Origin: a virus
Virus record (IMG/VR): IMGVR_UViG_3300045988_119623
Location: 1 to 60,584 of that record
Strand: one strand, 5' to 3'
DNA length: 60,584 nucleotides
Shown: in pieces, positions 1 to 60,584 of the stretch
Layout of the letters: each line of letters starts with the position of its first letter
Numbering within the stretch: position 1 is the first letter of the stretch
Made by a program: the position numbers and the translations under genes
Notes under the pieces: generated by a model
Seen by the model: the letters and a program-made list of their open reading frames with translations, nothing else
Told to the model about the DNA's origin: nothing
The model's database searches: none

Positions 1-119
1 AACAAAAGAATTCAAGCTAAAACAAAATGGATGCCTCCCTCTAAATTCAGAGAAGCATCCATGATGTAAATATAATTATTCAAATTTTTAGCGGTGTCCA
101 GAAAACTGGGTACATATCA
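1..119 (+). repeat. Terminal overlap: 1..119 identical to 60466..60584. It covers the last 22 codons plus stop of the IS3-family transposase and the right inverted repeat.
   Basis: Base-by-base comparison of the first and last lines. Implies circular closure of a ~60,465-bp unit, or less likely two IS copies. Confidence 0.95.
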
Positions 120-127
120 ACATTAGC

Positions 128-139
128 AGACGGCTTTTT
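128..139 (+). terminator. Right arm (AGACGGC) plus T-tract of an intrinsic terminator hairpin split by the IS. The left arm is at 59098..59109.
   Basis: AAAAAGCCGTCT (59098..59109) is the exact reverse complement of AGACGGCTTTTT (128..139). Confidence 0.6.
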
Positions 140-156
140 AATGCAAAAAAATCCTA

Positions 157-216
157 AAAACATCCTCCTGGTCAAAAAAACATTTGACAATAGTTTTAGT
201 TATGTTATAGTATAGT
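157..216 (+). promoter_or_regulatory. Promoter/operator cassette copy 1. Palindrome GTCAAA-N6-TTTGAC (171..188) overlaps the -35 TTGACA (184..189). TG-extended -10 TGtTATAGT at 203..211.
   Basis: Consensus-like sigma-70/sigA hexamers with a 16-nt spacer. About 60 bp is nearly identical to 57588..57647. Confidence 0.6.
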
Positions 217-273
217 CATAGGGGATAACAAAAAACCCTAAATAAGCAGGCAAGTTGCAGAAAGGAGAACGAA

Positions 274-411
274 ATGGACGAAATGAATAGCAACGAACTT
301 TTAGTAAAGGAAGCAAAAAGGGTTCAACTTTTAGAGGACATCAGAATTTTGGAACACTCCAAAAACCTCGAAGAAGCTCTTAAAAAACTAGAAGCCTTGC
401 TCAATAAATAA
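274..411 (+). CDS. 45-aa helical micro-protein (MDEMNSNELLVKEAKRVQLLEDIRILEHSKNLEEALKKLEALLNK)
   Basis: SD AAAGGAG lies 6 nt upstream of the ATG, and this is the first ORF after promoter cassette 1. It is below the ORF-track length cutoff. Confidence 0.45.
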   Translation: MDEMNSNELLVKEAKRVQLLEDIRILEHSKNLEEALKKLEALLNK

Positions 412-586
412 GCAAAGCTTCAGTCCGAAAAGTGAATCAGGGTGGTACTTGCCGCCATCCTAAATCACTTGAATTATAGCAGAAAAATTTAGAAAAGGCA
501 AGAACATTCATTATGGCAGAGTGTATATTTTAGAGAGCAGTGCATTTATAGCATTGCTCTTTTTTTATGTAAAGGGGTTGAGAGTA

Positions 587-961
587 GTGGTGTATCTTGT
601 TGTTGTCGCTCACCCGGATGATGAAGTTCTTGGTGCTGGTGCTACAATATGCAAACTTGTAGAAGAAGGTCATATTGTAGATGTATGCATTTTATGTAGC
701 AAGGCAGAAGCAAGAGCAAATAGACCGGACGATAATGAAATGCAGGAAGATTTGTTCGCTTCTATGAATATGCTTGGAGTGCATGATGTTTATCTTGGTA
801 ATTTTGTAGATAGCCAGCTTAACATGTCAGCACATTTAAAGATAGTTCAATTTATTGAAGAAGCCTTGAAAAGAAGCAGTGCTACCAGGGTAATTACTCA
901 CCATCCTAGCGATTTGAACAATGATCATCAAATTACATCGTTATGTTGCCAGGAAGCCTAA
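587..961 (+). CDS. PIG-L/LmbE-family (GlcNAc-type) deacetylase, apparently C-terminally truncated
   Basis: Carries the hallmark 'VVAHPDDEVLGAGATI' and a later 'HHPSDLNNDH' motif. It is only ~125 aa against ~220 aa typical for the family. SD AAAGGGG upstream of GTG 587; the start is uncertain (578 or 587). Confidence 0.6.
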   Translation: MVYLVVVAHPDDEVLGAGATICKLVEEGHIVDVCILCSKAEARANRPDDNEMQEDLFASMNMLGVHDVYLGNFVDSQLNMSAHLKIVQFIEEALKRSSATRVITHHPSDLNNDHQITSLCCQEA

Positions 962-1385
962 TCTACAGAAAGACGAAATATTTATCAGCAAAGCTGCAAT
1001 ACTTTTGTGCTATTGTGAGGATGAGGAGTTTTTTGAACTTGCTTCAAGCGATATTGTTTGCCTTGCTAAAAAAATTGATTGGAATAATATAAGGATAAAA
1101 GATGTAAAGACTTGTGTGTTAGAAAATGGTGAGATTCCTATATGGGTTTTTGACTGCCATACCATTAAAGGCAAGAAAATGGGGAAAACAGATTGGGATA
1201 TGACCACTGATGAGCAAGCTGCACTGTTTCCTTTGAGAACAGCTTACTTTGATGAAGCAAGTTGGATTTACACCTATGAGCAGGATTTTGATAACGGTGA
1301 TATTTCTGAAAAAGGGATACAGCCTATAAGAGAATATGCAAAAACTCATCCTGCAAATCCTGTTGAATTTATACCATATGAGTAA
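921..1385 (+). CDS. Hypothetical protein (154 aa) overlapping the end of the PIG-L fragment in another frame
   Basis: Long ORF followed by a terminator. No recognisable SD and no family recognised. Confidence 0.4.
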   Translation: MIIKLHRYVARKPNLQKDEIFISKAAILLCYCEDEEFFELASSDIVCLAKKIDWNNIRIKDVKTCVLENGEIPIWVFDCHTIKGKKMGKTDWDMTTDEQAALFPLRTAYFDEASWIYTYEQDFDNGDISEKGIQPIREYAKTHPANPVEFIPYE

Positions 1386-1401
1386 ATAAAGATTTTATGT
1401 C

Positions 1402-1430
1402 AGCCTGTCGCTTTTTGCGGCAGGCTTTTT
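1402..1430 (+). terminator. Intrinsic terminator
   Basis: AGCCTGTCGC-ttttt-GCGGCAGGCT followed by TTTTT. Confidence 0.7.
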
Positions 1431-1446
1431 AGTTAGAGGTGGTGAT

Positions 1447-3231
1447 ATGGCTGGAAGAAAAGAGAATCTAAAACCGATTACAACCGTGGAGCAAGCGAGA
1501 GAAATGGGTAGGAGGGGCGGTATAAAGTCTGCTGAAGTTAAAAGAAAAAAGAAAAGCATGATGGAAACTGCTAAAATGCTTATGTCGATGCAGACGGAGA
1601 ATAAGTCTATAAAACAGAACCTTGAATCTTTGGGAGTAAAAGATAAGGATGATCAAACCTATCAGACAGCAATCATAGCTAGAATGATTCAAAAGGCATT
1701 AGTTGATGGTGACACCAACGCTGCAAAGTTTTTGGCTGAAATAACCGGGGAAGTAGGGAATAAAGGATTTCTCAATCTTGCTGACGACCCGGAAGCTAAT
1801 GAAACCATTGATATGTATAAGAGCGTTTATATTCCTAACAATGGGCGTAATGGATATGAAACTGATTATTTAACTCCGCAGCCTGGACCGCAGACGATGT
1901 TTATGTGTTCGCCTGCGGATATTGTTATTTATGGCGGAGCTGCTGGCGGAGGGAAAACGTTTGCATTGTTAATGGAAGGTTTAAGACATAAGAATGTTGT
2001 TGGATTTAGTGGAGTTATTTTCCGCAAAAATTATACTCAAATTACAGCTTCAGGTGGTTTGTGGGATGCTGCTCAAAAGATTTATGGACTTGTACAGGGA
2101 GCTAACGCCAAAAAGACACCTAAACTACATTGGTATTTCACACCTAGTAATGCAAGGATAAATTTTGCTCATCTTGAAAGAGATGAAGATTTAATGAGCT
2201 GGCAAGGTACAGAAATCTGCTATCTTGCTTTTGATGAGCTGACGCATTTTAGCCGTCACCAATTCTTGTATATGCTTTCTCGTAACCGTTCAACGTGCGG
2301 TATTCGTCCTTATGTAAGAGCGACGTGTAACCCGGACAGCGATAGTTGGGTAGCTGATTTTATTTCCTGGTGGATTAATCAAGAAACAGGTTATCCAATC
2401 TATGAGCGCAGCGGTGTTGTACGATATATGTGCGTATTAAATGACACTATTTATTGGGGAAGCAATCCGCATGAACTCGCAAAGGAATACGGCGTAAATG
2501 TTGAAGAATGCAAGTCGGTAACGTTTATAGCATCAAAGTTGACGGACAACAAAGTTTTAATGGCTAAAGACCCTTCGTATATGGCTAACCTTAAAGCTTT
2601 GGCAGAGATTGACAAAGAACGTCTTTTATATGGCAACTGGAAAATCCGTCCTGCTGCTGGTATGTACTTTAAAACAGAAAACTTCACCTTTGTTGATGCT
2701 GTACCGAAAAATATCGTTGCTTATGCACGTTCCTGGGACTTGGCAGCAACAGAGCCTACGCCGCTTAACCCAGACCCTGATGCAACAGCAGGCGTGTTAA
2801 TGGGACTGCTTGACGATGGCAGAGTAATCGTTCTTGATGTAAAACGCAAGCAGATAAAGGCGAATGACGCTAGGAATCTTCTGCGTAACATGGCAGCGAT
2901 TGACCAGGGCAAATACAAATTCGTACAAATTACGATACCGCAAGACCCAGGACAGGCAGGCAAGGCGCAAGCTCAAAGTCTTGTATCAATGCTTGCAGGT
3001 TACTCGGTGGAGATTGTATCGCCGACAGGCAGCAAAGAGGTTCGTGCTACTCCATTTGCTTCACAGGTGCAGGCAGGAAACGTCCTTATCCTTAAAGGTG
3101 AATGGAATGATATGTATCTGTCAGAACTTGAATCGTTCCCGGAAAGCAAGCATGATGATATGGTGGATGCGTCAAGTGATGCGTTTAACAAGCTAATGAA
3201 CTCCCGCAGCTGGGGCGGCTTAACGAGCTAG
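1447..3231 (+). CDS. terL: Terminase large subunit with a ~140-aa basic N-terminal extension
   Basis: Walker A 'YGGAAGGGKT', Walker B-like 'LAFDELTHF' and C-terminal nuclease motif 'KHDDMVDASSDAF'. It is immediately followed by the portal gene. Confidence 0.9.
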   Translation: MAGRKENLKPITTVEQAREMGRRGGIKSAEVKRKKKSMMETAKMLMSMQTENKSIKQNLESLGVKDKDDQTYQTAIIARMIQKALVDGDTNAAKFLAEITGEVGNKGFLNLADDPEANETIDMYKSVYIPNNGRNGYETDYLTPQPGPQTMFMCSPADIVIYGGAAGGGKTFALLMEGLRHKNVVGFSGVIFRKNYTQITASGGLWDAAQKIYGLVQGANAKKTPKLHWYFTPSNARINFAHLERDEDLMSWQGTEICYLAFDELTHFSRHQFLYMLSRNRSTCGIRPYVRATCNPDSDSWVADFISWWINQETGYPIYERSGVVRYMCVLNDTIYWGSNPHELAKEYGVNVEECKSVTFIASKLTDNKVLMAKDPSYMANLKALAEIDKERLLYGNWKIRPAAGMYFKTENFTFVDAVPKNIVAYARSWDLAATEPTPLNPDPDATAGVLMGLLDDGRVIVLDVKRKQIKANDARNLLRNMAAIDQGKYKFVQITIPQDPGQAGKAQAQSLVSMLAGYSVEIVSPTGSKEVRATPFASQVQAGNVLILKGEWNDMYLSELESFPESKHDDMVDASSDAFNKLMNSRSWGGLTS

Positions 3232-3239
3232 GAGGAATA

Positions 3240-4568
3240 ATGGTAAAAAGAAAAGATAATTCAATTCGTGCAGACAGCGGATTTAAAGATGCTTTTATTG
3301 CACGTAAAGCTCGCAATTATGAAGGTCTGCTGAACGAGCGAAAACTCACAGACCAGGCTTTGGCTACAATGTACAGAAATGCTCTTGTGCGTAGAATTGT
3401 TACAATGGCTGCCGATGATGCTATGAAGAATTTTATAGAAATCGAAGGCGATTCTGACGATTGTATCTTGCAGGAGCTTGAAACGCTGTTTGTGCAGGAA
3501 AAGCTTACAGAAGCTTTATATTGGGACAGACTGTTCGGTATGTCTTGTGCTCTTATCCTTGCTGACGATGGCCAGGAGTTAAGCGAACCTATTAATATCA
3601 ACCGTTTACGCAGGATTAACGGATTAGAAATTTTTGACAAGCGAGATATTTACCCGGACACAACCTCAATTTATCTTGATACAGATATTCGAGATGCAAA
3701 TTTTGGCAAGCCGGAGTTTTACATGATTTCGCCACCGAACGGAAATCAGTTCAAAGCACACAGAAGCAGACTGCTGGTTTTTGACGGCGAAATGCTGCCA
3801 AAGATAGAGCGCATTGCTAATAATGGTGCTGGCTTATCCTGCCTGGATGGTGTTCCGGCTGCGCTGAACCGTGTAAAAACTGCAATGAATAAAACAATCG
3901 ACATAATGGATAAGGTTAGCACGTCACTGTTAAAGCTAGAAGGCTTAAGCAATTTACTGGCAAGAGAAGACGGCACGCAAGCTGTTATTCGGCGTTTAGA
4001 GCTGATAGACTACTCACGCAGAATTAATGGCAGTGTAGCCGTTGACAAGGAAGATGAATACGGCATTTTCAACATTCCGCTCACAGGCTTGACGGATATT
4101 ATTCAAGAGTTTGAGCAGGCTTTATGTGCTGTTACCGGGTATCCGTTTACTGTATTGTTTGGGCGTTCTCCAGCTGGCATGAACAGCACAGGTAAGAGCG
4201 ACCTGCAGATTTACTACGATAACGTCAGACGTATTCAACGCAGGAAAATTCGTCCTGCGTTAGAGTATCTTGTAAGACTTATCCAGCTTTCAAAAGAAGG
4301 ACCTACCAACGGCAAGGAGCTTGAAAAGTGGAGCATTAAATTTAAGGCAATCGAACCGCTAAATGATCTGGAACAAGCCAACGTCGACAAGACGCAGGCA
4401 GAAGTAAGAGCTGCCGTTGTTAAGCTTGTTTTTGACCTAGTTGATAATCAACTGTTAGACGCAACACAAGCACGCCAATACCTTAAAGAGCGTGGCGATA
4501 TTCCAGTTACAGAAAGTGAGCTGGATTTAGATGATGAAGAAACAGAAGAAATCAATACGTTACCTTAA
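3240..4568 (+). CDS. Portal protein (DUF1073/HI1409-like)
   Basis: 442 aa, located between terL and the Mu-F-like gene. Family assignment is from memory of the sequence pattern. Confidence 0.75.
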   Translation: MVKRKDNSIRADSGFKDAFIARKARNYEGLLNERKLTDQALATMYRNALVRRIVTMAADDAMKNFIEIEGDSDDCILQELETLFVQEKLTEALYWDRLFGMSCALILADDGQELSEPININRLRRINGLEIFDKRDIYPDTTSIYLDTDIRDANFGKPEFYMISPPNGNQFKAHRSRLLVFDGEMLPKIERIANNGAGLSCLDGVPAALNRVKTAMNKTIDIMDKVSTSLLKLEGLSNLLAREDGTQAVIRRLELIDYSRRINGSVAVDKEDEYGIFNIPLTGLTDIIQEFEQALCAVTGYPFTVLFGRSPAGMNSTGKSDLQIYYDNVRRIQRRKIRPALEYLVRLIQLSKEGPTNGKELEKWSIKFKAIEPLNDLEQANVDKTQAEVRAAVVKLVFDLVDNQLLDATQARQYLKERGDIPVTESELDLDDEETEEINTLP

Positions 4569-5409
4569 AGTAAAGAAGCGTCCAAAATATCCAAAGAATT
4601 TTGAACGTGATTATTATCGCGTCCTCAGAGCCGTTGTAAGACGTTTAAAAAGTGCCACGAATAACAATATACCAATGCTGACATATTCGCTGCGTCAGGA
4701 CGATGACAGCACCGTTACAGATGCTTTCGTTCAGGCGATACTTTTAGAGCTTTTAAAGAGCATGACTGTTGAGGAAGCTATAAGCGAATTAGAGCTTATT
4801 CTTGCTGGCGTGTCCAGCGTTGTCGATGCTAATGTTATCAGTGCCTTTGCGGAAGCAGTCAGCGTTGATGTGTTTTTAAATGATTCGGTTTTACTTGATA
4901 CAGTAAAAGCGGAATGGAAAGCGCAGCAAGGCAGGCTTGTGGACAGCATAGTCAATACCTACATCGAAAAGCTACAAATCATTGTAAGCAATGCTGTTCA
5001 GCGTGGTACTGCCATGAGCGAAGTTGAAGAAGAAATCAAGGTACTGCTTAACACTACCGACAAGCGAGCAAAATTTATTGCAAGGAATGAGGTAGGCAAT
5101 CTGAACGGCATTATAACGATGAGAAGGCAGGTTGATTGCGGTATAAGCGTGTATCAATGGTCATCGTCACATGATGAACGTGTCAGACCTTCTCATGCTG
5201 AAATGGATGGGAAATACTTCTATTGGAACAGCGATAAGATGGGCGAGATTAACGGCATAAAGGTTTATCCTTCTCCGAAATATCATCCGTGTATGGATTA
5301 TAACTGCCGCTGCGTAGCATTACCTGTTATTGACCTGGAGCAATGGAACATGACAACAGCAGTTCCAATGGGTAGGGTTGATGTAAAGAAAAGCAAAGAA
5401 TTAAGCTAG
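4531..5409 (+). CDS. Head morphogenesis protein, SPP1 gp7 / Mu F family
   Basis: Motif 'ARNEVGNLNG...SSSHDERVRPSHAEMDGKYF'. The exact start is uncertain. Confidence 0.85.
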   Translation: MMKKQKKSIRYLKVKKRPKYPKNFERDYYRVLRAVVRRLKSATNNNIPMLTYSLRQDDDSTVTDAFVQAILLELLKSMTVEEAISELELILAGVSSVVDANVISAFAEAVSVDVFLNDSVLLDTVKAEWKAQQGRLVDSIVNTYIEKLQIIVSNAVQRGTAMSEVEEEIKVLLNTTDKRAKFIARNEVGNLNGIITMRRQVDCGISVYQWSSSHDERVRPSHAEMDGKYFYWNSDKMGEINGIKVYPSPKYHPCMDYNCRCVALPVIDLEQWNMTTAVPMGRVDVKKSKELS

Positions 5410-5470
5410 AAGGCGTATGCGAGAAATTGCATATGCTTTTTATATACCCCAAAATAAGGAGGTGAATTTT

Positions 5471-6628
5471 TTGGGAAGTGTACAACGATATGAGCGCATT
5501 GATTCATGGATGTTTGTTAGCGGTGCAGTTACTGACGCTGACGGCTTCTTGCGTGATTCTCCGATTGTGGCACGTACTGGCATCTATATCTACCAACAGC
5601 CAGACGGGACTATTAGACGAGAGTACAGACCGCCGGAGGAAGTGTTCGACGCTGACAGTGAAGCAAGCTTTGTCGGAAAGCCTATTGTGGTAGGACACCC
5701 AGCCAGCGGCATTGTAAACAGCGATACCGCACAAGATTTAGCCATTGGCACGATTTTGTCCAGCGGTTATCAGAAGGACGAAACAAATATTGCCTGTGAC
5801 ATTGTTATCCATAATCCCTCTGCTATCGGTGAAAAGCGTGGCTTGTCTTTAGGTTACAGAGTGGATGTTGAAGAAACTCCAGGCACTACACCGGACGGAC
5901 AGCAATATGACGCTATCCAGCGCAACATTCGTATCAATCATTTAGCCGTTGTTGACAGGGCACGTGCCGGAGCAAAAGCACGGCTTAATCTTGACGGTGA
6001 CGAAATTATCGAAGGAGTAGAAACAAAAATGAAAATTAAAATTGATTCTGTTGATTTTGAAGTTGACGAAAAAATTGCTAACTATGTCAACTCTCTGCAA
6101 AACAAAGAAGAAAACGCTCGTGTAAAGCTTGATACAGCTAACACTGAGCTTAAATCTGTAAAGGAGCAAAATACCGCTCTTAAAGCTGATGCTGACGACA
6201 AAAAAGCTAAACTTGACGCAATGACCGCTGAACGTGACGGCTTGAAAGCTAAAGTTGATGCTGCTGACGCTGAAAAGGAGAAAGCTGTAAAAGAGGCTGT
6301 TGAAGCTGTAAAGGCTGATATGCAGGAACGTGCGGAGCTTGAAGAAACCGCTAAAATTGCAAAGGTTGAAAAAACCGATGGCTTGACCAACGCTGAGTTG
6401 AAAGCTGGCATTGTTAAAGCTGCTTTCGGCGAAAAATTTAAACTTGACGGTGCATCTGATGCTTATCTTGACGGTGCATATTCTGCTGCTAAAGAGATGC
6501 TTCGTAACGATAACGCAAAAAATCAAGCCGCAAAAGCTAAAGGCGGTGCTGAAAAGCAAGAAACTAAGAATGATTCTGCTAACGATGCACGTAGCCGCAT
6601 GATTGCACGTATGCGCGGCGAAGAATAA
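5471..6628 (+). CDS. Scaffold / prohead-protease-like protein (DUF2213-like N-terminus, coiled-coil C-terminus)
   Basis: SD AAGGAGG lies 8 nt before TTG 5471. The C-terminal half is Ala/Lys/Glu-rich and helical (KADADDKKAKLDAMTAERDGLKAKVDAADAEKEKAVKEAV). Confidence 0.6.
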   Translation: MGSVQRYERIDSWMFVSGAVTDADGFLRDSPIVARTGIYIYQQPDGTIRREYRPPEEVFDADSEASFVGKPIVVGHPASGIVNSDTAQDLAIGTILSSGYQKDETNIACDIVIHNPSAIGEKRGLSLGYRVDVEETPGTTPDGQQYDAIQRNIRINHLAVVDRARAGAKARLNLDGDEIIEGVETKMKIKIDSVDFEVDEKIANYVNSLQNKEENARVKLDTANTELKSVKEQNTALKADADDKKAKLDAMTAERDGLKAKVDAADAEKEKAVKEAVEAVKADMQERAELEETAKIAKVEKTDGLTNAELKAGIVKAAFGEKFKLDGASDAYLDGAYSAAKEMLRNDNAKNQAAKAKGGAEKQETKNDSANDARSRMIARMRGEE

Positions 6629-6644
6629 GAAAGAGGTGAATACA

Positions 6645-7112
6645 ATGGCAATTACTAATTATGCATTAACCATGGACAAAGCTTTTGCTGGTTCGCTGTA
6701 TGATTTGTCCTCTCATACTGTAGATTCCTTTGCTGTTGAAGAAGCTGACGGTATTGGTGCTGCTTGCGCCGTTATCCGCGGCACTGACGCAGAGCATCAG
6801 GTGAAATCTCCGTCCGCATCCGGTGACGGTGCGAAAGTTATCGGCGTTACTCTGCATACCCATATTGAGCCGCCTGAAGCTGGCAAAAAATATTATCCGC
6901 AGAATTACACTGTTCCTGTTGTGACTAAAGGTCGTGTATGGGTAACTACCGGAGGTGCGGTTAACGCAGGTGACGAAGCTCATCTGAAACTTGCTGACGG
7001 CACGTTTGTTAAAGATGCTGTTGCTGCTGGCACCATTGAAGCTCTTGGATGCGGTGCTAAATTTATCACTTCCTGCGACAAGGCAGGCTTGGCAGTTATC
7101 GAAATTGGTTAA
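6645..7112 (+). CDS. Head decoration / cement-like protein
   Basis: 155 aa with SD AGAGGTG before ATG 6645. Located between the scaffold and major capsid genes. Confidence 0.5.
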   Translation: MAITNYALTMDKAFAGSLYDLSSHTVDSFAVEEADGIGAACAVIRGTDAEHQVKSPSASGDGAKVIGVTLHTHIEPPEAGKKYYPQNYTVPVVTKGRVWVTTGGAVNAGDEAHLKLADGTFVKDAVAAGTIEALGCGAKFITSCDKAGLAVIEIG

Positions 7113-7137
7113 TTAGAAAAGAAGAGGTGAAATAGTA

Positions 7138-8112
7138 ATGACTCAAATGCACTATGATGAATTAGACCTGAATGTTATTGAGCGTTGCGACGGCTTGCGT
7201 AAAGACGCAGGCGATACTATTTTTGTCGCAAAAGAACTCGAAGCTGTAAAGGCAAAAACCTATGACCAGAAATTCGCTAATCTGAATGCGCTGAAACTGT
7301 TTGATATGTCCTCTGACGTTGACCCCGGCGCTGACACTATCAGCTATCAGTCCTTGGGTTCTGTTGGCATGGCAAAGACTATCGCCAACTATGCAACCGA
7401 CTTTACTCGTGTAGATGTGCTGGCTGAAGAACACATTGCTAAAGTTATTGCTGGCGGTGCAGCATATGGCTACACCATGCAGGACTTGCGTCGTGCTGCT
7501 ATGGCAAGAAAACCGCTGACTGCTCGCAAGGCTATTGCTGTTCGCCGTGCTCTCGACGAATATATTAACCGCATTGCATTCCATGGTGATGCTAAACATG
7601 GCGTTGTAGGCTTGCTGGATAATCCTAACATTGGCAACTACACTGTTGCTGCCGATGGTGCTGGTGGTACTGGTTCTTCTACCAAATTCAAAGACAAAAC
7701 CGCTGTTCAGATTCTGCGTGATATGAACGGCATTATTAATTCTGTTAGCAAGCAGACTAATGACGTAGAAAATCCGAATACTCTCGTACTGCCGCCGGAT
7801 CAATACAACTACATTGCTTCTACCCCTTATTCTGATGTAGTCGCAGATTCCATTCTGTCTGTGTTTAAACGCAATAACCCGGATGTAACCGTACTGAAAG
7901 CCAATGAGCTGGCTGGCGCAGGTGTAGGCGGCTTGGATATGATGATTGCATACGTTAAGGATGCAGACCACCAAACCCTGGAAGTTCCGCTGCCGTTCAC
8001 TCAGCACACTATTCAGCAAAAAGGCTTGGAATTTGAAGTTCCTTGCGAGGTTCGTACCGCTGGCGTGTTGATTTACTATCCGCTGTCCATGAACAAGGCT
8101 TCTGGCATCTAA
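7138..8112 (+). CDS. Major capsid protein (DUF2184/encapsulin-like HK97 fold)
   Basis: 324 aa with SD AGAGGTG, followed by a strong terminator. Position is typical for a capsid gene; family assignment is from memory. Confidence 0.8.
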   Translation: MTQMHYDELDLNVIERCDGLRKDAGDTIFVAKELEAVKAKTYDQKFANLNALKLFDMSSDVDPGADTISYQSLGSVGMAKTIANYATDFTRVDVLAEEHIAKVIAGGAAYGYTMQDLRRAAMARKPLTARKAIAVRRALDEYINRIAFHGDAKHGVVGLLDNPNIGNYTVAADGAGGTGSSTKFKDKTAVQILRDMNGIINSVSKQTNDVENPNTLVLPPDQYNYIASTPYSDVVADSILSVFKRNNPDVTVLKANELAGAGVGGLDMMIAYVKDADHQTLEVPLPFTQHTIQQKGLEFEVPCEVRTAGVLIYYPLSMNKASGI

Positions 8113-8125
8113 TCTGACTATATAC

Positions 8126-8158
8126 TGCCCTTTCAAATGAGAGGGCATTTTCTTTTTT
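8126..8158 (+). terminator. Intrinsic terminator after the capsid gene
   Basis: 9-bp stem TGCCCTTTC/GAGAGGGCA with loop AAAT, followed by TTTTCTTTTTT. Confidence 0.75.
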
Positions 8159-8171
8159 AGGAGGAAAGTGA

Positions 8172-8516
8172 ATGAAAGTTAAAAACATCTCTAAAGCTGT
8201 AATTAATATCGACGGTAAATATATCATGCCTGATCAGTGCGGCATCGTTGGTGATGAATGGGGCGAAAACCTTATTGTAAAAGCCTACATCAAAGAACAA
8301 ATGATTACTGTTGAGAAAGGCAATGCTAAAGAAGCAAATGTTGATGATATGGCAGCAGACCTTGCAGGACTGTCCGCTGAATCCAGCAAGCGTTCTTTGA
8401 CTGCTTTCGCTAAGAAATACAATATTAATGTAGAGGGCGCAGAAACCGCAGAAGATATTTATTCCGTTATTTTTGCTTTTGTAAACATGGCAAAGAAAAA
8501 TGTTAACGGAAACTAA
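8172..8516 (+). CDS. Hypothetical virion-module protein (114 aa)
   Basis: SD GGAGGAAAG upstream; ORF in the structural operon. Confidence 0.55.
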   Translation: MKVKNISKAVINIDGKYIMPDQCGIVGDEWGENLIVKAYIKEQMITVEKGNAKEANVDDMAADLAGLSAESSKRSLTAFAKKYNINVEGAETAEDIYSVIFAFVNMAKKNVNGN

Positions 8517-8898
8517 AGATAAAATAAAGCAAGCTTTTTCTGTTATCTGCCCCGAACTGATTCTTACTGATGAAGAATTAGAAGTCTACATTAATCTTGT
8601 TTCGCCTATGTTGTCAGAAAGTGTTTTTGGCAATATGTATATAACAGCATTTGTTTATCTCATGGCGCATCACGTTGTCCTGCGTCAGCTTATTGCGCAG
8701 TATGGAGAAAACGGCTCATTTGATGTTGGTATTACAGGCTCTGTAACGTCGGAAAAAGAAGGTGACTTGCAACGTTCATATAGTGACAAGTCAGCTTCTT
8801 TCGATATGTTGGACAAGACGTACTATGGCATTGAATTTAAACGTTTGCGCTCTATGTGCGTTGTTCCGATAGTAACAAGATTGGATAATACGTTATGA
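8500..8898 (+). CDS. Head-tail connector (DUF4054 / gp6-like) candidate
   Basis: 132 aa in the position after the capsid gene. The pattern '...FGNMYITAFVYLMAHHVVL' is typical of head-tail adaptor proteins (from memory). Confidence 0.55.
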   Translation: MLTETKDKIKQAFSVICPELILTDEELEVYINLVSPMLSESVFGNMYITAFVYLMAHHVVLRQLIAQYGENGSFDVGITGSVTSEKEGDLQRSYSDKSASFDMLDKTYYGIEFKRLRSMCVVPIVTRLDNTL

Positions 8899-9389
8899 GT
8901 AGAGTAGAGGATAAAGATTTAGGTTTAAACCGTATTATACGAACGCTAAACAAAGACCTTGACGGCGTTGTGGTTAAGGTTGGTGTACAAGCTAAAGATA
9001 AAGCTGTACGGCGAGGGAAAGGCGGAAGCATTCGCAACACTGACCAGCCGTTGGCTGTTATTGCAGCGATACATGAATTTGGGCTGGGCGATATGCCACA
9101 ACGCTCTTTCCTGCGTTCTGCGTATGATGAAAATCTGCCCATGATTGACAAAATGATTCAACGTGTTGCCAATGGTGCTGTCTTTGGATTAGGAACCAAC
9201 GCTGCTCTTAATCAGTTGGGCAATGTCGTGCAAGGTATGGTTCAAAGAAAAATTGTCGACGGACCATTTGTTCCGAACTCTCCTGCGACGATAAAGCGCA
9301 AAAAAAGCTCCAGACCATTAATCGATACCGGGCATCTGCGACAATCAATCCGCTATGTCATTGAAAGAAAAGGTGGTAATCATGAGTAG
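8895..9389 (+). CDS. HK97 gp10-like neck / tail-completion protein
   Basis: Motif 'IHEFGLGDMPQRSFLRSA'. Start overlaps the upstream gene in an ATGA arrangement. Confidence 0.6.
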   Translation: MSRVEDKDLGLNRIIRTLNKDLDGVVVKVGVQAKDKAVRRGKGGSIRNTDQPLAVIAAIHEFGLGDMPQRSFLRSAYDENLPMIDKMIQRVANGAVFGLGTNAALNQLGNVVQGMVQRKIVDGPFVPNSPATIKRKKSSRPLIDTGHLRQSIRYVIERKGGNHE

Positions 9390-9729
9390 TTTTAGAAAGC
9401 TGATAACTGTCCTGCGTTACAACGGCAGTCCTGAACTGCTTGCCAACGGAACCTATATGTATCCTACACCACAAGAGTTTAAAGTGTTAGCCAGTGTGCA
9501 GCCGCTTAAAGCTAATGAAATGATGTTGCTTCCTGAAGGTAGCAGGACGGCTAGAGCTGTAAAAATCTATGCAGACAAGGAACTTTATGTTGATGATCAA
9601 CGAACAAATACAATGGCTGACCGCTTTAAATGGCGTGGAAAGCTTTTTGAAGTGGTTGCCAGCGATATTTTTCAAAGTGATGTTATTAACCATTACCGTG
9701 CATATGCAGTAGAGGTGAGCGAATTTTGA
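9382..9729 (+). CDS. Neck / head-closure candidate
   Basis: SD AAAGGTGG before ATG 9382; assignment is by synteny. Confidence 0.5.
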   Translation: MSSFRKLITVLRYNGSPELLANGTYMYPTPQEFKVLASVQPLKANEMMLLPEGSRTARAVKIYADKELYVDDQRTNTMADRFKWRGKLFEVVASDIFQSDVINHYRAYAVEVSEF

Positions 9730-10295
9730 AAGAAGCTAATACTCGTACTGACGTACTGAATTTTTTTATTTCGGTATTACAAAAAATATATTATCCGATT
9801 CCGATTCGCAGAGCAAAAATGAAACCTCCGGCTGTAAATGAATTAAACATCGTCGTTGATCTTCTGGCTGAACGCAGTATAGGGAACGAGGTTGTTTTTT
9901 TATCTGAAACAGCACAGTACAGCAATGCTGGTATCATTGAAGCGACGTTAAACATACAAGCTATCGGCGATGGTGCTGTTGAACTTCTGTCGAAGCTTAA
10001 ACTTTATCTCGAAATGCCGGATATGATTAACTTGTATGATTCTGCAAATGTGGCTATAAACAGTGTCGAGCCAGTGCAAGACATTACAACTTCATTGGAT
10101 GGCAGAACGTGGCAGGAACGAGCGTCGGTTGATTTGACTGTTTCGTACTGCCGTGAGCTGCTTAACCAGGGTGCAGAATGGTTTAACAAATTAGAAATAA
10201 ACGGCACTACGAATAACGGCAAGGATAAAGAAGAACGCCCTGCTGTAGATGGTGAAATTGTAAAAGTTGAAATCATGGGAGAATTAGAAAATTAA
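9726..10295 (+). CDS. Tail terminator / completion candidate
   Basis: TTG start overlaps the upstream stop codon; the gene precedes the sheath gene. Confidence 0.5.
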   Translation: MKEANTRTDVLNFFISVLQKIYYPIPIRRAKMKPPAVNELNIVVDLLAERSIGNEVVFLSETAQYSNAGIIEATLNIQAIGDGAVELLSKLKLYLEMPDMINLYDSANVAINSVEPVQDITTSLDGRTWQERASVDLTVSYCRELLNQGAEWFNKLEINGTTNNGKDKEERPAVDGEIVKVEIMGELEN

Positions 10296-10307
10296 GGAGA
10301 TGAAAAT

Positions 10308-11393
10308 ATGGCAAATATCGACAGATTAGTCAATGTGCAGATTGCTTTGAATACTACAGGTATTTCATCCAATGGCTTTAATACGCTGATGATTGTATCT
10401 GCACATGAGCACGCTGCTCCGGCGTATGTATTGACCATTACGGACGCTGACCAGCTTTTAGATTTAGGCTGGAGTGCAGATGATGCTGTGTATAAAGCTG
10501 CATTGCAGGCTTTTAGTCAGATTCCGCATTATGAAAAGGTTAAAATCGGCAGAATGAACTCTGATAGCTCCGCTGCTGATAACATGAATAAGATTTGTGC
10601 CGTTGATAATGATTGGTATGGCTTGTGCTATATTGACCGCACATCTGCGAAAATTATGGAAATGGCAGAATGGGTTGAGGCTCATACAAAACTGTATGGT
10701 ACATCTGTTGCCGAAGCTGATGCGTTGCAAGCTGGCGTTGCAACAGATACAGGCAGTAAGCTGAAAGCGAAAAATTATTATCGCACTTTTATTTTTTACC
10801 ATAAGGAAGCAGAAAAGGAATTTCCCGAAGCCGCTGTAATGTCCAGATGCTTTACTGTATATCCCGGCGGTGAAACATGGGCAAACAAAAAGCTTTCCGG
10901 CATTACAAATGATGATTTAACCGAAACAGAATATCTTGCGTTGACTGCCAAAAACTACAATACCTTTGAGAACTTCTCGGAGAATGTCAGCATTACTCAA
11001 AATGGTAAGACTTGCGCTGGTGAATGGATTGACGTTATCCGTTTCCGTGATTGGCTCGTTGAAACCATTAAAACCGAAGAATTTGCAATGCTTATTAATC
11101 GTGAGAAATTGCCGTACACTGATGCTGGCATTGCGCTTGTCGAAGGTGTGCTGAATAAAGTTCTGAAGCTTGGTCAAGACCGTGGCGGTATCGCTCCGAC
11201 TGAATATGATGATGATGGCAACAGAAATCTTGGCTACACTATTACAGTTCCTAAAGCTGCTAATATTAGCGCAAACAAGAAAGCACAAAGAGTTCTTGAC
11301 GATGTGAAGTTTACCGCACGTCTTGCAGGTGCTATCCATGCTGTCAACATTAATGGTTCTTTGACTTATGAGAACCTTATTCAGAAAGCTTAA
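10308..11393 (+). CDS. Tail sheath protein (DUF3383-like)
   Basis: 361 aa with SD AAGGAGATG. It is followed by a tube-sized gene, a frameshifted chaperone and the tape measure gene. Confidence 0.7.
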   Translation: MANIDRLVNVQIALNTTGISSNGFNTLMIVSAHEHAAPAYVLTITDADQLLDLGWSADDAVYKAALQAFSQIPHYEKVKIGRMNSDSSAADNMNKICAVDNDWYGLCYIDRTSAKIMEMAEWVEAHTKLYGTSVAEADALQAGVATDTGSKLKAKNYYRTFIFYHKEAEKEFPEAAVMSRCFTVYPGGETWANKKLSGITNDDLTETEYLALTAKNYNTFENFSENVSITQNGKTCAGEWIDVIRFRDWLVETIKTEEFAMLINREKLPYTDAGIALVEGVLNKVLKLGQDRGGIAPTEYDDDGNRNLGYTITVPKAANISANKKAQRVLDDVKFTARLAGAIHAVNINGSLTYENLIQKA

Positions 11394-11407
11394 AGGAGGG
11401 TAAATAA

Positions 11408-11851
11408 ATGGCAAGAGTTAAAACATACGACCCGAAGAAAGTTAAGGTGCTGTTCGGCTCTCTTATCTTAACTGGCGTTGATGAAGGTACTTTCATTAAT
11501 GTTGAAACGCAAGGTGACGGAATTTCCGCTATTGTCGGCTGTGACCAGGAAATTGTCCGCAGTATTGACCCGTCCTCTGTCTTAAAGCAAGTTACTGTTA
11601 CTCTGTTGCAGTCCAGCTCCAGCAATGCAGCGTTAAGCTTGATTCAAGATGCAGACAATCAAAATGGTGCTGGCTTGCTGCCGTTAACTATCAAAGATTT
11701 GAGCGGTGACAGCGTTATGGTTAGCGATCAAGCATGGATTGTAAAAAAACCAAACTTTCAGCGTGGCAAATCTGCTTCGGACGGAAAATGCGAATGGGTA
11801 TTTATGGCGGTAGTCCCGGATGAAGCGTTTTTAGTTGGCGGTCACAGCTAA
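11408..11851 (+). CDS. Tail tube protein (DUF3277-like)
   Basis: 147 aa with SD AAGGAGGG; assignment is by synteny. Confidence 0.65.
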   Translation: MARVKTYDPKKVKVLFGSLILTGVDEGTFINVETQGDGISAIVGCDQEIVRSIDPSSVLKQVTVTLLQSSSSNAALSLIQDADNQNGAGLLPLTIKDLSGDSVMVSDQAWIVKKPNFQRGKSASDGKCEWVFMAVVPDEAFLVGGHS

Positions 11852-11861
11852 GGGGTAAAAT

Positions 11862-12335
11862 ATGAGACAAGCAAAATTTGAAGTAAAGAACAGAAAAATC
11901 GGTGCGAACACCTTTTATGTTCGTGCTCTTCCTCCTTTGCAAGGCTTGAAACTGTATGGTGACTTACAGAAAGCTATTACTGCTGCTTTAAAAGGCGGTT
12001 TAACATCTGACGGCGGAACGGAAGATATGAAAGAAGCATTATTAGGTGCTCAAATTAATATCGGTGCTATCCTTGCGCAGTTAGGTGAAAGCTTTAATGG
12101 TGAAGTGCTGGCACAGTTCTCTGAACGTCTGCTTGATGCTGAATATGTCAGCGTTAAGATTAAGGGCGAAGAAGAAGCTATTATGCTGACAGAGGATGTT
12201 ATCAATGAGCTTTTTACCGGAAAGCTTGTTGAACTGCTTAAGCTCGAAAAATTTATTGTTGAGGTAAATTTTGGAGATTTTTTCGCTTTAATTCCCAACC
12301 TCTCTGGAGTCCGCGAGATGTTGGTGAGCAAGTAG
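11862..12335 (+). CDS. Tail assembly chaperone (short form)
   Basis: Lies immediately upstream of the tape measure gene and contains the slippery site at 12278..12284. Confidence 0.7.
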   Translation: MRQAKFEVKNRKIGANTFYVRALPPLQGLKLYGDLQKAITAALKGGLTSDGGTEDMKEALLGAQINIGAILAQLGESFNGEVLAQFSERLLDAEYVSVKIKGEEEAIMLTEDVINELFTGKLVELLKLEKFIVEVNFGDFFALIPNLSGVREMLVSK

Positions 12336-12550
12336 AAATTCCCGGCACCTTGTCGCCAACGCTAACCGCTGAATCTTTTATTTGGCGGCCAGTGTTGGCT
12401 AAGGTAGTTACTGTCACGGAAATAAAAGAAGGCACTGTTACATTAAGCGATTTATGTAAAATAAACGCTCTGCTTGATATGCAGAGTGATGTGCAAAGAT
12501 ATTATCTTGACCACCCTAAAAAGAAAGGAGCTGATGCGCCGTGGACGTAA
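11862..12550 (+). CDS. Tail assembly chaperone, -1 frameshifted long form (G/GT analogue)
   Basis: The -1 frame continues to the TAA at 12548..12550, overlapping the tape measure start. Confidence 0.55.
12278..12284 (+). other. -1 programmed frameshift slippery heptamer T_TTT_TTC
   Basis: In the zero frame the sequence reads gaT TTT TTC. The -1 frame is open from 12263 to 12550. Confidence 0.6.
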
Positions 12551-14376
12551 GAAGTTTAGCTATTGCGATTGGCTTCAAAGTAAATAACTCGAATGTTAAG
12601 CAAGTAGAGCAGACAACCAAAAAAGTTAAAACAGGGCTTGAACGTGTTGGCGATTCTGCTGATAAAGCTGGCAATAAAGTAGATAGTTTATTTTCAAAGT
12701 TAAGCGGTCTGGCTATGTTCGCTGGCGTTTCGCTAACTCTCGGAAGCATCGTTAAAACGATTGACGAATGGAAGGTTATTGAAGGTCAGGTAAACAACGT
12801 AACCAAAAGCCAGCAGGAATCAAAAGCTGTTCAAAAAGAGATTTACAACATTGCCAGCCGTACTCGTCAGCAATATAAATCCACGGCTGAGCTTTATACG
12901 TCTGTTGCACGTAATGCGCAGGAGCTGAAGAAAAGCACTAAAGATATTCTGCTGTTTACTGAGGACGTATCCAACGCAATGTTACTCGGTGGTGGTGATG
13001 CTTCATCTCAGCAAGCTGCGTTGGTACAGTTAGGTCAGGCTTTGGGTTCCGGTACGTTGCGTGGTGATGAATTAAACTCCATTATGGAGCAAGCTCCTAG
13101 ACTTGCAAAAGCTATTGCCGAAGGCATGGGTACTACAATCGGACAGTTAAGGCAGATGGGCAGCGAAGGCAAATTAACTGCACAAGATGTTTTTAATGCT
13201 ATTCGTGGGCAATCTGACCGCTTAAAAATGGAGTTAGGTAAAATGCCTTGGACTGTTGGCCAGGCAACAAACAAGATGCAAAATGCGCTTGGAAAGTTTT
13301 TCAAAGAATTTGAGGACAAGACGGGCATAGTTGATGGCATAGCGAAACGCATGGCAAAATTTGCAGACTACATCGAGAATATTAATCTTGATAACTTTAT
13401 TTCTGGTCTGCAAATTGCAGCGATTTATGCAGGCATTCTTTTCGGCATGGCAAAATGGAGCAGTTTTGTAATGATGATTGGAACTGCTGTGAAGTGGATT
13501 GTTGCTATGCGAGATGCTTTATTCTTGGCAACCGGGGCGCAAATAGCATTCAACAGCCAAACACGAAGGGGAGCGGCTATGCAGATGCTGCTAATGGGTA
13601 AATTCCTTCTGATTGCAGCTGCGATTGCTCTTGTTGTTTTGCTTATACAGGATTTTTACAAGTGGGTAACTGACCCGAAGGCAGATACAATGATGAAACG
13701 CTGGTTTGGAGATTTTGAGCCTATAAAAAATAAATTCATTAACTTCAAAGATAGCGTTATTCAATGGTTTAGTGATATTGGAACAGCTATTGCTTTTGTG
13801 CCTAAACTTATCTATGAGCTGTTTAAATTGGCATTCCAAGGTATTTGGAATTTAACTTCTTGGTTATGGGAAGGAATAGGCAATGCTTTTGTTTCCGGTC
13901 TTGCTGCGATAGGCTATGTTATCGCCGGAGTGATTATGCTGTTTGTTAACGCTTTCAGGTTTATACAAGACAGCTTAACAGTATTGGCTACATTTTTTGC
14001 CGATACAATAAATTCGGGATGGCAGCTAATAACTGGCTTTTTTGACAACATGATTAAGTGGGTAAAAGACGCTATTAAGTGGGTTGACCAATTAATCAGC
14101 AAGTTAAACATCATGCAAGGCGTAAAAGATTTTGTGAACAATAATATCATTAATCCTATTTCAGATTTTGGCAGCACTGCCGTAAACCGCTTGTTAGGTA
14201 ATCCGACTGCAACGAACACTTCTTCTAACATTTCCAATAGCGGCAATACAACAAATTACATTCAAGTTACAACTGCCAGCACTTCTCCGGAAGCAACAGC
14301 AACTGCGGTAGGCAATGTTGTTAGTCGCAATAACGGCTGGCCAGTTGCTAACTACTTTCCTTTAAGCGAGGTATAG
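12541..14376 (+). CDS. Tape measure protein
   Basis: Motif 'QQAALVQLGQALGSGTLRGDELNSIMEQAPRLAKAI' matches the tape-measure N-terminal domain. Hydrophobic central segments, 611 aa. Confidence 0.85.
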   Translation: MDVRSLAIAIGFKVNNSNVKQVEQTTKKVKTGLERVGDSADKAGNKVDSLFSKLSGLAMFAGVSLTLGSIVKTIDEWKVIEGQVNNVTKSQQESKAVQKEIYNIASRTRQQYKSTAELYTSVARNAQELKKSTKDILLFTEDVSNAMLLGGGDASSQQAALVQLGQALGSGTLRGDELNSIMEQAPRLAKAIAEGMGTTIGQLRQMGSEGKLTAQDVFNAIRGQSDRLKMELGKMPWTVGQATNKMQNALGKFFKEFEDKTGIVDGIAKRMAKFADYIENINLDNFISGLQIAAIYAGILFGMAKWSSFVMMIGTAVKWIVAMRDALFLATGAQIAFNSQTRRGAAMQMLLMGKFLLIAAAIALVVLLIQDFYKWVTDPKADTMMKRWFGDFEPIKNKFINFKDSVIQWFSDIGTAIAFVPKLIYELFKLAFQGIWNLTSWLWEGIGNAFVSGLAAIGYVIAGVIMLFVNAFRFIQDSLTVLATFFADTINSGWQLITGFFDNMIKWVKDAIKWVDQLISKLNIMQGVKDFVNNNIINPISDFGSTAVNRLLGNPTATNTSSNISNSGNTTNYIQVTTASTSPEATATAVGNVVSRNNGWPVANYFPLSEV

Positions 14377-14380
14377 TAAT

Positions 14381-15049
14381 ATGCTTGCAGACATTTTAGG
14401 CTACAACATTAAAAATCCTACGCAGGTTGGTTCTCTTAAGGTTGATATAGTAAAATCTTTTGAATACACCTATGATCAGGATGTAACAGGACATCCGGTA
14501 GAAACAGGTTTTGAAATTGCGGACCATATTGTCAACAAGCCTTTAAAACTGACAATGACTGTCGGCATTTCGTCTACTCCTGTAACGTGGTTCTATAAGA
14601 ATGGGTGGGGAGAAAAGAAATTTGCTAACGGTTTGCAGCTTTTAGAGGAAATCAGAGATAAGAAGGAGCCTGTGACTATCATTCGTCCCGAGAAGAAGTA
14701 TGACAACATGGTTATGACTTCTTGCCGAGTAAGCAAGCAGGATTCGTCGAAAAGCATTATTTATGCTGACTTAGCTTTTCAGCAGATTGTTAAGGTAACT
14801 ACGCAGACAACGGCAATTCCCGAAAACGTTGTAACAGCGTCGCAGGAAGAAAACGCTGGAGAAACTGCGGCAAACGCTGGCGCAGGAAAAACATCTTCTG
14901 TTGACATTGGCGGAGGTTCTGCTAATATTCCTGGCAGTGACGGTTCTGGTGGCATTAGTGATTCTCTAGGAAGCGAAACCGCAACAAATAAAAGCTGGCT
15001 TGCTGGCGGAGTAGACAGCGTTAAAAGCGGACTAGGCTTGCTGTTTTAG
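14381..15049 (+). CDS. Dit-like / tail-tube-initiator baseplate protein candidate
   Basis: Motif 'VTGHPVETGFEIADHIVNKPLKLTM'. First gene after the tape measure gene. Confidence 0.5.
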   Translation: MLADILGYNIKNPTQVGSLKVDIVKSFEYTYDQDVTGHPVETGFEIADHIVNKPLKLTMTVGISSTPVTWFYKNGWGEKKFANGLQLLEEIRDKKEPVTIIRPEKKYDNMVMTSCRVSKQDSSKSIIYADLAFQQIVKVTTQTTAIPENVVTASQEENAGETAANAGAGKTSSVDIGGGSANIPGSDGSGGISDSLGSETATNKSWLAGGVDSVKSGLGLLF

Positions 15050-15057
15050 GAGGTAAC

Positions 15058-15378
15058 ATGATTACGATTAATTTTGCTGACGGCAATGATGTTGTTTTTA
15101 GCGTTCCTTTTGACGGCAAGAAATATAAAGTAAGGATGTGCTGGAACCATGAAGGGCAATTTTGGGCATTGCACCTTTGGGACGCTAACAACAATGTAAT
15201 TCTTGCTAACGCTTGCGTTGTTCCGAAATTTCCCTTGTTGATGAATCATCATAAAAGTAATGCTCCGAGGGGAGAATTACTTGTCTTGACAGACAAAGAA
15301 AGTGTAGGCAGAGATGATTTTCAAAGCGGAGCAGCTACGCTTGTGTATTGCACGGAAGATGAATTTTATGGAGGTTAG
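15058..15378 (+). CDS. Small baseplate-module protein
   Basis: SD AGGAGG upstream; assignment is by synteny. Confidence 0.5.
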   Translation: MITINFADGNDVVFSVPFDGKKYKVRMCWNHEGQFWALHLWDANNNVILANACVVPKFPLLMNHHKSNAPRGELLVLTDKESVGRDDFQSGAATLVYCTEDEFYGG

Positions 15379-15380
15379 CT

Positions 15381-16283
15381 ATGGCACAGTTTGACCGCAT
15401 TTATAAAATTACTCTAGGCGTACAAGGTTCAGACGGCGTTGTTATTGAAGCGAAGGCGAAAGAACAGGGATTAGAGATAGAGTTCGATATTGCAAAAAGC
15501 CTTGCTAAACAAAGCAATTCCTGCTCGCTGAAAATTTATAACCTTTCAAAAGCGACTGCTGACAAATTGGAAAGAGCAGATACAATCTGTATTCTGGAAG
15601 TGGGGTACAGCGAGGACGCTGGCTTGAAAAGAATTTTTATCGGCTGGGTAACCGATTGTTATTCCTACATGAGTGGTTCTGACAAAGTAACAGAGATGAA
15701 GCTTTATGATGGGCACGTTGCTATCCGTGATAGTATCGTGTCCTTGTCTTACGCTAAAGATGTTAGCAGGAAGAAAGCTCTTGACGATGTTGCAGCAGAT
15801 ATGGGACTTGTAGTGACGTATGCTGATGATTGCGAATTTGCGACGTTTGCCAATGGCTTTTCTTTTGTTGGTGCAGGACGTGAGTGTCTTGATAAAGTGT
15901 GTGCCGGGACTGATTTAGAATGGAGTATTCAAAACAACACCTTGCAGATTATTAAGCAAGGCGGTAATACCAATGTGCAAGCTATAAAGCTTACTCCTAA
16001 AAGCGGATTAATTGGTTTTGTTGAAAAACTTCTTAAAGGTCCAACAAAAGCAGCAAAACAAAAAACAAGTAAAAAGACTACCCAACCTAAAAGGGATAAG
16101 AAAGCAGGCTGGAATGTTAAATGCCTTTTGCAGCCTGTATTAAATCCGGGAGACTTGGTTTACATTGATTCGCAGGAAATAAAAGGGTGGTTTAAAATAG
16201 AAAGCTTAAAGCATAACGGCTCGTATAGCGGACAGAATTGGTATACGGAGCTTGAAGTGTATGAGATTGTACCGAAGGAGTGA
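15381..16283 (+). CDS. Baseplate hub protein candidate
   Basis: 300 aa; precedes the spike gene. Confidence 0.55.
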   Translation: MAQFDRIYKITLGVQGSDGVVIEAKAKEQGLEIEFDIAKSLAKQSNSCSLKIYNLSKATADKLERADTICILEVGYSEDAGLKRIFIGWVTDCYSYMSGSDKVTEMKLYDGHVAIRDSIVSLSYAKDVSRKKALDDVAADMGLVVTYADDCEFATFANGFSFVGAGRECLDKVCAGTDLEWSIQNNTLQIIKQGGNTNVQAIKLTPKSGLIGFVEKLLKGPTKAAKQKTSKKTTQPKRDKKAGWNVKCLLQPVLNPGDLVYIDSQEIKGWFKIESLKHNGSYSGQNWYTELEVYEIVPKE

Positions 16284-16289
16284 TTAGAT

Positions 16290-16874
16290 ATGAGCCTTGA
16301 TGCAACAGCAGATACGCTGGAAGGATTGGAAAATCTTATGCAGCAAAAAATAGGCAACATTCACACCTGCTTGCCTGGTACGATTTTGTCATTTGATGCT
16401 TCTACTTGCCTTGCCAGTGTAAAGTCAACGCTAAAGAAATACACCGCTGATGATAGGGTTCTTGAATATCCTGTTATCGACGGTGTTCCTGTTTTTATGC
16501 CCCACGCAGGAGCGGCACAGATTACTTATCCGGTTAAAGCAGGAGATAGCTGCTTAATAGTTTTTTCTGAGCGTAGTATTGATGAATGGTTAGGCGCAGG
16601 GAGTGATGACAACCACGACCCACGGCAATATGATTTGACCGACGGCTTTTGTTTTGTCGGCATGATGCCCTCGCAGTCAATTTCTGCTGATAACGTGGAA
16701 GTTATTAATGGCAGCACAAAGATTAGCCTTACGCCTGGTAACACGATAAACATTGTGGGTAACATCAACGTGCAAGGGACAATCACATGCACAGGAGATG
16801 TACAAGGTGGCGGTATCAGTCTTATCGGTCACACTCATTCTTATCATCATGGAACTACGAGTTCGTCACAGTAA
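16290..16874 (+). CDS. Central baseplate spike (Gp138-N / gpV-like)
   Basis: Pattern 'CLPGTILSFDASTCLASV...PVFMP' with a His-rich apex 'GHTHSYHHG'. Confidence 0.7.
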   Translation: MSLDATADTLEGLENLMQQKIGNIHTCLPGTILSFDASTCLASVKSTLKKYTADDRVLEYPVIDGVPVFMPHAGAAQITYPVKAGDSCLIVFSERSIDEWLGAGSDDNHDPRQYDLTDGFCFVGMMPSQSISADNVEVINGSTKISLTPGNTINIVGNINVQGTITCTGDVQGGGISLIGHTHSYHHGTTSSSQ

Positions 16875-16886
16875 AGGAGGGACGCT

Positions 16887-17549
16887 ATGAAGAAAGAAGA
16901 TGTTTTGAGAGCTTATGAGGAACAAAAAGCGGCTTGCATTGTGGCGTTCCCTACACTAACAGGCTCGTGGACGTATTTTGTCCAACTTGAAAAAGCTATT
17001 GATAGCTATTTTAGTGATGTCGCTAGCGTGTCTGATTCTGTTCGTGCTGTTATTCGTGGTGCTTATGTATCGCAGACAAAAGCTGCGTTAAAGTGCAAAG
17101 ATGATGAAAAGTACGGCATTGAATACAATGCTGATGTAGGCAGGATTGATTTAACGCCGTATTGGTATGCTTGGGAATGGCTAAAAGAAAATCTTGCCGA
17201 TAAAATCAAATATACTACATCTGAAACATCGGCACAAGCAGAAGGCAGTGCTGGAGAAAAGATTGTTGATGCTGAACAGCCGGAGCTTGAAACTGTTGTC
17301 AAAGATATTTTGACAGCTAGGGCTACTGAAGCTACGCAGATTAATGATTATGCGGAATCGTTCTGGCAAGTTAACAGTAAAATGGATTTCATTTGCCTTG
17401 TAGAGGATAGAGGTAATGTTGTAAAAACTCCTAACAAGAAAGCGATTGTTGAAAAGCTTTATCTTGATTGTGGGTTACTTGCACAAAGTCAAGAGAACGG
17501 ATTGGACATATATGTTCCTAGTTATTTAGGAGGTGATGCAAGTGCTTGA
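16887..17549 (+). CDS. Hypothetical baseplate-module protein
   Basis: SD AAGGAGGG upstream; 220 aa; no family recognised. Confidence 0.5.
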   Translation: MKKEDVLRAYEEQKAACIVAFPTLTGSWTYFVQLEKAIDSYFSDVASVSDSVRAVIRGAYVSQTKAALKCKDDEKYGIEYNADVGRIDLTPYWYAWEWLKENLADKIKYTTSETSAQAEGSAGEKIVDAEQPELETVVKDILTARATEATQINDYAESFWQVNSKMDFICLVEDRGNVVKTPNKKAIVEKLYLDCGLLAQSQENGLDIYVPSYLGGDASA

Positions 17550-17919
17550 TTTAGCTTTAAACGCAAAGACGCATGACCTTGCTTTAAACGGTGATGTGCT
17601 GTTCATCGACAATGTTGAGCGTGTAGCGCAACAGATAAAAATACAGTTGCTTACTTTTTTAGGTGAATGGTTTTTAGATGTTACGCACGGCGTGCCTTAT
17701 CTCGATTATGTGCTTGTTAAAAATCCTAATTTTACGCTAATTAGAGAGCTTTTCCGTGAGCAAATTTTAAAAGTTGACGGAGTAAGCAATTTAGTTAGCA
17801 TTGATATTGATTTTGAATCTACTACGCGAAAAATGTTATTAAGCTATGAAGCAGAAACTGAATACGGCATGATTGTAAGGAAGGAGGTTTTAGGCTATGG
17901 AGTACGGAGTAACAGTTAA
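17542..17919 (+). CDS. Baseplate wedge protein, gp25/W-like (DUF2634-like)
   Basis: Motif 'IKIQLLTFLGEWFLDVTHGVPY'. SD AGGAGG lies 8 nt before GTG 17542; the ORF is open from 17533. Confidence 0.65.
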   Translation: MLDLALNAKTHDLALNGDVLFIDNVERVAQQIKIQLLTFLGEWFLDVTHGVPYLDYVLVKNPNFTLIRELFREQILKVDGVSNLVSIDIDFESTTRKMLLSYEAETEYGMIVRKEVLGYGVRSNS

Positions 17920-19312
17920 CGGTTTTGTCAGAAAGCGTTTGCCGGAGATTCGTGAAGATATTTTTAAAAGCTTGGAGCAAAATTTAGGCTCGACAGTTAG
18001 CCGTCAACCTAACAGCATGATAGGCGTTCTCGTTGGCGTGTATGCTGCTGAACTTGACAGAATGTGGCAGCTTTTAGAGCGTGATTATTATGACCGCTCG
18101 CCGATTAGTGCCAGCGAAGGCAGCTTAGACAATACGCTTGCTTACACCAATGTGCAGCGCAAGAAAGCTCAGGCAAGCTATCTCTATGCTGTATGTTATG
18201 GACGTAGCGGAATGGTTCTTCCTGCTAACTGCCAGATTAAAGATGCTTCCGGTTACAAATGGAATATTATCGAAGAAAGCACGATCACTCTTAATGATTG
18301 CGTACATGTAACGCTTGAAGTTGAAACGCCGACTAAAGGAAAGGTTTACAGTGTGCAGTTTGATAATGATGTAGTTATAAAATATACAGCGCAAGAAAAT
18401 GATACTGCGTTGATTGTCGCTGTTGCCTTGGCTTCTCAGAGCATTGAAAAGTGGCAAGGCAGTATTGTTGAAGGCAAACTGGTTTTTGAACGCACAGACA
18501 GGCGATATGGAGCTGTCGTTGTGCCTAACGAATCATTTGTAGTAACGCAGGTTGGAAGTCCTATTCGTTTTGATTGTGAGGAATACGGAGAAATTGAACC
18601 TTTGCTAAATAGCGTGAATTACATCAACACAAATTATGACGGCTGGTTTTCTGTTAGCAACGAATCTGAAACATATGTAGGGCGTGACTACGAAACAGCA
18701 TCCGAAGTTCGTCAGCGTTATGCGTCTGCTGTATTCAGAAACAGCATAGGAATGAAAGAAAGTATTAAGGCAGCATTACTTGAATTGCAGGATGTTACCA
18801 GCGTAACGATTTATGAAAACCGCTCTGATGAAACGGTTGATGGTTTAAAACCTCATTCCTTCCAGGCTATTGTTTTCGGTGGCGATGAAGAAGCTATTGC
18901 TCGCACTATCTTGAATGTTGCACCTTTAGGTATTGATACAAACGGCGATATTTGCGTTCGCATTGAGGACAGTGAGGGTGCAGCGCAAGATGTATGCTTT
19001 AGCCGTCCGCATGAGGTGCAGATTTATGTCAAGGTTATTATTAAAGAATATAACGAAGAAATTTTACCCGGTGATGCAATCGATAAAATTAAAAATATCG
19101 TTTTTGAACAGATTAGCAAGCTGTCGATGGGCAATGATGTTATTTATCAGCGTTTGCTTGGTCCTATTTACAGCGGTGTTGACGGTATTAGCTATATTGA
19201 GTGCAGCGTGTCTAAAGACGGTCAAACGTATAAGCAGGAAAACATTTCGATTGAACGTAATGAGCTGGCAGTAACAAAGCTTGCTAATGTTACTGTAGCT
19301 TTGGAGTTGTAA
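17897..19312 (+). CDS. Baseplate J-like protein
   Basis: 471 aa; follows the gp25-like gene, which is the canonical order. Confidence 0.7.
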   Translation: MEYGVTVNGFVRKRLPEIREDIFKSLEQNLGSTVSRQPNSMIGVLVGVYAAELDRMWQLLERDYYDRSPISASEGSLDNTLAYTNVQRKKAQASYLYAVCYGRSGMVLPANCQIKDASGYKWNIIEESTITLNDCVHVTLEVETPTKGKVYSVQFDNDVVIKYTAQENDTALIVAVALASQSIEKWQGSIVEGKLVFERTDRRYGAVVVPNESFVVTQVGSPIRFDCEEYGEIEPLLNSVNYINTNYDGWFSVSNESETYVGRDYETASEVRQRYASAVFRNSIGMKESIKAALLELQDVTSVTIYENRSDETVDGLKPHSFQAIVFGGDEEAIARTILNVAPLGIDTNGDICVRIEDSEGAAQDVCFSRPHEVQIYVKVIIKEYNEEILPGDAIDKIKNIVFEQISKLSMGNDVIYQRLLGPIYSGVDGISYIECSVSKDGQTYKQENISIERNELAVTKLANVTVALEL

Positions 19313-19314
19313 CC

Positions 19315-20001
19315 ATGACTACAAGCGAAAGAATGTATAACCATTTGTTAAGTCAGTTTCGCAACAAGCCTAACATTAAAGCTTTTCTTAATGCCGTTGG
19401 AAACGAACTCGACAGCATAGATAAAGTAAGGGAGCAGATAAGGACACAGATATGGCCAGATACTGCGGTTGGTAAGCAGCTTGATATGTGCGGTGAAGTC
19501 GCTGATATTACTCGCCGTGTTGAAAATGCTATTGCAATGGATTTTTTTGGTTTTCCTGATCATGGCAACATGGGATTCGGGCAAGCTCCGTTTAGACGTA
19601 TGTATGATAATTATCTTACATCCAGCGACTTAAACGACCGTTATTACCGTCTTGCTGTTATCTCGAAGATTGAGAAAAATACGACGGACTGCTCTCGCGT
19701 TAGCACTATACACAGCATAAAGAAAGTTTTTGGTGTTGAACGTATTTCTGCTGTAAATGCCGGAAATGCCAAAATGCGTATAGGAATAGGACGTTTAGTA
19801 ACAAGTCAAGAAAGCCGCTTGATTGATGCACTGAACCTTATTATCCGTGGCGCCGGTATTGGCGTAATTTATGTCTATTCTTTCGATGCTACAAATACGT
19901 TCGGCTTTAGCAGAAGCGGAGAAAATCCTTATAGGTTTAAAGGATTTAATCAAGGAACATTCGCAAGGATTATAAAGGTGAAAGGGGGACTTGTTGAATA
20001 A
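19315..20001 (+). CDS. Baseplate wedge / tail-fibre-connector candidate
   Basis: 228 aa; assignment is by synteny after the J-like gene. Confidence 0.5.
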   Translation: MTTSERMYNHLLSQFRNKPNIKAFLNAVGNELDSIDKVREQIRTQIWPDTAVGKQLDMCGEVADITRRVENAIAMDFFGFPDHGNMGFGQAPFRRMYDNYLTSSDLNDRYYRLAVISKIEKNTTDCSRVSTIHSIKKVFGVERISAVNAGNAKMRIGIGRLVTSQESRLIDALNLIIRGAGIGVIYVYSFDATNTFGFSRSGENPYRFKGFNQGTFARIIKVKGGLVE

Positions 20002-20450
20002 TGGTAATGAAACAGCCTACTTTTGATTTAATTTTTGGCAGCAGCGCAAGCGTCGGTGAGATGATTGATTCTTGGCCTGAGCTTGATTACCTGCGTGGTT
20101 GGGGGTATCTTGACAAAGGAGAAGCACCGCCGCTTGAATACTTTAACAAATTGCAAAATGTGAGCGATTTAAAAAGCCAGTACCTTTTTAACAGTTTAAA
20201 CATTCGCAAGAACAGTACATCTTATGCAAATGGCGACATCGTATTGTCACCCAACTTGCCTAAAAGTGTTGTCTTAGCTTGTATTGTTGGTGGCGATACT
20301 GCTGTGAGTGAACCGGATTTTAGCAAAGCTACAATCGGTGCAACTTATGTAGACGGTTCGGTAGCTTGGGAAGTTATTCCACGAGCTTACAGATTACAGA
20401 CAGCAACAAATGTTGAAATTCAGAATTTGATTACAAAGGAGCTTGCATAA
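20001..20450 (+). CDS. Hypothetical tail protein
   Basis: ATG overlaps the upstream stop codon; 149 aa. Confidence 0.5.
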   Translation: MVMKQPTFDLIFGSSASVGEMIDSWPELDYLRGWGYLDKGEAPPLEYFNKLQNVSDLKSQYLFNSLNIRKNSTSYANGDIVLSPNLPKSVVLACIVGGDTAVSEPDFSKATIGATYVDGSVAWEVIPRAYRLQTATNVEIQNLITKELA

Positions 20451-20872
20451 TGGCTAACTTGCAAAAATTGATTGATCTTGACGGATTAAGCTATTTTTTA
20501 GGGCAGATTAAAGCTAAATTTGTTCGGTCCGTAAATAACGTAAAGCCTGATTCAAGTGGCAATATTAATATCGCTAATATGACAGGCGCAACATACAACA
20601 GCTCCGGTAGAGCAGGACTTGCGCCAATTCCGGCAGCAGGAAAGCAGGATATGGCGTTATGCGGCGATGCTACATATAAAGTTCTTTCTATCTCTGGTGG
20701 CGGTACAGGACAAACTACCGTTGCTGGTGTTCGTTATGTTTTGGGTTTAGGTAATACGAACGGAGCATTGCCTATTGCTAATGGCGGCACAGGAGCTACA
20801 ACTGCCGAAGCTGCAAGAAGAAATCTAGGTATTGATAGTGTAGGTGTAACAATGATTACCTATACAGAATAA
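20450..20872 (+). CDS. Tail fibre protein (short)
   Basis: Contains 'LDGLSYFLGQIKAKF', 'VNNVKPDSSGNINI' and 'ANGGTGATTAEAARRNLG', all common tail-fibre motifs. Confidence 0.6.
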   Translation: MANLQKLIDLDGLSYFLGQIKAKFVRSVNNVKPDSSGNINIANMTGATYNSSGRAGLAPIPAAGKQDMALCGDATYKVLSISGGGTGQTTVAGVRYVLGLGNTNGALPIANGGTGATTAEAARRNLGIDSVGVTMITYTE

Positions 20873-20882
20873 GAGGTAAATT

Positions 20883-21071
20883 ATGGCTAATAAGGTAGAT
20901 GTAATTACATCGTGGAGCAATGCTGAAACTTATACCTTTACTGTTCCGGAAGGCGTTACTGAAATTACCGTAGAGATTTCAGGGGCTGGTGCTGGCGGTT
21001 ACGGAAGAAACTACAATGACAGTGGCAGTAGCGGTAGCGTTGGCGAATCAAGTGGCGGCGAAGGCAACTAA
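20883..21071 (+). CDS. 62-aa N-terminal piece of a glycine-rich tail protein domain, or alternatively a radical-SAM substrate peptide
   Basis: SD AAGAGGT upstream. Sequence 'ETYTFTVPEGVTEITVEISGAGAGGYGRNYNDSGSSGSVGESSGGEGN'. It parallels 'GTYSLRIPAGVTKIYVTGCGGGAGG' in the second domain of ORF 22146..23306. Confidence 0.6.
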   Translation: MANKVDVITSWSNAETYTFTVPEGVTEITVEISGAGAGGYGRNYNDSGSSGSVGESSGGEGN

Positions 21072-21078
21072 GGTACTT

Positions 21079-22143
21079 ATGAATAATTTTAGCGAAGAAT
21101 TACACGAGCTTAACGACCTGGGTGCGGTTTATCTTTTCCTTGGTACTGCTTGCAATATGTCATGTAGGCATTGCGTTCAAACTCCTATTAAAAGTTGTTT
21201 TAATCTTGCCCCTCATGGAAAAGAGTTATCGCAAGAGGTAAAAGACTTTATAGTTATGTGGAGTAACCTGCCTTGGAAATACGCTGAAAATAATCCTCGC
21301 AGATTATATTTTTGGGGCGGAGAACCTTTGCTTTATTGGGAAACCATTAAGAAACTCGTACTTGAGTTTAAAAAATTCGGCGTACAGAATGTTAGCTATA
21401 GAATTTTTAGTAACGGATTGCTTTTAAATAATGAAATAGTTGACTTCTGTAACGAGCATGATATTTGGTTTATTATGAGCTATGATGCACCGAACGCAAG
21501 AGCTGCGAGAAATGCAGTACCCAGTAAAGAAGCGTGTAAAAAGTTTTTGCGCATAAGGAAAAGAGCGGTTAACACTGTTTTTAATGCTATAAACGATAAC
21601 ATGGTAGAAGCTTTTGATTGGCTACATTATACGTTTCCTGGAACAGAAATCACTTGTGGTCTTATGAATGTGTTGAGTGAGCATACGCCGCTTGACCTAT
21701 ATCAATTTAAGCCTAATGCAGTAAGAAATGCAGTTAAAAATTTGTGGTTAATCGCAAATTCTGATAGTGAGATTGCTCCCTATATTCGACATTGGTTTTA
21801 CTCAAAAATCTTGCGTGTAAGGGGTTTTAACAAAGAAGAATTTTACAAATATCCTTATCCGCCTTGCCGTCCTGCTGTAGTAAGCCTTAGCGTAAATTTT
21901 AACGGAGAAATTATGCTGTGTCATAATACAGATAAGATTGTAGGGCATATTACAGATAACTTTACAGAGCTACAGGAAAAGCATAGAAAAATTTTTGAGG
22001 AACTTTTGCCTATTAAATGTAAGACTTGTGAGCATTTGGATATTTGCCGTTGTATTTGTCCTATTGCAGTACAAAAAGACGGTGAGTTATGCCATTGTGA
22101 TTACTTGCGAGAATTCTGGGGAGCAATAAAAGAGGTGATGTAG
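21079..22143 (+). CDS. Radical SAM enzyme with a C-terminal SPASM domain (354 aa)
   Basis: CX3CX2C 'CNMSCRHC' at nt 21151..21174 and SAM-binding 'WGGEPLL'. SPASM signature 'CRPAVVSLSVNFNGEIMLC' (CX12GX4C), then 'CKTCEHLDICRCIC' (CX2CX5CX3C), then further Cys residues 'CHC'. Confidence 0.9.
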   Translation: MNNFSEELHELNDLGAVYLFLGTACNMSCRHCVQTPIKSCFNLAPHGKELSQEVKDFIVMWSNLPWKYAENNPRRLYFWGGEPLLYWETIKKLVLEFKKFGVQNVSYRIFSNGLLLNNEIVDFCNEHDIWFIMSYDAPNARAARNAVPSKEACKKFLRIRKRAVNTVFNAINDNMVEAFDWLHYTFPGTEITCGLMNVLSEHTPLDLYQFKPNAVRNAVKNLWLIANSDSEIAPYIRHWFYSKILRVRGFNKEEFYKYPYPPCRPAVVSLSVNFNGEIMLCHNTDKIVGHITDNFTELQEKHRKIFEELLPIKCKTCEHLDICRCICPIAVQKDGELCHCDYLREFWGAIKEVM

Positions 22144-22145
22144 AA

Positions 22146-23306
22146 ATGGCTATAGGTTATGGCGAACGTGTAACAAGAACTATTAGTGTTACCCCTGGCA
22201 CGCAGTACACTATTACTATTGGTGCTGGCGGAAAAGGTGGCGAAGGTGTAACGACAAGCGATTCTGATTATGTTTATGGTACAGCCGGAGAAGCTTCTTC
22301 TGCATTAGGTGTAACTGCCAGAGGTGGCGTTTATAGCGGCAGTAGTAGCACTAATTACTCTAGCGGCGGTTCACCTGTTGGCAATTCTAGTAAGGTACAA
22401 GGCAGTACAGGGGGTAACGGTGTAGACGGATTTTGCATTTTATCTTATAAGGTTGACAAAGATAAGTATTCAAAAAAAATGAGTAGCATTCCGGAAACTG
22501 TTTTTGAGATGCAAAAAAAAGACGGCTCGAAGTATCTGCTGTATAAAGATGTAGTTACGTTAAAGCGTACAAGACTTATCTATAAAACCGTAGGCACTTA
22601 CAGTTTGAGAATTCCTGCTGGCGTTACAAAAATATATGTTACTGGTTGCGGCGGTGGAGCTGGCGGTATTACTGTTGGTGCTTATAATGCCTGTCCCACG
22701 TTGGATATGCAAGCAGGAAACGGCGGAGATACGAAAGTTGGCAGTTATGTTATTTCCGGCGGACAAGGCGCAACTGCTACTTTAAGAAGCGGTAATGTAA
22801 TGACTGTTAATCAGCCTGCTGCTTCTAAAAATGGTGTAAGAGGACAATATGTTACCGCCAGAAACAGGGATTTTTCTGTACATGGATACGGTTTTCCGCT
22901 TAACAAGAATGGTGTCGCTTCTTTAGCAAACGTAATGGATAAGGTTGGATATTACTATGCTAATGTGCTAGGAACGAAAGATAGCGTAACTTATACATCT
23001 ACAGGAACCTTTGAATCGTTTAACATCTATGGTGCAGGTGGCGGTTCATTTCATTTTTTTGACTCTGATGGTACTTCTAATCAAATTGGTGTTGCAGGAA
23101 ATAGCGGTGCTTATGTTGCTGATGTAGAAGTTGAAGTAACTCCGAACAGTACTATTCAAATTGTTGTAGGCGCAGGAGGTAAAAACACCTTTTACAGTAA
23201 CGACGGCGACCGTGCAAAAAGATTTAGAGTGAGTGACGGAACACAAGGTTTTGTTATTATTGAATATGGTGGAGCAACACCATATATTCCAACAACAAAT
23301 AAATAA
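22146..23306 (+). CDS. Glycine-rich-domain tail protein: the remainder of domain 1 plus a complete domain 2
   Basis: SD GAGGTG lies 9 nt upstream. Domain 1 remainder: 'GYGERVTRTISVTPGTQYTITIGAGGKGG...GFCILSY'. Domain 2: 'TYSLRIPAGVTKIYVTGCGGGAGG...VEVTPNSTIQIVVGAGGKN...GFVIIEY'. Confidence 0.75.
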   Translation: MAIGYGERVTRTISVTPGTQYTITIGAGGKGGEGVTTSDSDYVYGTAGEASSALGVTARGGVYSGSSSTNYSSGGSPVGNSSKVQGSTGGNGVDGFCILSYKVDKDKYSKKMSSIPETVFEMQKKDGSKYLLYKDVVTLKRTRLIYKTVGTYSLRIPAGVTKIYVTGCGGGAGGITVGAYNACPTLDMQAGNGGDTKVGSYVISGGQGATATLRSGNVMTVNQPAASKNGVRGQYVTARNRDFSVHGYGFPLNKNGVASLANVMDKVGYYYANVLGTKDSVTYTSTGTFESFNIYGAGGGSFHFFDSDGTSNQIGVAGNSGAYVADVEVEVTPNSTIQIVVGAGGKNTFYSNDGDRAKRFRVSDGTQGFVIIEYGGATPYIPTTNK

Positions 23307-23319
23307 GGGGGTAAAAAAA

Positions 23320-23904
23320 TTGGCAAGTACAACAGGTAAGTTAGATAAAATTCATGTATTCCCTAGTTATAATAGCTTTAATAAAAACATTTCTAGTGTT
23401 AACAGTAATGATTTTGCTTTTGTTAAAACAGATTTGTTAGATAAGCTTGCAGGAAACACTACACCTACACTTGTAGCATTAATTGATTGGGATACCATGA
23501 AAACAAGAAATGGTGGTACAGATGTAAGAAATATTAATAATACTTCTACAGGCATTAGAGCTTATGGCGGTGATGCTTCTTTCCCGACAACATCGGGCGG
23601 AAGTGACAGAACGAGAAGTACAATAATGCTTAAAGAATCTTACACACTGTATGATAAGATTTTGGTGGTTGGAAGTGGCGATACTGGTAGTGATATTAAA
23701 TACGAATTGCACGATGTTTGGAATTTACAAAAAGCATTTTCTGAAGGATATAGTTTTTATCTTATTAATGACTATAGCTCTTATTGGTGCCTGTATTCAG
23801 GGGTGCAATCTGGAACAACTACTCACCTTCTTTCGACAGATACTATTTGGTACAATGCATCCCAAAACAGCTCTATCATTGAAATTTATGGAGTTAAGTA
23901 TTAA
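23320..23904 (+). CDS. Hypothetical tail-fibre-region protein
   Basis: SD AAGGGGG lies 8 nt before TTG 23320; 194 aa. Confidence 0.5.
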   Translation: MASTTGKLDKIHVFPSYNSFNKNISSVNSNDFAFVKTDLLDKLAGNTTPTLVALIDWDTMKTRNGGTDVRNINNTSTGIRAYGGDASFPTTSGGSDRTRSTIMLKESYTLYDKILVVGSGDTGSDIKYELHDVWNLQKAFSEGYSFYLINDYSSYWCLYSGVQSGTTTHLLSTDTIWYNASQNSSIIEIYGVKY

Positions 23905-23917
23905 AGAGGTGAAATAA

Positions 23918-24496
23918 ATGTTTTATTTGTTTAAAAACAAAAAAGGTATTGCTATTAGTATTTCCGAAGATTCTTTAAAAAACTACATTGCAGGCATGGA
24001 TAACGGCGTTGACGAGTATGTCATCAAGAATATTAGTTCTTCTGCTACTCCTACCGATTTTTCTCTTGATGAAAACGGTGATGTTGTTTTTCCGAAAGAT
24101 GATGATGATCTTGTTTTAGTTTTTCAAAAAAAACTTAAGCTAAAAGAGATTAACGATTGGACTGCAAGTAAAATTACTGGCGGTTTTGTTAGTGAAGCAA
24201 GCGGAGAAAAAGTCACCTATGACAGCGATTTAGAAACGCAAATCACGATGCAAGGCATTGCTCTTAATGTAAATTCAGAGCAGTTTGCTGAAAAATATTC
24301 CATCGGTTGCCCTGTTCGTGGTTATAAAGGCGGAGAAAAAGAAAAGACAATTCAATATCTTAGTGCTAGTCAGGTGTTACAGTGGATGGCTGACTTAAGC
24401 ATACATATAGGAGATTGCAAACAAGCAGGCTGGAAAAAACAGGCTGAAGTAGAATCTTGCAAAACTGTTTTTGAACTCAATAATATAGAATTGTAA
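23918..24496 (+). CDS. DUF4376-like (fibre-associated) protein
   Basis: Pattern 'KLKEINDWTASKITGGF...YDSDLETQITMQG' (from memory). Confidence 0.5.
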   Translation: MFYLFKNKKGIAISISEDSLKNYIAGMDNGVDEYVIKNISSSATPTDFSLDENGDVVFPKDDDDLVLVFQKKLKLKEINDWTASKITGGFVSEASGEKVTYDSDLETQITMQGIALNVNSEQFAEKYSIGCPVRGYKGGEKEKTIQYLSASQVLQWMADLSIHIGDCKQAGWKKQAEVESCKTVFELNNIEL

Positions 24497-24505
24497 GAGG
24501 TGATA

Positions 24506-24835
24506 GTGGTGTTTAAAGTTGATGACAACAATATCAGAATGATTAGAGGTGATAGCGGTGTTTTTAACATTAGCATCACCGATATTAACGGCAGGAATGT
24601 TGAACTGACTGACAGCGATGTATTAACATTTACGCTTCGGCGCACAGCACGTAACCAGACTATCGTTCTGCAAAAAGTTATCGTTGGCGGTGAGCTTGAT
24701 ATTAAGCCAGCAGATACCGAAGGGTTGGCGTTTGGAGCTTATGTATATGACATTGAACTTCGCCGTGCTGATGGCTACGTTGATACAGTTATTCCGCCAC
24801 ATGAGTTCCTCTTAATGGAGGAGGTGACCTACTAA
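24506..24835 (+). CDS. Small beta-sandwich (BppU-N-like) tail protein candidate
   Basis: SD AAGAGG upstream. Pattern 'IRGDSGVFNISI...DIKPADTEGLAFGAYVYDIEL'. Confidence 0.5.
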   Translation: MVFKVDDNNIRMIRGDSGVFNISITDINGRNVELTDSDVLTFTLRRTARNQTIVLQKVIVGGELDIKPADTEGLAFGAYVYDIELRRADGYVDTVIPPHEFLLMEEVTY

Positions 24836-25125
24836 TGAGGTTACATGGTACGCTGACAGTTGCCAAAGGTGAGCTGCATGGCAATTTGTCACCAACTAAA
24901 GGCAACCTACATGGAATCTTATCAGCACGGAGTATTGGAGCCGATATTTATGACGGCAAATACACCGTGCATTCCGAAGCACATGAGGTGCAGATATTGC
25001 CGACGGCAAACAAACAATTAACAAAAAATATTACTGTCGAAAAAATTCCATATTTTGAAACATCCAATTTATCCGATGGAATTACGGCATACATAGGAAG
25101 CGAGGTCGAAGTAAATTATGGCTGA
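24835..25125 (+). CDS. Tail-fibre-associated protein (96 aa)
   Basis: Internal repeat KGELHGNLS/KGNLHGILS. The C-terminus 'EKIPYFETSNLSDGITAYIG' is paralogous to the C-terminus of the next ORF. Confidence 0.55.
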   Translation: MRLHGTLTVAKGELHGNLSPTKGNLHGILSARSIGADIYDGKYTVHSEAHEVQILPTANKQLTKNITVEKIPYFETSNLSDGITAYIGSEVEVNYG

Positions 25126-25708
25126 AAAAAATATCTCTAAGGTAGTGTATGGAGGAAAAACATTAATCGACTTAACCGCCGATACTGTTACAGCAGATAA
25201 GATATTGAGCACATATACTGCTCACGATAAAAGCGGTGCGCCGATTGTAGGCACTTGCACTTTTAACGCCGATACTTCCGATGCGACTGCTGCCAGCGCA
25301 GAAATCCTCAGCGGAAAAACAGCCTACGTCAACGGCGTTAAAATTACAGGCGAGATGAAGAACAATGGTGCTGTCAGCGGTGAAATCAGCAAGAAGGCTG
25401 ACGAATACACCGTGCCTATCGGTTACCATGACGGCGCAGGCAAGGTTAAAATCAGTACAACCGAACAGGCCAAAATCATTGCTACAAACATCAGGGCAGG
25501 TGTATCCATTTTAGGCGTTACCGGCACCATGAGCGGCACTGAGAGCGCAAAAGCGCAGGCTAAGACTGCTACCCCAAAAACAACAGCGCAAACAATCTTG
25601 CCTGACAGCGCACAGGGTTTTAATTATTTGTCGCAGGTGACTGTAGAGCCGATACCCTACAATGAGAGCGACAATGCTCAAGGCGGCAAGACTGTTACTA
25701 TAGGCTAA
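25118..25708 (+). CDS. Tail fibre paralogue
   Basis: The N-terminus 'VVYGGKTLIDLTADTVTADKIL' is shared with ORF 25721. C-terminus 'EPIPYNESDNAQGGKTVTIG'. Confidence 0.6.
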   Translation: MAEKNISKVVYGGKTLIDLTADTVTADKILSTYTAHDKSGAPIVGTCTFNADTSDATAASAEILSGKTAYVNGVKITGEMKNNGAVSGEISKKADEYTVPIGYHDGAGKVKISTTEQAKIIATNIRAGVSILGVTGTMSGTESAKAQAKTATPKTTAQTILPDSAQGFNYLSQVTVEPIPYNESDNAQGGKTVTIG

Positions 25709-25720
25709 GGAGTATAAAAA

Positions 25721-26839
25721 ATGGCAGTGAATAAAGTTATATACGGCGGTAACACGTTGGTAGACCTTACCGGTAATACCGTCACCGCTGCCGATTTGGC
25801 AGACGGAGTAAAGGCAACCGGGGCCGACGGTAACCCGGTTGTAGGCTTGATGCAAAAGGTAACCATTGACGCTGAGTTGTCGACTACTAGCACTAATCCG
25901 GTCCAAAATAAAGTGGTTACCGAGGCTATAGCTAACATGGGCGGTGGTGGTTCAGGAAAATACCTGCCGTTAACAGGCGGCACCGTAACTGGCGGCATCA
26001 CAGCGACTAATTTCCAGACAGGCACAGCGACAGCAAACTATTTTCAGTGCCGCAAATTCCGCGGCGAGGGCGACGCTAACTCCTACTATCATGCTATAGA
26101 TTTTGGCTATTCTGGTCATGATTCTGTTGATTTTTATGAATATGACCCCAACTGGAATTTCTACAAATGCCTAACCGGTACAAAATCTGGAGCTGTTTTA
26201 GTTGGAAATATCAACGGCAACGGCTGGAACGGCGGGGCACGGCTAACAGGTGCACCGACAGCACCTACTGCGGCAGTTGGAACGAACACTACACAGATAG
26301 CGACAACGGCTTTTGTACAGGCAGCTATCCCTACAAACGTATCATCATTTACTAATGACGCAGGCTATATAAAAACTGTAAATAACACTAAACCCGATAG
26401 CAATGGCAACGTAACTATTACTGTCAGTGGTGGCGGGAGTGGTAGTGGGGTTAGCACGTCTACACAGAATACATGGACAGCTCAACAATCGTTTGATTTA
26501 GCATTGTTGAGCACAGAAAAGTATAAAACAGATTATGCTAGTGGCAATTCTGTAAAACCTACTAAAGTTACGGCTGTTTATAATGCAACAGGTAGCTTTA
26601 CTCTAGATTTAACAAACTTCACTTATTTATTAAATAGTGGTCAATCATTAGTCTTTACTGCATATATCAAAGCTAGTGCTGATTATCCTCTAACTATAAC
26701 TAATGGTGGTACACTAAAATACATTGGTAGTGCTAGTGATGTAGCTATTACGAGTGCAGGTTTATTACTTAATATCCTTATAGCATTAGATAATAGCGGT
26801 AACAAAACTAGCATCGTACAAGCATCTAAGTTATCATAG
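25721..26839 (+). CDS. Tail fibre protein
   Basis: N-terminus 'VIYGGNTLVDLTGNTVTAADLA'. Also contains 'TQIATTAFVQAAI' and 'VNNTKPDSNGNVTI' motifs. Confidence 0.65.
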   Translation: MAVNKVIYGGNTLVDLTGNTVTAADLADGVKATGADGNPVVGLMQKVTIDAELSTTSTNPVQNKVVTEAIANMGGGGSGKYLPLTGGTVTGGITATNFQTGTATANYFQCRKFRGEGDANSYYHAIDFGYSGHDSVDFYEYDPNWNFYKCLTGTKSGAVLVGNINGNGWNGGARLTGAPTAPTAAVGTNTTQIATTAFVQAAIPTNVSSFTNDAGYIKTVNNTKPDSNGNVTITVSGGGSGSGVSTSTQNTWTAQQSFDLALLSTEKYKTDYASGNSVKPTKVTAVYNATGSFTLDLTNFTYLLNSGQSLVFTAYIKASADYPLTITNGGTLKYIGSASDVAITSAGLLLNILIALDNSGNKTSIVQASKLS

Positions 26840-26851
26840 AGGTGATGTAAC

Positions 26852-27286
26852 ATGGGACTTAATCGTCTATTTATGTTCAAACGTGCTGAGGGCGGTGTGG
26901 TTGATGAGAATGTATTCATTATGACTATGGGAACTAAAAGTGGCCAATATGGATATAACGCCAACAGTGGTTACTATGGTGAGGTTACAGGTAATGTTAC
27001 ACATGACGGTAGAGCCGTTACTCTTGTTATGCTGAATTACTACGCTGGATGGCTTGACATTGCCTTCCTAGAAGAAGGCGTTACGAGTGGCAGCCGTAAT
27101 ATCAGCCTTAAGATAACACCTATGGAAACTGGTGTTACCCAATCACTTGCAGTCGGTAAAATTTCATATCAAAGTGCTGCAACAGGTTTTTACACCTATG
27201 TGCAACGTGTGCCGTCAAGTATTTCTAGTATGTTTAGTGCCGCAAACGTAGGAAAGAAATTTAAAGTTGAAATAATATTTAATTAA
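26852..27286 (+). CDS. Hypothetical protein (144 aa)
   Basis: SD AGAGGTG upstream; lies in the fibre region. Confidence 0.5.
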   Translation: MGLNRLFMFKRAEGGVVDENVFIMTMGTKSGQYGYNANSGYYGEVTGNVTHDGRAVTLVMLNYYAGWLDIAFLEEGVTSGSRNISLKITPMETGVTQSLAVGKISYQSAATGFYTYVQRVPSSISSMFSAANVGKKFKVEIIFN

Positions 27287-27298
27287 GAGGTGATTTTG

Positions 27299-27796
27299 AT
27301 GAATACATACACGTATAAGGCTAACAGCTATAATAACTTGTATGACCTTTCGGAAGCACTAGGCAAAGACGGAATCTTTATTCCTTTGTCAATCAGTGAC
27401 GATACCTTACAGGAATTAGGTGTAATAGTTATCCACGCCGAAGAACCTATCGAAATCTTGCGTGAACGTAAAATCATGGAATTAAAGCGTCTGCGTGATA
27501 GCAAAGAGGTTGAGCCGGTGGAATACGGCGGGTACCTCTACGACTACGACAGTAAAGCCCGTGACAGAATCAGTGCTGCAATTATTGCGTTGGAACTGCA
27601 AGGCGAAGGAGCTACAATAGAGTGGACCACGGCAGATAATGCCGATACGCCAGTAACGGCTAACGATTTAAAGATGATTATTGCTGCCATTGCGGTACGC
27701 TCAAACAAACTGCATACTGCATATCGTGTAGCAAAAGAAAAAGTTGAGGCAGCAACTACGGCGGCAGAAGTAGAAGCTGTGACAATGGAAGTATGA
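27299..27796 (+). CDS. DUF4376-like fibre chaperone candidate
   Basis: SD AAGAGG lies 8 nt before ATG 27299. Pattern 'YDYDSKARDRISAAIIALE...TANDLKMIIAAIA'. Confidence 0.5.
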   Translation: MNTYTYKANSYNNLYDLSEALGKDGIFIPLSISDDTLQELGVIVIHAEEPIEILRERKIMELKRLRDSKEVEPVEYGGYLYDYDSKARDRISAAIIALELQGEGATIEWTTADNADTPVTANDLKMIIAAIAVRSNKLHTAYRVAKEKVEAATTAAEVEAVTMEV

Positions 27797-27813
27797 CATA
27801 GGGGTGTAATGAA

Positions 27814-28170
27814 ATGATAGAACAGTCTTTAGATGCGGCGCTGAATTCTATTATTAACGTCATATCTGGTTGCGTAATAACGCTACTGATTACTATGTAT
27901 CGGCAGAAGAAGAAACAAAATGATGCTCTAAAGGCTGGACTTCAAGCTCTTCTGCGCGACAGAATTATCCAGGCTTATAATCACTATGTCCAGGATAGAG
28001 GATGGATACCTATTTACGCAAAAGAAAGCATTGACGCTTGTTACAAAAGCTATGAGGCGCTGGGCGATAATGGCGTGATTGACAGTCTGATGGAGCAGTT
28101 AAATGAACTGCCTAACTATGATTTAAAAGTACATGATGAAAAATGCAAGGAGTGTAAGTGTCATGCGTAA
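27814..28170 (+). CDS. N-terminally membrane-anchored lysis-module protein
   Basis: One predicted transmembrane (TM) segment (INVISGCVITLLITMY). Located directly before the holin-like gene. Confidence 0.5.
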   Translation: MIEQSLDAALNSIINVISGCVITLLITMYRQKKKQNDALKAGLQALLRDRIIQAYNHYVQDRGWIPIYAKESIDACYKSYEALGDNGVIDSLMEQLNELPNYDLKVHDEKCKECKCHA

Positions 28171-28408
28171 AATAATTAATATGCTAAAGAAGAACGACAA
28201 CGCTTATAGCGTTGGCAGAATCTGTGCCGTTATAGGCTTTGCCGTTTGGGTGCTGGTTACTTTATGGCTTGCTTTTTGGGCCAGAACTTGGGGTAACTAC
28301 GAAAGCTGCACGCTGGGCATGGTAGCGCTGCTGCTTGTGCAGCTGGGCAACAAGGCTATTGAAACAAGAATGTTTAAAGTGAAAAGTGAGGAGCGGAACG
28401 ATGAGTGA
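28163..28408 (+). CDS. Holin candidate (81 aa, two TM segments)
   Basis: SD AAGGAG upstream. Hydrophobic segments ICAVIGFAVWVLVTLWLAFW and LGMVALLLVQLG, with a charged C-terminus. Confidence 0.55.
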   Translation: MRKIINMLKKNDNAYSVGRICAVIGFAVWVLVTLWLAFWARTWGNYESCTLGMVALLLVQLGNKAIETRMFKVKSEERNDE

Positions 28409-29021
28409 TTGGAGCAAAAGCCTTGCGAGAGAAATTGCAAAAGGACTGATTAACACAGGAATTGAAGGCGGCTATGACAGTGTGGCAAAAAGCACTGCAT
28501 ATGATTATCCGTCAATCGGCGTGAGCCAATGGGAAGGCAATAGAGCCAACGAGCTTTTGAAAGCTATCCCCGGCGGCGCAGAGTATGCAGACCGCACTTA
28601 TATTGATATTAAGGCAAGCGGAGAACTGCCGATGCTTAAAGAGCTTTTGAGAAGTGAAGCAGGGCAGCAGGCGCAATTAGATCAGTTGTCACGTGACTGC
28701 CTGCAATATGTAGAAGTGCTTCAGCAAGTGCCGACGTTGGACGATACTAGATGTTTGATTTATGCTGGTATGTGGTGTCCTACGTCAACCTACGTTGTAA
28801 AGCGTTTCTTGGAGAATCGTTTTGAACGTGTAGACCTGCGCAGCCTTGAAGCGTTGAACAAACTGTTTAAAACTTATTATTGGATTGCTGCTGATGTTGG
28901 TGAACTGTATAGAGCAGGTTATGCCAATAGAGCGCAAACTACTTATGAGTATGTTGCTGGTATTGATTTAACCACGCCTTATGGTATTCCTGCATATGGT
29001 GAAGCTGGCAATGGAAGATGA
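28401..29021 (+). CDS. Endolysin candidate (lysozyme/transglycosylase-like), assigned by position only
   Basis: SD GAGGAG upstream; follows the holin-like gene. No family recognised with certainty. Confidence 0.4.
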   Translation: MSDWSKSLAREIAKGLINTGIEGGYDSVAKSTAYDYPSIGVSQWEGNRANELLKAIPGGAEYADRTYIDIKASGELPMLKELLRSEAGQQAQLDQLSRDCLQYVEVLQQVPTLDDTRCLIYAGMWCPTSTYVVKRFLENRFERVDLRSLEALNKLFKTYYWIAADVGELYRAGYANRAQTTYEYVAGIDLTTPYGIPAYGEAGNGR

Positions 29022-29150
29022 TTTAAAGCTCATGCTTTAGATACAGTTGCCGACAAGAGGTTTAGTTATTCTCTCCTATACGTGTAGCATTTTCTGTATT
29101 TTTTTGCGTAATAGTCGGTGACACATTTTACAATGATTGGAGGTGATACA

Positions 29151-29249
29151 ATGGAAGAACTGAAAGCATTTGTTATTGACAAGAAATTTGTTGTTGGTTT
29201 AGTTGCAGGCTTTGTACTGGGTGCGTTGCATCATTATTTTGCACTCTAA
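29151..29249 (+). CDS. 32-aa hydrophobic micro-protein (MEELKAFVIDKKFVVGLVAGFVLGALHHYFAL)
   Basis: Strong SD GGAGGTG lies 6 nt before the ATG; one TM segment. Confidence 0.4.
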   Translation: MEELKAFVIDKKFVVGLVAGFVLGALHHYFAL

Positions 29250-29458
29250 AATCATTCTGAATATCTATCTTACAAGTAGGCTATAAGTTAACGGTTTTGG
29301 ACAAAAATCACACACAAATTGCATCGCCTATAAGCGTTTTAAAAATAGTGCCGCTTATGATTTATCGTGGCGGAATCTAAAATCACTTGTAGGCGAAATT
29401 TGTGCGTCTGACGAGGTTTATTATATTTTACAAATATAGATATTTATATGAGGTAATA

Positions 29459-29869
29459 ATGGAAGATGAAAAAATGCAAAAAATTAAAATCGCTGCTGCT
29501 TGTACCTTTGGTGTGTGTGTTGCTTTCACTATTTGGTTTGCCGCTCAACGCGTCGGCTGGTTCGCCCCGGTATTCGGACGAAGTGACGGAGTACGTTCTG
29601 ACGGAGTATCAGTACCAAAAATTAAGCAGCAACTTAGCGGAGCTGAAACGAATCAACGAGAATTACAAAAAACTGCTGATGCAATCGAAGGGGCAGTTGG
29701 GAACATCCGACAAGAAGCTGGCGGAGCTAGAGAAGAAATCGGAAGAGCTGAACAGTCTTTGTCTGACGCTGAAAATCAAAGTCAAAGAGCAGGAGAGCTT
29801 ATTAACGAGTGTCAATCAATCCTTAGCGGAGCTAGAAAAAGAGTACAATCTAAAACAGAAGCGCATTAA
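29459..29869 (+). CDS. Membrane-anchored coiled-coil protein (frame A)
   Basis: SD GAGG lies 5 nt upstream. TM segment 'IAAACTFGVCVAFTIWFAA'. Codon usage (gaa, gct, gca) matches the rest of the genome. Confidence 0.5.
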   Translation: MEDEKMQKIKIAAACTFGVCVAFTIWFAAQRVGWFAPVFGRSDGVRSDGVSVPKIKQQLSGAETNQRELQKTADAIEGAVGNIRQEAGGAREEIGRAEQSLSDAENQSQRAGELINECQSILSGARKRVQSKTEAH

Positions 29870-29933
29870 AAAACAGCGCAACATAGCATACATAATAGCA
29901 GGATGCGCACTGTATGCTGCTATGAAGAATTAA
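29466..29933 (+). CDS. Alternative overlapping ORF (frame B): signal peptide, coiled coil and C-terminal TM segment
   Basis: 155-aa ORF almost fully overlapping frame A. It uses gag, gcg and tcg codons, which are atypical for this genome. Confidence 0.3.
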   Translation: MKKCKKLKSLLLVPLVCVLLSLFGLPLNASAGSPRYSDEVTEYVLTEYQYQKLSSNLAELKRINENYKKLLMQSKGQLGTSDKKLAELEKKSEELNSLCLTLKIKVKEQESLLTSVNQSLAELEKEYNLKQKRIKKQRNIAYIIAGCALYAAMKN

Positions 29934-30027
29934 GGCAAAACGAAATGTTTGCTTAAATTGTTTAGTGACTGCCTGTTTGTTGGCGTGATATAATATATCA
30001 AATAGATATATTATATGAGGTGATAGG

Positions 30028-30195
30028 ATGAATGATAACGAAAATGTTAAGCAGGAAGTTTTGCCTGCTGGTATGGTAACAATGCTGTTTGCTGAAAACA
30101 AAAGAATTATTGATAAGCAGTTTTATATCATGGCTGGAATGTTGTTCGCTAACATTGGTCTGATTGCACTACTTGCTTATGTTTTAAAAAGGTGA
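30028..30195 (+). CDS. 55-aa protein with a C-terminal TM segment
   Basis: SD GAGGTG upstream. Preceded by TGaTATAAT and a 12-bp inverted repeat (IR), ATATAATATATC/GATATATTATAT. Confidence 0.4.
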   Translation: MNDNENVKQEVLPAGMVTMLFAENKRIIDKQFYIMAGMLFANIGLIALLAYVLKR

Positions 30196-30199
30196 TTTA

Positions 30200-30436
30200 A
30201 TGAAAGAACTGCTAAAAAGCGCGAGGATATGGATGACCGAAAGCTCGCGCCGCTCATTTTATGCAGTGCTTCAAGAAGCGAAGATAACGCCACGGCAAAT
30301 GAAAATCTGTGAGATGAAATTTGTTGACGGCAAAATGAATTATCAAATCGCAATGGAGCTGAACATCTCCACTAAAACTGTTGACAGAGAAATAAGCACT
30401 GCGTATAAGGCTATTAATCGAGTGCTTTCTAAATGA
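30200..30436 (+). CDS. Sigma-70 region-4 / LuxR-type HTH regulator (78 aa)
   Basis: Motif 'ITPRQMKICEMKFVDGKMNYQIAMELNISTKTVDREISTAYKAI'. Confidence 0.65.
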   Translation: MKELLKSARIWMTESSRRSFYAVLQEAKITPRQMKICEMKFVDGKMNYQIAMELNISTKTVDREISTAYKAINRVLSK

Positions 30437-30439
30437 AGT

Positions 30440-30492
30440 AATCCCCATTAAGAGAAGTGTAAAAGCTTTTCTTAATGGGGATTATTTTTTTT
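30440..30492 (+). terminator. Intrinsic terminator
   Basis: 13-bp stem AATCCCCATTAAG/CTTAATGGGGATT followed by T8. Confidence 0.75.
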
Positions 30493-30505
30493 GCTCATTT
30501 TTTGC

Positions 30506-30554
30506 TGTCTGAATCGTGTCTAAATTATGTCCGAATGTATAGGAGAATGTGTCT
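30506..30554 (+). repeat. Helically phased direct repeats TGTC(T/C) at 30506, 30517, 30528 and 30550
   Basis: TGTCTGAATCG / TGTCTAAATTA / TGTCCGAATGT, then TGTCT 22 bp further on. Confidence 0.4.
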
Positions 30555-30611
30555 TTAGCTTTAGGGATTGTTTTTATTGCTACCACTTAAAATATAGGTG
30601 AGGTGATAAAG

Positions 30612-31124
30612 ATGTACGGAAATTATTACAATCCTTATGGAGCTACACAGCAGATGCAACAGAGGTTAGCTAATCTGCAACAGCAACAACAACAAATGTA
30701 TCAGCAACCAATGCCGACAATGATGCCACCTGCGCAGCCGAATGCTTATCCGCCTGTACAGCAAATTAAAGGCAGACCTGTTACAAGCATTGAAGAAGCA
30801 CGAGCAGCGCAAGTTGACCTTGACGGAACGAGTACATATTTTCCTGCTCCTGCCGAAGGAAAAATTTATGAAAAGCTTATAGGCATGGACGGCTTGCCGA
30901 TTTTTAGAGTTTATCAGCTTCAGCAGGACGGTGGTATGCAAGCTCCTGCCTACGCTGACAATAACACAGTGCTAGCATTGCAAAGACGCATTGAAAAGCT
31001 CGAAGAGCAGATTGGAGGAATGACAAATGATGAACATATTCCAGATGATGCAGATGGTACAGCAAGCAGGAAATCCAATGGGACTAATGCAGCAGTTCGC
31101 AGGACAAAATCAGCTAATGAGTAG
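30612..31124 (+). CDS. Protein with a Gln/Pro/Met-rich N-terminus
   Basis: SD GGTGAGGTG upstream. Sequence 'QQMQQRLANLQQQQQQMYQQPMPTMMPPAQPNAYPPVQQ'. Confidence 0.55.
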   Translation: MYGNYYNPYGATQQMQQRLANLQQQQQQMYQQPMPTMMPPAQPNAYPPVQQIKGRPVTSIEEARAAQVDLDGTSTYFPAPAEGKIYEKLIGMDGLPIFRVYQLQQDGGMQAPAYADNNTVLALQRRIEKLEEQIGGMTNDEHIPDDADGTASRKSNGTNAAVRRTKSANE

Positions 31125-31257
31125 GGCAATGCAGATGGGGCAAGGAAAGTCACCTGAACAGATTCAAAATATTGTAAGGAATCTTGCCAAACAAAAAGGC
31201 ATGAATGATGAACAGCTTAATCAGTTTTTAAATCAATTTGGCTTAAAGCTTCAATAG
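31027..31257 (+). CDS. Gln/Met-rich small protein (76 aa)
   Basis: SD GGAGG lies 8 nt upstream. Overlaps the preceding ORF by 98 nt in the +1 frame. Confidence 0.55.
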   Translation: MMNIFQMMQMVQQAGNPMGLMQQFAGQNQLMSRAMQMGQGKSPEQIQNIVRNLAKQKGMNDEQLNQFLNQFGLKLQ

Positions 31258-31264
31258 GCGCGCA

Positions 31265-31516
31265 ATGAAGCTTTGCATATATTTCAATGTAGGCTTACAG
31301 CTTTTAAGCACAACGGAAAGCACATCTTCTGTTATTAATGGTGCGGAAAGCATTGTTACTGGCGTTGCTGACACAGCTGTGAATATTTCCTTTACTACGC
31401 TGATTCGTGTTCGTCCTTCTTGCTGTGCAGTAAACAACATAACAAGTTTACAGGTACAGGCAACGGCAGCGGCAACAATTAACAGGGCAGCTATTAGCGT
31501 GGTTAAACTTGCGTAA
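31265..31516 (+). CDS. Doubtful ORF; the C-terminus is faintly BclA/C1q-like
   Basis: No SD. Ends '...TINRAAISVVKLA'. May be a remnant. Confidence 0.25.
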   Translation: MKLCIYFNVGLQLLSTTESTSSVINGAESIVTGVADTAVNISFTTLIRVRPSCCAVNNITSLQVQATAAATINRAAISVVKLA

Positions 31517-31528
31517 GGAGGTGTAGTT

Positions 31529-31990
31529 ATGCACTCCTATAAAGAGTATTGGAACAAGATTATAGGTGATGATACAAAAGAGAGAGCAATGGAAGAAATT
31601 GTTTGCAGTGCATTAGAAAAGCTTAAGATGCATTGCCCAGACCTTTTTTATCGCACGTTGTATGACTTGCACTGTGTAGCTTATGGTCCTCGTTTCGATG
31701 AAGCACTCGCAAAGTTGGCTGTCAGTAAGATGCAGAACACCGATGGCACTAATGGTGAGCATTGGACGTATGAGCAGACCAATCAACTAGCAGAGCAACA
31801 TAATATTAAGCATAAAGCTGATTGGTATTATGTGCTGAACATGGTGTATAGTGATTATGGAGCAGCGTTTAGCGGCGATACCGGAACACTTGTCAAGATT
31901 GCTAAAGCTTATATGTGTGACCCTGATGCTCCTAGCGGAAAAGTCCTTGACTTATGGGTAGCTCAAATGAGAGCAAAGGAAAGACAATAA
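31529..31990 (+). CDS. Conserved phage hypothetical protein (153 aa)
   Basis: Strong SD AAGGAGGTG upstream. Motif 'MQNTDGTNGEHWTYEQT...YYVLNMVYSDY'. Confidence 0.65.
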   Translation: MHSYKEYWNKIIGDDTKERAMEEIVCSALEKLKMHCPDLFYRTLYDLHCVAYGPRFDEALAKLAVSKMQNTDGTNGEHWTYEQTNQLAEQHNIKHKADWYYVLNMVYSDYGAAFSGDTGTLVKIAKAYMCDPDAPSGKVLDLWVAQMRAKERQ

Positions 31991-31999
31991 TTATATTAT

Positions 32000-32028
32000 T
32001 TGCACCTGCTGTAAGCATATGCTATAAT
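32000..32028 (+). promoter_or_regulatory. Consensus-like promoter: TTGCAC, 17-nt spacer, TATAAT
   Basis: -35 at 32000..32005 and -10 at 32023..32028. Confidence 0.45.
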
Positions 32029-32034
32029 ATATGT

Positions 32035-32129
32035 GTGGTTTGGTTTGAATTTGTTTCCATTTCGGTATCTCAATTATCTTCTTATTACATACGGCTACAA
32101 AGAAGCAGGTTTAGTCAGCCTGCTTTTTT
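32035..32129 (+). ncRNA. Candidate ~95-nt sRNA lying between a promoter and a terminator
   Basis: No SD-preceded ORF. Bounded by the promoter above and the terminator at 32101..32129. Confidence 0.3.
32101..32129 (+). terminator. Intrinsic terminator
   Basis: AAGCAGG-N9-CCTGCTT followed by a T-tract. Confidence 0.7.
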
Positions 32130-32135
32130 GCTTGT

Positions 32136-32158
32136 GAGTTCCAAATGAGTTCCAAAAT
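32136..32158 (+). repeat. Tandem GAGTTCCAAAT / GAGTTCCAAAAT: candidate integrase arm site in attP
   Basis: Read directly. A similar tandem pair lies at 32327..32350. Confidence 0.5.
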
Positions 32159-32273
32159 AAAAGCAACTAAAAAAATGAAAAAAATAAGTGCAAAGATATT
32201 CACAGCGCAATAGAAAACCGCTTGTAAAAAAGTAGTCGATTTAGTAGAATCAATATAGAGCATTGTAAATAAA

Positions 32274-32319
32274 AACCGCTAAACCCTAGTATTTATGGGA
32301 TTTAGCGGTTCTTTTTTTT
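32274..32319. terminator. Bidirectional terminator (serves int on the minus strand)
   Basis: AACCGCTAAACCC...GGGATTTAGCGGTT, flanked by an A-run and T8. Confidence 0.7.
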
Positions 32320-32326
32320 ACTAGAT

Positions 32327-32350
32327 GAGTTCAAAATGAGTTCCGAAAAT
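32327..32350 (+). repeat. Tandem GAGTTCAAAAT / GAGTTCCGAAAAT: second arm-site candidate, abutting the int stop codon
   Basis: Read directly. Confidence 0.5.
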
Positions 32351-33459
32351 TAAAATTCACTATTTTTAGTTGACTTATCAACGGTTAAACTCTCTAATTT
32401 GTCTACAGCTTTCCTATTAGCTTCTGGCATCATGTGAGCGTAAAATTCAAAGGTTGTGTTTTTATCTGCGTGACCAATCTGTTTAGCGACTGCTAGAATA
32501 TCTCCGGTAGCTGCGTAAAGCATTGAAGCATAGCTGTGCCGGAGAATGTGAGGACTAATTCTTGGCAAGCCTAACTTAGTACAGTGATATTGCATATATG
32601 TTCTGATAGCCGACGGTTTTATGCCATCAAAGATATAATCTTCTGGTTTAGCCTTATAAAGCGTGCCTATGTAGTCTATGATTTGATTATAGAGGTATTT
32701 CGGTATTTCAACATCACGCACGGAGCTTCTTGTTTTTGGTGTGCTAATGACAAATTCATCTTTATTGTGTATCCTCATTAGTGATTTATTAACATGAATT
32801 TTATAGGGCGATATATCCTCGATTTTTAGAGCCATAACTTCACCTATGCGCAAGCCTGCCCAAAAGATGATATTGAACAGTACTCTATGTGAAGCTATCT
32901 TAATATCATCATAGAAAATCTTATACTGTTCTACTGTCCATAATTTCGCACGTGTATCGTTTGAATATGGCTTTACCCTGTCAGTAAGAGTAACAGGGTT
33001 ATTTTTTGTCCCGCAATTTCTTTTAGAGAATTCAAAGACCTGGCTTAATTCTGAACGTATCTGATTTAGCAGTCTGCTTGAGAGCCGTTCTTTTTTTGAT
33101 TTCTCATTTTGAATGGCAAGCCAGCGCATAACTTGAAGCGGAGTAACCTTGTCGACGTTCATATTCTCAAAGAAAGGGAGGACATAATATTTTAATGCCT
33201 GGTTTTTCTTGTCGACAGTCGACTGCTTTAATTCTCCTAGCTTTAGTTTGCTGTCCAGCTCTTCCCGGTATGCTGTAATAACTTCGCTGAATTTCGGATC
33301 ATGTGTATGAGTTTTGTTCCTCATGTCGCTTTCATATTTTTCAGCATCGCGCTTTTTGTCAAAACCTCTTTTTGTTGTATGTTTGCGTACGCCTTGCCAA
33401 TCCTTATACCAAAAAGCACAGTCCCATTTTCCTGTTTTCAGATTTTTTGTTACTGTCAT
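32350..33459 (-). CDS. int: Tyrosine recombinase / phage integrase
   Basis: Motifs 'GLRIGEVMALK' and 'HILRHSYASMLY...IGHADKNTTFEFYAH' (catalytic R..HxxR..Y pattern). Confidence 0.92.
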   Translation of the reverse strand: MTVTKNLKTGKWDCAFWYKDWQGVRKHTTKRGFDKKRDAEKYESDMRNKTHTHDPKFSEVITAYREELDSKLKLGELKQSTVDKKNQALKYYVLPFFENMNVDKVTPLQVMRWLAIQNEKSKKERLSSRLLNQIRSELSQVFEFSKRNCGTKNNPVTLTDRVKPYSNDTRAKLWTVEQYKIFYDDIKIASHRVLFNIIFWAGLRIGEVMALKIEDISPYKIHVNKSLMRIHNKDEFVISTPKTRSSVRDVEIPKYLYNQIIDYIGTLYKAKPEDYIFDGIKPSAIRTYMQYHCTKLGLPRISPHILRHSYASMLYAATGDILAVAKQIGHADKNTTFEFYAHMMPEANRKAVDKLESLTVDKSTKNSEF

Positions 33460-33726
33460 GTTCTGCAGCTCCTTTCATGTAATTTTTGCCAAAAAACGCC
33501 AAAAAATCTCTTTAGTATTTAGCTTATAAGCGACTTTTCAAGGCTTCTGCTTATATTTATATTAGTAAAAATCAAATGCTCATATAAGCTAAATATGAAG
33601 CTCTGATAAGATTTTTAATTTATAAAAATAATGATATAAACTGTATAAAAACACTGGCTTGAAAAGCAACCTGGAATTTTATGTTCAGACTGTTTTTCAA
33701 GCCTTTTTTATTTCAAAAAGCACAAA

Positions 33727-33748
33727 AGCAGACCATTTCTGGTCTGCT
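33727..33748 (-). terminator. Terminator of the minus-strand cargo genes
   Basis: Perfect 9-bp stem AGCAGACCA/TGGTCTGCT, followed by a T-rich tract on the minus strand. Confidence 0.65.
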
Positions 33749-33751
33749 GAT

Positions 33752-34225
33752 TTATTTTGTCGACTGCGTACTGCTATATGCTTGCTTGAATTTATCGTTT
33801 GCTTCCTTGACTTTAGCAGCCGAATCCTTCCAATCTGCAAGCCAGGTGTTTTTGTCTAGTGATGGCTTGTCTTTTACTCGTGCCGTTACATCCAAAAAGT
33901 TTATTACGCAAGAAATATATGTGTTTGTCAATGTTGCAATGTAAGAATCTTTTGCCCTGGAATCATTTTGCAGTTTTTCTTTTAGCTCTTGCAATTTAGG
34001 TTTGGTATATATTGCTAAATCTGCTCCTGCAATATCTTTCGCATTTTCCGGATATGTTTTCATGATGTTTTCAAATTTAGGGAAAAAGTCATTTTTTAAG
34101 ATAGAACCCGTTACTACAAAATAATTGTCATTGATGTACTTTGCGTCTGTTGCTTTCGATGCTTCACAAAATGGCAAGCCAGCAAACACAAAAATCGTAG
34201 TAAGAACAAGAAATATTTTTCTCAT
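33752..34225 (-). CDS. Secreted protein of unknown function (157 aa)
   Basis: Signal peptide 'MRKIFLVLTTIFVFAGLPFCEA'; SD AGGAGG upstream. Confidence 0.6.
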   Translation of the reverse strand: MRKIFLVLTTIFVFAGLPFCEASKATDAKYINDNYFVVTGSILKNDFFPKFENIMKTYPENAKDIAGADLAIYTKPKLQELKEKLQNDSRAKDSYIATLTNTYISCVINFLDVTARVKDKPSLDKNTWLADWKDSAAKVKEANDKFKQAYSSTQSTK

Positions 34226-34237
34226 TTTTATAGCCTC

Positions 34238-34456
34238 CTAGAATGGGTGACAACGTTTACAAGGTGTATATCCAGATGCTCTTGCTTCTGATTGTGATTC
34301 GATGTAAACCTTATTGCCGTTGCTCATTTTTGATACAGAGCTGCAAGTGTTTGTGTGTATCTTGCCAGTGTTGCGATTAGCGACATAAGCTTCTGCCGAC
34401 AGCGTGAATGTTCCGATGCAGAAAATAGTGATTAGTGCTATGATTATTCTTTTCAT
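34238..34456 (-). CDS. Small secreted protein with an Ada-like / sunset-type Zn motif
   Basis: Signal peptide followed by 'GKIHTNTCSSV...GYTPCKRCHP'. Confidence 0.6.
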   Translation of the reverse strand: MKRIIIALITIFCIGTFTLSAEAYVANRNTGKIHTNTCSSVSKMSNGNKVYIESQSEARASGYTPCKRCHPF

Positions 34457-34471
34457 TGATGCTGACTTCCT

Positions 34472-35254
34472 TTATTGTTTGTTAAGCAAATTCGATATTA
34501 TAGCACATGGTTCCTCGTATTCCGATAGGCGTATAATGTACGGCGTTGCTCGTCCTTCTTTAAAGATGTGTAATCCGCCGTCACCGTCGGAAATAGAGAA
34601 GAGTTTGGAGATTGGAAAAGCAAAAGCTTTTGAGCTGCCTAAAAATCCTATACGCATATTGCTTATCCAAAAGATGCCCCATGAATCAGAAGTCCAAAAA
34701 GAGGAAGTTTTTCTTGATACACTCATAGAGCCTACATGATAGCGAACGCCTTTACAGATGCGTATAGATGCAGATGGTCCGGAATAATTAATTTTTTTGG
34801 TAACAGTTTTCATTTTCATCATATCTGCGTATGCTGAATAATGAAGTATCTCACCGTCCTTATATATGATCTGAACATCATTTTTATCATAGATTGGTAA
34901 TTTATCGTTAACTGTGATGTCATATAGGGTTCTGTTTAGCTCTATTTTTCCATTCCAGTATTTTACTTCTTTGGGAGTGAGATGTTCGCATACAAGCAAA
35001 TACTTGCTAAATTTCTGCGCTTCATCTTCTGTTACTATTCCGTCCTGCATTATATCAGACCATATATTATTACAAGCCATAGATTGAGCTTCGGCAAGTT
35101 GTTCATCCGTAATATGTTTTTCTTTTATAAAGTTATACATATTGGTAAGCTGTGCTTTGTCTTCGTATTTATCTTCCATAGCTACCATGGTTAGCATTTT
35201 TATATATTCTTGAATATCTTCTTTTGATGCTTTGCGTGAAAACCACCCGAACAT
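34472..35254 (-). CDS. Helical N-terminal domain plus C-terminal bacterial PH (YokE-like) domain protein. Candidate prophage-encoded exclusion or defence factor.
   Basis: SD AAAGGAG lies 9 nt before ATG 35254. C-terminal pattern 'GIFWISNMRIGFLGSSKAFAFPISKLFSISDGDGGLHIF'. Confidence 0.6.
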   Translation of the reverse strand: MFGWFSRKASKEDIQEYIKMLTMVAMEDKYEDKAQLTNMYNFIKEKHITDEQLAEAQSMACNNIWSDIMQDGIVTEDEAQKFSKYLLVCEHLTPKEVKYWNGKIELNRTLYDITVNDKLPIYDKNDVQIIYKDGEILHYSAYADMMKMKTVTKKINYSGPSASIRICKGVRYHVGSMSVSRKTSSFWTSDSWGIFWISNMRIGFLGSSKAFAFPISKLFSISDGDGGLHIFKEGRATPYIIRLSEYEEPCAIISNLLNKQ

Positions 35255-35575
35255 TAATACCAACTCCTTTCGATACATACGAAAAAGAGGACGGACATAT
35301 GCGCCCTCTTATCGCTGTAGTTCTTCTACAAATGGCTCCCTAAAAGGAATCCCCCTAACATCAAGTTGAATCATTAAGTCCGCATTTTACAGTTTCAGCT
35401 TGCCTTTTTGCAACCAGTTGGTTGGCAATTTCTATGCAGAGTAGCAGGAAATACACATGCTCTGTTGGTAATTGTCGAATCAGCTGTGCATACTCGTTAG
35501 TGGTATGACATCGACTTCGTTTTAACCTCCTTCCTTTAGATTGCAAGGTATTATGCCATGCTGGCGAAGGGGAAG

Positions 35576-35965
35576 TCAGGCCTTGCCTTTGCCTTGCAAC
35601 AGCCCTTTTATAATTTGCTCGATAGCCATCTTTTGGGTGTCATCGAGTTTCTGAATCTGTTTCGCAATCTCAATAGCCTGTTCGTCGAGAAGCTGGGCGT
35701 TGAGCTGCTGCTTTACTGCTTCGGTGTTTATGCCGAGGGACTTTGCTTGTTGTTCTGTTACACCGAGAGCGTAGTCTTTATCTTCATAAAAGTAACCAGC
35801 AGGAATGCCAAAGTAATTAGCAATAGCTTGTATGGTCGCTACTTTTGGCTCAGAACGACCACTTTTCCATAAAGAAAATGTTGAGTTGCTGATACCAGTT
35901 GCTTTAGCAACTTGGTATGCTGTTGTATTGTGTTCTTTTAGAAGAGTTTCAAATTTTTCGTACAT
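35576..35965 (-). CDS. CI-like XRE-family repressor
   Basis: HTH motif 'TTAYQVAKATGISNSTFSLWKSGRSEP'. The gene is divergent from the Cro-like gene. Confidence 0.8.
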   Translation of the reverse strand: MYEKFETLLKEHNTTAYQVAKATGISNSTFSLWKSGRSEPKVATIQAIANYFGIPAGYFYEDKDYALGVTEQQAKSLGINTEAVKQQLNAQLLDEQAIEIAKQIQKLDDTQKMAIEQIIKGLLQGKGKA

Positions 35966-36155
35966 TCGATACCTCGAAAAAAATATTTTACAAAAGCAAA
36001 ACAAAACTACTTTACAACTCTAACACATTATGTTATAATATTACTAAGATGTAAAACAAAAATACTTTAAAGCCGTAAAATAATTTTAAGTATTTTACAT
36101 TTGTCAATTAGAGTATATCACGTTCAAATTTGAACGTCAAGAAAGGAGTGCTGAA
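35966..36155. promoter_or_regulatory. Genetic-switch intergenic region
   Basis: TTTTACA/TGTAAAA half-sites at 35986, 36011, 36050, 36075 and 36093. TGtTATAAT at 36031..36039. Perfect 18-bp palindrome ACGTTCAAATTTGAACGT at 36120..36137. Confidence 0.6.
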
Positions 36156-36350
36156 ATGTATAGAAAAATTGCTGAATTAATGCAGAAAAACAATGTTACT
36201 GCTTATCAGGTTGCGAAGGCAACAGGACTTAGCAATTCAGCTTTTTCAACTTGGAAAAATGGCAGAAACAAACCTAATGTTGAAGCGTTGCAAAAACTTG
36301 CCGAATACTTCGGCGTAAGCGTCGATTACTTTTTAAATGATGTAGCGTAA
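36156..36350 (+). CDS. Cro-like XRE-family HTH protein
   Basis: HTH motif 'VTAYQVAKATGLSNSAFSTWKNGRNKP'; SD AAGGAG upstream. Confidence 0.8.
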   Translation: MYRKIAELMQKNNVTAYQVAKATGLSNSAFSTWKNGRNKPNVEALQKLAEYFGVSVDYFLNDVA

Positions 36351-36362
36351 AGGAGTGATGCT

Positions 36363-36545
36363 ATGGAAATAAAAAACGGTTTAATAACTTTTGACCCACG
36401 TTCTGCTGTAAAGCCTATCATACAAATACTGCATGATAAAGGCATACCAATAGCTGGCATTTCGCAAGTGTTTGAGCTGGTTATGAAAGATGTTATAAGT
36501 TATACAGTCCCTTATGATGTTCAACAATTTAATAAAGACCATTGA
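36363..36545 (+). CDS. Hypothetical protein (60 aa)
   Basis: SD AAGGAG upstream. Confidence 0.5.
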   Translation: MEIKNGLITFDPRSAVKPIIQILHDKGIPIAGISQVFELVMKDVISYTVPYDVQQFNKDH

Positions 36546-36571
36546 TGAAATTGTGCAAAGGAGAGATGAAG

Positions 36572-36868
36572 ATGAAAAAGGTATTGCAAATCTGCGTATG
36601 CATTATCTTTGCATGGTGTTGTTTAAGCTTGATTGGCGGATTTTCGGACAGCCAGGTGCAAAGGCATACAGTTACTCATGTTGTACAAGAAGGCGAAACC
36701 ATGTATGGAATCGCTGACAAGTATTTCCTGCTCAACAAAACAAGAATTTGTTTTGACGAGTTTTGGTACAAAGTATCCGAAGATAATAAGCACCTGACCG
36801 CCAACCGCCGTTATCTCCAGCCTGGAGATGTAGTCACTGTTAATTACTACACAGTGAAAGAACAATGA
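36572..36868 (+). CDS. Membrane-anchored LysM-domain protein
   Basis: N-terminal TM segment followed by 'HVVQEGETMYGIADKY...LQPGDVVTV'. Confidence 0.65.
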   Translation: MKKVLQICVCIIFAWCCLSLIGGFSDSQVQRHTVTHVVQEGETMYGIADKYFLLNKTRICFDEFWYKVSEDNKHLTANRRYLQPGDVVTVNYYTVKEQ

Positions 36869-36927
36869 TAGCAGGGCATAAAGCCTTCTCGCTATACATT
36901 AATTGTAACAGAAAGGAGTTGAGCGTT

Positions 36928-37395
36928 ATGGCAGAAAGTAAAGCTAACATCTATAAGACAGCTAGAGAATACGCAAGAATTAGCCGTGTTGATGCTGCGG
37001 AATTCTTTGCTATATCTGCTAGTTGTCTTAAGGATTACGAAACCGACGTGCGTGGTGTTCCGGATGTTACGGCATTGCAAATGTCCAGGTTGTATCGTGC
37101 GCCCTGGTTACGTGTTCAGCACTTGCAAAAGAACGTTGTGTTCTGCGACGTGTTCGGATTAATTCCGACAGTCGATAACAGTGCTTTGAATGTACTGCGT
37201 GCTCAAAAGGAAATCGGCGAGGTGGTCGAGCTGTTTCCGCAAATGGTAGCAAAAACAGTACAAAAAAAGCACCTCGGTGACAATCTTTTAAAAGAATGCC
37301 GTGAAGGTGCACAAGCTCTGTTGGTGCTGATTGGAATTGAAGATGAGCAAAAAGAAAAGACCCCCCACGCTAATAGAGAGCCTTTAACCTATTAA
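36928..37395 (+). CDS. HTH-like regulator of unknown role
   Basis: SD AAAGGAG upstream; N-terminus 'IYKTAREYARISRVDAAEFFAIS'. Confidence 0.55.
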   Translation: MAESKANIYKTAREYARISRVDAAEFFAISASCLKDYETDVRGVPDVTALQMSRLYRAPWLRVQHLQKNVVFCDVFGLIPTVDNSALNVLRAQKEIGEVVELFPQMVAKTVQKKHLGDNLLKECREGAQALLVLIGIEDEQKEKTPHANREPLTY

Positions 37396-37468
37396 ATAAA
37401 GTCGAAAGGAAGTCGGTTTATAAAATAGGTCATATATAGTATAGCATACGGAAAAGAGGTTGTCAAAC

Positions 37469-37669
37469 ATGGAAAGCAGATTCTACACAGCTAAAGACAT
37501 TGCCAACCTTTTAGGCGTAGGCGTTGGAAAAGGCTACTCGCTTATAAGGGAATGGAACAAAGAGCTTCAGCTAAAAGGCTATACAACTGCACAAGGCAGA
37601 GTAGTTAAAGCCTATGCTGATTTAAAGCTTGGTTTCGGAATTCAGAAGGAGGATGTATATGGTAACTAA
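37469..37669 (+). CDS. Small MerR/Xis-type HTH protein (excisionase candidate)
   Basis: Motif 'FYTAKDIANLLGVGVGKGYSLIREWN'. Confidence 0.5.
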   Translation: MESRFYTAKDIANLLGVGVGKGYSLIREWNKELQLKGYTTAQGRVVKAYADLKLGFGIQKEDVYGN

Positions 37670-38030
37670 TGAACAGGTTAACGCTGTGTTAGCTCGTAGC
37701 GGACTTAGTCTGGAAGGATTTGAAGCTTTCAGAAAAAGGAAGCATGGTGAGCACAAGCAGACGAAAGAGAGCTGGTTGAAAGACTTTAAGACGTGTTCGC
37801 ACTGTACCAGGGATGGCAAATGTAAATATCAACACTTCGGATACCACCAGGAAAAACAGGCTGTGCGTGAAGGTGATGTGTTAAGCTATAACGTTAACAG
37901 CTTGTCGGTAAATATGCAAACATATCCTAAAGTTGGCAGTTATTGTGAATGCTGTCACTGGGATGCTGAAACTACTCTTAAGCTTCACAGTAGACTTAAA
38001 GAACTGGTTAAGGAAGGTGAAGTTATATGA
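37659..38030 (+). CDS. Cys/His-rich hypothetical protein
   Basis: SD AAGGAGG upstream. Confidence 0.55.
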   Translation: MVTNEQVNAVLARSGLSLEGFEAFRKRKHGEHKQTKESWLKDFKTCSHCTRDGKCKYQHFGYHQEKQAVREGDVLSYNVNSLSVNMQTYPKVGSYCECCHWDAETTLKLHSRLKELVKEGEVI

Positions 38031-38234
38031 ACGCATTGACTGACGCAAGATACGGCTTATGTTTCGACGTTGAGACAGCTAACTTTACCGATTTTGCCGG
38101 GCTTGGCAAAAAACGATGAGGAATTTCACAAAGCCGCAATGCTTATGAAATCAAACTGCGAAAGAATTCTGAATAGCATCAAAGAGTACGAAGAAGCGTA
38201 CAAAATTGACCGGGCAAATAAGGAGTAGTGAATT

Positions 38235-39245
38235 ATGGGACTGTTTAAAAAGGCTGAACGCAAAAAAGCGTTTTTGAAAATTGCTATTACCGGTGTTAGT
38301 GGCAGCGGTAAAACCTACAGCGCATTGCAGTTGGCGCAAGGATTAGGTGATAAGATTGCAATGATAGATACGGAAAACGGCAGCGGTGAGCTGTACAGTA
38401 ATCTGTGCGAATACGATGTAGCTCCGATGTCAGCACCCTTTACACCGGAAAAGTACATTGATTACATCCATGAGGCAGAGCAAGCAGGATATAACGTGTT
38501 GATTATTGACAGTTTATCTCATGCGTGGGCAGGTGAAGGCGGCGTTCTTGATTTTGTTGATAAGAAAGCGGCGACAACAAGAAGCGGTAATAGCTTTACT
38601 GCATGGAAGGACGCTACTCCGAAGCAAAATAAGCTTGTTGACGCAATTCTCCAAGCAAAAATGGACGTAATTGTTTGCATGAGAAGCAAGCAGGCATATG
38701 AGATTGTAGAGAATGAAAAAGGCAAAAAAATGCCGATAAAAATGGGATTAGCTCCTATTCAGCGAGACGGCTTAGAATATGAATTTACAGTAATGTTTGA
38801 CATTAGTGTTGAGCGTCATATGGCCGCTGCTACAAAAGACAGAACCGGATTATTTGTTGATTGGTGTGAAGTAATTACTCCGCAGATCGGCAAAAAGATT
38901 CGTCAATGGTGTGATAGTGGTGTAGAAATCACGGAAAATAAATTCGTTAAGCTTGAATATGGAAAAGCGTATGTGCGTACTCGTAATGGTATGACAGATA
39001 TTGTAGAACTGACATACGATCAGCTAGAGCAACTGCTTCAAGCTCCAAATTATAGTTTAGCGCATAACGCAATAAGGGAACGCTTAGAGCTGATAGAAGC
39101 AGCACAGGCAGAAATCCCCGAGATGAAAGAACAGCAAGAAGATTTTAGCGCAGCAGAAATTGAAGAAGCTGCCAATGTTAAGCCTCTTAATGTTGTTTCT
39201 GATAATGCGGTGTTCAAGACGCCAGAAAGCGAAAAAAATGAGTAA
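38235..39245 (+). CDS. AAA/RecA-like ATPase (Sak4-like recombination protein)
   Basis: Walker A 'GVSGSGKT' and Walker B 'VLIIDSLSHAW'. Confidence 0.75.
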   Translation: MGLFKKAERKKAFLKIAITGVSGSGKTYSALQLAQGLGDKIAMIDTENGSGELYSNLCEYDVAPMSAPFTPEKYIDYIHEAEQAGYNVLIIDSLSHAWAGEGGVLDFVDKKAATTRSGNSFTAWKDATPKQNKLVDAILQAKMDVIVCMRSKQAYEIVENEKGKKMPIKMGLAPIQRDGLEYEFTVMFDISVERHMAAATKDRTGLFVDWCEVITPQIGKKIRQWCDSGVEITENKFVKLEYGKAYVRTRNGMTDIVELTYDQLEQLLQAPNYSLAHNAIRERLELIEAAQAEIPEMKEQQEDFSAAEIEEAANVKPLNVVSDNAVFKTPESEKNE

Positions 39246-39519
39246 GAAAAGCATATTACAGAGTGACAAGGAGTGCTTTATGTGCGGTACAACCTGTAAC
39301 CTGGAGCGCCATCATGTGATATTTGAAGCAGCCGGGAGAAAGATTTCGGACAAGCTGGGTTTAACAATCTGGCTATGCTACGAACATCACAAAGGAAAAC
39401 TCGGACCTCATTTGGACAGGGAAACAGACTTGCGGTTAAGGCGATTTGCTCAAACCTGCTATGAAGATAAACATAGCCGGGACGAGTGGATAGAGAAAAT
39501 TGGGAGAGATTACCTATGA
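39238..39519 (+). CDS. Small HNH/zinc-ribbon-like protein
   Basis: Motif 'CFMCGTTCNLERHHV...WLCYEHH'. Confidence 0.55.
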   Translation: MSKKSILQSDKECFMCGTTCNLERHHVIFEAAGRKISDKLGLTIWLCYEHHKGKLGPHLDRETDLRLRRFAQTCYEDKHSRDEWIEKIGRDYL

Positions 39520-39596
39520 GAAAGAAAGCACTTATGAAGTATGTGAGGTTACTTAGACGGCAACCATTATGGAAGAAGTTATTGTAGGAGGGCGAC

Positions 39597-40490
39597 ATGG
39601 AGAGCTGGTTCAAGGTTAGCGCCGATGTGTTCGACAGTGAAAAAATTAAGATACTTCGTGCTGATACGAAGATTGGTGATAGCCTGGCATTAATGTGGTT
39701 CTTCCTGTTAGCTTTAGCTCGTAAAAAAAACGATGGTGGTTATGTATACGCTACCGAAGGTGTAGCGTATACACCAAAAACCTTAGCTGCTGTTGGTGGT
39801 TTTAAGCCTAAAATTGCGGAAACTGCTTTAGAAGTATTTCGGCAGTATAACATGATTGATATAGAGGATAACGGCTATATCTATATTGTAGGCTGGGGTG
39901 AGTATCAGAACGCCGAAGAGCTTTCAAAGCTCAAGGAGCGTGAGCGGTGTAAGGAAGCAATGAGAGTTAAAAGGCAGCGTGAGAAGCAATCCAAAACCTG
40001 TAACAATGACGTAACAAACACAGATGTTACGAAATGTTACGAAGATGTTACGTGTAACAAAAGCGTAACAAGTCAAAATGTTACACGTAACAACGATGTA
40101 ACAAACACAGATGTTACGGATAAGAATAAGAGTAAGAATAAGAAAGAGAATAAGAGTAAGAGTAACAACAATAACTTTAGTAGTGGTTGTTACGATAAAA
40201 ATGCTGCCGTTACGTGTAACAGTTACGAAAATGTTACGAGCGATAATAATCCTGTTGGTTTTTGGAATCAAAATGTTACGCCGATAACACCATATATTGC
40301 AGAGCGGTTACAGGCTATTTCTGAGGAGCACGGCGAGCTAATAGCCATGCAAGCGGTAACAATAACAGCGCAGCAAGGCAAGAAGTCAATAGCCTATTGT
40401 GAGGGAGTTGCAAGAAACCTTGCGAGCGGTGACAATCAAAAGCCAAAGAAACCGCCGGATGACCAAACAGACCTGGACAAATATTTTTAG
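39597..40490 (+). CDS. Replisome organiser (phage rep_org N-domain plus DnaD-like C-terminus)
   Basis: Motif 'WFKVSADVFDSEKIKIL...LMWFFLLALARK'. The low-complexity middle region is encoded by iterons. Confidence 0.75.
   Translation: MESWFKVSADVFDSEKIKILRADTKIGDSLALMWFFLLALARKKNDGGYVYATEGVAYTPKTLAAVGGFKPKIAETALEVFRQYNMIDIEDNGYIYIVGWGEYQNAEELSKLKERERCKEAMRVKRQREKQSKTCNNDVTNTDVTKCYEDVTCNKSVTSQNVTRNNDVTNTDVTDKNKSKNKKENKSKSNNNNFSSGCYDKNAAVTCNSYENVTSDNNPVGFWNQNVTPITPYIAERLQAISEEHGELIAMQAVTITAQQGKKSIAYCEGVARNLASGDNQKPKKPPDDQTDLDKYF
39999..40285 (+). repeat. Candidate origin of replication: GTTAC/GTAAC iterons plus an AT-rich purine repeat, inside the organiser gene
   Basis: ATGTTAC occurs at 40024, 40034, 40045, 40078, 40111, 40231 and 40273. 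A 21-bp direct repeat GTAACAAACACAGATGTTACG occurs twice. AATAAGAGTAAGA occurs twice. Confidence 0.6.
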
Positions 40491-40502
40491 TGAGGTGATA
40501 GC

Positions 40503-41360
40503 ATGAATGCGAATGATGTTCAGAATTCAATTACGCTTGCTGTAAATCACATTGCTAAAAATGCTTCACAGCTTAATAAGCAAAACGAAAATGATTATTA
40601 CGAAAACGGATTGCTTATGTGTGGTAAATGTCACACGCCGAAGCAATGCAGAGGTTTCTTGTTTGGTGTTGAACGAACTGTAACCTGTATCTGCAAGTGC
40701 AGAGCGGAAGAGCTTCAGGCAGAGCGTGAACGTGAGGAACATGAAAAGCGACTTGCTAGGGTACAAGAGCTTAGAAAAGCTGGCTTCCCGGAGCGTGAGC
40801 TTCAGTCACAGACTTTCAGCCATGATGACGGCGCAGATGAGCGGACGATGCGAGCAATGAAGAATTTCGTTGAGCACTACGATGATTTTCGCAGGATGCA
40901 TAAAGGATTGCTGCTTTACGGAAATTCCGGAAGCGGAAAGACGTTCGCCGCTGCATGTGTGGTCAATGCACTAATTGATAAAGGCGTAGCTTGCTTAATG
41001 ACTAATTTCGGCAGAGTGTTCAATACCTTGTGGGGAACGGAACAAAAGCAAGCGTATCTTGACGGATTTAATCAATTTGAGTTGTTAGTGCTTGATGATT
41101 TAGGAGCAGAACGGCGCACGGAGTTTGCTCAGGAGCTAGTGTTCCAGATCATCGACAGCCGTTGCCGGAGCGGATTGCCTACAATCATTACGACAAATTT
41201 GCCGATTGAAGCAATCAAAAAACCGCAAACGATAACGGAAACAAGAATCTATGACCGCATTTTGCAGATGTGCCACCCGGTAGAGGTTACACACGCAAGC
41301 AGACGCAGGAAGAAGGTTGCAGAAGGCTTTGCTGCGACTAACAAATTATTAGGATTATAG
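40503..41360 (+). CDS. DnaC/IstB-like helicase-loader ATPase
   Basis: Walker A 'LLLYGNSGSGKT' and Walker B 'LLVLDDLGAER'. Confidence 0.8.
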   Translation: MNANDVQNSITLAVNHIAKNASQLNKQNENDYYENGLLMCGKCHTPKQCRGFLFGVERTVTCICKCRAEELQAEREREEHEKRLARVQELRKAGFPERELQSQTFSHDDGADERTMRAMKNFVEHYDDFRRMHKGLLLYGNSGSGKTFAAACVVNALIDKGVACLMTNFGRVFNTLWGTEQKQAYLDGFNQFELLVLDDLGAERRTEFAQELVFQIIDSRCRSGLPTIITTNLPIEAIKKPQTITETRIYDRILQMCHPVEVTHASRRRKKVAEGFAATNKLLGL

Positions 41361-41369
41361 GAGGGAATT

Positions 41370-41555
41370 ATGGACGATAAAGACAAGAGATATTTTTCAA
41401 TACTCGTCAATTTCTATATCAATATGTATCGTGACAGCGGCGAAATCTATTATCTGCATAAGGCTGCTGCTGAAATCAACGCAGTAATAAAAAAAGAAGG
41501 CGGCGAAATTTTCTGCCAGGACAATCCGTTAAAGAGAAAGGAACAAAAAGCATGA
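41370..41555 (+). CDS. Hypothetical protein (61 aa)
   Basis: SD AGGAGGG upstream. Confidence 0.5.
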   Translation: MDDKDKRYFSILVNFYINMYRDSGEIYYLHKAAAEINAVIKKEGGEIFCQDNPLKRKEQKA

Positions 41556-41962
41556 ACAAAATCATTTTATTAGGAAGACTGACAAAAGACCCGGAGGTAA
41601 GATACACTTCTACAAGCAAGGTTGTTGCTCAGTTCACGCTTGCGGTAGACAGACCTTATTCGAAAGACAAGCAGCGTGAAGCTGACTTTATCCCTGTTGT
41701 TATCTGGGGTAAACAGGCTGAAATCTGTGGCAACTACCTTAGCAAGGGACAGCGTGTGTTAGTTGAAGGCAGACTGCAAATTCGCAATTATGAAGCTAAA
41801 GACGGTCAAAAGAAATATGTAACCGAGGTCATTGCGGAGCACTTTGAATTCATTGAGCGTAGAGAGCAAGGCGGCGAATCTCAGCATACACTGGGAGAAG
41901 AAAGCCAGGACTTCCAAGGTTTTGGCAGCGCAGTACCTTTTAATGAGGAAATTCCGTTTTAA
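41552..41962 (+). CDS. ssb: Single-stranded DNA-binding protein
   Basis: OB-fold motif 'MNKIILLGRLTKDPEVRYT...' and acidic tail 'EEIPF'. Confidence 0.9.
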   Translation: MNKIILLGRLTKDPEVRYTSTSKVVAQFTLAVDRPYSKDKQREADFIPVVIWGKQAEICGNYLSKGQRVLVEGRLQIRNYEAKDGQKKYVTEVIAEHFEFIERREQGGESQHTLGEESQDFQGFGSAVPFNEEIPF

Positions 41963-41974
41963 GTGAGGTATAAC

Positions 41975-42259
41975 ATGAAGATTAAAGATGAAGTTAACCG
42001 CTTGCGTAAGCTGGCGTTCACTGAAATTGAATTAAAAAAAGATGACTTTAAGAAGATTTGCAGTGAATATTGTTTTTTGTACAGAACGATATATCACCAG
42101 ACCTACAATCCTAGCATGAAGCTGATTAGCACGTGGGGAAGAAGCAAGGTGTATGTTGATAAGCTTGAATACATTGATGTGCTTCAGGACTTAGCTTATC
42201 TGAGATACGCTTTCAGCAGGATGAAATTCAAGGGGTACAAGAAACATGAATCAGCTTAA
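41975..42259 (+). CDS. Hypothetical protein
   Basis: SD GAGGT upstream. Confidence 0.5.
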   Translation: MKIKDEVNRLRKLAFTEIELKKDDFKKICSEYCFLYRTIYHQTYNPSMKLISTWGRSKVYVDKLEYIDVLQDLAYLRYAFSRMKFKGYKKHESA

Positions 42260-42767
42260 AAGTATCCTCGTGGGCAAGCGTAGCAAGGCAAGCGGTTCGT
42301 TCTTTGAAAAGATGATTGACGCAGGCTGCCAGTATTACGAGGAACATGGCATTGCGAAGATTGAGAAACAGAGTGAGCCTGTACATTATATCCGCCCTTA
42401 TGGAGCGCATGGACAGTTCATTGCGAATTATGCAAAGAAAAGCGGTGTCGACTACAAGGGGACGCTTAGAGGTGGTTTAGCGGTGTGCTTTGAAGCGAAG
42501 CACACCGACGGCGACAAGATGCTGCGAAGCAGACTTGAACCGCACCAGCTTGAATACCTTAAGGTTCATCACTTTTTAGGAGCAAGGTGTTTTATCCTGG
42601 TATCGTTTAATCTGACAGATTTTTACAACGTGCCGTTCCTTGTATGGGAGAATATGAAATCGCTATATGGAAGGCAGTACCTGAAGCGTGACGATCTGGA
42701 AGAATACAGAATCAGTAATACAGGCAGAGTGTTAAAATTCCTGGCTGTAACGGAGGAGCAACAGTGA
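42246..42767 (+). CDS. recU: RecU-type Holliday junction resolvase
   Basis: Motif 'GVDYKGTLRGGLAVCFEAKHT...HQLEYL'. Confidence 0.8.
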   Translation: MNQLKSILVGKRSKASGSFFEKMIDAGCQYYEEHGIAKIEKQSEPVHYIRPYGAHGQFIANYAKKSGVDYKGTLRGGLAVCFEAKHTDGDKMLRSRLEPHQLEYLKVHHFLGARCFILVSFNLTDFYNVPFLVWENMKSLYGRQYLKRDDLEEYRISNTGRVLKFLAVTEEQQ

Positions 42768-42928
42768 AATATCTACTTGGAACAACAGCAGAAGGCAAGC
42801 AGTGCTGCCCTCATTGCAAGCAGGAAAACATAAAGCTTGTCTACGGCGCAAAGATTGTAAACAGAAAAGGTGCTGTAAAATGGGCGTTTAGATGCTCATC
42901 ATGCTATGGCACAGTTTGGTTAAAGTAA
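42764..42928 (+). CDS. 54-aa zinc-ribbon protein
   Basis: SD GGAGGAG upstream of a GTG start. Cysteine pairs CCPHC...CSSC. Confidence 0.45.
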   Translation: MKYLLGTTAEGKQCCPHCKQENIKLVYGAKIVNRKGAVKWAFRCSSCYGTVWLK

Positions 42929-42948
42929 AGCGAAAGGAAGTCGGTTTT

Positions 42949-43419
42949 ATGCAGAATAAGGATTGGAGCTATCTGCTAGGACAGAAAATAGGTATGCTGA
43001 CAGTGCTTGAAATTTATCCTCCAGGCGTTATCAGCATCAGACCTAAAAAGAAGGCTTCTGTTGCAAGATGCGTCTGCGAATGCGGCACTGAATGTTACAG
43101 AGATGTATCTAACCTTGCCCGGCGGCAAGGAATGAGCTGTGGCAGCAAGGAGTGCAAATACAAAATCATGAGCCTTGCGCAAATAAGAAGACAGGCAACC
43201 AACAAAAGAAAGGTTACAGCTCAGAAGCCTGCCGAGAATTTTTCAAAAGATGAAGAACCGATAATCACGAAAAAGCTGAAAAATAAATATGTTTGCCCTT
43301 TTCCATTTCCCGGCTGCGTAAGAAGCGAGGTTTGCCACGTATGCTGCTGGGAATGTGACAAAGAATGTAAGCAATGCAGTAATAACCCGCAACTGTGCGG
43401 AGCAAGGAGATTAAGATGA
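42949..43419 (+). CDS. Cys-rich hypothetical protein
   Basis: Uses the conserved translation-initiation region GAAAGGAAGTCGGTTTTATG. Confidence 0.55.
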   Translation: MQNKDWSYLLGQKIGMLTVLEIYPPGVISIRPKKKASVARCVCECGTECYRDVSNLARRQGMSCGSKECKYKIMSLAQIRRQATNKRKVTAQKPAENFSKDEEPIITKKLKNKYVCPFPFPGCVRSEVCHVCCWECDKECKQCSNNPQLCGARRLR

Positions 43420-43811
43420 GAAGTGTTAAGGAGATTTTAGCAAACGAAAAGTTTCAAGCCGACAAGAAAAATGATTTTGCTTTTGAAGGCTTAGTATTGA
43501 CAGGCTTCCTGCATCTGCCGGGAATCAAAAAGAGCTTGCAGTGTGTTGTAGGCGTTGAGTCTGACCCTGATGGCAACCAATGGGAGCATGTAAGCGTAAA
43601 ATTCTGTGGCACAACAAATAAAACGCCGTCATGGGAAGTTATGTGCCAGGTTAAAGATGTATTTTGGTTGCCGGAAGAAGAAGTTCATCAGATTCACCCA
43701 AAGAAAAGTGAGTATTTACACGGTGTAGGCAGGATATACGATGTTTTACACCTGTATCGTCCTGTAGGTGGCTGGAAGCAGAATCCGAATAGAGGTGAAA
43801 GTAATGGCTGA
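43416..43811 (+). CDS. Hypothetical protein
   Basis: SD AAGGAG upstream. Confidence 0.55.
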   Translation: MRSVKEILANEKFQADKKNDFAFEGLVLTGFLHLPGIKKSLQCVVGVESDPDGNQWEHVSVKFCGTTNKTPSWEVMCQVKDVFWLPEEEVHQIHPKKSEYLHGVGRIYDVLHLYRPVGGWKQNPNRGESNG

Positions 43812-44052
43812 TTTTTCCTTAAAGACAAAGTTTTCCGTGGATGGCGAAAGTTATCTGTTATCTACAGTTAAATTGCATTGGTGTTACAAGCCAAGTTATG
43901 AAACAATGCTCTTTAAATTTGACAGAAAAAATAGAGTAAGCTACAAAGATTTGTATTGTCAAAAATATCATACGCAACAAGAAGCTGAAGCAGGACACAA
44001 AGATTTGCTCTTGCGTGTTGAGCACGGAGAAAGGTTTTGGGAAACAGTATGA
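43804..44052 (+). CDS. Hypothetical protein
   Basis: Start overlaps the preceding gene. Confidence 0.5.
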   Translation: MADFSLKTKFSVDGESYLLSTVKLHWCYKPSYETMLFKFDRKNRVSYKDLYCQKYHTQQEAEAGHKDLLLRVEHGERFWETV

Positions 44053-44228
44053 CTTGTAGGCATCAATATAAGGTAAATACCGCTAAATACAAAGGTCAGA
44101 CAATTTACAACATCTCATGCACAAAATGCGGAATGCGAACAGTATGGGTAGAAAACCTTGAGCTTGCGAAAGAATTTATGCGCTCATGTGATGAGATGTT
44201 ACTTGTTAAAAGAGGTAATTACAAATGA
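44049..44228 (+). CDS. Small zinc-ribbon protein
   Basis: Cysteine pattern C..H...CTKCG. Confidence 0.45.
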   Translation: MTCRHQYKVNTAKYKGQTIYNISCTKCGMRTVWVENLELAKEFMRSCDEMLLVKRGNYK

Positions 44229-44344
44229 CTAAAATATTAAATGCAATTATCGACATGATCACGGTTATATTAATCATCGGTATACCTGCTATGCTTGGCG
44301 CTTTGGTAGGTGCTGCGATTGGGTGGTTAGTATGGATGTGGTAA
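44225..44344 (+). CDS. 39-aa TM micro-protein
   Basis: ATGA overlap with the upstream gene. Sequence MTKILNAIIDMITVILIIGIPAMLGALVGAAIGWLVWMW. Confidence 0.35.
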   Translation: MTKILNAIIDMITVILIIGIPAMLGALVGAAIGWLVWMW

Positions 44345-44455
44345 AGCGTAGACAGCAAAAACTGAAATATTATCGTTACTGCCTGCGTAAAGCACATCCG
44401 CTGTTCCGGGCGAGCGTTGTAGACTATGAAGTACGTATGGAAATGAGGAAAAAAT

Positions 44456-44683
44456 ATGGTAAATAGAGATTTAGACGGAATTTATTTTAGAGTAAAGCGT
44501 GGCAAACGTTGGGAAAGCGTTTGCTTTAGCGATTTGACAGACGAAAAAATGGACAAGGTGCTGGAAGGACGCACGGCTGATTGGCTGAAAAGCACTTGCA
44601 AAATCCTGGGCAGAACTATTAGAAACATCGGTGACAGCCTGGATATTTGCTGTGGTGATGAGGAGGAAGTAATGCTTGCATAA
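44456..44683 (+). CDS. Hypothetical protein (75 aa)
   Basis: ORF in the early operon. Confidence 0.5.
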   Translation: MVNRDLDGIYFRVKRGKRWESVCFSDLTDEKMDKVLEGRTADWLKSTCKILGRTIRNIGDSLDICCGDEEEVMLA

Positions 44684-44701
44684 AATTTTGCTGAAATCAT
44701 C

Positions 44702-44839
44702 ATGAATGAATGGCTTGATGATTATGAGCTTGTTGCAGAAGTTGACGGCAAACAATACGCTGCTAAAAAGGTCGAAACAGACGAAGCAAATGGCAAGCGT
44801 ATATGTATTTTGATGGCGGAGGAAGAGGAGAAAGAGTAA
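44702..44839 (+). CDS. 45-aa acidic micro-protein
   Basis: ORF read by hand; TAATG overlap with the next ORF. Confidence 0.35.
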   Translation: MNEWLDDYELVAEVDGKQYAAKKVETDEANGKRICILMAEEEEKE

Positions 44840-45087
44840 TGGCTGAATCAATAAAGAACTGCGCAAGGCGGGTTAAGAAACGTCGCGAGGCAGGAGTATT
44901 CCGCCGCTGCTACATATTGGGACGCAAACAAGGTAGAATGATGTGCTTTACCGCACGGAAAATTTATAGGTTCGAGATGGTGAGATGGCACATTACCTTT
45001 TGTCGGCGAATCCATTTGTATGGAAAAAGAATATGCGTGGAACGCCACACGTATTTTTATGGTGGGGGACAAAATAATGAACGCTAA
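44839..45087 (+). CDS. Arg/Cys-rich 82-aa ORF
   Basis: SD GGAGGAAGAGG upstream. The opposite strand is also open over this stretch. Confidence 0.35.
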   Translation: MAESIKNCARRVKKRREAGVFRRCYILGRKQGRMMCFTARKIYRFEMVRWHITFCRRIHLYGKRICVERHTYFYGGGQNNER

Positions 45088-45286
45088 ACAACGTGATAGA
45101 CATGAGAAAAAAATGTATCTCAAGGGGCTGCGGTACGGTGCCAGATATGAGGTTATAACTACACCTGCCGCCCGCGAACTGATTATTAATAAGCAGAAAA
45201 GACGCGGGCAGCAGATTTTGCGGTACTACAAACGCCGCAAGGATGCTGCTTACGCGTGGCTGAAAAAAGAAATGGAGGAAGAATAA
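45077..45286 (+). CDS. Basic 69-aa protein
   Basis: SD GGTGGGGGA upstream. Confidence 0.45.
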   Translation: MNAKQRDRHEKKMYLKGLRYGARYEVITTPAARELIINKQKRRGQQILRYYKRRKDAAYAWLKKEMEEE

Positions 45287-45648
45287 TGAATGAACCGATT
45301 ATTTCGCCGTGGGTGATTTACTGGGCCGGAAGAATAGACTTTATTCAAGCGTTTTGCTGCATAGTAGGTTTTCTTGTAACTATATATGCCATGATAGCTA
45401 CAATAGCAGTTATGACAGACAATAATAAGGATAAAGAATCCGTTAAGGCAGTTAAAATACTTGTTTGTACGGCTTTGCTTTTAGATACTTTGGGGGTATT
45501 TCTCCCAACAGAAAAAGAAATATACGCTATGTATGCGGCACAATATATAACACCTGCCAACATCAAAGCAACAGGCGAATTTGCAGATAAGGCTGTAGAT
45601 AAGCTGATTGAGAAAATTTTAAAAGCAAGCGAAGCTACAAAGGAGTAG
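45286..45648 (+). CDS. Membrane protein (2-3 TM segments)
   Basis: SD GGAGGAAG upstream; hydrophobic segments present. Confidence 0.55.
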   Translation: MNEPIISPWVIYWAGRIDFIQAFCCIVGFLVTIYAMIATIAVMTDNNKDKESVKAVKILVCTALLLDTLGVFLPTEKEIYAMYAAQYITPANIKATGEFADKAVDKLIEKILKASEATKE

Positions 45649-45651
45649 ACT

Positions 45652-45996
45652 ATGACAATCAAGGAACTATATCAATATGCTATGGAACATGATAATGAAA
45701 ACCTGCCGCTTCAATATGGTTTTGTCGATGACAATGGCATCTATTATCCGGACTATTTCAGATTTGCTGATTTTGATTACAATACCGACAATGTAACGAT
45801 GATGTTTTATGTTGCTGGAGATAAAGAAGCTAAAGGGTTGCAGAAAAATACAGGTTCTATAATGGAATATGTGGGAGCAGGAGATGATGCAGCTATGGGC
45901 GTATACAAATGCTCTCAATGTGGCTCTGAGGTGCAGAATTATGAATACTATGATTTTTGCCCTTGGTGTGGTCGTAAAATTAAGGGGTGGGAGTAA
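45652..45996 (+). CDS. Hypothetical protein with a C-terminal zinc ribbon
   Basis: Motif 'CSQCGSEV...CPWCG'. Confidence 0.55.
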   Translation: MTIKELYQYAMEHDNENLPLQYGFVDDNGIYYPDYFRFADFDYNTDNVTMMFYVAGDKEAKGLQKNTGSIMEYVGAGDDAAMGVYKCSQCGSEVQNYEYYDFCPWCGRKIKGWE

Positions 45997-46082
45997 TGAT
46001 TGACTATAAAAAAGCAGAACAGGCAAAAAGATTGCTTGATGAAAGCGGTGTAAATTATGTGCTCGCTATGGAGGGATTATAA
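45996..46082 (+). pseudogene. 28-aa truncated paralogue of gene 49575..49841
   Basis: 'IDYKKAEQAKRLLDESGVNYVLA' compared with 'INYKKAEQAKELLQECGASFIIA'. Confidence 0.35.
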
Positions 46083-46084
46083 AT

Positions 46085-46249
46085 ATGTTAGATAGAGAAA
46101 ATTTCGATAAAGAGATGACTATTTTAAAAGAAAAATTAAATGAGCTTGGGTACAAAAGAGTGAAGATAATGCGTACTGTAATCTCTAGTGATAGTAGCGC
46201 TGTTGCAATTCAATTAGCAGTAATGAAAAATTTTAAACAAAAGTATTAA
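46085..46249 (+). CDS. 54-aa hypothetical protein
   Basis: ORF read by hand. Confidence 0.4.
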   Translation: MLDRENFDKEMTILKEKLNELGYKRVKIMRTVISSDSSAVAIQLAVMKNFKQKY

Positions 46250-46366
46250 TAAAAACTTTTTCGATGCAACAGAATAATGACGTATGACGCAGTTTGCGAA
46301 CTACGAGAAATGGTATCACAGGCAGCGGCAATCCATATAGAAAGAGAGAAGAAGGAGTGATAACTG

Positions 46367-46600
46367 ATGAAAAAATATATTGTTATCGGCAAAGTAACAG
46401 CTTTTATCTCGGTAGAAATAGAAGCAGAAAATAAAAAAGAAGCCATTGAAAAGGCTTACGAAGAGTGCTCTGGGCCTATGAATTTTGTCGGCAATGGTGG
46501 ATGTGACAAATTAATTGGGGTATGCGATACAGATGATGCTATCGTTAGCATTGCATGCGATGATGAAGTCGAATACACCGAAGTAGAAGAAGTTGAATAA
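46367..46600 (+). CDS. Acidic 77-aa protein
   Basis: SD AAGGAG upstream. Confidence 0.5.
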   Translation: MKKYIVIGKVTAFISVEIEAENKKEAIEKAYEECSGPMNFVGNGGCDKLIGVCDTDDAIVSIACDDEVEYTEVEEVE

Positions 46601-46617
46601 ATAGGAGGTGCTAAGTA

Positions 46618-46785
46618 ATGACGGTAGCAGAATTTTTTAAATGGGCAGTCAAAAATGACTGTGAGGATAAGCAAGTTGTGATTTATGCTCACGATAACGT
46701 GGGGAAAGAAGTTGAAAACTGGCTAGACGAAGATTATTTAGAAGAACGTAATGGATGTGTAAGCATTGATTGTATATGGGAGTGA
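46618..46785 (+). CDS. 55-aa hypothetical protein
   Basis: SD AGGAGGTG upstream. Confidence 0.4.
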   Translation: MTVAEFFKWAVKNDCEDKQVVIYAHDNVGKEVENWLDEDYLEERNGCVSIDCIWE

Positions 46786-46789
46786 TAAC

Positions 46790-46945
46790 ATGGCAGAATT
46801 ATTATTAACTGCTGGAACTGACGACGAAATATTTACCATCCTTGGTCTAATTGTTATGCCGCTTTTTGCGTATCTTGTATATATAGGCTTTTTTTGCAAT
46901 GAATGTGATGAATGCAAAAAGAAATGGAGGAAAGGAAATGGCTAA
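46790..46945 (+). CDS. 51-aa TM protein with a CxxCxxC tail
   Basis: ORF read by hand. Confidence 0.35.
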   Translation: MAELLLTAGTDDEIFTILGLIVMPLFAYLVYIGFFCNECDECKKKWRKGNG

Positions 46946-47192
46946 TATATATGATGCTAGAGATTTAGCAGATAAAATCCATTATATGGGTCAAGAACGA
47001 GCCGCTAGAAATTTGCTAGTCAAAATGAATACTGTACCTGTAGAGCAGATTGCTACTATGACCGAACTTGACGTTTATGAAGCTATCCTAGAAAAGTATA
47101 AATTTATTGTATCCGATAGTGAAAATATTCTTCTAGTTGAAAAAGATAAGCTGGAAGATTTTAATAAAATAGCTGTCTGGTTAAGCAGATGA
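46938..47192 (+). CDS. Hypothetical protein (84 aa)
   Basis: SD GGAGGAAAGG upstream. Confidence 0.5.
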   Translation: MANIYDARDLADKIHYMGQERAARNLLVKMNTVPVEQIATMTELDVYEAILEKYKFIVSDSENILLVEKDKLEDFNKIAVWLSR

Positions 47193-47255
47193 CTAATTTT
47201 TATAGAAGAATTATCAATCGTGGCAGTTATTGAGAGAAATTAAAGGAGTGGTAAC

Positions 47256-47414
47256 ATGGCTAAAGTTAAAAATGTAAATTGTAAATGTTCGGCGGCGTGT
47301 CGTACATGGTTCTGCTGCCAATATTGCGATTTAAAGACATCTTGTAAAAATCCTTGTGAAAACGCTTTTAAGACAAAGCTCTGCGAACACTTTGAAAAGA
47401 GAGAAGATGAATAA
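47256..47414 (+). CDS. 52-aa protein with 10 Cys residues
   Basis: SD AAAGGAG upstream. Sequence MAKVKNVNCKCSAACRTWFCCQYCDLKTSCKNPCENAFKTKLCEHF... Confidence 0.4.
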   Translation: MAKVKNVNCKCSAACRTWFCCQYCDLKTSCKNPCENAFKTKLCEHFEKREDE

Positions 47415-47676
47415 CATGACTAAACATTTATGCTGTTCAGCATTTGGAAAAATCTACTATGCCAATGTCAATGACAAAGGCATTATTACAGGACAAAAAA
47501 TTGACTTAACAGAGGACGCTGTTGTAGCTGTCATGGATAAATTGAGTTGGTTAGCTATTGCTAAAAAGCCTTTTGACGGCAAGGCAGAAATTGAAATCAA
47601 CGGCTTTAAGTTGATTTTTGACGGCACAGGCAATTCGTGGTTTATGAAAAATTACGGAGGTAAAGAAAGTGAGTAA
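47407..47676 (+). CDS. Hypothetical protein
   Basis: ORF present; the start is uncertain (47407 or 47416). Confidence 0.5.
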   Translation: MNNMTKHLCCSAFGKIYYANVNDKGIITGQKIDLTEDAVVAVMDKLSWLAIAKKPFDGKAEIEINGFKLIFDGTGNSWFMKNYGGKESE

Positions 47677-48091
47677 AAATCTTATCCCGGAAATCGCTAA
47701 GATGCTGGGCGTGGAATTGGGCGAGGCATTTAAAGTAAAAGGAGACGATGAATTAACTTATAAATTTACTAATGATGGTTTAGTTTTAATTCAAACTGAT
47801 GGTTTTGGCTTAGAATTAGAATTAGCAGATGTTGCCGCTAAGGTAGCACTTTGCAGTTTACTTAATGGTAAAGACGAAATCGTCAAACTCCCGTGGAAGC
47901 CGAAAATGTTTGAAACTTACCGTTCTTTTGATATTGTATATGGAAAGTTAGTTGTTTGCTACCTAAAATGGACAGGACTACCTTACCAATATGCCTTACT
48001 TGACAAAGGCTGGGTATACCGCACAAAGGAAGAGGCGCAAGCTGCGTTGCCAGCCGTGGCAAAGGAAATAGGCATGAAGTATGAGCCTTAA
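47669..48091 (+). CDS. Hypothetical protein (140 aa)
   Basis: SD GGAGG upstream of a GTG start. Confidence 0.55.
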   Translation: MSKNLIPEIAKMLGVELGEAFKVKGDDELTYKFTNDGLVLIQTDGFGLELELADVAAKVALCSLLNGKDEIVKLPWKPKMFETYRSFDIVYGKLVVCYLKWTGLPYQYALLDKGWVYRTKEEAQAALPAVAKEIGMKYEP

Positions 48092-48278
48092 AAGAAAATT
48101 TAAAAGAAATAATATTTCTGTAAATAATCTTCCGTGTGAGCGTAAATGCGGCGTTTGTCATGGTAAGATGCAGTTAAAACAGGTCGGTGAAGAATTTATG
48201 TATATTTGCGGGTGTGGACGTGTAAAGCAAGAGAAAACTGCAACATGTTGCAAAAATCTCTTGTACGAGCTGTTGTAA
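48081..48278 (+). CDS. Zinc-ribbon protein (65 aa)
   Basis: Motif 'CERKCGVCHG...CGCG'. Confidence 0.45.
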   Translation: MSLKRKFKRNNISVNNLPCERKCGVCHGKMQLKQVGEEFMYICGCGRVKQEKTATCCKNLLYELL

Positions 48279-48327
48279 AAAACGCAACAGCTCAAAATCC
48301 CTTGAAAAAGTTAAGGAGATGAAAAAA

Positions 48328-48435
48328 ATGAACAACAAACCTATATGCGGTGAATGGCATGGTAATGATGTTATGCCGAACGGAGATAAACTCTGTATTT
48401 TGAAGTCAAAGTCGGAGAAGCGTCAGAAATACTAA
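48328..48435 (+). CDS. 35-aa micro-protein
   Basis: SD AAGGAG lies 9 nt upstream. Confidence 0.35.
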   Translation: MNNKPICGEWHGNDVMPNGDKLCILKSKSEKRQKY

Positions 48436-48544
48436 TTGGCTACAGGCAATGTGACGAAATCGTTAGAGAAAATAGTTGCTACGAATTCGTATGCTTTTTT
48501 GAAGATGCCGTAATTCGCTGGTGCTATATTGATTTAAATTAAGC

Positions 48545-48664
48545 CCTAGGGTGCGGCGGCTGGGTTGCCGAATGGCAGTAGATGTTAGTTGCGAATAGGA
48601 ATTGATGAATATTCGTAGCGAAGCCGTATAGCTGATGTCAAGAATTCCCACGCCGCCGCTTTTT
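48545..48664 (+). ncRNA. GC-rich structured RNA candidate (unclassified)
   Basis: TGcTATATT extended -10 at 48522..48530. A 12-bp closing stem pairs 48553..48564 with 48647..48659, encloses at least 2 hairpins, and ends in T5. No plausible ORF. Confidence 0.4.
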
Positions 48665-48678
48665 ATAAGGAGGTAAAA

Positions 48679-48837
48679 ATGAAAAAAATAAAAACTATAG
48701 AAGCTATAGAAGCTGCCCGGCTCATAAAGGCAATGTGCAGCAAGCGGAAACGCTGCAAAGGTTGCATCTTTCACGATACTAAAACCGTTTCGCCTTGCAA
48801 ATTGACAATTTTTCCCGATATATGGGAGGTTGATTAA
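48679..48837 (+). CDS. 52-aa Cys-containing protein
   Basis: SD AAGGAGG upstream. Confidence 0.45.
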   Translation: MKKIKTIEAIEAARLIKAMCSKRKRCKGCIFHDTKTVSPCKLTIFPDIWEVD

Positions 48838-49146
48838 ATGATTAACAAAGAACAAATCAGACGTATGTTGGATATTGCAGACATTAAGACATCGGCACGA
48901 CTGATGCTACTTGTTGTCGAGATTGTAGAACTGCAGGCGGACTTAAAAGCGTTGGAGTCGCTTGTACAGATGCAGTATGATAGTCACGCAGTAGATGCTG
49001 CTAAAAATCATGTACGGCAACAGCCTGAGTATATGGAGATTAACAACGAATTAAAGAAAGCTGCAGAAGCTGTTGCAAAGGCTATTAGCGACCCAGAGGC
49101 ACGTTTAAGAGCTATGTTTAATGCTAAAATACGTGGAGATATGTAA
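48838..49146 (+). CDS. Coiled-coil hypothetical protein
   Basis: ATG immediately follows the upstream stop codon. Confidence 0.55.
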   Translation: MINKEQIRRMLDIADIKTSARLMLLVVEIVELQADLKALESLVQMQYDSHAVDAAKNHVRQQPEYMEINNELKKAAEAVAKAISDPEARLRAMFNAKIRGDM

Positions 49147-49161
49147 ATTGGAGCAAAAACA

Positions 49162-49578
49162 ATGAAGATATTAAAATTCTCACCAATTAAGCGTGAGCAG
49201 GGCAGAACTACTTGCCATTGCTACAAAGAAACTAACATCTATTGTGGTAGCAAAAAGCCTATTAGTTTTACAGTCGACCCGGATACAAAAATCTGCTTCT
49301 GTAATCACTGCGGTAATATGGTTGAACCTATCGTTGTGCTGGAGCTGATGTGTAATGATTGGGAAGAAATAGCAAAGGACTATGACAGAGCAAGGAAGCA
49401 GACGTTAAGATGCTATGAGATCGGCACGAAGTTTCGACCATATAAACGTGTGCTAAAGATGCTACAGGAACATATGGGACGAAAGAATGATATGATGCCG
49501 ATTTGTCCGCATTGCCGGGAGAAAATAGATTTGGAAAAGTTAGCTAATGGCGTTTGGATAAGAAAGGAGGAAAAATGA
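49162..49578 (+). CDS. Zinc-finger hypothetical protein
   Basis: Cysteine pairs CxxC...CPHC. Confidence 0.55.
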   Translation: MKILKFSPIKREQGRTTCHCYKETNIYCGSKKPISFTVDPDTKICFCNHCGNMVEPIVVLELMCNDWEEIAKDYDRARKQTLRCYEIGTKFRPYKRVLKMLQEHMGRKNDMMPICPHCREKIDLEKLANGVWIRKEEK

Positions 49579-49841
49579 TGATTAATTACAAGAAAGCCGA
49601 ACAGGCGAAAGAACTGCTACAAGAATGTGGAGCATCTTTTATAATTGCCTATAATAACAGCAATAACGATGATGTTGTTTGTGCATCAGGTAATTATATT
49701 ATCCTTAAAAGTTTGATCATTGGTACGATGGCGCAGGCAGCATTAGGTGTGCGTGGCAAATATGGTGAAGAAATGGCTATGCAAGAATTAATGAGCATGA
49801 TGACAGAAGCGGCGAAATTAGTTCATTACAATAAGGAGTAA
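49575..49841 (+). CDS. Hypothetical protein; full-length paralogue of 45996..46082
   Basis: SD AAGGAGG upstream. Confidence 0.55.
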   Translation: MMINYKKAEQAKELLQECGASFIIAYNNSNNDDVVCASGNYIILKSLIIGTMAQAALGVRGKYGEEMAMQELMSMMTEAAKLVHYNKE

Positions 49842-49845
49842 AAAA

Positions 49846-50163
49846 ATGAAACGTGAAAAATTAATTGTCCTGCTGTTTGCATTCAGATATGCAGTACATC
49901 GTTTAGGTACACAGGCGTTAGTAGACATTGAAAACGAGCTTATCGCCAATATGGAAAAATTCCCGGATTGGATGTTACAGCAAATGCAAATTTCTCTTGA
50001 AGGCAATTTTGAGTATATGCAATACAAACTAGAGGAAACTGGAAGAATCGCTTTAGACGATGATTGCCGCTTTCAAAAGCCGCTGCTTGATGCAGTAAAA
50101 GCACAAAGAGCAAAGTTAGCAGAGATTGCCAGAGGTGCAACCAATGGAAATATGCTTAATTGA
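49846..50163 (+). CDS. Hypothetical protein
   Basis: SD AAGGAG upstream. Confidence 0.55.
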   Translation: MKREKLIVLLFAFRYAVHRLGTQALVDIENELIANMEKFPDWMLQQMQISLEGNFEYMQYKLEETGRIALDDDCRFQKPLLDAVKAQRAKLAEIARGATNGNMLN

Positions 50164-50237
50164 TATTGTCAGTTGCACACTGCTTGACGTAGCTGTTATG
50201 TGTGTAGCTTTATGGATGTTAAACAGGGAGTGGTAAT

Positions 50238-50345
50238 TTGAAATATTTACATCTTATTGCAAGTATTTGTATGGAAATTCTTGCTATTATGGGTACTATT
50301 GGAATCCTGGTTATAATCTGGAGAGATATTTTAGGAGGTTTTTAA
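50238..50345 (+). CDS. 35-aa TM micro-protein (TTG start)
   Basis: SD GGGAGTGG upstream. Sequence LKYLHLIASICMEILAIMGTIGILVIIWRDILGGF. Confidence 0.3.
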   Translation: MKYLHLIASICMEILAIMGTIGILVIIWRDILGGF

Positions 50346-50346
50346 G

Positions 50347-50787
50347 ATGATTAAATTTTTACCGACGATTGACGCACCAGCGAACACGAAGCTTCCGCAA
50401 CGTAGCACACAGTTTTCTGCTGGCTATGATTTTTATGCACCGACAGATATTTTTGTTCCAGCTGGCGGTGAAAGCGTACTTATTCCGCTGAACATCAAAG
50501 CTATTATGCCTGGCGATATGGTTCTGATGCTGTTCATCCGCAGCAGTCTTGCCGTTAAGTTCAATTTGTCGCTAGTTAACAGCGTAGGCATTATTGATAG
50601 CGATTATGCTAACAACCAGGACAATGACGGAAATATAGGTGTTAAATTCAGAAACAACGGCAGCGAAACCATCATCATCAGAGAAGGTGAACGCTGTGCA
50701 CAGGGAATCTTCGTCCGTTACTGCGTAACCTCGGACGATGAAGCAAGTGCTGTTCGTGGTGGCGGTTATGGCTCAACAGGACGCTAA
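50347..50787 (+). CDS. dut: dUTP diphosphatase (trimeric dUTPase)
   Basis: Motifs 'SAGYDFYAP', 'IRSSLAVK', 'VGIIDSDY' and 'GERCAQGIF'. Confidence 0.88.
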   Translation: MIKFLPTIDAPANTKLPQRSTQFSAGYDFYAPTDIFVPAGGESVLIPLNIKAIMPGDMVLMLFIRSSLAVKFNLSLVNSVGIIDSDYANNQDNDGNIGVKFRNNGSETIIIREGERCAQGIFVRYCVTSDDEASAVRGGGYGSTGR

Positions 50788-50944
50788 GATTTATCTTATT
50801 AGCTGGCGCAGTTTAATTTCGGGCGAGGTTGATTTTCACGACAGAGTGTTAGCTTCTTCGCCTGAAGAAGCTATAAAGATAGCTAGCAAAGGAGAATTTT
50901 CAGAACTTCTCGAGCTGTACGACCCGGAAGTAGAAGGAATGTAG
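50768..50944 (+). CDS. Hypothetical protein (58 aa)
   Basis: ORF overlapping the end of dut. Confidence 0.45.
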   Translation: MAQQDAKIYLISWRSLISGEVDFHDRVLASSPEEAIKIASKGEFSELLELYDPEVEGM

Positions 50945-50956
50945 GGAGTGTATAAA

Positions 50957-51322
50957 ATGCCGAAAAAAGAAAAAAGCATTGAAGAACAAATCAAAAAAGA
51001 AACAGCTATGCTTATAGACAGTTTTTTGCGGTGGGAACATATCCGGACCTACGGATGCCAAGACCCTTTTTATCCTGACGGCGAAAACATGAATTTAATA
51101 AGGAATCATATAATTTACGGAAAGAGCAGACTTGAAGAGCTGTGCACTGATATTCCTTTACCAGCTCAATATTATATGCCGACACCTGAGGAAGTTGACG
51201 CAAACTATATGGCTGCCAACGGAAAGTATTACGATTACCGGATAAAGAAGCTTGCAGGATCATATCCCGGCATTACCACTAAAACACCGAATGATATAAG
51301 CAACCAACAAGAATTATTTTAG
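50957..51322 (+). CDS. Hypothetical protein
   Basis: SD AGGGAG upstream. Confidence 0.55.
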   Translation: MPKKEKSIEEQIKKETAMLIDSFLRWEHIRTYGCQDPFYPDGENMNLIRNHIIYGKSRLEELCTDIPLPAQYYMPTPEEVDANYMAANGKYYDYRIKKLAGSYPGITTKTPNDISNQQELF

Positions 51323-51331
51323 AGGTGCTAC

Positions 51332-51511
51332 ATGAAAACACCATGCAGAGGATGCGAAGAAAGAAAAATAGGCTGCCACGCTACTTGTAATGCTTTTAGC
51401 GAATGGAAAATCCAGCAGTGTAAAATACTGAAAGCCATGTATCTTGAAACGCTTTCACCTACAGCTGGAGCAGTTGCCAGACACGAAAAATGGATAAAGG
51501 AGCATAAATAA
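51332..51511 (+). CDS. 59-aa Cys-rich protein
   Basis: SD AGAGGTG upstream; TAATG overlap with the next gene. Confidence 0.45.
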   Translation: MKTPCRGCEERKIGCHATCNAFSEWKIQQCKILKAMYLETLSPTAGAVARHEKWIKEHK

Positions 51512-51834
51512 TGAGTGCGTTTAAATCTCCATTTAGTTTTATAGGATTAAAAGATGATAAATACGTTATTGTCAAAGAAGCACCGAAGAATTCAAAAGAT
51601 AGCTTTACAATGCCGCTTCCTAAGGATAACGTAAATCATCCGAAACACTACACCAAAGGCGGTATTGAGTGTATAGATGCCCTAAAGGCTGCTACTGTTG
51701 GCAAAACAGGCATTGAAGCTGTCTGCGTTGCCAACATCATCAAATATTTATGGCGTTACGAAGAAAAAAACGGCGTAGAAGATTGCCTAAAAGCAAAGTG
51801 GTATCTTGACCGCCTTATCAAAGAACTTAAATAA
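51511..51834 (+). CDS. DUF3310-family phage protein
   Basis: Motif 'HPKHYTKGGIECIDA...IIKYLWRYEEKNGVEDCLKAKWYLDRL'. Confidence 0.7.
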   Translation: MSAFKSPFSFIGLKDDKYVIVKEAPKNSKDSFTMPLPKDNVNHPKHYTKGGIECIDALKAATVGKTGIEAVCVANIIKYLWRYEEKNGVEDCLKAKWYLDRLIKELK

Positions 51835-51851
51835 CAGAAGGGAGTAAGCGC

Positions 51852-52541
51852 ATGGAAGACATGACTGTAAATGAAAATCAAAGCACAATAACCGTTCCAC
51901 TGGCGTATTTCGAAGAACTTATCGAACGTGTGGCAGAGCAGACCGCCAAAAAAACCTCTAAAAAGTTGTGTGATGATTTGTACAGCAAAGAAGCACAGCG
52001 GAGGGATTTCGATAAGCGACTGTATAACGTGCGCTTGCTGCTAAAGAATTACAGAAGCCTTCAGGAGCACGCAGCGTTAAAGACTAGCGAGATTGTCAAT
52101 ATCGACGATGAACAGATTTCGGCTATCGAAATTCTTGATTCGTTCCAAAACCTGAAAAGCATGGGAGCTAATGAGCTAAAACTTGAAAGCATTATAAGCT
52201 CAACAATGCGAACAAAAGTGCTGATAAACTACATGGACGACATGATAGCACTTTACAAGCAGACCAGGTATAACAGCGGCAAGCAGGAAGATTTGCGCCG
52301 GGCAGATGTGCTTGACGTGCTGTTCCTTAAACCTTGTCCGCCGGAAGCGTATGTCACTGATATAGTCGCAAGCCTTGCGCAAAAATGGTCAGTAAGCGAA
52401 AGGCAGATATGGAGAGATACAAACGATGCCGTTGAGCAGCTAACCGCTTTGCTGTTTGGCGTGGACGGCGTGAACCTGCTGGAAGATAAAAAGCGCAGAA
52501 GGGCAGCTCGCCTTGCTGAAGAAAAGAATATCGAAAAATAA
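51852..52541 (+). CDS. Sigma-factor-like late regulator candidate (C-terminal region-4-type HTH)
   Basis: Motifs 'LLLKNYRSLQ' and 'IVASLAQKWSVSERQIWRDTNDAVEQLTALLFG'. Confidence 0.55.
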   Translation: MEDMTVNENQSTITVPLAYFEELIERVAEQTAKKTSKKLCDDLYSKEAQRRDFDKRLYNVRLLLKNYRSLQEHAALKTSEIVNIDDEQISAIEILDSFQNLKSMGANELKLESIISSTMRTKVLINYMDDMIALYKQTRYNSGKQEDLRRADVLDVLFLKPCPPEAYVTDIVASLAQKWSVSERQIWRDTNDAVEQLTALLFGVDGVNLLEDKKRRRAARLAEEKNIEK

Positions 52542-52548
52542 TCAAAAA

Positions 52549-52601
52549 ACTACCGGAATAGTCAAAAAAACATTTGACTATTCCGGTAGTTATGTTATAG
52601 T
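52549..52601 (+). promoter_or_regulatory. Promoter/operator cassette copy 2, embedded in a 42-bp palindrome with perfect 18-bp arms
   Basis: ACTACCGGAATAGTCAAA-aaaaca-TTTGACTATTCCGGTAGT. -35 TTGACT at 52574..52579; TGtTATAGT -10 ending at 52601. Confidence 0.6.
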
Positions 52602-52646
52602 ATAGTCAAAGAAAAACATAATAAAAACAAAGAAAGGAATAATGAG

Positions 52647-52844
52647 ATGGAAAAAAGAATTGTAAATGCGGTTAAGAGAATTCAAGAAATTGAAGTAAAA
52701 ACTAACAAAGGAACTGCAAGCAAGGAAGAAATGATTGAGCTTGTTGCTCTTGATGAAAACTTAAGAGCATATGCTCATGAAAACAATATGGGATATTACG
52801 AGTGCCTGGTGAATTTTCGCGAAGAATTAAGCAAGGAGGATTAA
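52647..52844 (+). CDS. Hypothetical protein (65 aa)
   Basis: First ORF after cassette 2. Confidence 0.55.
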   Translation: MEKRIVNAVKRIQEIEVKTNKGTASKEEMIELVALDENLRAYAHENNMGYYECLVNFREELSKED

Positions 52845-52847
52845 AAA

Positions 52848-53099
52848 ATGACATACCAAGAAAAGCAAGAAATGAAAAAGCTTGCATGCAAATGCCTGGA
52901 AAAATACTTCGGCTTTGCTCCGGCGATGAAGCAGATTGTTCTGCTTGAAAGCGCAAGCAATGGATATACAGTTGATTATCTTCTGTTCAGCATCGGCTAT
53001 AACGGAAGAGAATTTCAGCTCAGAAGAACCTTTACCTGGGGTAAAGATACAGTGGAATATAAATATTGCCGCTACGATGTTACTATGATTGAACAATAG
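52848..53099 (+). CDS. Hypothetical protein (83 aa)
   Basis: SD AAGGAGG upstream. Confidence 0.55.
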   Translation: MTYQEKQEMKKLACKCLEKYFGFAPAMKQIVLLESASNGYTVDYLLFSIGYNGREFQLRRTFTWGKDTVEYKYCRYDVTMIEQ

Positions 53100-53115
53100 A
53101 AAGGAGTAGAACAAC

Positions 53116-53394
53116 ATGAAATTAAACTACGAACAGTTAACCTACATCATTGAAACACTTAGAGAAGCTAAATGCAAAGCTTATGATGCTTGGATGGACA
53201 AGAAATTCGAGTTTGAAAAAGCGCAAGATGATGCTAATGAATGGTTTGAAAATCACACAACAAAGATTGGTGATGATATGACTACATCTGATATTATCGG
53301 AGATACTAAGGATGAATACGAAAAAGCTCGTGACGCTTACTACATGGCTGAAGAGATTTATCGTAACTTTACCGAAGGTGAAATTGAAATTTAA
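53116..53394 (+). CDS. Acidic hypothetical protein (92 aa)
   Basis: SD AAGGAG upstream. Confidence 0.55.
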   Translation: MKLNYEQLTYIIETLREAKCKAYDAWMDKKFEFEKAQDDANEWFENHTTKIGDDMTTSDIIGDTKDEYEKARDAYYMAEEIYRNFTEGEIEI

Positions 53395-53407
53395 GGAGGA
53401 AGAACCA

Positions 53408-53569
53408 ATGAAAGAACCTAAAGACATGACTAACGAAGAATTAAAGCAGGAAAACGCTAGGCTGATTAAGATTTACAACAGCTCACGCGACCCATGGCAT
53501 CATCAATGCTTGAATGAGCACTTTGAAGAGCTGGAAGAAATTGCAGCGGAAAGAGGTATAGAGCTTTAA
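53408..53569 (+). CDS. 53-aa hypothetical protein
   Basis: SD AAGGAGG upstream. Confidence 0.45.
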   Translation: MKEPKDMTNEELKQENARLIKIYNSSRDPWHHQCLNEHFEELEEIAAERGIEL

Positions 53570-53587
53570 AGCTGATGACAGGAGCTT

Positions 53588-53607
53588 AAGCTCCTGTAAA
53601 GCTACCG
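53588..53607. promoter_or_regulatory. Perfect 20-bp palindrome ACAGGAGCTTAAGCTCCTGT
   Basis: Read directly. No T-tract follows, so it may be a hairpin or a protein-binding site. Confidence 0.4.
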
Positions 53608-53658
53608 GGCAGAAGGTTCAAAGTCCTTGCCAATAGCTTTAGAAAGGAAGTCGATTTT

Positions 53659-54132
53659 ATGAACTATGCAATTTTACTGAAAACTGTGGTTGATGCCAAT
53701 GGCAAAACCAACTCTGTGGAGAAAGTACCAATGATGGAGGTATTTCCAACTATCTCCCTGGAATCCATGTACAAACTTTGCGAATGCGAGTTTGTTGATA
53801 TTAAGGATATGCCGCTTCAATTAGTAGAATTTGACGGCGAGCTTGGAATCATCCCGGCAGTCACCCTGGTGTTCGATGAAGAATTTCTTCTGAAGACCGA
53901 AAAGCCTGTAGCCAATGAGCTGGCAAGTGTTATTTATGGTTACGGCAGATTACATGATCAGTGCCTGTGCGGTAACGTGCTGCTGTGCTACACAAACGAG
54001 GAAGGCGACTGCATGCCGTTCAGTGAGAGTGAAGCAAACGCCGTTGTGAAGTGTTTGACAAGAATCAACAATCATATTGGAGATATGGAATTTAAAATTC
54101 AAAAACCAATGATGAAATTTATGACGTTTTAG
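53659..54132 (+). CDS. DUF3846-like protein
   Basis: Family recalled from plasmid and ICE leading regions. Uses the conserved initiation region GAAAGGAAGTCGATTTTATG. Confidence 0.55.
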   Translation: MNYAILLKTVVDANGKTNSVEKVPMMEVFPTISLESMYKLCECEFVDIKDMPLQLVEFDGELGIIPAVTLVFDEEFLLKTEKPVANELASVIYGYGRLHDQCLCGNVLLCYTNEEGDCMPFSESEANAVVKCLTRINNHIGDMEFKIQKPMMKFMTF

Positions 54133-54145
54133 GAGGGATGCTAGG

Positions 54146-54592
54146 ATGTTGAAATACAAAGATTACTCAACCTTAATCAACGAACAGCAAAAGGAATACG
54201 AAAGTTTCACCAAAGATAAACTGTTCTTTGCTTTTACCGAAGAACAGTTCAACGAAGGCATGAAAAGATTTGGGTTAGCTCCTAATGATACCGACAAGGT
54301 TTATCAAATTGGCTTCGGAGGATATATCCTTCGTGCCCAGGCTAAGGCTCATAATGATTTAGTAAAACGCCTGAACATCGAAAAGAAGGAGCACATGAAA
54401 GATTTCGACTTCTTGAAATCAGCCTTCCGTTACGAACTTGCTAACCATGAGTTTTGTATAACTTATGAGCTTGACGATACGCTGGATGCTCTGCTTTTGA
54501 CTTATGAGCAAGTTAACTCTGACCCGGTTATGAAAAAAGCTTTACTTGAAGCAAAGAAAGAATATCTTAAGAATTGCGAAGATTGGATGTGA
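54146..54592 (+). CDS. Hypothetical protein (148 aa)
   Basis: SD AGGAGGG upstream. Confidence 0.55.
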   Translation: MLKYKDYSTLINEQQKEYESFTKDKLFFAFTEEQFNEGMKRFGLAPNDTDKVYQIGFGGYILRAQAKAHNDLVKRLNIEKKEHMKDFDFLKSAFRYELANHEFCITYELDDTLDALLLTYEQVNSDPVMKKALLEAKKEYLKNCEDWM

Positions 54593-54597
54593 TTAAT

Positions 54598-54768
54598 GTG
54601 AGAACAAGACAGCTTATAAAGTATGTACTGATGCTGGAAACGCTCCCTCTTGCCGGAGATGAATACCATGAAATCATGGCAAATATTAAACGCCGCCAAA
54701 AGAGAATCGACGCACTGCGTGAAAAGCTGCTGATGCCAGCAAGCTGCTATCCCTACAAACAGGCATAA
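54598..54768 (+). CDS. 56-aa hypothetical protein (GTG start uncertain)
   Basis: ORF only. Confidence 0.35.
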   Translation: MRTRQLIKYVLMLETLPLAGDEYHEIMANIKRRQKRIDALREKLLMPASCYPYKQA

Positions 54769-54827
54769 ATAAAAGAACCGGCGTACACCGAAAGGTGTGC
54801 GCTGGAAAAAAGATTGGAGTAAAAGTT

Positions 54828-55421
54828 ATGTGTAAAGTAGCAGAGAAAAGTTATAAAGAGTTATGCGAAGCGTTGCTCGGGCAGGAAGCTTATAAGGTTT
54901 CCGAATTAACGGCACAGAAATTGTATCGCCTGGAAGATACCGACGAGCTGAAAGCATATGGATTAGACAAACAGAAAGCAGAAGCGTTCCTGTGTGGTGT
55001 AGAGTTAGGCAAAAGAGCTTTCACCGAAACCAAAGCTGAGGAAAAAAGATACTGCTGTGCTCCGCGAGATTTAGCTGAATTTATGATGCCGAAGTTGCGG
55101 TATCTGAATCATGAAGAATTCTGGGTTATTGCAGCAGACAGCAAGAACAGAATAATTGAGGCAAGAGCTATACTGAAAGGAACGCTGACTAACTGTTATG
55201 TTCATCCTAGAGAAATTTTCAAGTATGCCATCATGAAAAATGCTGCTGCAATCTTTGTAGCGCATAATCATCCTTCAGGTATTGCAACACCTAGTGCTGA
55301 CGATAAAAAGTTAACCAGGGACATTGTAAAAGCCGGGGCAATAATGGGAATACCTTGCTATGATCATATCATTATAGGTGACGGCAGTTATTACAGTTTC
55401 CAGGAAGATGAACAAATGTAA
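54828..55421 (+). CDS. radC: RadC-like JAB/MPN+ domain protein
   Basis: Motif 'VAHNHPSGIATPSADDKKLT' (HxHx7Sx2D). Confidence 0.85.
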   Translation: MCKVAEKSYKELCEALLGQEAYKVSELTAQKLYRLEDTDELKAYGLDKQKAEAFLCGVELGKRAFTETKAEEKRYCCAPRDLAEFMMPKLRYLNHEEFWVIAADSKNRIIEARAILKGTLTNCYVHPREIFKYAIMKNAAAIFVAHNHPSGIATPSADDKKLTRDIVKAGAIMGIPCYDHIIIGDGSYYSFQEDEQM

Positions 55422-55434
55422 GGAGGAAAGAAAA

Positions 55435-55719
55435 ATGAACGCTTATGAAATTATGTACGTTATGCGCCCAGAGCAGGAAATAGTCGAGGATGTTATCTTG
55501 AAGTTCAATGACTTAATAGCTTCTAATGGTGGTGTAGTTGAAAAGACAGAACGCTGGGGAGAAAGAAGGATGCCTTACGTGATTCAGGACTACGAGAACG
55601 GTATTTATGTCCTGGTTACGTTTCATGCAAGCAAGAAGTGTGTACTCGAGCTTCACAAAGCAATGGATATTACCGAAGAAGTGCTTCGGCACATGATTAT
55701 TAGAAAGGGGGTGTGCTAA
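55435..55719 (+). CDS. rpsF: Ribosomal protein bS6 homologue (94 aa)
   Basis: 'YEIMYVMRPE...WGERRMPYVIQDYENGIYVLVTF...EEVLRHMIIRK' parallels bacterial S6 ('YEVMYIIRPN...WGKRRLAYEI...GFY...DDIIRHIVVK'). SD AAGGAGG upstream. Confidence 0.8.
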   Translation: MNAYEIMYVMRPEQEIVEDVILKFNDLIASNGGVVEKTERWGERRMPYVIQDYENGIYVLVTFHASKKCVLELHKAMDITEEVLRHMIIRKGVC

Positions 55720-55720
55720 T

Positions 55721-55996
55721 ATGACACCTTTTGATAAATTTAAGGAAACTGCTGCGTTAGTTAATCTTTGGATAACAGAAGAAAAACCTAAAATTGAAAG
55801 ATTCGGCTGCCGAAACTGCCAGTACGCTCATTCAATGCATGAAAGCTTTGACAGATTCTTTACAAACCAATACGGAGCTTGCAGCTGTTTGCCAAACTGG
55901 TGCACTCCGATAGCTCGCATTGATGAATGTCCTAAAAAGAATAATCCTAGAGCTGGCAAGCTTAGTTCGATTTGCAAAGTTAACACGGAGGTATAA
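55721..55996 (+). CDS. Cys-rich hypothetical protein (91 aa)
   Basis: ORF with tight gene spacing. Confidence 0.5.
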   Translation: MTPFDKFKETAALVNLWITEEKPKIERFGCRNCQYAHSMHESFDRFFTNQYGACSCLPNWCTPIARIDECPKKNNPRAGKLSSICKVNTEV

Positions 55997-55997
55997 A

Positions 55998-56594
55998 ATG
56001 GCTAATATCTGTTTCAATGACATTACAATGGTTGGAGATAAGGCAATACTGCAAAGGCTGCAAGATGATATTGAACGTCACCTAAATGAAAATGATGGCA
56101 GCATTTATAGATACGGTAATGAGCTTTACCCTGGCAGTAACTATGAAGGGTGGTTCGACGATGTTGGAGAAGTAACCAAAGCCAACGAAGAAGAATATTT
56201 CTTGCGGTTTACAGTAGACACAAAATGGACCCCGGCAATGGACTTTTTCGTAAGACTGGCAAAAGATAAAGGCTTAAAGCTTTACTATGCTTCCGAAGAA
56301 CCTGGCTGCGAGCTTTATCAAACGAATGATGTTAACGGTGAGTTCTACGACGAAAGATATGTCTTGTATTGCAGAGAGTGCGAGATAACCTATTATAGCT
56401 CAAAGGAAGATTTAGTTGACGGAATAGGGTTCTTACTCAAAAGGCGAGGGTGCAAGGTTTTTAACAAAGATAGCGCAATGGAATGTAGCATCAAGGAACT
56501 TGAGAAAATCGGCAGAATATTCCTGGTAGACGGAACCAACACATGGTTTGATATAGGAGAATTTGAAATAGTTCCTGCCGGGGTAGAAAGGTAG
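55998..56594 (+). CDS. Hypothetical protein (DUF1281-like?)
   Basis: SD GGAGGT upstream; the family guess is weak. Confidence 0.55.
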   Translation: MANICFNDITMVGDKAILQRLQDDIERHLNENDGSIYRYGNELYPGSNYEGWFDDVGEVTKANEEEYFLRFTVDTKWTPAMDFFVRLAKDKGLKLYYASEEPGCELYQTNDVNGEFYDERYVLYCRECEITYYSSKEDLVDGIGFLLKRRGCKVFNKDSAMECSIKELEKIGRIFLVDGTNTWFDIGEFEIVPAGVER

Positions 56595-57241
56595 TGGTTA
56601 ACGTGAAAACATTGTATTTTGAAGGTGCTGGCTGGGAAAAGGCAGAGCGCAGCATCAACACCATAGGCAACTGCCGTGTTAGAACAGCATTTCACCTTGA
56701 TAACGGCAAGGGAGTTTATCTTGAAATTGTTTGCGGTGAAATGCTTGGCGAAAGAAAGAAGCTTTATGGCGGCTTGCAGTATGTAGGATTCGTAGACTTC
56801 TTATTCTACATTACAGACGAAGAACCGAACGATGACTGCAATAAGTATAAATTGCCCGGTATGCGTAACACTCATTTTGCTTATGACTTCGATTCGATTC
56901 TTGCTTTTGTGAATAGCCTGGGAGCATCGTTTGATAAAATATGTGTGCTGCCAAACCTTGCCGGATATAGAGTACATTCAGATGACCTGGCAAAGCGATA
57001 CAACTATGCTGATGAGTTTACGCCAGACTGGGAGGCTATAAAGAGAGCGAAAAAAATTCACGAATACTTTTACCAGCTGGAGAAATCGGAAGGCAAGAAG
57101 TTCCCTAACTTCTCTCTGTACAATGACGAAGGCGACAAGACAAAGCTTTACTTGATCAGGTATTATAACGGCTATAATAAGAAATGGCTCATTGATGCGT
57201 CAAGCGATTCATGGTTGAAAACTATGGTTGAAGTATCTTAA
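56594..57241 (+). CDS. Hypothetical protein (215 aa)
   Basis: GTG start overlaps the upstream TAG; GTG 56603 is an alternative start. Confidence 0.55.
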   Translation: MVNVKTLYFEGAGWEKAERSINTIGNCRVRTAFHLDNGKGVYLEIVCGEMLGERKKLYGGLQYVGFVDFLFYITDEEPNDDCNKYKLPGMRNTHFAYDFDSILAFVNSLGASFDKICVLPNLAGYRVHSDDLAKRYNYADEFTPDWEAIKRAKKIHEYFYQLEKSEGKKFPNFSLYNDEGDKTKLYLIRYYNGYNKKWLIDASSDSWLKTMVEVS

Positions 57242-57258
57242 AGTTGGTTATTGTGCAA

Positions 57259-57307
57259 GGAAGAAGTCAAAAATAAGTTTGACTTCTTCCTTTATGTTAT
57301 GTACAAT
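57259..57307 (+). promoter_or_regulatory. Promoter/operator cassette copy 4 (variant). 13-bp-arm palindrome GGAAGAAGTCAAA-aataag-TTTGACTTCTTCC; -35 TTGACT, 17-nt spacer, -10 TACAAT.
   Basis: Read directly. It may also terminate the upstream operon. Confidence 0.6.
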
Positions 57308-57337
57308 AAAGCTATATAGATGATTGGAGGGAAGTAA

Positions 57338-57589
57338 ATGAGCCTGACAGACAAAATGAGAACTGCAATGACGAACAATGGAATGACACAAAGTGATGTA
57401 GCAAAAAAACTAGGTGTTAGCAAGGCAGTTGTTAGCGCAAGATTTCTTCATTGCAGAAGCTTAAAAATGCTTCTTGAAACAATGGAGGCTTGTGATTGCG
57501 ATGTTGTCCTTCGTCAAAAAAATGGAGAGTGTGAAATGATCATCACTTTAGATGATATAAGAGAGGATGATTTGGCGAAAAATTTATAA
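57338..57589 (+). CDS. XRE-family HTH protein (83 aa)
   Basis: HTH motif 'MTQSDVAKKLGVSKAVVSARF'; SD GGAGG upstream. Confidence 0.65.
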   Translation: MSLTDKMRTAMTNNGMTQSDVAKKLGVSKAVVSARFLHCRSLKMLLETMEACDCDVVLRQKNGECEMIITLDDIREDDLAKNL

Positions 57590-57647
57590 AACATCCTCCT
57601 GGTCAAAAAAACATTTGACAATAGTTTTAGTTGTGTTATAGTATAGT
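57588..57647 (+). promoter_or_regulatory. Promoter/operator cassette copy 3, nearly identical to 157..216
   Basis: GTCAAA-N6-TTTGAC at 57602..57619. -35 TTGACA at 57615..57620. -10 TATAGT at 57637..57642. Confidence 0.6.
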
Positions 57648-57690
57648 TAAATAAAAACTTAATAAACTAAAACAAAAGGAGTCGGTGAAA

Positions 57691-57879
57691 ATGAATTTAG
57701 AACAACAAATCAAAGTAGCAGAAAAAAGAATCTATGACGCAGAATGCAGAAGAGCAGAATTTGCGAAAAAATATAATGAAACAGGAATTTTGCTTTATGA
57801 AAGATTGGCAGAATCCGAAACTAAAACAATTTCTGAAATAAGAGATGCAATAATTGAAGCTTCTCTTTACATGAACTAA
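57691..57879 (+). CDS. 62-aa helical protein
   Basis: SD AAAGGAG lies 8 nt upstream. Confidence 0.5.
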   Translation: MNLEQQIKVAEKRIYDAECRRAEFAKKYNETGILLYERLAESETKTISEIRDAIIEASLYMN

Positions 57880-57893
57880 GGAGGGAGTAAATC

Positions 57894-58409
57894 ATGAAGA
57901 TAGGTAAAGTCAAATTTACCTGGCGTGCACATCGTCAAGCTTTTGCTATTAAAATTGGCGGCGAACAAAGAGTTTTCCGTTTCAATAAGAAAACTGCTCG
58001 CAAAGAGCTGTTTGCGAAAATTCGCTCCTTAATTGCAGAAGCATCTGGTACCCAAAAGGTTTGCCAGCATTGCGGTAAGCATTACTTCGGTGTAAACTCG
58101 CACAACTTCCTGTGCGGTGACTGTGCTCAGAAAGCTGCTGACATCCATCGTGAAGGTGTTGGCAATATTAAGGAGTTTTCCTTCAGCGAAGCTTTGCAGT
58201 ACATTCCTGAAGCGTTGGCAGATTTTATAGATGCTAAAAATGAGGGCGGTGCTACACTGTTTAATGCAGCTATTAAGATTGCTACCAATAACAAAAACAA
58301 GGAAGGAAAGCATTACACAGAGTGCTATGAGATAGTCAAAGCCTATATCAAGGAACACGCAGACTTTGCCAAAGAATTACAGGCGTATATGCAACAACAA
58401 TATAGATAA
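57894..58409 (+). CDS. Hypothetical protein with a CxxC...CxxC motif (171 aa)
   Basis: SD AAGGAGGG upstream. Confidence 0.55.
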   Translation: MKIGKVKFTWRAHRQAFAIKIGGEQRVFRFNKKTARKELFAKIRSLIAEASGTQKVCQHCGKHYFGVNSHNFLCGDCAQKAADIHREGVGNIKEFSFSEALQYIPEALADFIDAKNEGGATLFNAAIKIATNNKNKEGKHYTECYEIVKAYIKEHADFAKELQAYMQQQYR

Positions 58410-58432
58410 GCAAACCGAAAGGGCGTGATCAT

Positions 58433-58744
58433 TTGAAGCCGGAAGATATTATCAAGTCTTACAATGCCGAAGGCAGCATTAAAAAAGTAGCTGCACTGTT
58501 TCGCGTTTCAGAGCAGAAAGTCAGAAAGGTTCTCATTGATGCCGGAGCATATGAAAGTGATATGTCCATACAGGTCAATGATTTGTATGAGCAAGGGTAC
58601 AGCGTGGAGAACATAGCCGAAAAATTGCGTGTAAGCAAGAGCACTGTTTCAGCATATCTGCCATACACCAAAGGCGTGTATCTTGGCGAAAATCCTTCCA
58701 GCAATGCTCTTAAGATAAGAAAGTGCAGAGCTAAAAATGGATGA
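58433..58744 (+). CDS. Double-HTH small DNA-binding protein candidate
   Basis: Motifs 'SIKKVAALFRVSEQKVRKVL' and 'SVENIAEKLRVSKSTVSAYL'. Confidence 0.45.
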   Translation: MKPEDIIKSYNAEGSIKKVAALFRVSEQKVRKVLIDAGAYESDMSIQVNDLYEQGYSVENIAEKLRVSKSTVSAYLPYTKGVYLGENPSSNALKIRKCRAKNG

Positions 58745-59006
58745 GCCTTTAAACGAACTACTAGATAAGTATATAGATGCTTATAGCAAAGGCGAGGATA
58801 GCTTAAGAGCGTTTTGGGAGTATGTCATAAGCATAGGAGCTTATGAGCAGATGCGACAGCTTGCTGTATACCAGGATGTTATTCTTAGCTACAAGAAAGA
58901 CCAGGCAAAGCCTTCCTGCAATGGTTACTGCGAAAAAGTCTACACAGCCGAAGATGCAGAGTTCGCCAGGATACAAATAGAGCACCTTTTAAAATCATGT
59001 CAGTAA
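58737..59006 (+). CDS. Hypothetical protein (89 aa)
   Basis: Last ORF before the split terminator. Confidence 0.5.
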   Translation: MDEPLNELLDKYIDAYSKGEDSLRAFWEYVISIGAYEQMRQLAVYQDVILSYKKDQAKPSCNGYCEKVYTAEDAEFARIQIEHLLKSCQ

Positions 59007-59097
59007 GGTGTCATTTACAAGGCAATTAAAGGAATGATATAATTAAGATGCAACAGTTGGATGATAAACCATTCTCCTAAAAATATGTTGTGTACTC

Positions 59098-59109
59098 AAA
59101 AAGCCGTCT
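59098..59109 (+). terminator. Left arm (A-run plus GCCGTCT) of the terminator split by the IS
   Basis: See 128..139. Confidence 0.6.
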
Positions 59110-59158
59110 ACATGATATGTACCCCCAATACTGGACACCCAGTATTGGGGGTATTTTA

Positions 59159-59722
59159 ATGAAATACAGCTATAAGTTCAAAAGACAGTGTGTAGAATTA
59201 TATCGACAAGGAAAATGGCCTGAAACGCCTAAAGATATAACAGAAAAAAATTTCCATAATACAATTCGAATTTGGGCTCGAATAGAAGATAAATGTGGTC
59301 CAGAAGCATTACAACATAAAAATCATAGCAAGATTTGGTTACCAGAAGAGAAATACGAGCTTGTAGCCAAAGTATTAGCTGGTGCGTCAAATAAGGATAC
59401 AGCTATTTCAGCAGGAATTAACGATGGTCTCTTGTATCAGTGGGTTAGATGCTATAAAATTAAAGGGTATCAGGGATTGGTCGCACAACGAAAAGGACGA
59501 CCACCCAAGGAGCCTGAAATGAAGAAAAAAATAGAACCGGCAGAACTTACTCCATCAGAACGAGAAGAAATGATTCTGCTCAGAGCAGAAAATGAGCGCT
59601 TGAGAGCGGAGATTGCTATTGTAAAAAAAGAAATCGCCTTGAGAGAAGAGAGATGCGCAGCGCAACTCAAGGCGAAAAAGCTGCGCTCGTCCAAAAACTG
59701 CGTGAAGAAGGGTACAAACTGA
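59159..59722 (+). CDS. IS3 transposase OrfA (HTH, leucine-zipper-like C-terminus)
   Basis: Motifs 'KFKRQCVELYRQG' and 'LVAQRKGRPPK'. A-rich candidate slippery sites G_AAA_AAG (59674..59680) and C_AAA_AAC (59692..59698). Confidence 0.85.
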   Translation: MKYSYKFKRQCVELYRQGKWPETPKDITEKNFHNTIRIWARIEDKCGPEALQHKNHSKIWLPEEKYELVAKVLAGASNKDTAISAGINDGLLYQWVRCYKIKGYQGLVAQRKGRPPKEPEMKKKIEPAELTPSEREEMILLRAENERLRAEIAIVKKEIALREERCAAQLKAKKLRSSKNCVKKGTN

Positions 59723-60534
59723 AGTATTTGCTGGATGCGATTGGAATGTCGCGTTCAACGTACTATTACGAGCTTAGCAAGACAGATAAAGTCAGCGAAC
59801 GAAATGCCGACTTATCATCCGAAATTATTGTTATCTTCAACGAGAACAAAAAGCGATATGGTGTAAGGCGCGTACATAAGGAGCTTCTGAATCGAGGTTT
59901 TCGTGTAAATCACAAGCGTGTCCAACGAATCATGAAACAGCTTACCTTGTTTGGAAAATGTCCCAAGGAAAAATACCACTCCTATAAAGGTGATGTTGGC
60001 AAAGTTGCTGATAATATCATCAATCGAGATTTCAATACCGAAAAACCTTTGCAAAAGTGGACAACCGATGTATCGCAGTTCAATCTGCCTTGGGGCAAAT
60101 GTTATATTTCTCCGATTTTGGATATGAACAGCAATGAAATAATCTCTTACAATCTTTCTCTACATCCAGATATGGCGCAAATAAAGGACATGCTGAAAAA
60201 GGCATTTGAACGTTTTCCTTCTGTAAAAGGTCTTGTTATGCACTCAGATCAAGGATGGCAATATCAGCACGCATTTTATAGGGATGAACTGCAAAAGCAT
60301 GGAATCATTCAATCAATGTCTAGAAAAGGTAACTGCTATGACAACTGCATTATGGAAACTTTCTTTGGCAGATTAAAAAACGAGATGTTCTACGGATTTG
60401 AAAAAGATTACCCTTCGTTTGAATCTTTTTCAAACGCTATAGCTGAGTACATCGATTATTATAACAACAAAAGAATTCAAGCTAAAACAAAATGGATGCC
60501 TCCCTCTAAATTCAGAGAAGCATCCATGATGTAA
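59653..60534 (+). CDS. IS3 transposase OrfB (DDE/rve integrase core), probably expressed as an OrfAB fusion by -1 frameshift
   Basis: Motifs 'KWTTDVSQF', 'HSDQGWQY' and 'GNCYDNCIMETFFGRLKNE'. The frame is -1 relative to orfA. Confidence 0.9.
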   Translation: MRSATQGEKAALVQKLREEGYKLKYLLDAIGMSRSTYYYELSKTDKVSERNADLSSEIIVIFNENKKRYGVRRVHKELLNRGFRVNHKRVQRIMKQLTLFGKCPKEKYHSYKGDVGKVADNIINRDFNTEKPLQKWTTDVSQFNLPWGKCYISPILDMNSNEIISYNLSLHPDMAQIKDMLKKAFERFPSVKGLVMHSDQGWQYQHAFYRDELQKHGIIQSMSRKGNCYDNCIMETFFGRLKNEMFYGFEKDYPSFESFSNAIAEYIDYYNNKRIQAKTKWMPPSKFREASMM

Positions 60535-60584
60535 ATATAATTATTCAAATTTTTAGCGGTGTCCAGAAAACTGGGTACATATCA

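Follow-up and report, generated by a model that had tools for sequence, protein, structure and literature searches.

A receptor-binding domain of a phage virion protein is encoded as two separate genes, with a gene for a radical-SAM (rSAM) enzyme lying between them, in the 60,584-nt stretch of viral DNA analysed here (hereafter the window). The upstream gene product ends in a short tail, (S/C)GGEG, which recurs at the very end of otherwise unrelated tail proteins next to the same enzyme family. The association of tail and enzyme is exclusive and the two co-vary, a pairing that points to an undescribed enzymatic modification of virion proteins. We favour, with a probability of roughly 0.6, a virion protein that is bipartite by design, in which the free C-terminal tail of the N-terminal piece would be modified by the co-encoded maturase.

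Layout of the locus

The elements of the locus are the following.

17897..20001: baseplate wedge and baseplate genes, upstream of the 140-aa tail-fibre gene
20450..20872, + strand: tail-fibre protein, 140 aa, with PHROG tail-fibre family matches; precedes the split module (context only)
20883..21071, + strand: ORF1, 62 aa, N-terminal piece of the split TNF-like/glycine-rich domain, with a Gly_rich_2 match
21000..21038, + strand: ORF1 residues 40-52 (YGRNYNDSGSSGS), more variable, differing among close relatives
21039..21068, + strand: C-terminal tail of ORF1, VGESSGGEGN, proposed rSAM substrate
21079..22143, + strand: predicted radical-SAM/SPASM maturase gene, 354 aa, without RRE; Fer4_12 and TIGR04085 matches
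21151..21174, + strand: CX3CX2C motif CNMSCRHC, ligands of the [4Fe-4S] cluster as read from the sequence; cysteines invariant
21865..22098, + strand: SPASM region with seven invariant cysteines (C263, C281, C314, C317, C323, C327 and C340)
22146..23306, + strand: ORF3, 386 aa
22146..22460, + strand: first 105 residues of ORF3, C-terminal piece of the split domain (Gly_rich_2 positions 41-129)
22461..23306, + strand: rest of ORF3, with a linker and another glycine-rich domain that is uninterrupted (Pfam: two Gly_rich_2 stretches)

A first-pass annotation had proposed that a glycine-rich domain was interrupted here by the rSAM gene, either through insertion of a cassette into a structural gene or as a deliberately bipartite protein. 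Its coordinates and quoted motifs are exact. As it described, the rSAM gene fills the gap between the two ORFs (1065 of 1074 nt, from an ATG start at 21079), and the second ORF3 domain carries its motifs in intact order, Pfam giving two Gly_rich_2 stretches in ORF3. The common frame of ORF1 and ORF3 is also real, both starts being 0 mod 3, but it carries no signal: in a relative with 88% identity (L002) ORF3 lies in another frame, and the sharing is a coincidence. The rSAM ORF itself differs in frame from both and has its own start and stop.

The argument for an inserted cassette from G+C contrast does not hold. G+C is 0.37 in the rSAM gene (GC3 0.32) and 0.45-0.47 in its flanks, a difference that arises because the flanks are rich in glycine codons (19-22%); neighbouring genes range from 0.34 to 0.48, and the rSAM gene falls within that range. 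A foreign base composition was thus rejected, the gene having no compositional anomaly. No duplications bound it, the sole exact repeat being a 12-nt GAGG-coding stretch that lies within the two glycine-rich pieces and does not flank the insert. No terminators were found between ORF1, the rSAM gene and ORF3, and internal promoter and terminator counts do not exceed those of shuffled sequence.

One domain in two pieces

Several lines of evidence agree with the first-pass annotation that ORF1 and the start of ORF3 make up one glycine-rich domain. On the Pfam profile Gly_rich_2 (PF21722), ORF1 residues 14-55 correspond to positions 3-43 and ORF3 residues 5-95 to positions 41-129, so that the two stretches abut. 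Against a cut-off of 24.3 bits, ORF3 scores 42.2; ORF1 by itself reaches only 19.6 bits because it holds just positions 3-43. PHROG families match ORF1 solely at internal positions of longer proteins. When the pieces are joined as an artificial single chain, AlphaFold predicts one TNF-like/glycine-rich fold (pLDDT 83, pTM 0.79), to which ORF1 contributes strands at residues 4-11, 15-20 and 27-33 and the ORF3 piece strands at residues 70-76, 82-87 and 158-166. The best structural matches of this model are 9D93, 7YFW and 7LIR, that is, the Bxb1 tail tip, the Pam3 fibre and the ALK glycine-rich domain. A single-sequence AlphaFold run on the joined pieces was unusable (pLDDT 44).

We also sought an uninterrupted relative and found one, the distant homologue P0157, whose alignment crosses the junction, with the ORF3 piece aligning directly past it. 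Among the 81 proteins found with the joined ORF1+ORF3 query, only P0157 spans the junction, and every close one covers the ORF3 part only. P0157 has no rSAM gene within 6 kb, and none of its 150 best relatives carries the tail. Short P0157 homologues were rejected as further N-halves, being truncated gene calls without the tail, and 587-aa homologues of ORF3 were rejected as a sign of a frameshift in the window, as they carry a different C-terminal extension.

The two-piece protein with the rSAM gene at its break is real and conserved under selection: the split arrangement, ORF1 included, is kept in 10/10 close IMG/VR relatives, and ORF1 evolves under purifying selection against its relatives (dN/dS ~0.1). 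Residues 1-39 and the tail are nearly constant among these relatives and residues 40-52 vary. The latter may form the distal tip of the first hairpin, a role of hairpin tips in glycine-rich domains that is taken from Pam3 gp24 (PMC9608196).

A distinct family of radical-SAM/SPASM enzymes

The enzyme belongs to the radical SAM superfamily, with CNMSCRHC at residues 25-32 and FWGGEP at 78-83, both invariant in 31 homologues. It scores above cut-off with Fer4_12 (25.5 bits, cut-off 22) and just below it with PF04055 (26.2 bits, cut-off 29.5). The C-terminal seven-cysteine motif that defines SPASM domains (CX9-15GX4C ... CX2CX5CX3C ... C) is present, with C263, G276, C281, C314, C317, C323, C327 and C340 invariant across the 31 homologues, and TIGR04085 scores 29.6 bits (cut-off 27). 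Since C25, C29, C32, the GGE motif and the seven SPASM cysteines are all invariant at 32-98% identity, the enzyme looks catalytically intact.

It represents a distinct, uncurated family without an RRE domain. The cluster motif begins as early as residue 25, and alignments to the closest solved structures, TigE (8VPO, the best, E = 6e-29) and CteB (5WGG, second, E = 1e-21), start past the RRE of both. Curated rSAM models all score far under their cut-offs, and HMM scores for the family are bimodal, so that it is sharply bounded. In PHROG the enzyme matches only phrog_1802 ('radical SAM domain-containing protein') and phrog_27668 (unknown function). Among GenBank phages, blastn gave no match and tblastn only partial matches of at most 31% identity; no isolated phage in that collection carries the family. 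Its members come from about 20 lineages of gut and rumen phages.

A C-terminal tail coupled to the enzyme

In 20/21 informative rSAM lineages (34-98% identity), the upstream tail-fibre or nozzle protein ends in (S/C)GGEG followed by 0-2 residues and a stop. The tail-bearing ORF lies directly upstream of the rSAM gene in 17/17 informative 90% clusters, and likewise in L254, L256 and L257; in one lineage (L166) the rSAM gene and the C-half are present and a tail-bearing ORF is not visible. All 61 occurrences of the tail motifs among 4593 ORFs adjoin a family rSAM gene, in loci that were mostly fetched through the rSAM gene. A reverse search of IMG/VR with one strict, exact DNA pattern gave 14 matches, of which 8 are family loci; five of the others have no family rSAM gene and a poor coding context, and the sixth (L245) is cut by the end of the locus.

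The tail always occupies the extreme C-terminus, on otherwise unrelated proteins of 62-751 aa. It ends fibre proteins with no glycine-rich domain in six lineages (L023, L037, L109, L168, L254 and L257); Pfam gave no match on these putative substrates. Its codons vary by synonymous changes and by AGY/TCN swaps among the six-fold serine codons, and selection therefore acts at the protein level. We rejected a Shine-Dalgarno or DNA element on the same variation and on the position of the tail in one clade (L024), where it does not precede the rSAM gene. Most tails have no cysteine, and the only side chains of the conserved core are those of Ser and Glu.

Cys-type and Ser-type tails track the phylogeny of the enzyme. 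The two Cys-tail enzymes (L041 and L046) are mutual nearest relatives at 48% identity, with at most 41% to every Ser-tail enzyme, and although L041 and L257 share 49% identity in their fibre proteins, each has the tail type of its own rSAM clade. Gene neighbourhood and co-variation together suggest that the rSAM enzyme has the tail as its substrate. A full-text literature search turned up no publication in which an rSAM enzyme acts on a phage tail protein, and none dealing with this tail motif.

Arrangements in other lineages

Other lineages place the same parts differently. In the clade of L024, L035, L164 and L165, the N-half and C-half are adjacent ORFs, overlapping by ATGA, and the rSAM gene follows both; the split is thus independent of the position of the rSAM gene. 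In two podoviruses (L021 and L256), a unit made of the domain N-half with its tail, the rSAM gene and the domain C-half sits inside the nozzle gene, so that the nozzle protein is divided near phrog_376 position 170. Simple interruption of an intact gene by the rSAM gene is hard to reconcile with either arrangement, or with a conserved tail found on every N-piece and on unrelated fibres wherever the rSAM family occurs. The other option raised at first pass, a deliberately bipartite protein, is the better one.

Proposed explanation and alternatives

We propose that a TNF-like/glycine-rich receptor-binding domain takes its three leading beta-strands, together with its first glycine-rich hairpin, from ORF1, which would end in a free, flexible tail (...GESSGGEGN-COOH). 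The RRE-less maturase would recognise the C-terminal (S/C)GGEG-repeat tail directly and modify it by radical chemistry. Our leading guess for the product is a small (thio)ether ring that links the side chain of Ser or Cys with the Glu located three or four positions further on; alternatively, Ser/Cys might be oxidised to formylglycine, or Glu epimerised. ORF3 would supply the rest of the domain, the two pieces reassembling non-covalently and co-folding as one module on the virion. The gene would be split because the tail has to be a true C-terminus.

An rSAM gene serving some other purpose (metabolic, anti-defence, or another target) might instead have landed, selfishly or neutrally, in a tolerant loop of the tail gene, leaving fragments that still assemble and a tail that is a remnant of the glycine-rich hairpin. 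Phages are known to acquire genes-in-pieces through inserted free-standing genes, the rSAM gene lies exactly at the break in the window and in L108, L021 and L256, and the tail is similar to GGAGGQGE, the glycine-rich return motif in the intact hairpin of P0157. We consider this unlikely, given that the same tail is found on six fibre lineages with no glycine-rich domain, that its type co-varies with the enzyme clade in an exclusive association, and that the rSAM gene of the L024 clade is away from the break; nor does the gene show anomalous composition or a flanking duplication. We are similarly doubtful that the tail is a docking handle for a fibre assembly factor with an rSAM fold, one that modifies a residue elsewhere in the fibre, or nothing. 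Such a role would suit a gene that directly follows the fibre gene and whose start codon often overlaps the fibre stop codon; the genes of fibre chaperones usually occupy this place. The position is the same as for chaperones of the Tfa, gp38 or gp25 type, but the rSAM protein matched no chaperone family in PHROG. The invariance of all three cluster-ligand sets and of the SAM-binding motif at 32-98% identity argues for retained catalysis, and tail types that follow the enzyme clade are what is expected of a substrate.

The enzyme could also re-join the split protein after translation, by cross-linking the N-piece through its tail with either the C-piece or an adjacent subunit. Two core, normally single-chain proteins are split in these phages (the TNF-like/glycine-rich domain and the podovirus nozzle), and SPASM enzymes do form C-S, C-C and C-O cross-links. 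Reviewed examples of this chemistry include C-S bridges of the sactionine type and an aliphatic ether that TqqB forms (PMC9389541). Stitching is nonetheless decidedly improbable: many family members have no second piece (L023, L037, L109 and L254), and the C-pieces share no conserved N-terminus (MAIGYGE, MAGELKK, MGNNGGR). To our knowledge, the characterised SPASM cross-links are all intramolecular. The same low credence goes to a broader version, in which a portable receptor-binding cassette was dropped into unrelated virion genes (myovirus fibre, podovirus nozzle) and the rSAM enzyme covalently locks two polypeptides or neighbouring subunits through the tail. It is scarcely credible, finally, that a single chain is made after all, the ORFs being joined by RNA splicing, translational bypass or frameshifting. 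The common frame of ORF1 and ORF3 in the window would allow it, and the ATGA overlap makes a frameshift conceivable in the L024 clade, but frames differ in L002, L021 and L256, protein-level conservation reaches the stop codon of the first piece, the ATG of ORF3 is conserved, and the 1.07 kb in between is taken up by a protein gene that is conserved and under selection. Rfam gave no family of any kind at gathering score in 20300..23500, intron families included; an intron, intein or bypass element was rejected on this and on the rSAM gene lying in another frame with its own start and stop.

Implications

If the virion protein is bipartite by design and its tail is modified, phages of anaerobic bacteria in gut and rumen modify the tips of their receptor-binding proteins with their own radical-SAM/SPASM enzyme, and RiPP-type chemistry extends from secreted peptides to virion structure. 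This would explain a puzzling class of split tail genes and add a new pairing of enzyme and substrate, in which C-terminal (S/C)GGEG serves as a very short portable tag. Host-range prediction and engineering of such phages would then need to take the maturase into account, and fibres expressed aerobically or without the enzyme may be inactive. Annotation pipelines will miscall such 60-aa ORFs and "truncated" fibres. The question can be tested directly with a prophage of the cultured Succiniclasticum ruminis DSM 9236, which lies on contig NZ_FONL01000010.1 and encodes a 443-aa fibre. Should the less probable covalently locked cassette prove true, it would amount to enzymatic post-translational re-joining of a split structural protein. 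A radical-SAM enzyme would then for the first time be seen to cross-link separate protein chains, and RiPP-type chemistry to take part in virion assembly.

Comparison with known systems

The maturases CteB, PapB, QhpD and TqqB share with the phage enzyme an rSAM core, a seven-cysteine SPASM domain and a substrate gene, putative in the phages, immediately upstream. QhpD modifies a subunit of a protein complex and not a secreted peptide, as is putatively the case here, and the Cys-x-x(-x)-Glu/Asp spacing of Cys-type tails resembles ranthipeptide motifs. Unlike these systems, the phage rSAM enzyme has no RRE and its putative substrate no leader, the latter being the extreme C-terminus of virion proteins of 62-751 aa; most phage tails have Ser where Cys would be required, and curated scores are far below cut-offs. 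The PapB model NF047865 aligns nearly full-length to the window's enzyme (positions 3-317 of 330). Ranthipeptide maturases of the PapB family are expected to pass the curated cut-off and to act on Cys-X3-Asp/Glu, and we rejected this assignment at 48.7 bits against 340 and with a tail that has no cysteine in the window.

Anaerobic sulfatase maturases (anSME) have the same RRE-less rSAM plus SPASM architecture and a similar size, and act on a whole protein. They accept Cys or Ser at the target position, which parallels the Cys/Ser interchange at aligned tail positions. The phage family differs in having only seven invariant SPASM cysteines, and membership was rejected (TIGR03942, 34 bits against 349.45), C/S-x-P/A-x-R being absent from the tails.

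TigE, the best solved relative, and TvgB act on short tandem repeats such as TIGSVS or TVGG (PMC10878394), and the phage (S)GGEG tail is also a short tandem repeat. TigE carries an RRE at residues 3-85, which the phage family lacks. Cyclopropyl synthases have a strictly conserved GYW, in which Tyr is a ligand of auxiliary cluster I, and their repeat contains Val or Ile; the phage enzyme has W-F in an HWFY context and its tail no conserved Val/Ile to cyclise, so this assignment was rejected. A classical RiPP system, in which an RRE binds the leader of a short precursor and a peptide product is released, was likewise rejected: the RRE is absent and the putative substrates are tail proteins of 62-751 aa with a C-terminal motif. 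The gene lists that were read, covering some of the loci, showed no evident protease or exporter.

The split domain has its counterparts in the TNF-like/glycine-rich domains of Pam3 gp24, the Bxb1 tail tip, S16 gp38 and ALK/LTK, with which it shares Gly_rich_2 and the model matches to 9D93, 7YFW and 7LIR. Those examples are described as single chains, whereas the chain here has a break at the base of its first glycine-rich hairpin and comes with an enzyme as partner. For the gene arrangement, a precedent is Aeromonas phage Aeh1, in which nrdA is reportedly split by mobE. As in such genes-in-pieces, a conserved protein is encoded by two ORFs around an unrelated gene and reassembly is expected. 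The phage rSAM gene, in contrast to that type, is not a homing endonuclease and is coupled to a conserved motif of the upstream piece, and the split persists where the rSAM gene is located elsewhere, as in the L024 clade.

A glycine-rich domain encoded by two genes

A sequence check upheld the three-gene layout and the coordinates assigned in the first-pass annotation, which had been made from the sequence alone:

20883..21071, plus strand: ORF1, 62 aa, MANKVDVITSWSNAETYTFTVPEGVTEITVEISGAGAGGYGRNYNDSGSSGSVGESSGGEGN
21079..22143, plus strand: radical-SAM gene (rSAM) starting at ATG, 354 aa, with CNMSCRHC, a GGE motif and a SPASM domain
22146..23306, plus strand: ORF3, 386 aa

The genes are separated by 7 nt (ORF1-rSAM) and 2 nt (rSAM-ORF3); no terminator-like site was found between them, and promoter-like matches in the three-gene region stay at shuffled-sequence level. 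Neighbouring genes encode baseplate wedge, baseplate and tail-fibre proteins, so the locus corresponds to the distal tail module of a baseplate-bearing phage.

The annotation had also claimed that one glycine-rich domain is divided between ORF1 and ORF3, and Pfam, PHROG, an unsplit homologue, the relatives of that homologue and an AlphaFold2 model all bear this out. Pfam Gly_rich_2 matches residues 14-55 of ORF1 at profile positions 3-43 and residues 5-95 of ORF3 at positions 41-129: the second match begins where the first one ends. PHROG matches to ORF1 occur only at internal stretches of longer proteins (e.g. 154-193 of 407 and 659-711 of 924). An uninterrupted gene, the search for which had been proposed as a check, encodes the unsplit homologue P0157 (264 aa), whose alignment spans the junction (...SWNTAGTYTFTVPEGV...GGAGGQGEDIKQTVSV...). 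This gene belongs to a phage tail module, its surroundings are free of rSAM genes for 6 kb, and the (S/C)GGEG-type tail that closes ORF1 occurs in none of the best 150 P0157 relatives from 1.8 billion representative proteins. Joined to residues 1-111 of ORF3 and modelled by AlphaFold2 on an alignment of P0157 relatives, ORF1 folds with its partner as one domain (pLDDT 83, pTM 0.79), contributing strands 4-11, 15-20 and 27-33; low confidence is confined to the tail and junction (residues 41-66 of the joined model). Foldseek matches include the tail tip of mycobacteriophage Bxb1 (9D93), the fibre of cyanophage Pam3 (7YFW) and the ALK/LTK glycine-rich domains, and the predicted fold is a TNF-like plus glycine-rich architecture. 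In Pam3, gp24 has a receptor-binding tip built from glycine-rich hairpins (PMC9608196).

Many ORF3 homologues are longer, at 587-588 aa, through a different C-terminal extension; a frameshift was rejected as the cause in favour of a modular difference. The window's ORF3 ends at 23306 and the next gene apparently starts with TTG at 23320, a position occupied by ATG in the relative L001 (window 23290..23330).

Inserted gene or bipartite protein

The split had been attributed either to insertion of the rSAM gene into a structural gene or to a deliberately bipartite protein. The division itself stands; insertion is right only in part, and we favour the deliberately bipartite protein. Two arguments offered originally fail: the shared reading frame, as the frames of ORF1 and ORF3 differ in the relative L002, and the G+C contrast, as the flanks have 19-22% glycine codons. 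The GC3 of rSAM (0.32) lies within the range of neighbouring genes (0.24-0.48). An Rfam scan returned no family of any kind, intron families included, at gathering score, and the rSAM gene is not bounded by repeats. One direct repeat of 12 nt, TGGTGCTGGCGG, is exact and lies at 20987..20998 and 22220..22231; it codes for GAGG in both domain pieces, mirroring glycine-rich motifs, and does not lie at the rSAM gene borders. Such microhomology could once have guided recombination. A defective gene was also considered and rejected, the three-gene layout being kept in 10 of 10 IMG/VR relatives (85-95% identical). The dN/dS of ORF1 is 0.09-0.18, with dS up to 0.7, and close homologues of ORF3 all share its start position, MA(I/T)GYGE.

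Gene order varies among relatives. In the clade of loci L024, L035, L164 and L165, the N-half with its tail is followed by the C-half and then by rSAM, the halves overlapping by ATGA; what accompanies the split is the tail, wherever rSAM lies. In two T7-like podoviruses (L021 3300..7212 and L256 2312..6175), the nozzle protein (tail tubular B; phrog_376 / Pfam Phage_nozzle) is spread over two ORFs. A family rSAM gene separates them within an inserted glycine-rich domain, near profile position 170:

L021, first piece: 234-aa ORF, phrog_376 positions 4-177, then Gly_rich_2 positions 1-43 and the tail
L021, second piece: 692-aa ORF after the rSAM gene, phrog_376 positions 167-711
L256, nozzle pieces: phrog_376 positions 3-198 and 162-711
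L256, second piece: also Gly_rich_2 positions 37-157 and Pfam Phage_nozzle

A unit made of domain N-half with tail, rSAM and domain C-half therefore sits within an essential virion gene, whose two products must reassemble. Compared with the window's, the podovirus halves are 43-55% (N) and 32-37% (C) identical and the rSAM proteins 56-66%, a divergence similar to that of the halves.

A conserved tail precedes the enzyme

A large protein collection yielded 76 rSAM homologues, with identities between about 20% and 98%, whose neighbourhoods were read through contig look-ups and scans of viral, genome and metagenome collections. Family HMM scores of all retrieved rSAM ORFs fall in two groups, at least 443 bits and at most 234 bits; the former has 65 loci, which form 19 clusters when grouped at 90% identity. 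A tail-ending protein lies directly before rSAM in all 17 clusters with visible upstream DNA, and in three more lineages (L254, L256, L257). Tails are of Ser type (e.g. GESSGGEGN, GEGSGGEGA, GEGSGGEGS, GEGSGGEGSGGE and SQGEGSFSEGEGGGF, each immediately before the stop) or contain Cys (e.g. DDSSCGSEGGCGGGEG and SCSVDSSGCGGEGG, likewise). Their bearers are otherwise unrelated (the 62-aa ORF1, fibre-tip proteins of 171-206 aa, fibres of 355-751 aa with Ig-like repeats, nozzle fragments), and the tail forms the extreme C-terminus in every case.

The retrieved DNA as a whole has 4593 plus-strand ORFs of 60 aa or more, and the motif closes 61 of them: 57 adjoin a full family rSAM and the other four one cut by the contig end. 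A strict DNA pattern for GEGSGGEG-x-stop had 14 matches in 2.9 million viral contigs, eight being family loci; five of the remaining six lack a family rSAM and have poor coding context, and the locus end truncates the sixth (L245). Tail codons vary freely, Ser AGY versus TCN included, and selection therefore acts at the peptide level. The only family locus without an upstream tail-bearing ORF, L166 (1..1730), has a 452-aa opposite-strand ORF at the place expected for the N-half gene; rearrangement, an inserted element or misassembly could account for this exception.

Tail and enzyme vary together

The Cys-tail enzymes of L041 and L046 are mutual closest relatives (48% identity) and at most 41% identical to any Ser-tail enzyme. 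Any two Ser-tail enzymes share at least 42% identity. Between L041 and L257, the fibre-tip proteins match at 49% identity as far as ...TTQPYD, beyond which L041 has a Cys-type tail and a Cys-clade enzyme and L257 a Ser-type tail and a Ser-clade enzyme; tail and enzyme were therefore swapped as a pair. No other indirect evidence, in our view, speaks as strongly as this paired exchange for the tail being the enzyme's target.

The sibling phages L041-L044 (about 4381..6450) have the window's baseplate and fibre-base genes and a different tip module: a 206-aa protein ending in DDSSCGSEGGCGGGEG, an rSAM that shares 40% identity with the window's, and a protein of 137 aa. A host-range cassette seems to have been swapped along with its maturase.

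Related systems in other loci

A second phage system, more distantly related, reaches 150-234 bits with the family HMM (L047-L057, L180, L186, L188, L191; e.g. L053 3267..6747). Cys-rich tails, for example SNCNCKCDCACSNNDEE, close its tail-fibre proteins. Downstream of the fibre gene lie two radical-SAM genes, one of about 300 aa containing CNLLCRYC and the other of about 355 aa containing a SPASM domain, as well as a gene for a protein of about 230 aa. In L024 (5225..7957), a second, unrelated rSAM gene (335 aa) follows a 573-aa protein ending in SYDDYGGDS, and the two may form a second fibre-maturase pair. Two related phages have RVT_1 reverse-transcriptase genes near tail-fibre genes (L023 8333..9071, L159 3813..5075), which suggests diversity-generating retroelements targeting nearby receptor-binding proteins.

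Succiniclasticum ruminis DSM 9236, a rumen bacterium in culture, has a prophage (L110 / L037 3662..6110, NZ_FONL01000010.1) that provides an experimental handle. The prophage encodes a 443-aa fibre ending in GEGSGGEGSGGE, then the family rSAM, then two ORFs that we read, from position and sequence, as a putative lysis cassette.

Proposed mechanism and comparison with known enzymes

We propose that the enzyme would feed the tail, which is flexible and acidic, into its active site and modify the (S/C)-x-x(-x)-E unit. A ranthipeptide-like thioether to Glu would be the natural guess for Cys-type tails; Ser-type tails could undergo ether formation, oxidation to formylglycine or epimerisation. The formylglycine option is based on anSME, which accepts Cys or Ser. 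The ether has a precedent in TqqB (PMC9389541). Reaction chemistry is the least secure step of this proposal. If a true C-terminus is required, this would account for the encoding by two genes of a domain normally found in one chain. As the rSAM gene occupies the position of tail-fibre assembly factors, the enzyme may also serve as such a factor.

Full-text literature searches turned up no paper that deals with the tail motif or with phage tail proteins modified by radical-SAM enzymes, and no close relative is present among GenBank phages. The sole name in any source is "radical SAM protein with 4Fe4S-binding SPASM domain". The rSAM product has the features of radical-SAM and SPASM proteins, and all curated equivalog models score far below their cut-offs. 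The closest solved structures are TigE (8VPO, 6e-29) and CteB (5WGG, 1e-21). The alignments begin past the RRE domains of both, and the family cluster motif begins at residue 25; the family therefore lacks an RRE. The GYW motif that defines cyclopropyl synthases is missing, and neither Val nor Ile occurs in the tail. Invariant SPASM cysteines number only seven, a pattern that fits an open, substrate-binding site on auxiliary cluster I in SPASM enzymes; by analogy, the family would be compatible with such a site. We rate rSAM as a putative SPASM maturase that is coupled to split structural genes and would act on a new substrate class: leaderless virion proteins that carry a C-terminal tag.

Follow-up and report, generated by a model that had tools for sequence, protein, structure and literature searches.

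A radical SAM (rSAM)/SPASM enzyme is encoded among the fibre genes of a virus sequence of 60,584 nt (IMG/VR record IMGVR_UViG_3300045988_119623, positions 1 to 60,584), which we call the window and which belongs to a gut phage of strictly anaerobic bacteria, and across many unrelated phages the gene for this enzyme is paired with a structural protein that ends in a conserved C-terminal tail. The residue used at one position of the tail, Ser or Cys, varies together with the clade of the enzyme. On balance, we favour the reading that the enzyme is a maturase of the free, flexible C-terminal tail of the neighbouring tail protein, in which it probably forms small rings of the ether or thioether type; we infer that modification takes place in the tail, and likewise its nature and its structural role. 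At the level of the sequence, this conserved pairing suggests that virion proteins are modified by an enzyme in a way that has so far not been described. A preliminary description of the locus had also regarded such a system as new, and in a full-text literature search no paper describing an rSAM/SPASM enzyme that acts on phage tail proteins was found. Table 1 gives the positions of the features discussed below.

Table 1. Positions of the enzyme gene, its motifs, the proposed target tail and the surrounding fibre genes in the window.
Feature	Position	Strand	Details
140-aa proximal fibre piece	20450..20872	+	precedes the tail-bearing ORF; conserved in relatives
62-aa ORF	20883..21071	+	N-terminal fragment of the first Gly_rich_2 domain (beta-hairpin, YTFTVPEGVTEITVEISGAGAGG); PF21722 profile positions 3-43, E = 1e-3
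C-terminal tail SGSSGSVGESSGGEGN	21021..21068	+	proposed modified core; directly 5' of the TAA stop
rSAM/SPASM enzyme	21079..22143	+	354 aa; ATG 21079 to TAG 22143
CX3CX2C, rSAM [4Fe-4S] cluster motif	21151..21174	+	C25, C29, C32 (CNMSCRHC); invariant
GGEPLL, SAM-binding motif	21316..21333	+	G80-L85; G80, G81, E82 and L84 invariant
SPASM region	21865..22098	+	seven invariant Cys: C263, C281, C314, C317, C323, C327, C340
386-aa fibre protein	22146..23306	+	PF21722 profile positions 41-129, E = 1e-10
194-aa distal ORF (TTG start 23320) and 192-aa DUF4376 protein	23320..24496	+	close fibre set 1

By motif, HMM and fold tests, the enzyme is a member of the rSAM superfamily and of the SPASM subfamily. 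The cluster motif, the SAM-binding motif and the complete SPASM signature named in the preliminary description are all present, and their key residues (Table 1) show no variation among the 21 homologues, with 32-88% identity, across which invariance was judged. The SPASM spacing is C263-X12-G276-X4-C281 and C314-X2-C317-X5-C323-X3-C327, followed by C340, and C281-H282-N283 is likewise invariant in the alignment of homologues. Of the two HMM models that had been proposed as a check, TIGR04085 (SPASM) passes with 29.6 bits on residues 266-333 against a cut-off of 27, while PF04055 stays slightly under its cut-off (26.2 bits vs 29.5, E = 1e-5); Fer4_12 (PF13353) passes with 25.5 bits against a cut-off of 22. 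About 25 rSAM models of RiPP or protein maturases match the enzyme with E values from 1e-13 to 1e-5, and for every named maturase family the score is far under the equivalog cut-off. In a profile search against PDB sequences, the best match was TigE (8VPO, 1e-29) and the second was CteB (5WGG, 7e-23). The AlphaFold model of the enzyme has a pLDDT of 90.3 and a pTM of 0.89, and its top Foldseek matches, which include anSME, ChlB, CteB and TigE, are all rSAM enzymes, with anSMEcpe in first place (E = 5e-13, TM 0.63). The dN/dS value is 0.07-0.09, and the gene is under strong purifying selection.

The N-terminus of the enzyme is without a RiPP recognition element, as the CX3CX2C motif already begins at residue 25. 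The alignments with TigE and CteB start at residues 102 and 87 of these proteins, which is past their recognition elements (residues 3-85 in TigE). Nearly all of the 313 relatives found at E <= 1e-30 are 330-410 aa long and match over the full length. Relatives of 660-800 aa were considered as substrate-enzyme fusions of the Rosetta-stone kind, and they turned out to be double rSAM proteins. At present the rSAM gene is mis-started by gene callers, with products of 373-409 aa. These longer forms were rejected: their extensions are unconserved and start in the +1 frame of Gly codons, a stretch that is open because GNG codons can never be stop codons.

The genes around the enzyme form the structural module of a myovirus, with terminase, portal, capsid, sheath-like protein, tape measure, baseplate J and DUF2612. 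Two fibre sets follow downstream of baseplate J/DUF2612, each closing with DUF4376. The upstream stop codon (21069-21071) is separated from the enzyme gene by 7 nt and the downstream ATG (22146) by 2 nt, the same gaps as first described, and the enzyme had rightly been placed between two pieces of a glycine-rich protein. For Gly_rich_2 (PF21722), the 386-aa ORF scores 42.2 bits, above the gathering score of 24.3; the 62-aa ORF scores 19.6 bits, which is under the cut-off, but it covers the complementary positions of the profile (Table 1). Both pieces are read in one frame and the rSAM gene in the +1 frame. In the 386-aa protein, the rest of the first Gly_rich_2 domain, which is split, comes before another Gly-rich domain, which is not; the AlphaFold model of this protein is poor (pLDDT 52, with residues 1-125 below 50). 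ORFs of 62-76 aa equivalent to the 62-aa ORF were found in all close relatives. A reading of the 386-aa ORF and its downstream neighbour as a frameshifted 587-aa homologue was rejected, as the 587-aa proteins bear another C-terminal module and the next ORF owns its TTG start (23320) and a ribosome-binding site.

In the annotation of the window, the neighbourhood of the enzyme contains no transporter, peptidase, sulfatase, queuosine or qhp gene, and for the first four of these the preliminary description had said the same. The genes nearby, for baseplate, fibre, DUF4376, holin and lysin, do not make up a canonical RiPP cluster. When compared with GenBank phages, neither megablast of positions 19300-24500 nor tblastn of the 386-aa protein gave a match, and tblastn of the enzyme gave only weak N-terminal matches (24-31% identity) in Ralstonia RSP15, Campylobacter phages and unannotated faecal phages.

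The 62-aa protein ends with ...S-V-G-E-S-S-G-G-E-G-N, which contains two Ser-x-Gly-Glu units, SVGE and SGGE. Shared among the tails are two [Ser/Cys]-x-x-[Glu/Asp] units with the consensus S-x-G-E-G-S-G-G-E-G, and between these and the stop codon there are 0-2 further residues. The tail is 10-16 residues long, with V, A, Y, H, S or Q at x; tails of the Cys type contain CGSE, CGGGE, CSVD or CGGE. For Ser, AGY and TCN codons are both in use, for Gly all four of its codons, and for Glu GAA and GAG. Because synonymous codons vary in this way, with Ser drawn from two codon families, what is conserved is the amino-acid sequence of the tail. The last SGGEG unit has purine-rich codons, which probably double as a Shine-Dalgarno site for the gene that follows, and some of the conservation could therefore operate at the level of DNA. 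An origin of the tail as a whole at this level was largely rejected, given the codon diversity and a length that extends beyond the ribosome-binding site.

About 12 enzyme lineages (34-100% identity), from the tail modules of myo-, sipho- and podoviruses, have a tail-bearing structural protein beside the enzyme gene. A neighbourhood survey found the homologues consistently in phage tail or fibre modules and not in metabolic clusters; like the outcome of the other computational checks, this favours the interpretation given in the preliminary description. The tail-bearing ORF adjoins the rSAM gene in every lineage with upstream sequence; for lineage B it lies two genes upstream, with a 164-aa ORF separating it from the enzyme gene, and this counts against a tail maturase. 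The bodies that bear the tail are unrelated, comprising Gly_rich_2 fragments of 62-76 aa and proteins of 171-206, 227, 268-286, 443-751 and 595 aa. In the podovirus case, the tail is borne by the gene upstream of the nozzle protein. Viral contigs were also scanned for GEG-x-GGEG, and among the at least 120 loci listed the rSAM gene is directly downstream of every credible C-terminal tail of the Ser type that had sufficient flanking sequence.

Enzymes with Ser tails form one clade, whose sister clade is made up of the Cys-tail lineages D, E and L242. Cys/Asp tails are also present in L244 and in the outgroups L029 and L072 (23-28% identity). Within the same body family, L241 combines a Ser tail with a Ser-clade enzyme, whereas L023 combines a Cys tail with a Cys-clade enzyme. 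The baseplate genes of L023-26 are nearly the same as in the window, but their fibre cassette differs, and in it the tail-bearing protein and the enzyme (40% identity) have been swapped together.

The Gly_rich_2 domain is cut right after the tail in the window and in L244, L240 and L002; in L002 the split is at the window's position and the rSAM gene is located elsewhere. In L058, the domain is in three pieces, two of which have terminal tails. In phages L246 and L248 the homologous Gly-rich fibre gene is unsplit; the tail is absent from them, as is any rSAM gene within 11-12 kb. Two further loci count against a tail maturase. L059 is the one family member that has no tail ORF; it is a short contig in which a minus-strand membrane-protein ORF abuts the locus, and it may be chimeric. 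L243 (33% identity) adjoins a QueC-like ORF and is without a tail. Downstream of the enzyme in lineages C, D and E there are holin, 99-152-aa proteins or unrelated proteins, with no Gly-rich C-fragment. Thus, of the two substrates suggested in the preliminary description, the 62-aa product is retained for its conserved C-terminal tail, and the large downstream glycine-rich protein is dropped, being replaced elsewhere by unrelated genes. The link to anaerobic hosts that had been proposed fits the two hosts that could be assigned, both of which are Acidaminococcaceae. Members of this family are strict anaerobes. One of the loci, L034, is a prophage of Succiniclasticum ruminis DSM 9236 (contig NZ_FONL01000010.1) and has a fibre protein of 441 aa.

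In the favoured reading, the substrate in the window would be the 62-aa protein, the N-terminal piece of the Gly-rich domain of the fibre, with the folded body of the structural protein standing in for the leader of a RiPP and the tail for its core. SAM would be reductively cleaved to yield a 5'-deoxyadenosyl radical, and this would take a hydrogen from the carbon beside the side-chain carboxylate of Glu or Asp in the manner of PapB. The carbon radical would then be captured by the side chain three residues upstream, which would be Ser-O here and Cys-S in the sister clade, and an electron would pass to the auxiliary clusters. The fibre protein would thereby gain, at its C-terminus, one or two rings of four residues each, closed by an ether or a thioether. 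We suggest that such rings would rigidify the tail and shield it from proteases, allowing it to dock with the remaining Gly-rich domain or to form the fibre tip. On this proposal, the Gly-rich gene would be cut into ORFs after each tail because the enzyme could reach only chain ends.

The PapB/CteB ranthipeptide (thioether) maturases have the same rSAM core and seven-Cys SPASM domain. The enzyme aligns over its full length with the PapB family model NF047865 (residues 15-328 on profile positions 3-317 of 330), scoring 48.7 bits against a cut-off of 340, and with models of the PapB/CteB type in general it scores about 50 bits against cut-offs of 340-425. PapB links Cys to the carbon beside the carboxylate of an Asp or Glu placed towards the C-terminus, and substrates of the PapB type have repeated short units with a Cys and, a few residues on, an Asp or Glu (PMC12373016). 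This Cys-then-acid arrangement is also found in the tails of lineages D, E, L242 and L244; in the window's clade the residue at the donor position is Ser. Unlike PapB and CteB, the enzyme has no recognition element, and its target would be the C-terminus of a virion protein rather than a leader-core peptide that gets cleaved and exported. Since there is no Cys in the window tail, the analogy with PapB needs a Ser-to-Glu ether. To our knowledge, this linkage is undescribed for the PapB-like enzyme group, and the only ether precedent we know of is the Thr-Gln ether of TqqB, a more distant enzyme.

Two other known systems invite comparison. QhpD is an rSAM/SPASM enzyme that makes Cys-to-Asp/Glu thioethers in the gamma subunit of quinohemoprotein amine dehydrogenase, a subunit that remains within a larger assembly. 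Its model TIGR03906 gives 47.4 bits on our enzyme against a cut-off of 453; unlike here, QhpD belongs to a dedicated operon for a periplasmic enzyme, with a peptidase and a transporter and without a phage or virion context. The isopeptide chainmail of the HK97 capsid is a covalent maturation of virions and thereby a covalent post-translational stabilisation of a phage structural protein, the same concept as proposed here. On the other hand, HK97 cross-linking is autocatalytic and oxygen-tolerant, whereas here a dedicated encoded enzyme would target tail proteins, and judging from its enzyme class it would be oxygen-sensitive and SAM-dependent.

Another radical chemistry on the same tail seems rather unlikely to us. 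Candidates are an epimerisation of tail residues like that by YydG, a linkage of the C-C or C-alpha type, and a cross-link between molecules, in which the tail would be joined either to the split Gly-rich domain's C-terminal fragment or to adjacent subunits in the fibre trimer; epimerisation and cross-linking had already been suggested in the preliminary description. Since the sequence relatives of the enzyme include YydG, SuiB, TigE and CteB alike, the chemistry is unreadable from homology. The substrates of the cyclopropylglycine synthases TigE and TvgB, the former being the best PDB sequence match, contain short repeated Gly-containing units, TIGSVS and TVGG (PMC10878394), whereas the tails compared here have no conserved Val/Ile for cyclopropanation. 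A link between the domain fragments would suit the window, L244 and L240, where the tail is exactly at the domain break and the halves must re-associate. Lineages C, D and E, however, lack the Gly-rich C-fragment, and therefore such a link cannot be the general function; no conserved partner residue was found among the C-fragment N-termini compared. The strict combination of Ser/Cys with an acid at +3 is most simply understood as an intramolecular donor-acceptor pair, as ring formation would have it.

We consider it improbable that the tail receives the chemistry of anSME, in which Ser (Cys in the sister clade) would be converted to formylglycine, giving one or two reactive aldehydes at the fibre end that could serve covalent assembly or adhesion. 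anSME is the top fold match, and that it makes formylglycine and not cross-links counts against the ring-forming reading. It is similar in size (about 360 aa), it is without a recognition element, and it acts on a protein rather than a peptide. An interchange of Ser and Cys at one position, a hallmark of anSME substrates, is observed in the tails. By HMM score, however, anSME is weaker than the RiPP maturases, with 34 bits for TIGR03942 (cut-off 349) and 23 for NF010308 (cut-off 484) compared to about 50 for the top models, and it is not among the PDB profile matches at E <= 0.01. The tails do not contain the sulfatase motif (C/S)-x-(P/A)-x-R, there is no sulfatase gene at the locus, and the conserved cluster-binding Cys of the SPASM region are seven, not eight. 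The invariant acid at +3 from the Ser or Cys, moreover, would have no role. One anSME accepts both Ser and Cys, whereas here tails of the two types are served by separate enzyme clades.

Less probable again, and very doubtful in our judgement, is that the enzyme is cargo (for example anti-defence, nucleotide/metabolic or viperin-like) in a variable fibre region, the tails being linker remnants and ribosome-binding sequences. A complete SPASM domain with seven invariant Cys does not suit such cargo, even though the prokaryotic viperin model gives 50 bits on the N-terminal core of the enzyme, and fibre regions are hot spots for cargo genes. The final GGEG codons do overlap the likely Shine-Dalgarno site, but the tail outruns the ribosome-binding site and uses both Ser codon families. 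Similarly, the QueC-like ORF beside one relative of 33% identity has to be set against the pairing as a whole: the Ser/Cys type of the tail follows the enzyme clade, enzyme and tail-bearing protein are exchanged jointly, unsplit homologues have neither, and the pairing recurs in three tail morphotypes. A selfish insertion (intron, intein or homing cassette) that split the fibre gene by chance would account for Gly-rich halves in one frame with the rSAM ORF between them, but it is effectively refuted, as Rfam shows no intron or other RNA family in 20400-23400, non-coding sequence around the gene amounts to just 7 nt and 2 nt, the HMM matches include no nuclease domain, stop codons between the ORFs exclude an intein, the L002 domain is split at the same site with the rSAM gene elsewhere, and purifying selection on the gene is strong.

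Taking ring formation at the tail as the favoured reading, a wider proposal can be put forward tentatively, and we hold it as a possibility rather than an expectation. Phages of anaerobes may have an unrecognised class of virion maturation, in which rSAM/SPASM enzymes without a recognition element would use the C-termini of tail, fibre and nozzle proteins as protein-borne RiPP cores, would form Ser-O-to-Glu ether macrocycles in the window's clade, and in which fibre genes would be cut to provide free ends.

If the reading is true, a maturation step with its own dedicated radical enzyme would be known for the first time for phage tail or receptor-binding proteins. The reading accounts for odd annotations in which an rSAM gene lies among the two or three ORFs of a broken Gly-rich fibre gene. 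RiPP-style chemistry would then reach the ends of large structural proteins, beyond exported peptides and without a recognition element, and the split between Ser-tail and Cys-tail clades would be a natural experiment on the switch from a thiol to a hydroxyl donor in rSAM chemistry. The compact enzyme, together with the tag S-x-G-E-G-S-G-G-E-G of about 10 residues, would be a possible tool for stapling C-termini. Finally, the infectivity of gut and rumen phages would be tied to an oxygen-sensitive enzyme, and hence to the physiology of their anaerobic hosts.

The enzyme encoded directly downstream of the 62-aa ORF belongs to the radical SAM (rSAM) superfamily, SPASM subfamily. Its CX3CX2C cluster (CNMSCRHC; C25/C29/C32), GGEPLL motif (residues 80-85) and complete SPASM signature of seven cysteines (C263-X12-G-X4-C281, C314-X2-C-X5-C-X3-C327 and C340) are present as the preliminary description had read them, and in an alignment of 21 homologues (32-88% identity) all of them, together with the triplet C281-H282-N283, are invariant. 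In the HMM search proposed there, the curated cut-offs of Fer4_12 and of the SPASM model TIGR04085 were passed, but PF04055 was just under its own (26.2 bits against 29.5). The family profile matched the solved structures of TigE (8VPO, E = 1e-29) and CteB (5WGG, 7e-23), and the confident AlphaFold model (pLDDT 90.3) superposes with anSME, ChlB, CteB and TigE at TM ~0.6. The dN/dS of the gene is 0.07-0.09 against seven close relatives. The enzyme belongs to no named maturase family, with all equivalog scores at 23-51 bits against cut-offs of 170-855. A RiPP recognition element is absent, as CX3CX2C begins at residue 25 and the TigE and CteB matches begin past theirs. Longer forms of 373-409 aa (homologues P0001-P0009; window 20989-21078) were rejected: gene callers start 19-55 codons too early, the extra stretch is the +1 frame of upstream Gly codons, where no stops are possible, and these extensions are unconserved. 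Separately, the lineage B enzymes (L002, L003, L017, L018 and L058 among the related loci) have a conserved N-terminal extension of ~55 aa beginning MVLQVGKLVDNVLVAKFITNNTLKEFKDL, and homologues P0164, P0174 and P0181 each combine two rSAM/SPASM modules in a single fused polypeptide of 660-800 aa, whose C-terminal module is in the enzyme family.

In each lineage, an ORF beside the enzyme gene ends in a tail of two [Ser/Cys]-x-x-[Glu/Asp] units, 0-2 residues before the stop. The bodies bearing these tails are unrelated and range from 62 to 751 aa, including Gly-rich fragments, 171-206-aa proteins, proteins with weak sub-threshold Ig-like matches, and the product of a gene that precedes the one for a podovirus nozzle protein. 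The tail is conserved at the protein level: its Ser codons are of both the AGY and the TCN kind, and all four Gly codons and both Glu codons are in use. Its last unit probably doubles as a ribosome-binding site. At 23-28% identity, tails of the Cys/Asp/Asn type end fibre-like proteins in L029, where three tandem rSAM/SPASM genes follow, and in L072.

C-terminal tails of the partner proteins, each followed by the stop codon
Source	Tail	Remark
Window	GSVGESSGGEGN
Close relatives	GSAGEGSGGEGN	one more SGGEG unit in L014
L032	SSGEGGSGGEGSGGEG
L002	PSSGEGSGGEGA
L019	GSSGEGSGGEGSGGE
L061, L062, L064	SGEGSGGEGGA
L033	SQGEGSFSEGEGGGF
L240	GCGGQGSGGEGSGGEA
L241	STGSGGEGSGGEGG
L023	SSCGSEGGCGGGEG
L005	SCSVDYSGCGGEGG
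L242	GCYDSGGEG
L244	SDCCDCGEK
L029	CNCDCNCNCDCGDSDSDGA
L072	YNCNCDCGGD

The Gly_rich_2 profile (PF21722) is matched at positions 3-43 by the 62-aa ORF and at 41-129 by the 386-aa ORF, so that the two are successive parts of Gly_rich_2 and the enzyme gene lies inside one fibre domain. The earlier reading of two pieces of a glycine-rich tail protein is thus borne out, as is the spacing of 7 nt from the upstream stop and 2 nt to the downstream ATG. The domain also occurs unsplit, both in the latter half of the 386-aa protein and in the homologues P0152 and P0155. The cut always falls immediately past a tail, even with the enzyme gene elsewhere, as in L002 (268-aa tail-bearing ORF, 164-aa ORF, enzyme gene); the tail-bearing and enzyme genes are non-adjacent in lineage B. 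L058 has two cuts in the domain, with a tail at the end of each upstream piece, and in L246 and L248, which have unsplit homologous fibre proteins, neither tail nor enzyme was found.

The type of tail follows the enzyme. In a neighbour-joining tree, all Ser-tail enzymes form one clade, and the Cys-tail lineages D, E and L242 are its sister; Cys tails also occur in L244 and the outgroups. The tail-bearing bodies of L241 and L023 are homologous; tail and enzyme are of the Ser type and Ser clade in L241, and of the Cys type and Cys clade in L023. In a motif-first scan of viral contigs, among the matches listed, an enzyme gene came after all credible C-terminal Ser-type tails for which the flanking sequence was long enough; one Thr-type ORF (ending GEGTGGEG) had no enzyme gene. 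No tail ORF lies beside the enzyme gene in L059, a short and possibly chimeric contig, and L245 is too short for judgement. The upstream tail is the only constant partner of the enzyme. In L002, a 573-aa fibre protein ending SYDDYGGDS is directly followed by another, distinct rSAM/SPASM gene (335 aa), so that this siphovirus locus seems to hold a second enzyme-substrate pair. In three unrelated phages, the fibre protein encoded immediately before the tail-bearing one ends in a common motif, (F)P-x-G-x-(K/E)-(M/I)-W-(V/I)-x, where the distal fibre piece may dock.

The window phage is a myovirus (terminase, portal, capsid, sheath-like protein, tape measure, baseplate hub, baseplate J, DUF2612), and its tyrosine integrase marks it as temperate. 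Two fibre gene sets, each closed by a DUF4376 protein, follow the baseplate genes and precede the integrase. DUF4376 is the last gene of every fibre set in L001, L002, L241, L246 and L248 as well, in phages with and without the rSAM enzyme. The twister ribozyme falls within the phage's early or replication half, and the transposase is either an IS element within the prophage or the beginning of host DNA.

Coordinates of features in the window and in related loci
Source	Feature	Position	Strand	Remark
Window	radical SAM/SPASM ORF	21079-22143	+	354 aa
Window	ends of the two fibre sets, each with a DUF4376 protein	24496, 27796
Window	tyrosine integrase, Arm-DNA-binding domain	32350-33459	-
Window	replication module (AAA_24, replisome organiser, IstB-like ATPase)	38235-41360
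Window	type-P5 twister ribozyme (RF02684)	53570-53628	+	48.3 bits, gathering 37.6, E = 5e-7
Window	IS-type transposase (rve, HTH_21, rve_2)	59653-60534	+	right end
L002	fibre protein, P-x-G end	3107-3712
L005	fibre protein, P-x-G end	2851-4476
L019	fibre protein, P-x-G end	2733-3656
L002	N-terminal extension of enzyme	5001-5165
L002	573-aa fibre protein and second rSAM/SPASM gene	6225-8957
L029	fibre-like protein and three rSAM/SPASM genes	1596-5791
L072	fibre-like protein	near 1478
L243	enzyme relative and QueC-like ORF	3-2613

The enzyme family comprises 73 clusters at 90% identity, all metagenomic, and its relatives (E <= 1e-30) 313 clusters at 50% identity, nearly all of 330-410 aa and matched over the full length; a sequence search found no close relative in named GenBank phages. 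Every context of readable length is a tail module, in line with the tail-gene association suggested earlier: a P2-like myovirus (L001), a siphovirus with Phage-tail_3 (L002), T7-like podoviruses (L005 and L240, the latter with the nozzle protein) and a Succiniclasticum ruminis DSM 9236 prophage (L019/L034). The two assignable hosts, Phascolarctobacterium (MAG) and Succiniclasticum (isolate), are both Acidaminococcaceae of the class Negativicutes, and strict anaerobes. In L243, a relative of 33% identity adjoins an ORF whose CGMCFPC motif resembles that of QueC, with no tail-bearing protein; it may be a branch outside the fibre context.

We consider it likely that the enzyme modifies the tail of its partner protein. 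Because it has no recognition element, the flexible chain end would probably be threaded into the active site, which would explain why the tails are strictly terminal. Among characterised enzymes, PapB is the one with a substrate rule that by analogy would fit the tails: Cys is joined to the carbon beside the carboxylate of an Asp/Glu lying C-terminal to it (PMC12373016), and the Cys-type tails CGSE, CSVD and CGGE obey it. With Ser as donor in the window's clade, an ether ring would result, and we tentatively propose that the 62-aa protein carries one or two four-residue ether/thioether rings at its C-terminus. Different chemistry on the same tail, intermolecular links included, is unlikely; a link between fragments as a general function is at odds with the gene downstream of the enzyme, which is not conserved and codes variously for a Gly-rich C-fragment, a fibre protein of 573 aa, a holin or a 99-152-aa protein. 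Oxidation to formylglycine as by anSME would agree with the fold and with the Ser/Cys interchange, but the sequence comparison is unfavourable, a sulfatase motif is missing and the acidic residue of the tails is conserved, which makes it rather improbable. There is little chance that the enzyme is unrelated cargo; L023-26 have baseplate genes near-identical to those of the window phage and a different fibre cassette, in which tail-bearing protein and enzyme were exchanged jointly. A selfish insertion is barely credible, and neither an intron RNA nor a nuclease nor an intein explains the split at the enzyme locus.

No description of rSAM enzymes in phage tail modules was found in the literature searched, the preliminary description likewise knowing of none; this coverage is incomplete and an earlier description is possible. 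The enzyme-tail system is proposed to work like a RiPP maturase or QhpD-type protein cross-linking. Unlike these, the enzyme works without a recognition element and its locus without a peptidase or exporter, the donor in the window's clade would be Ser, and the substrate would be a virion protein.
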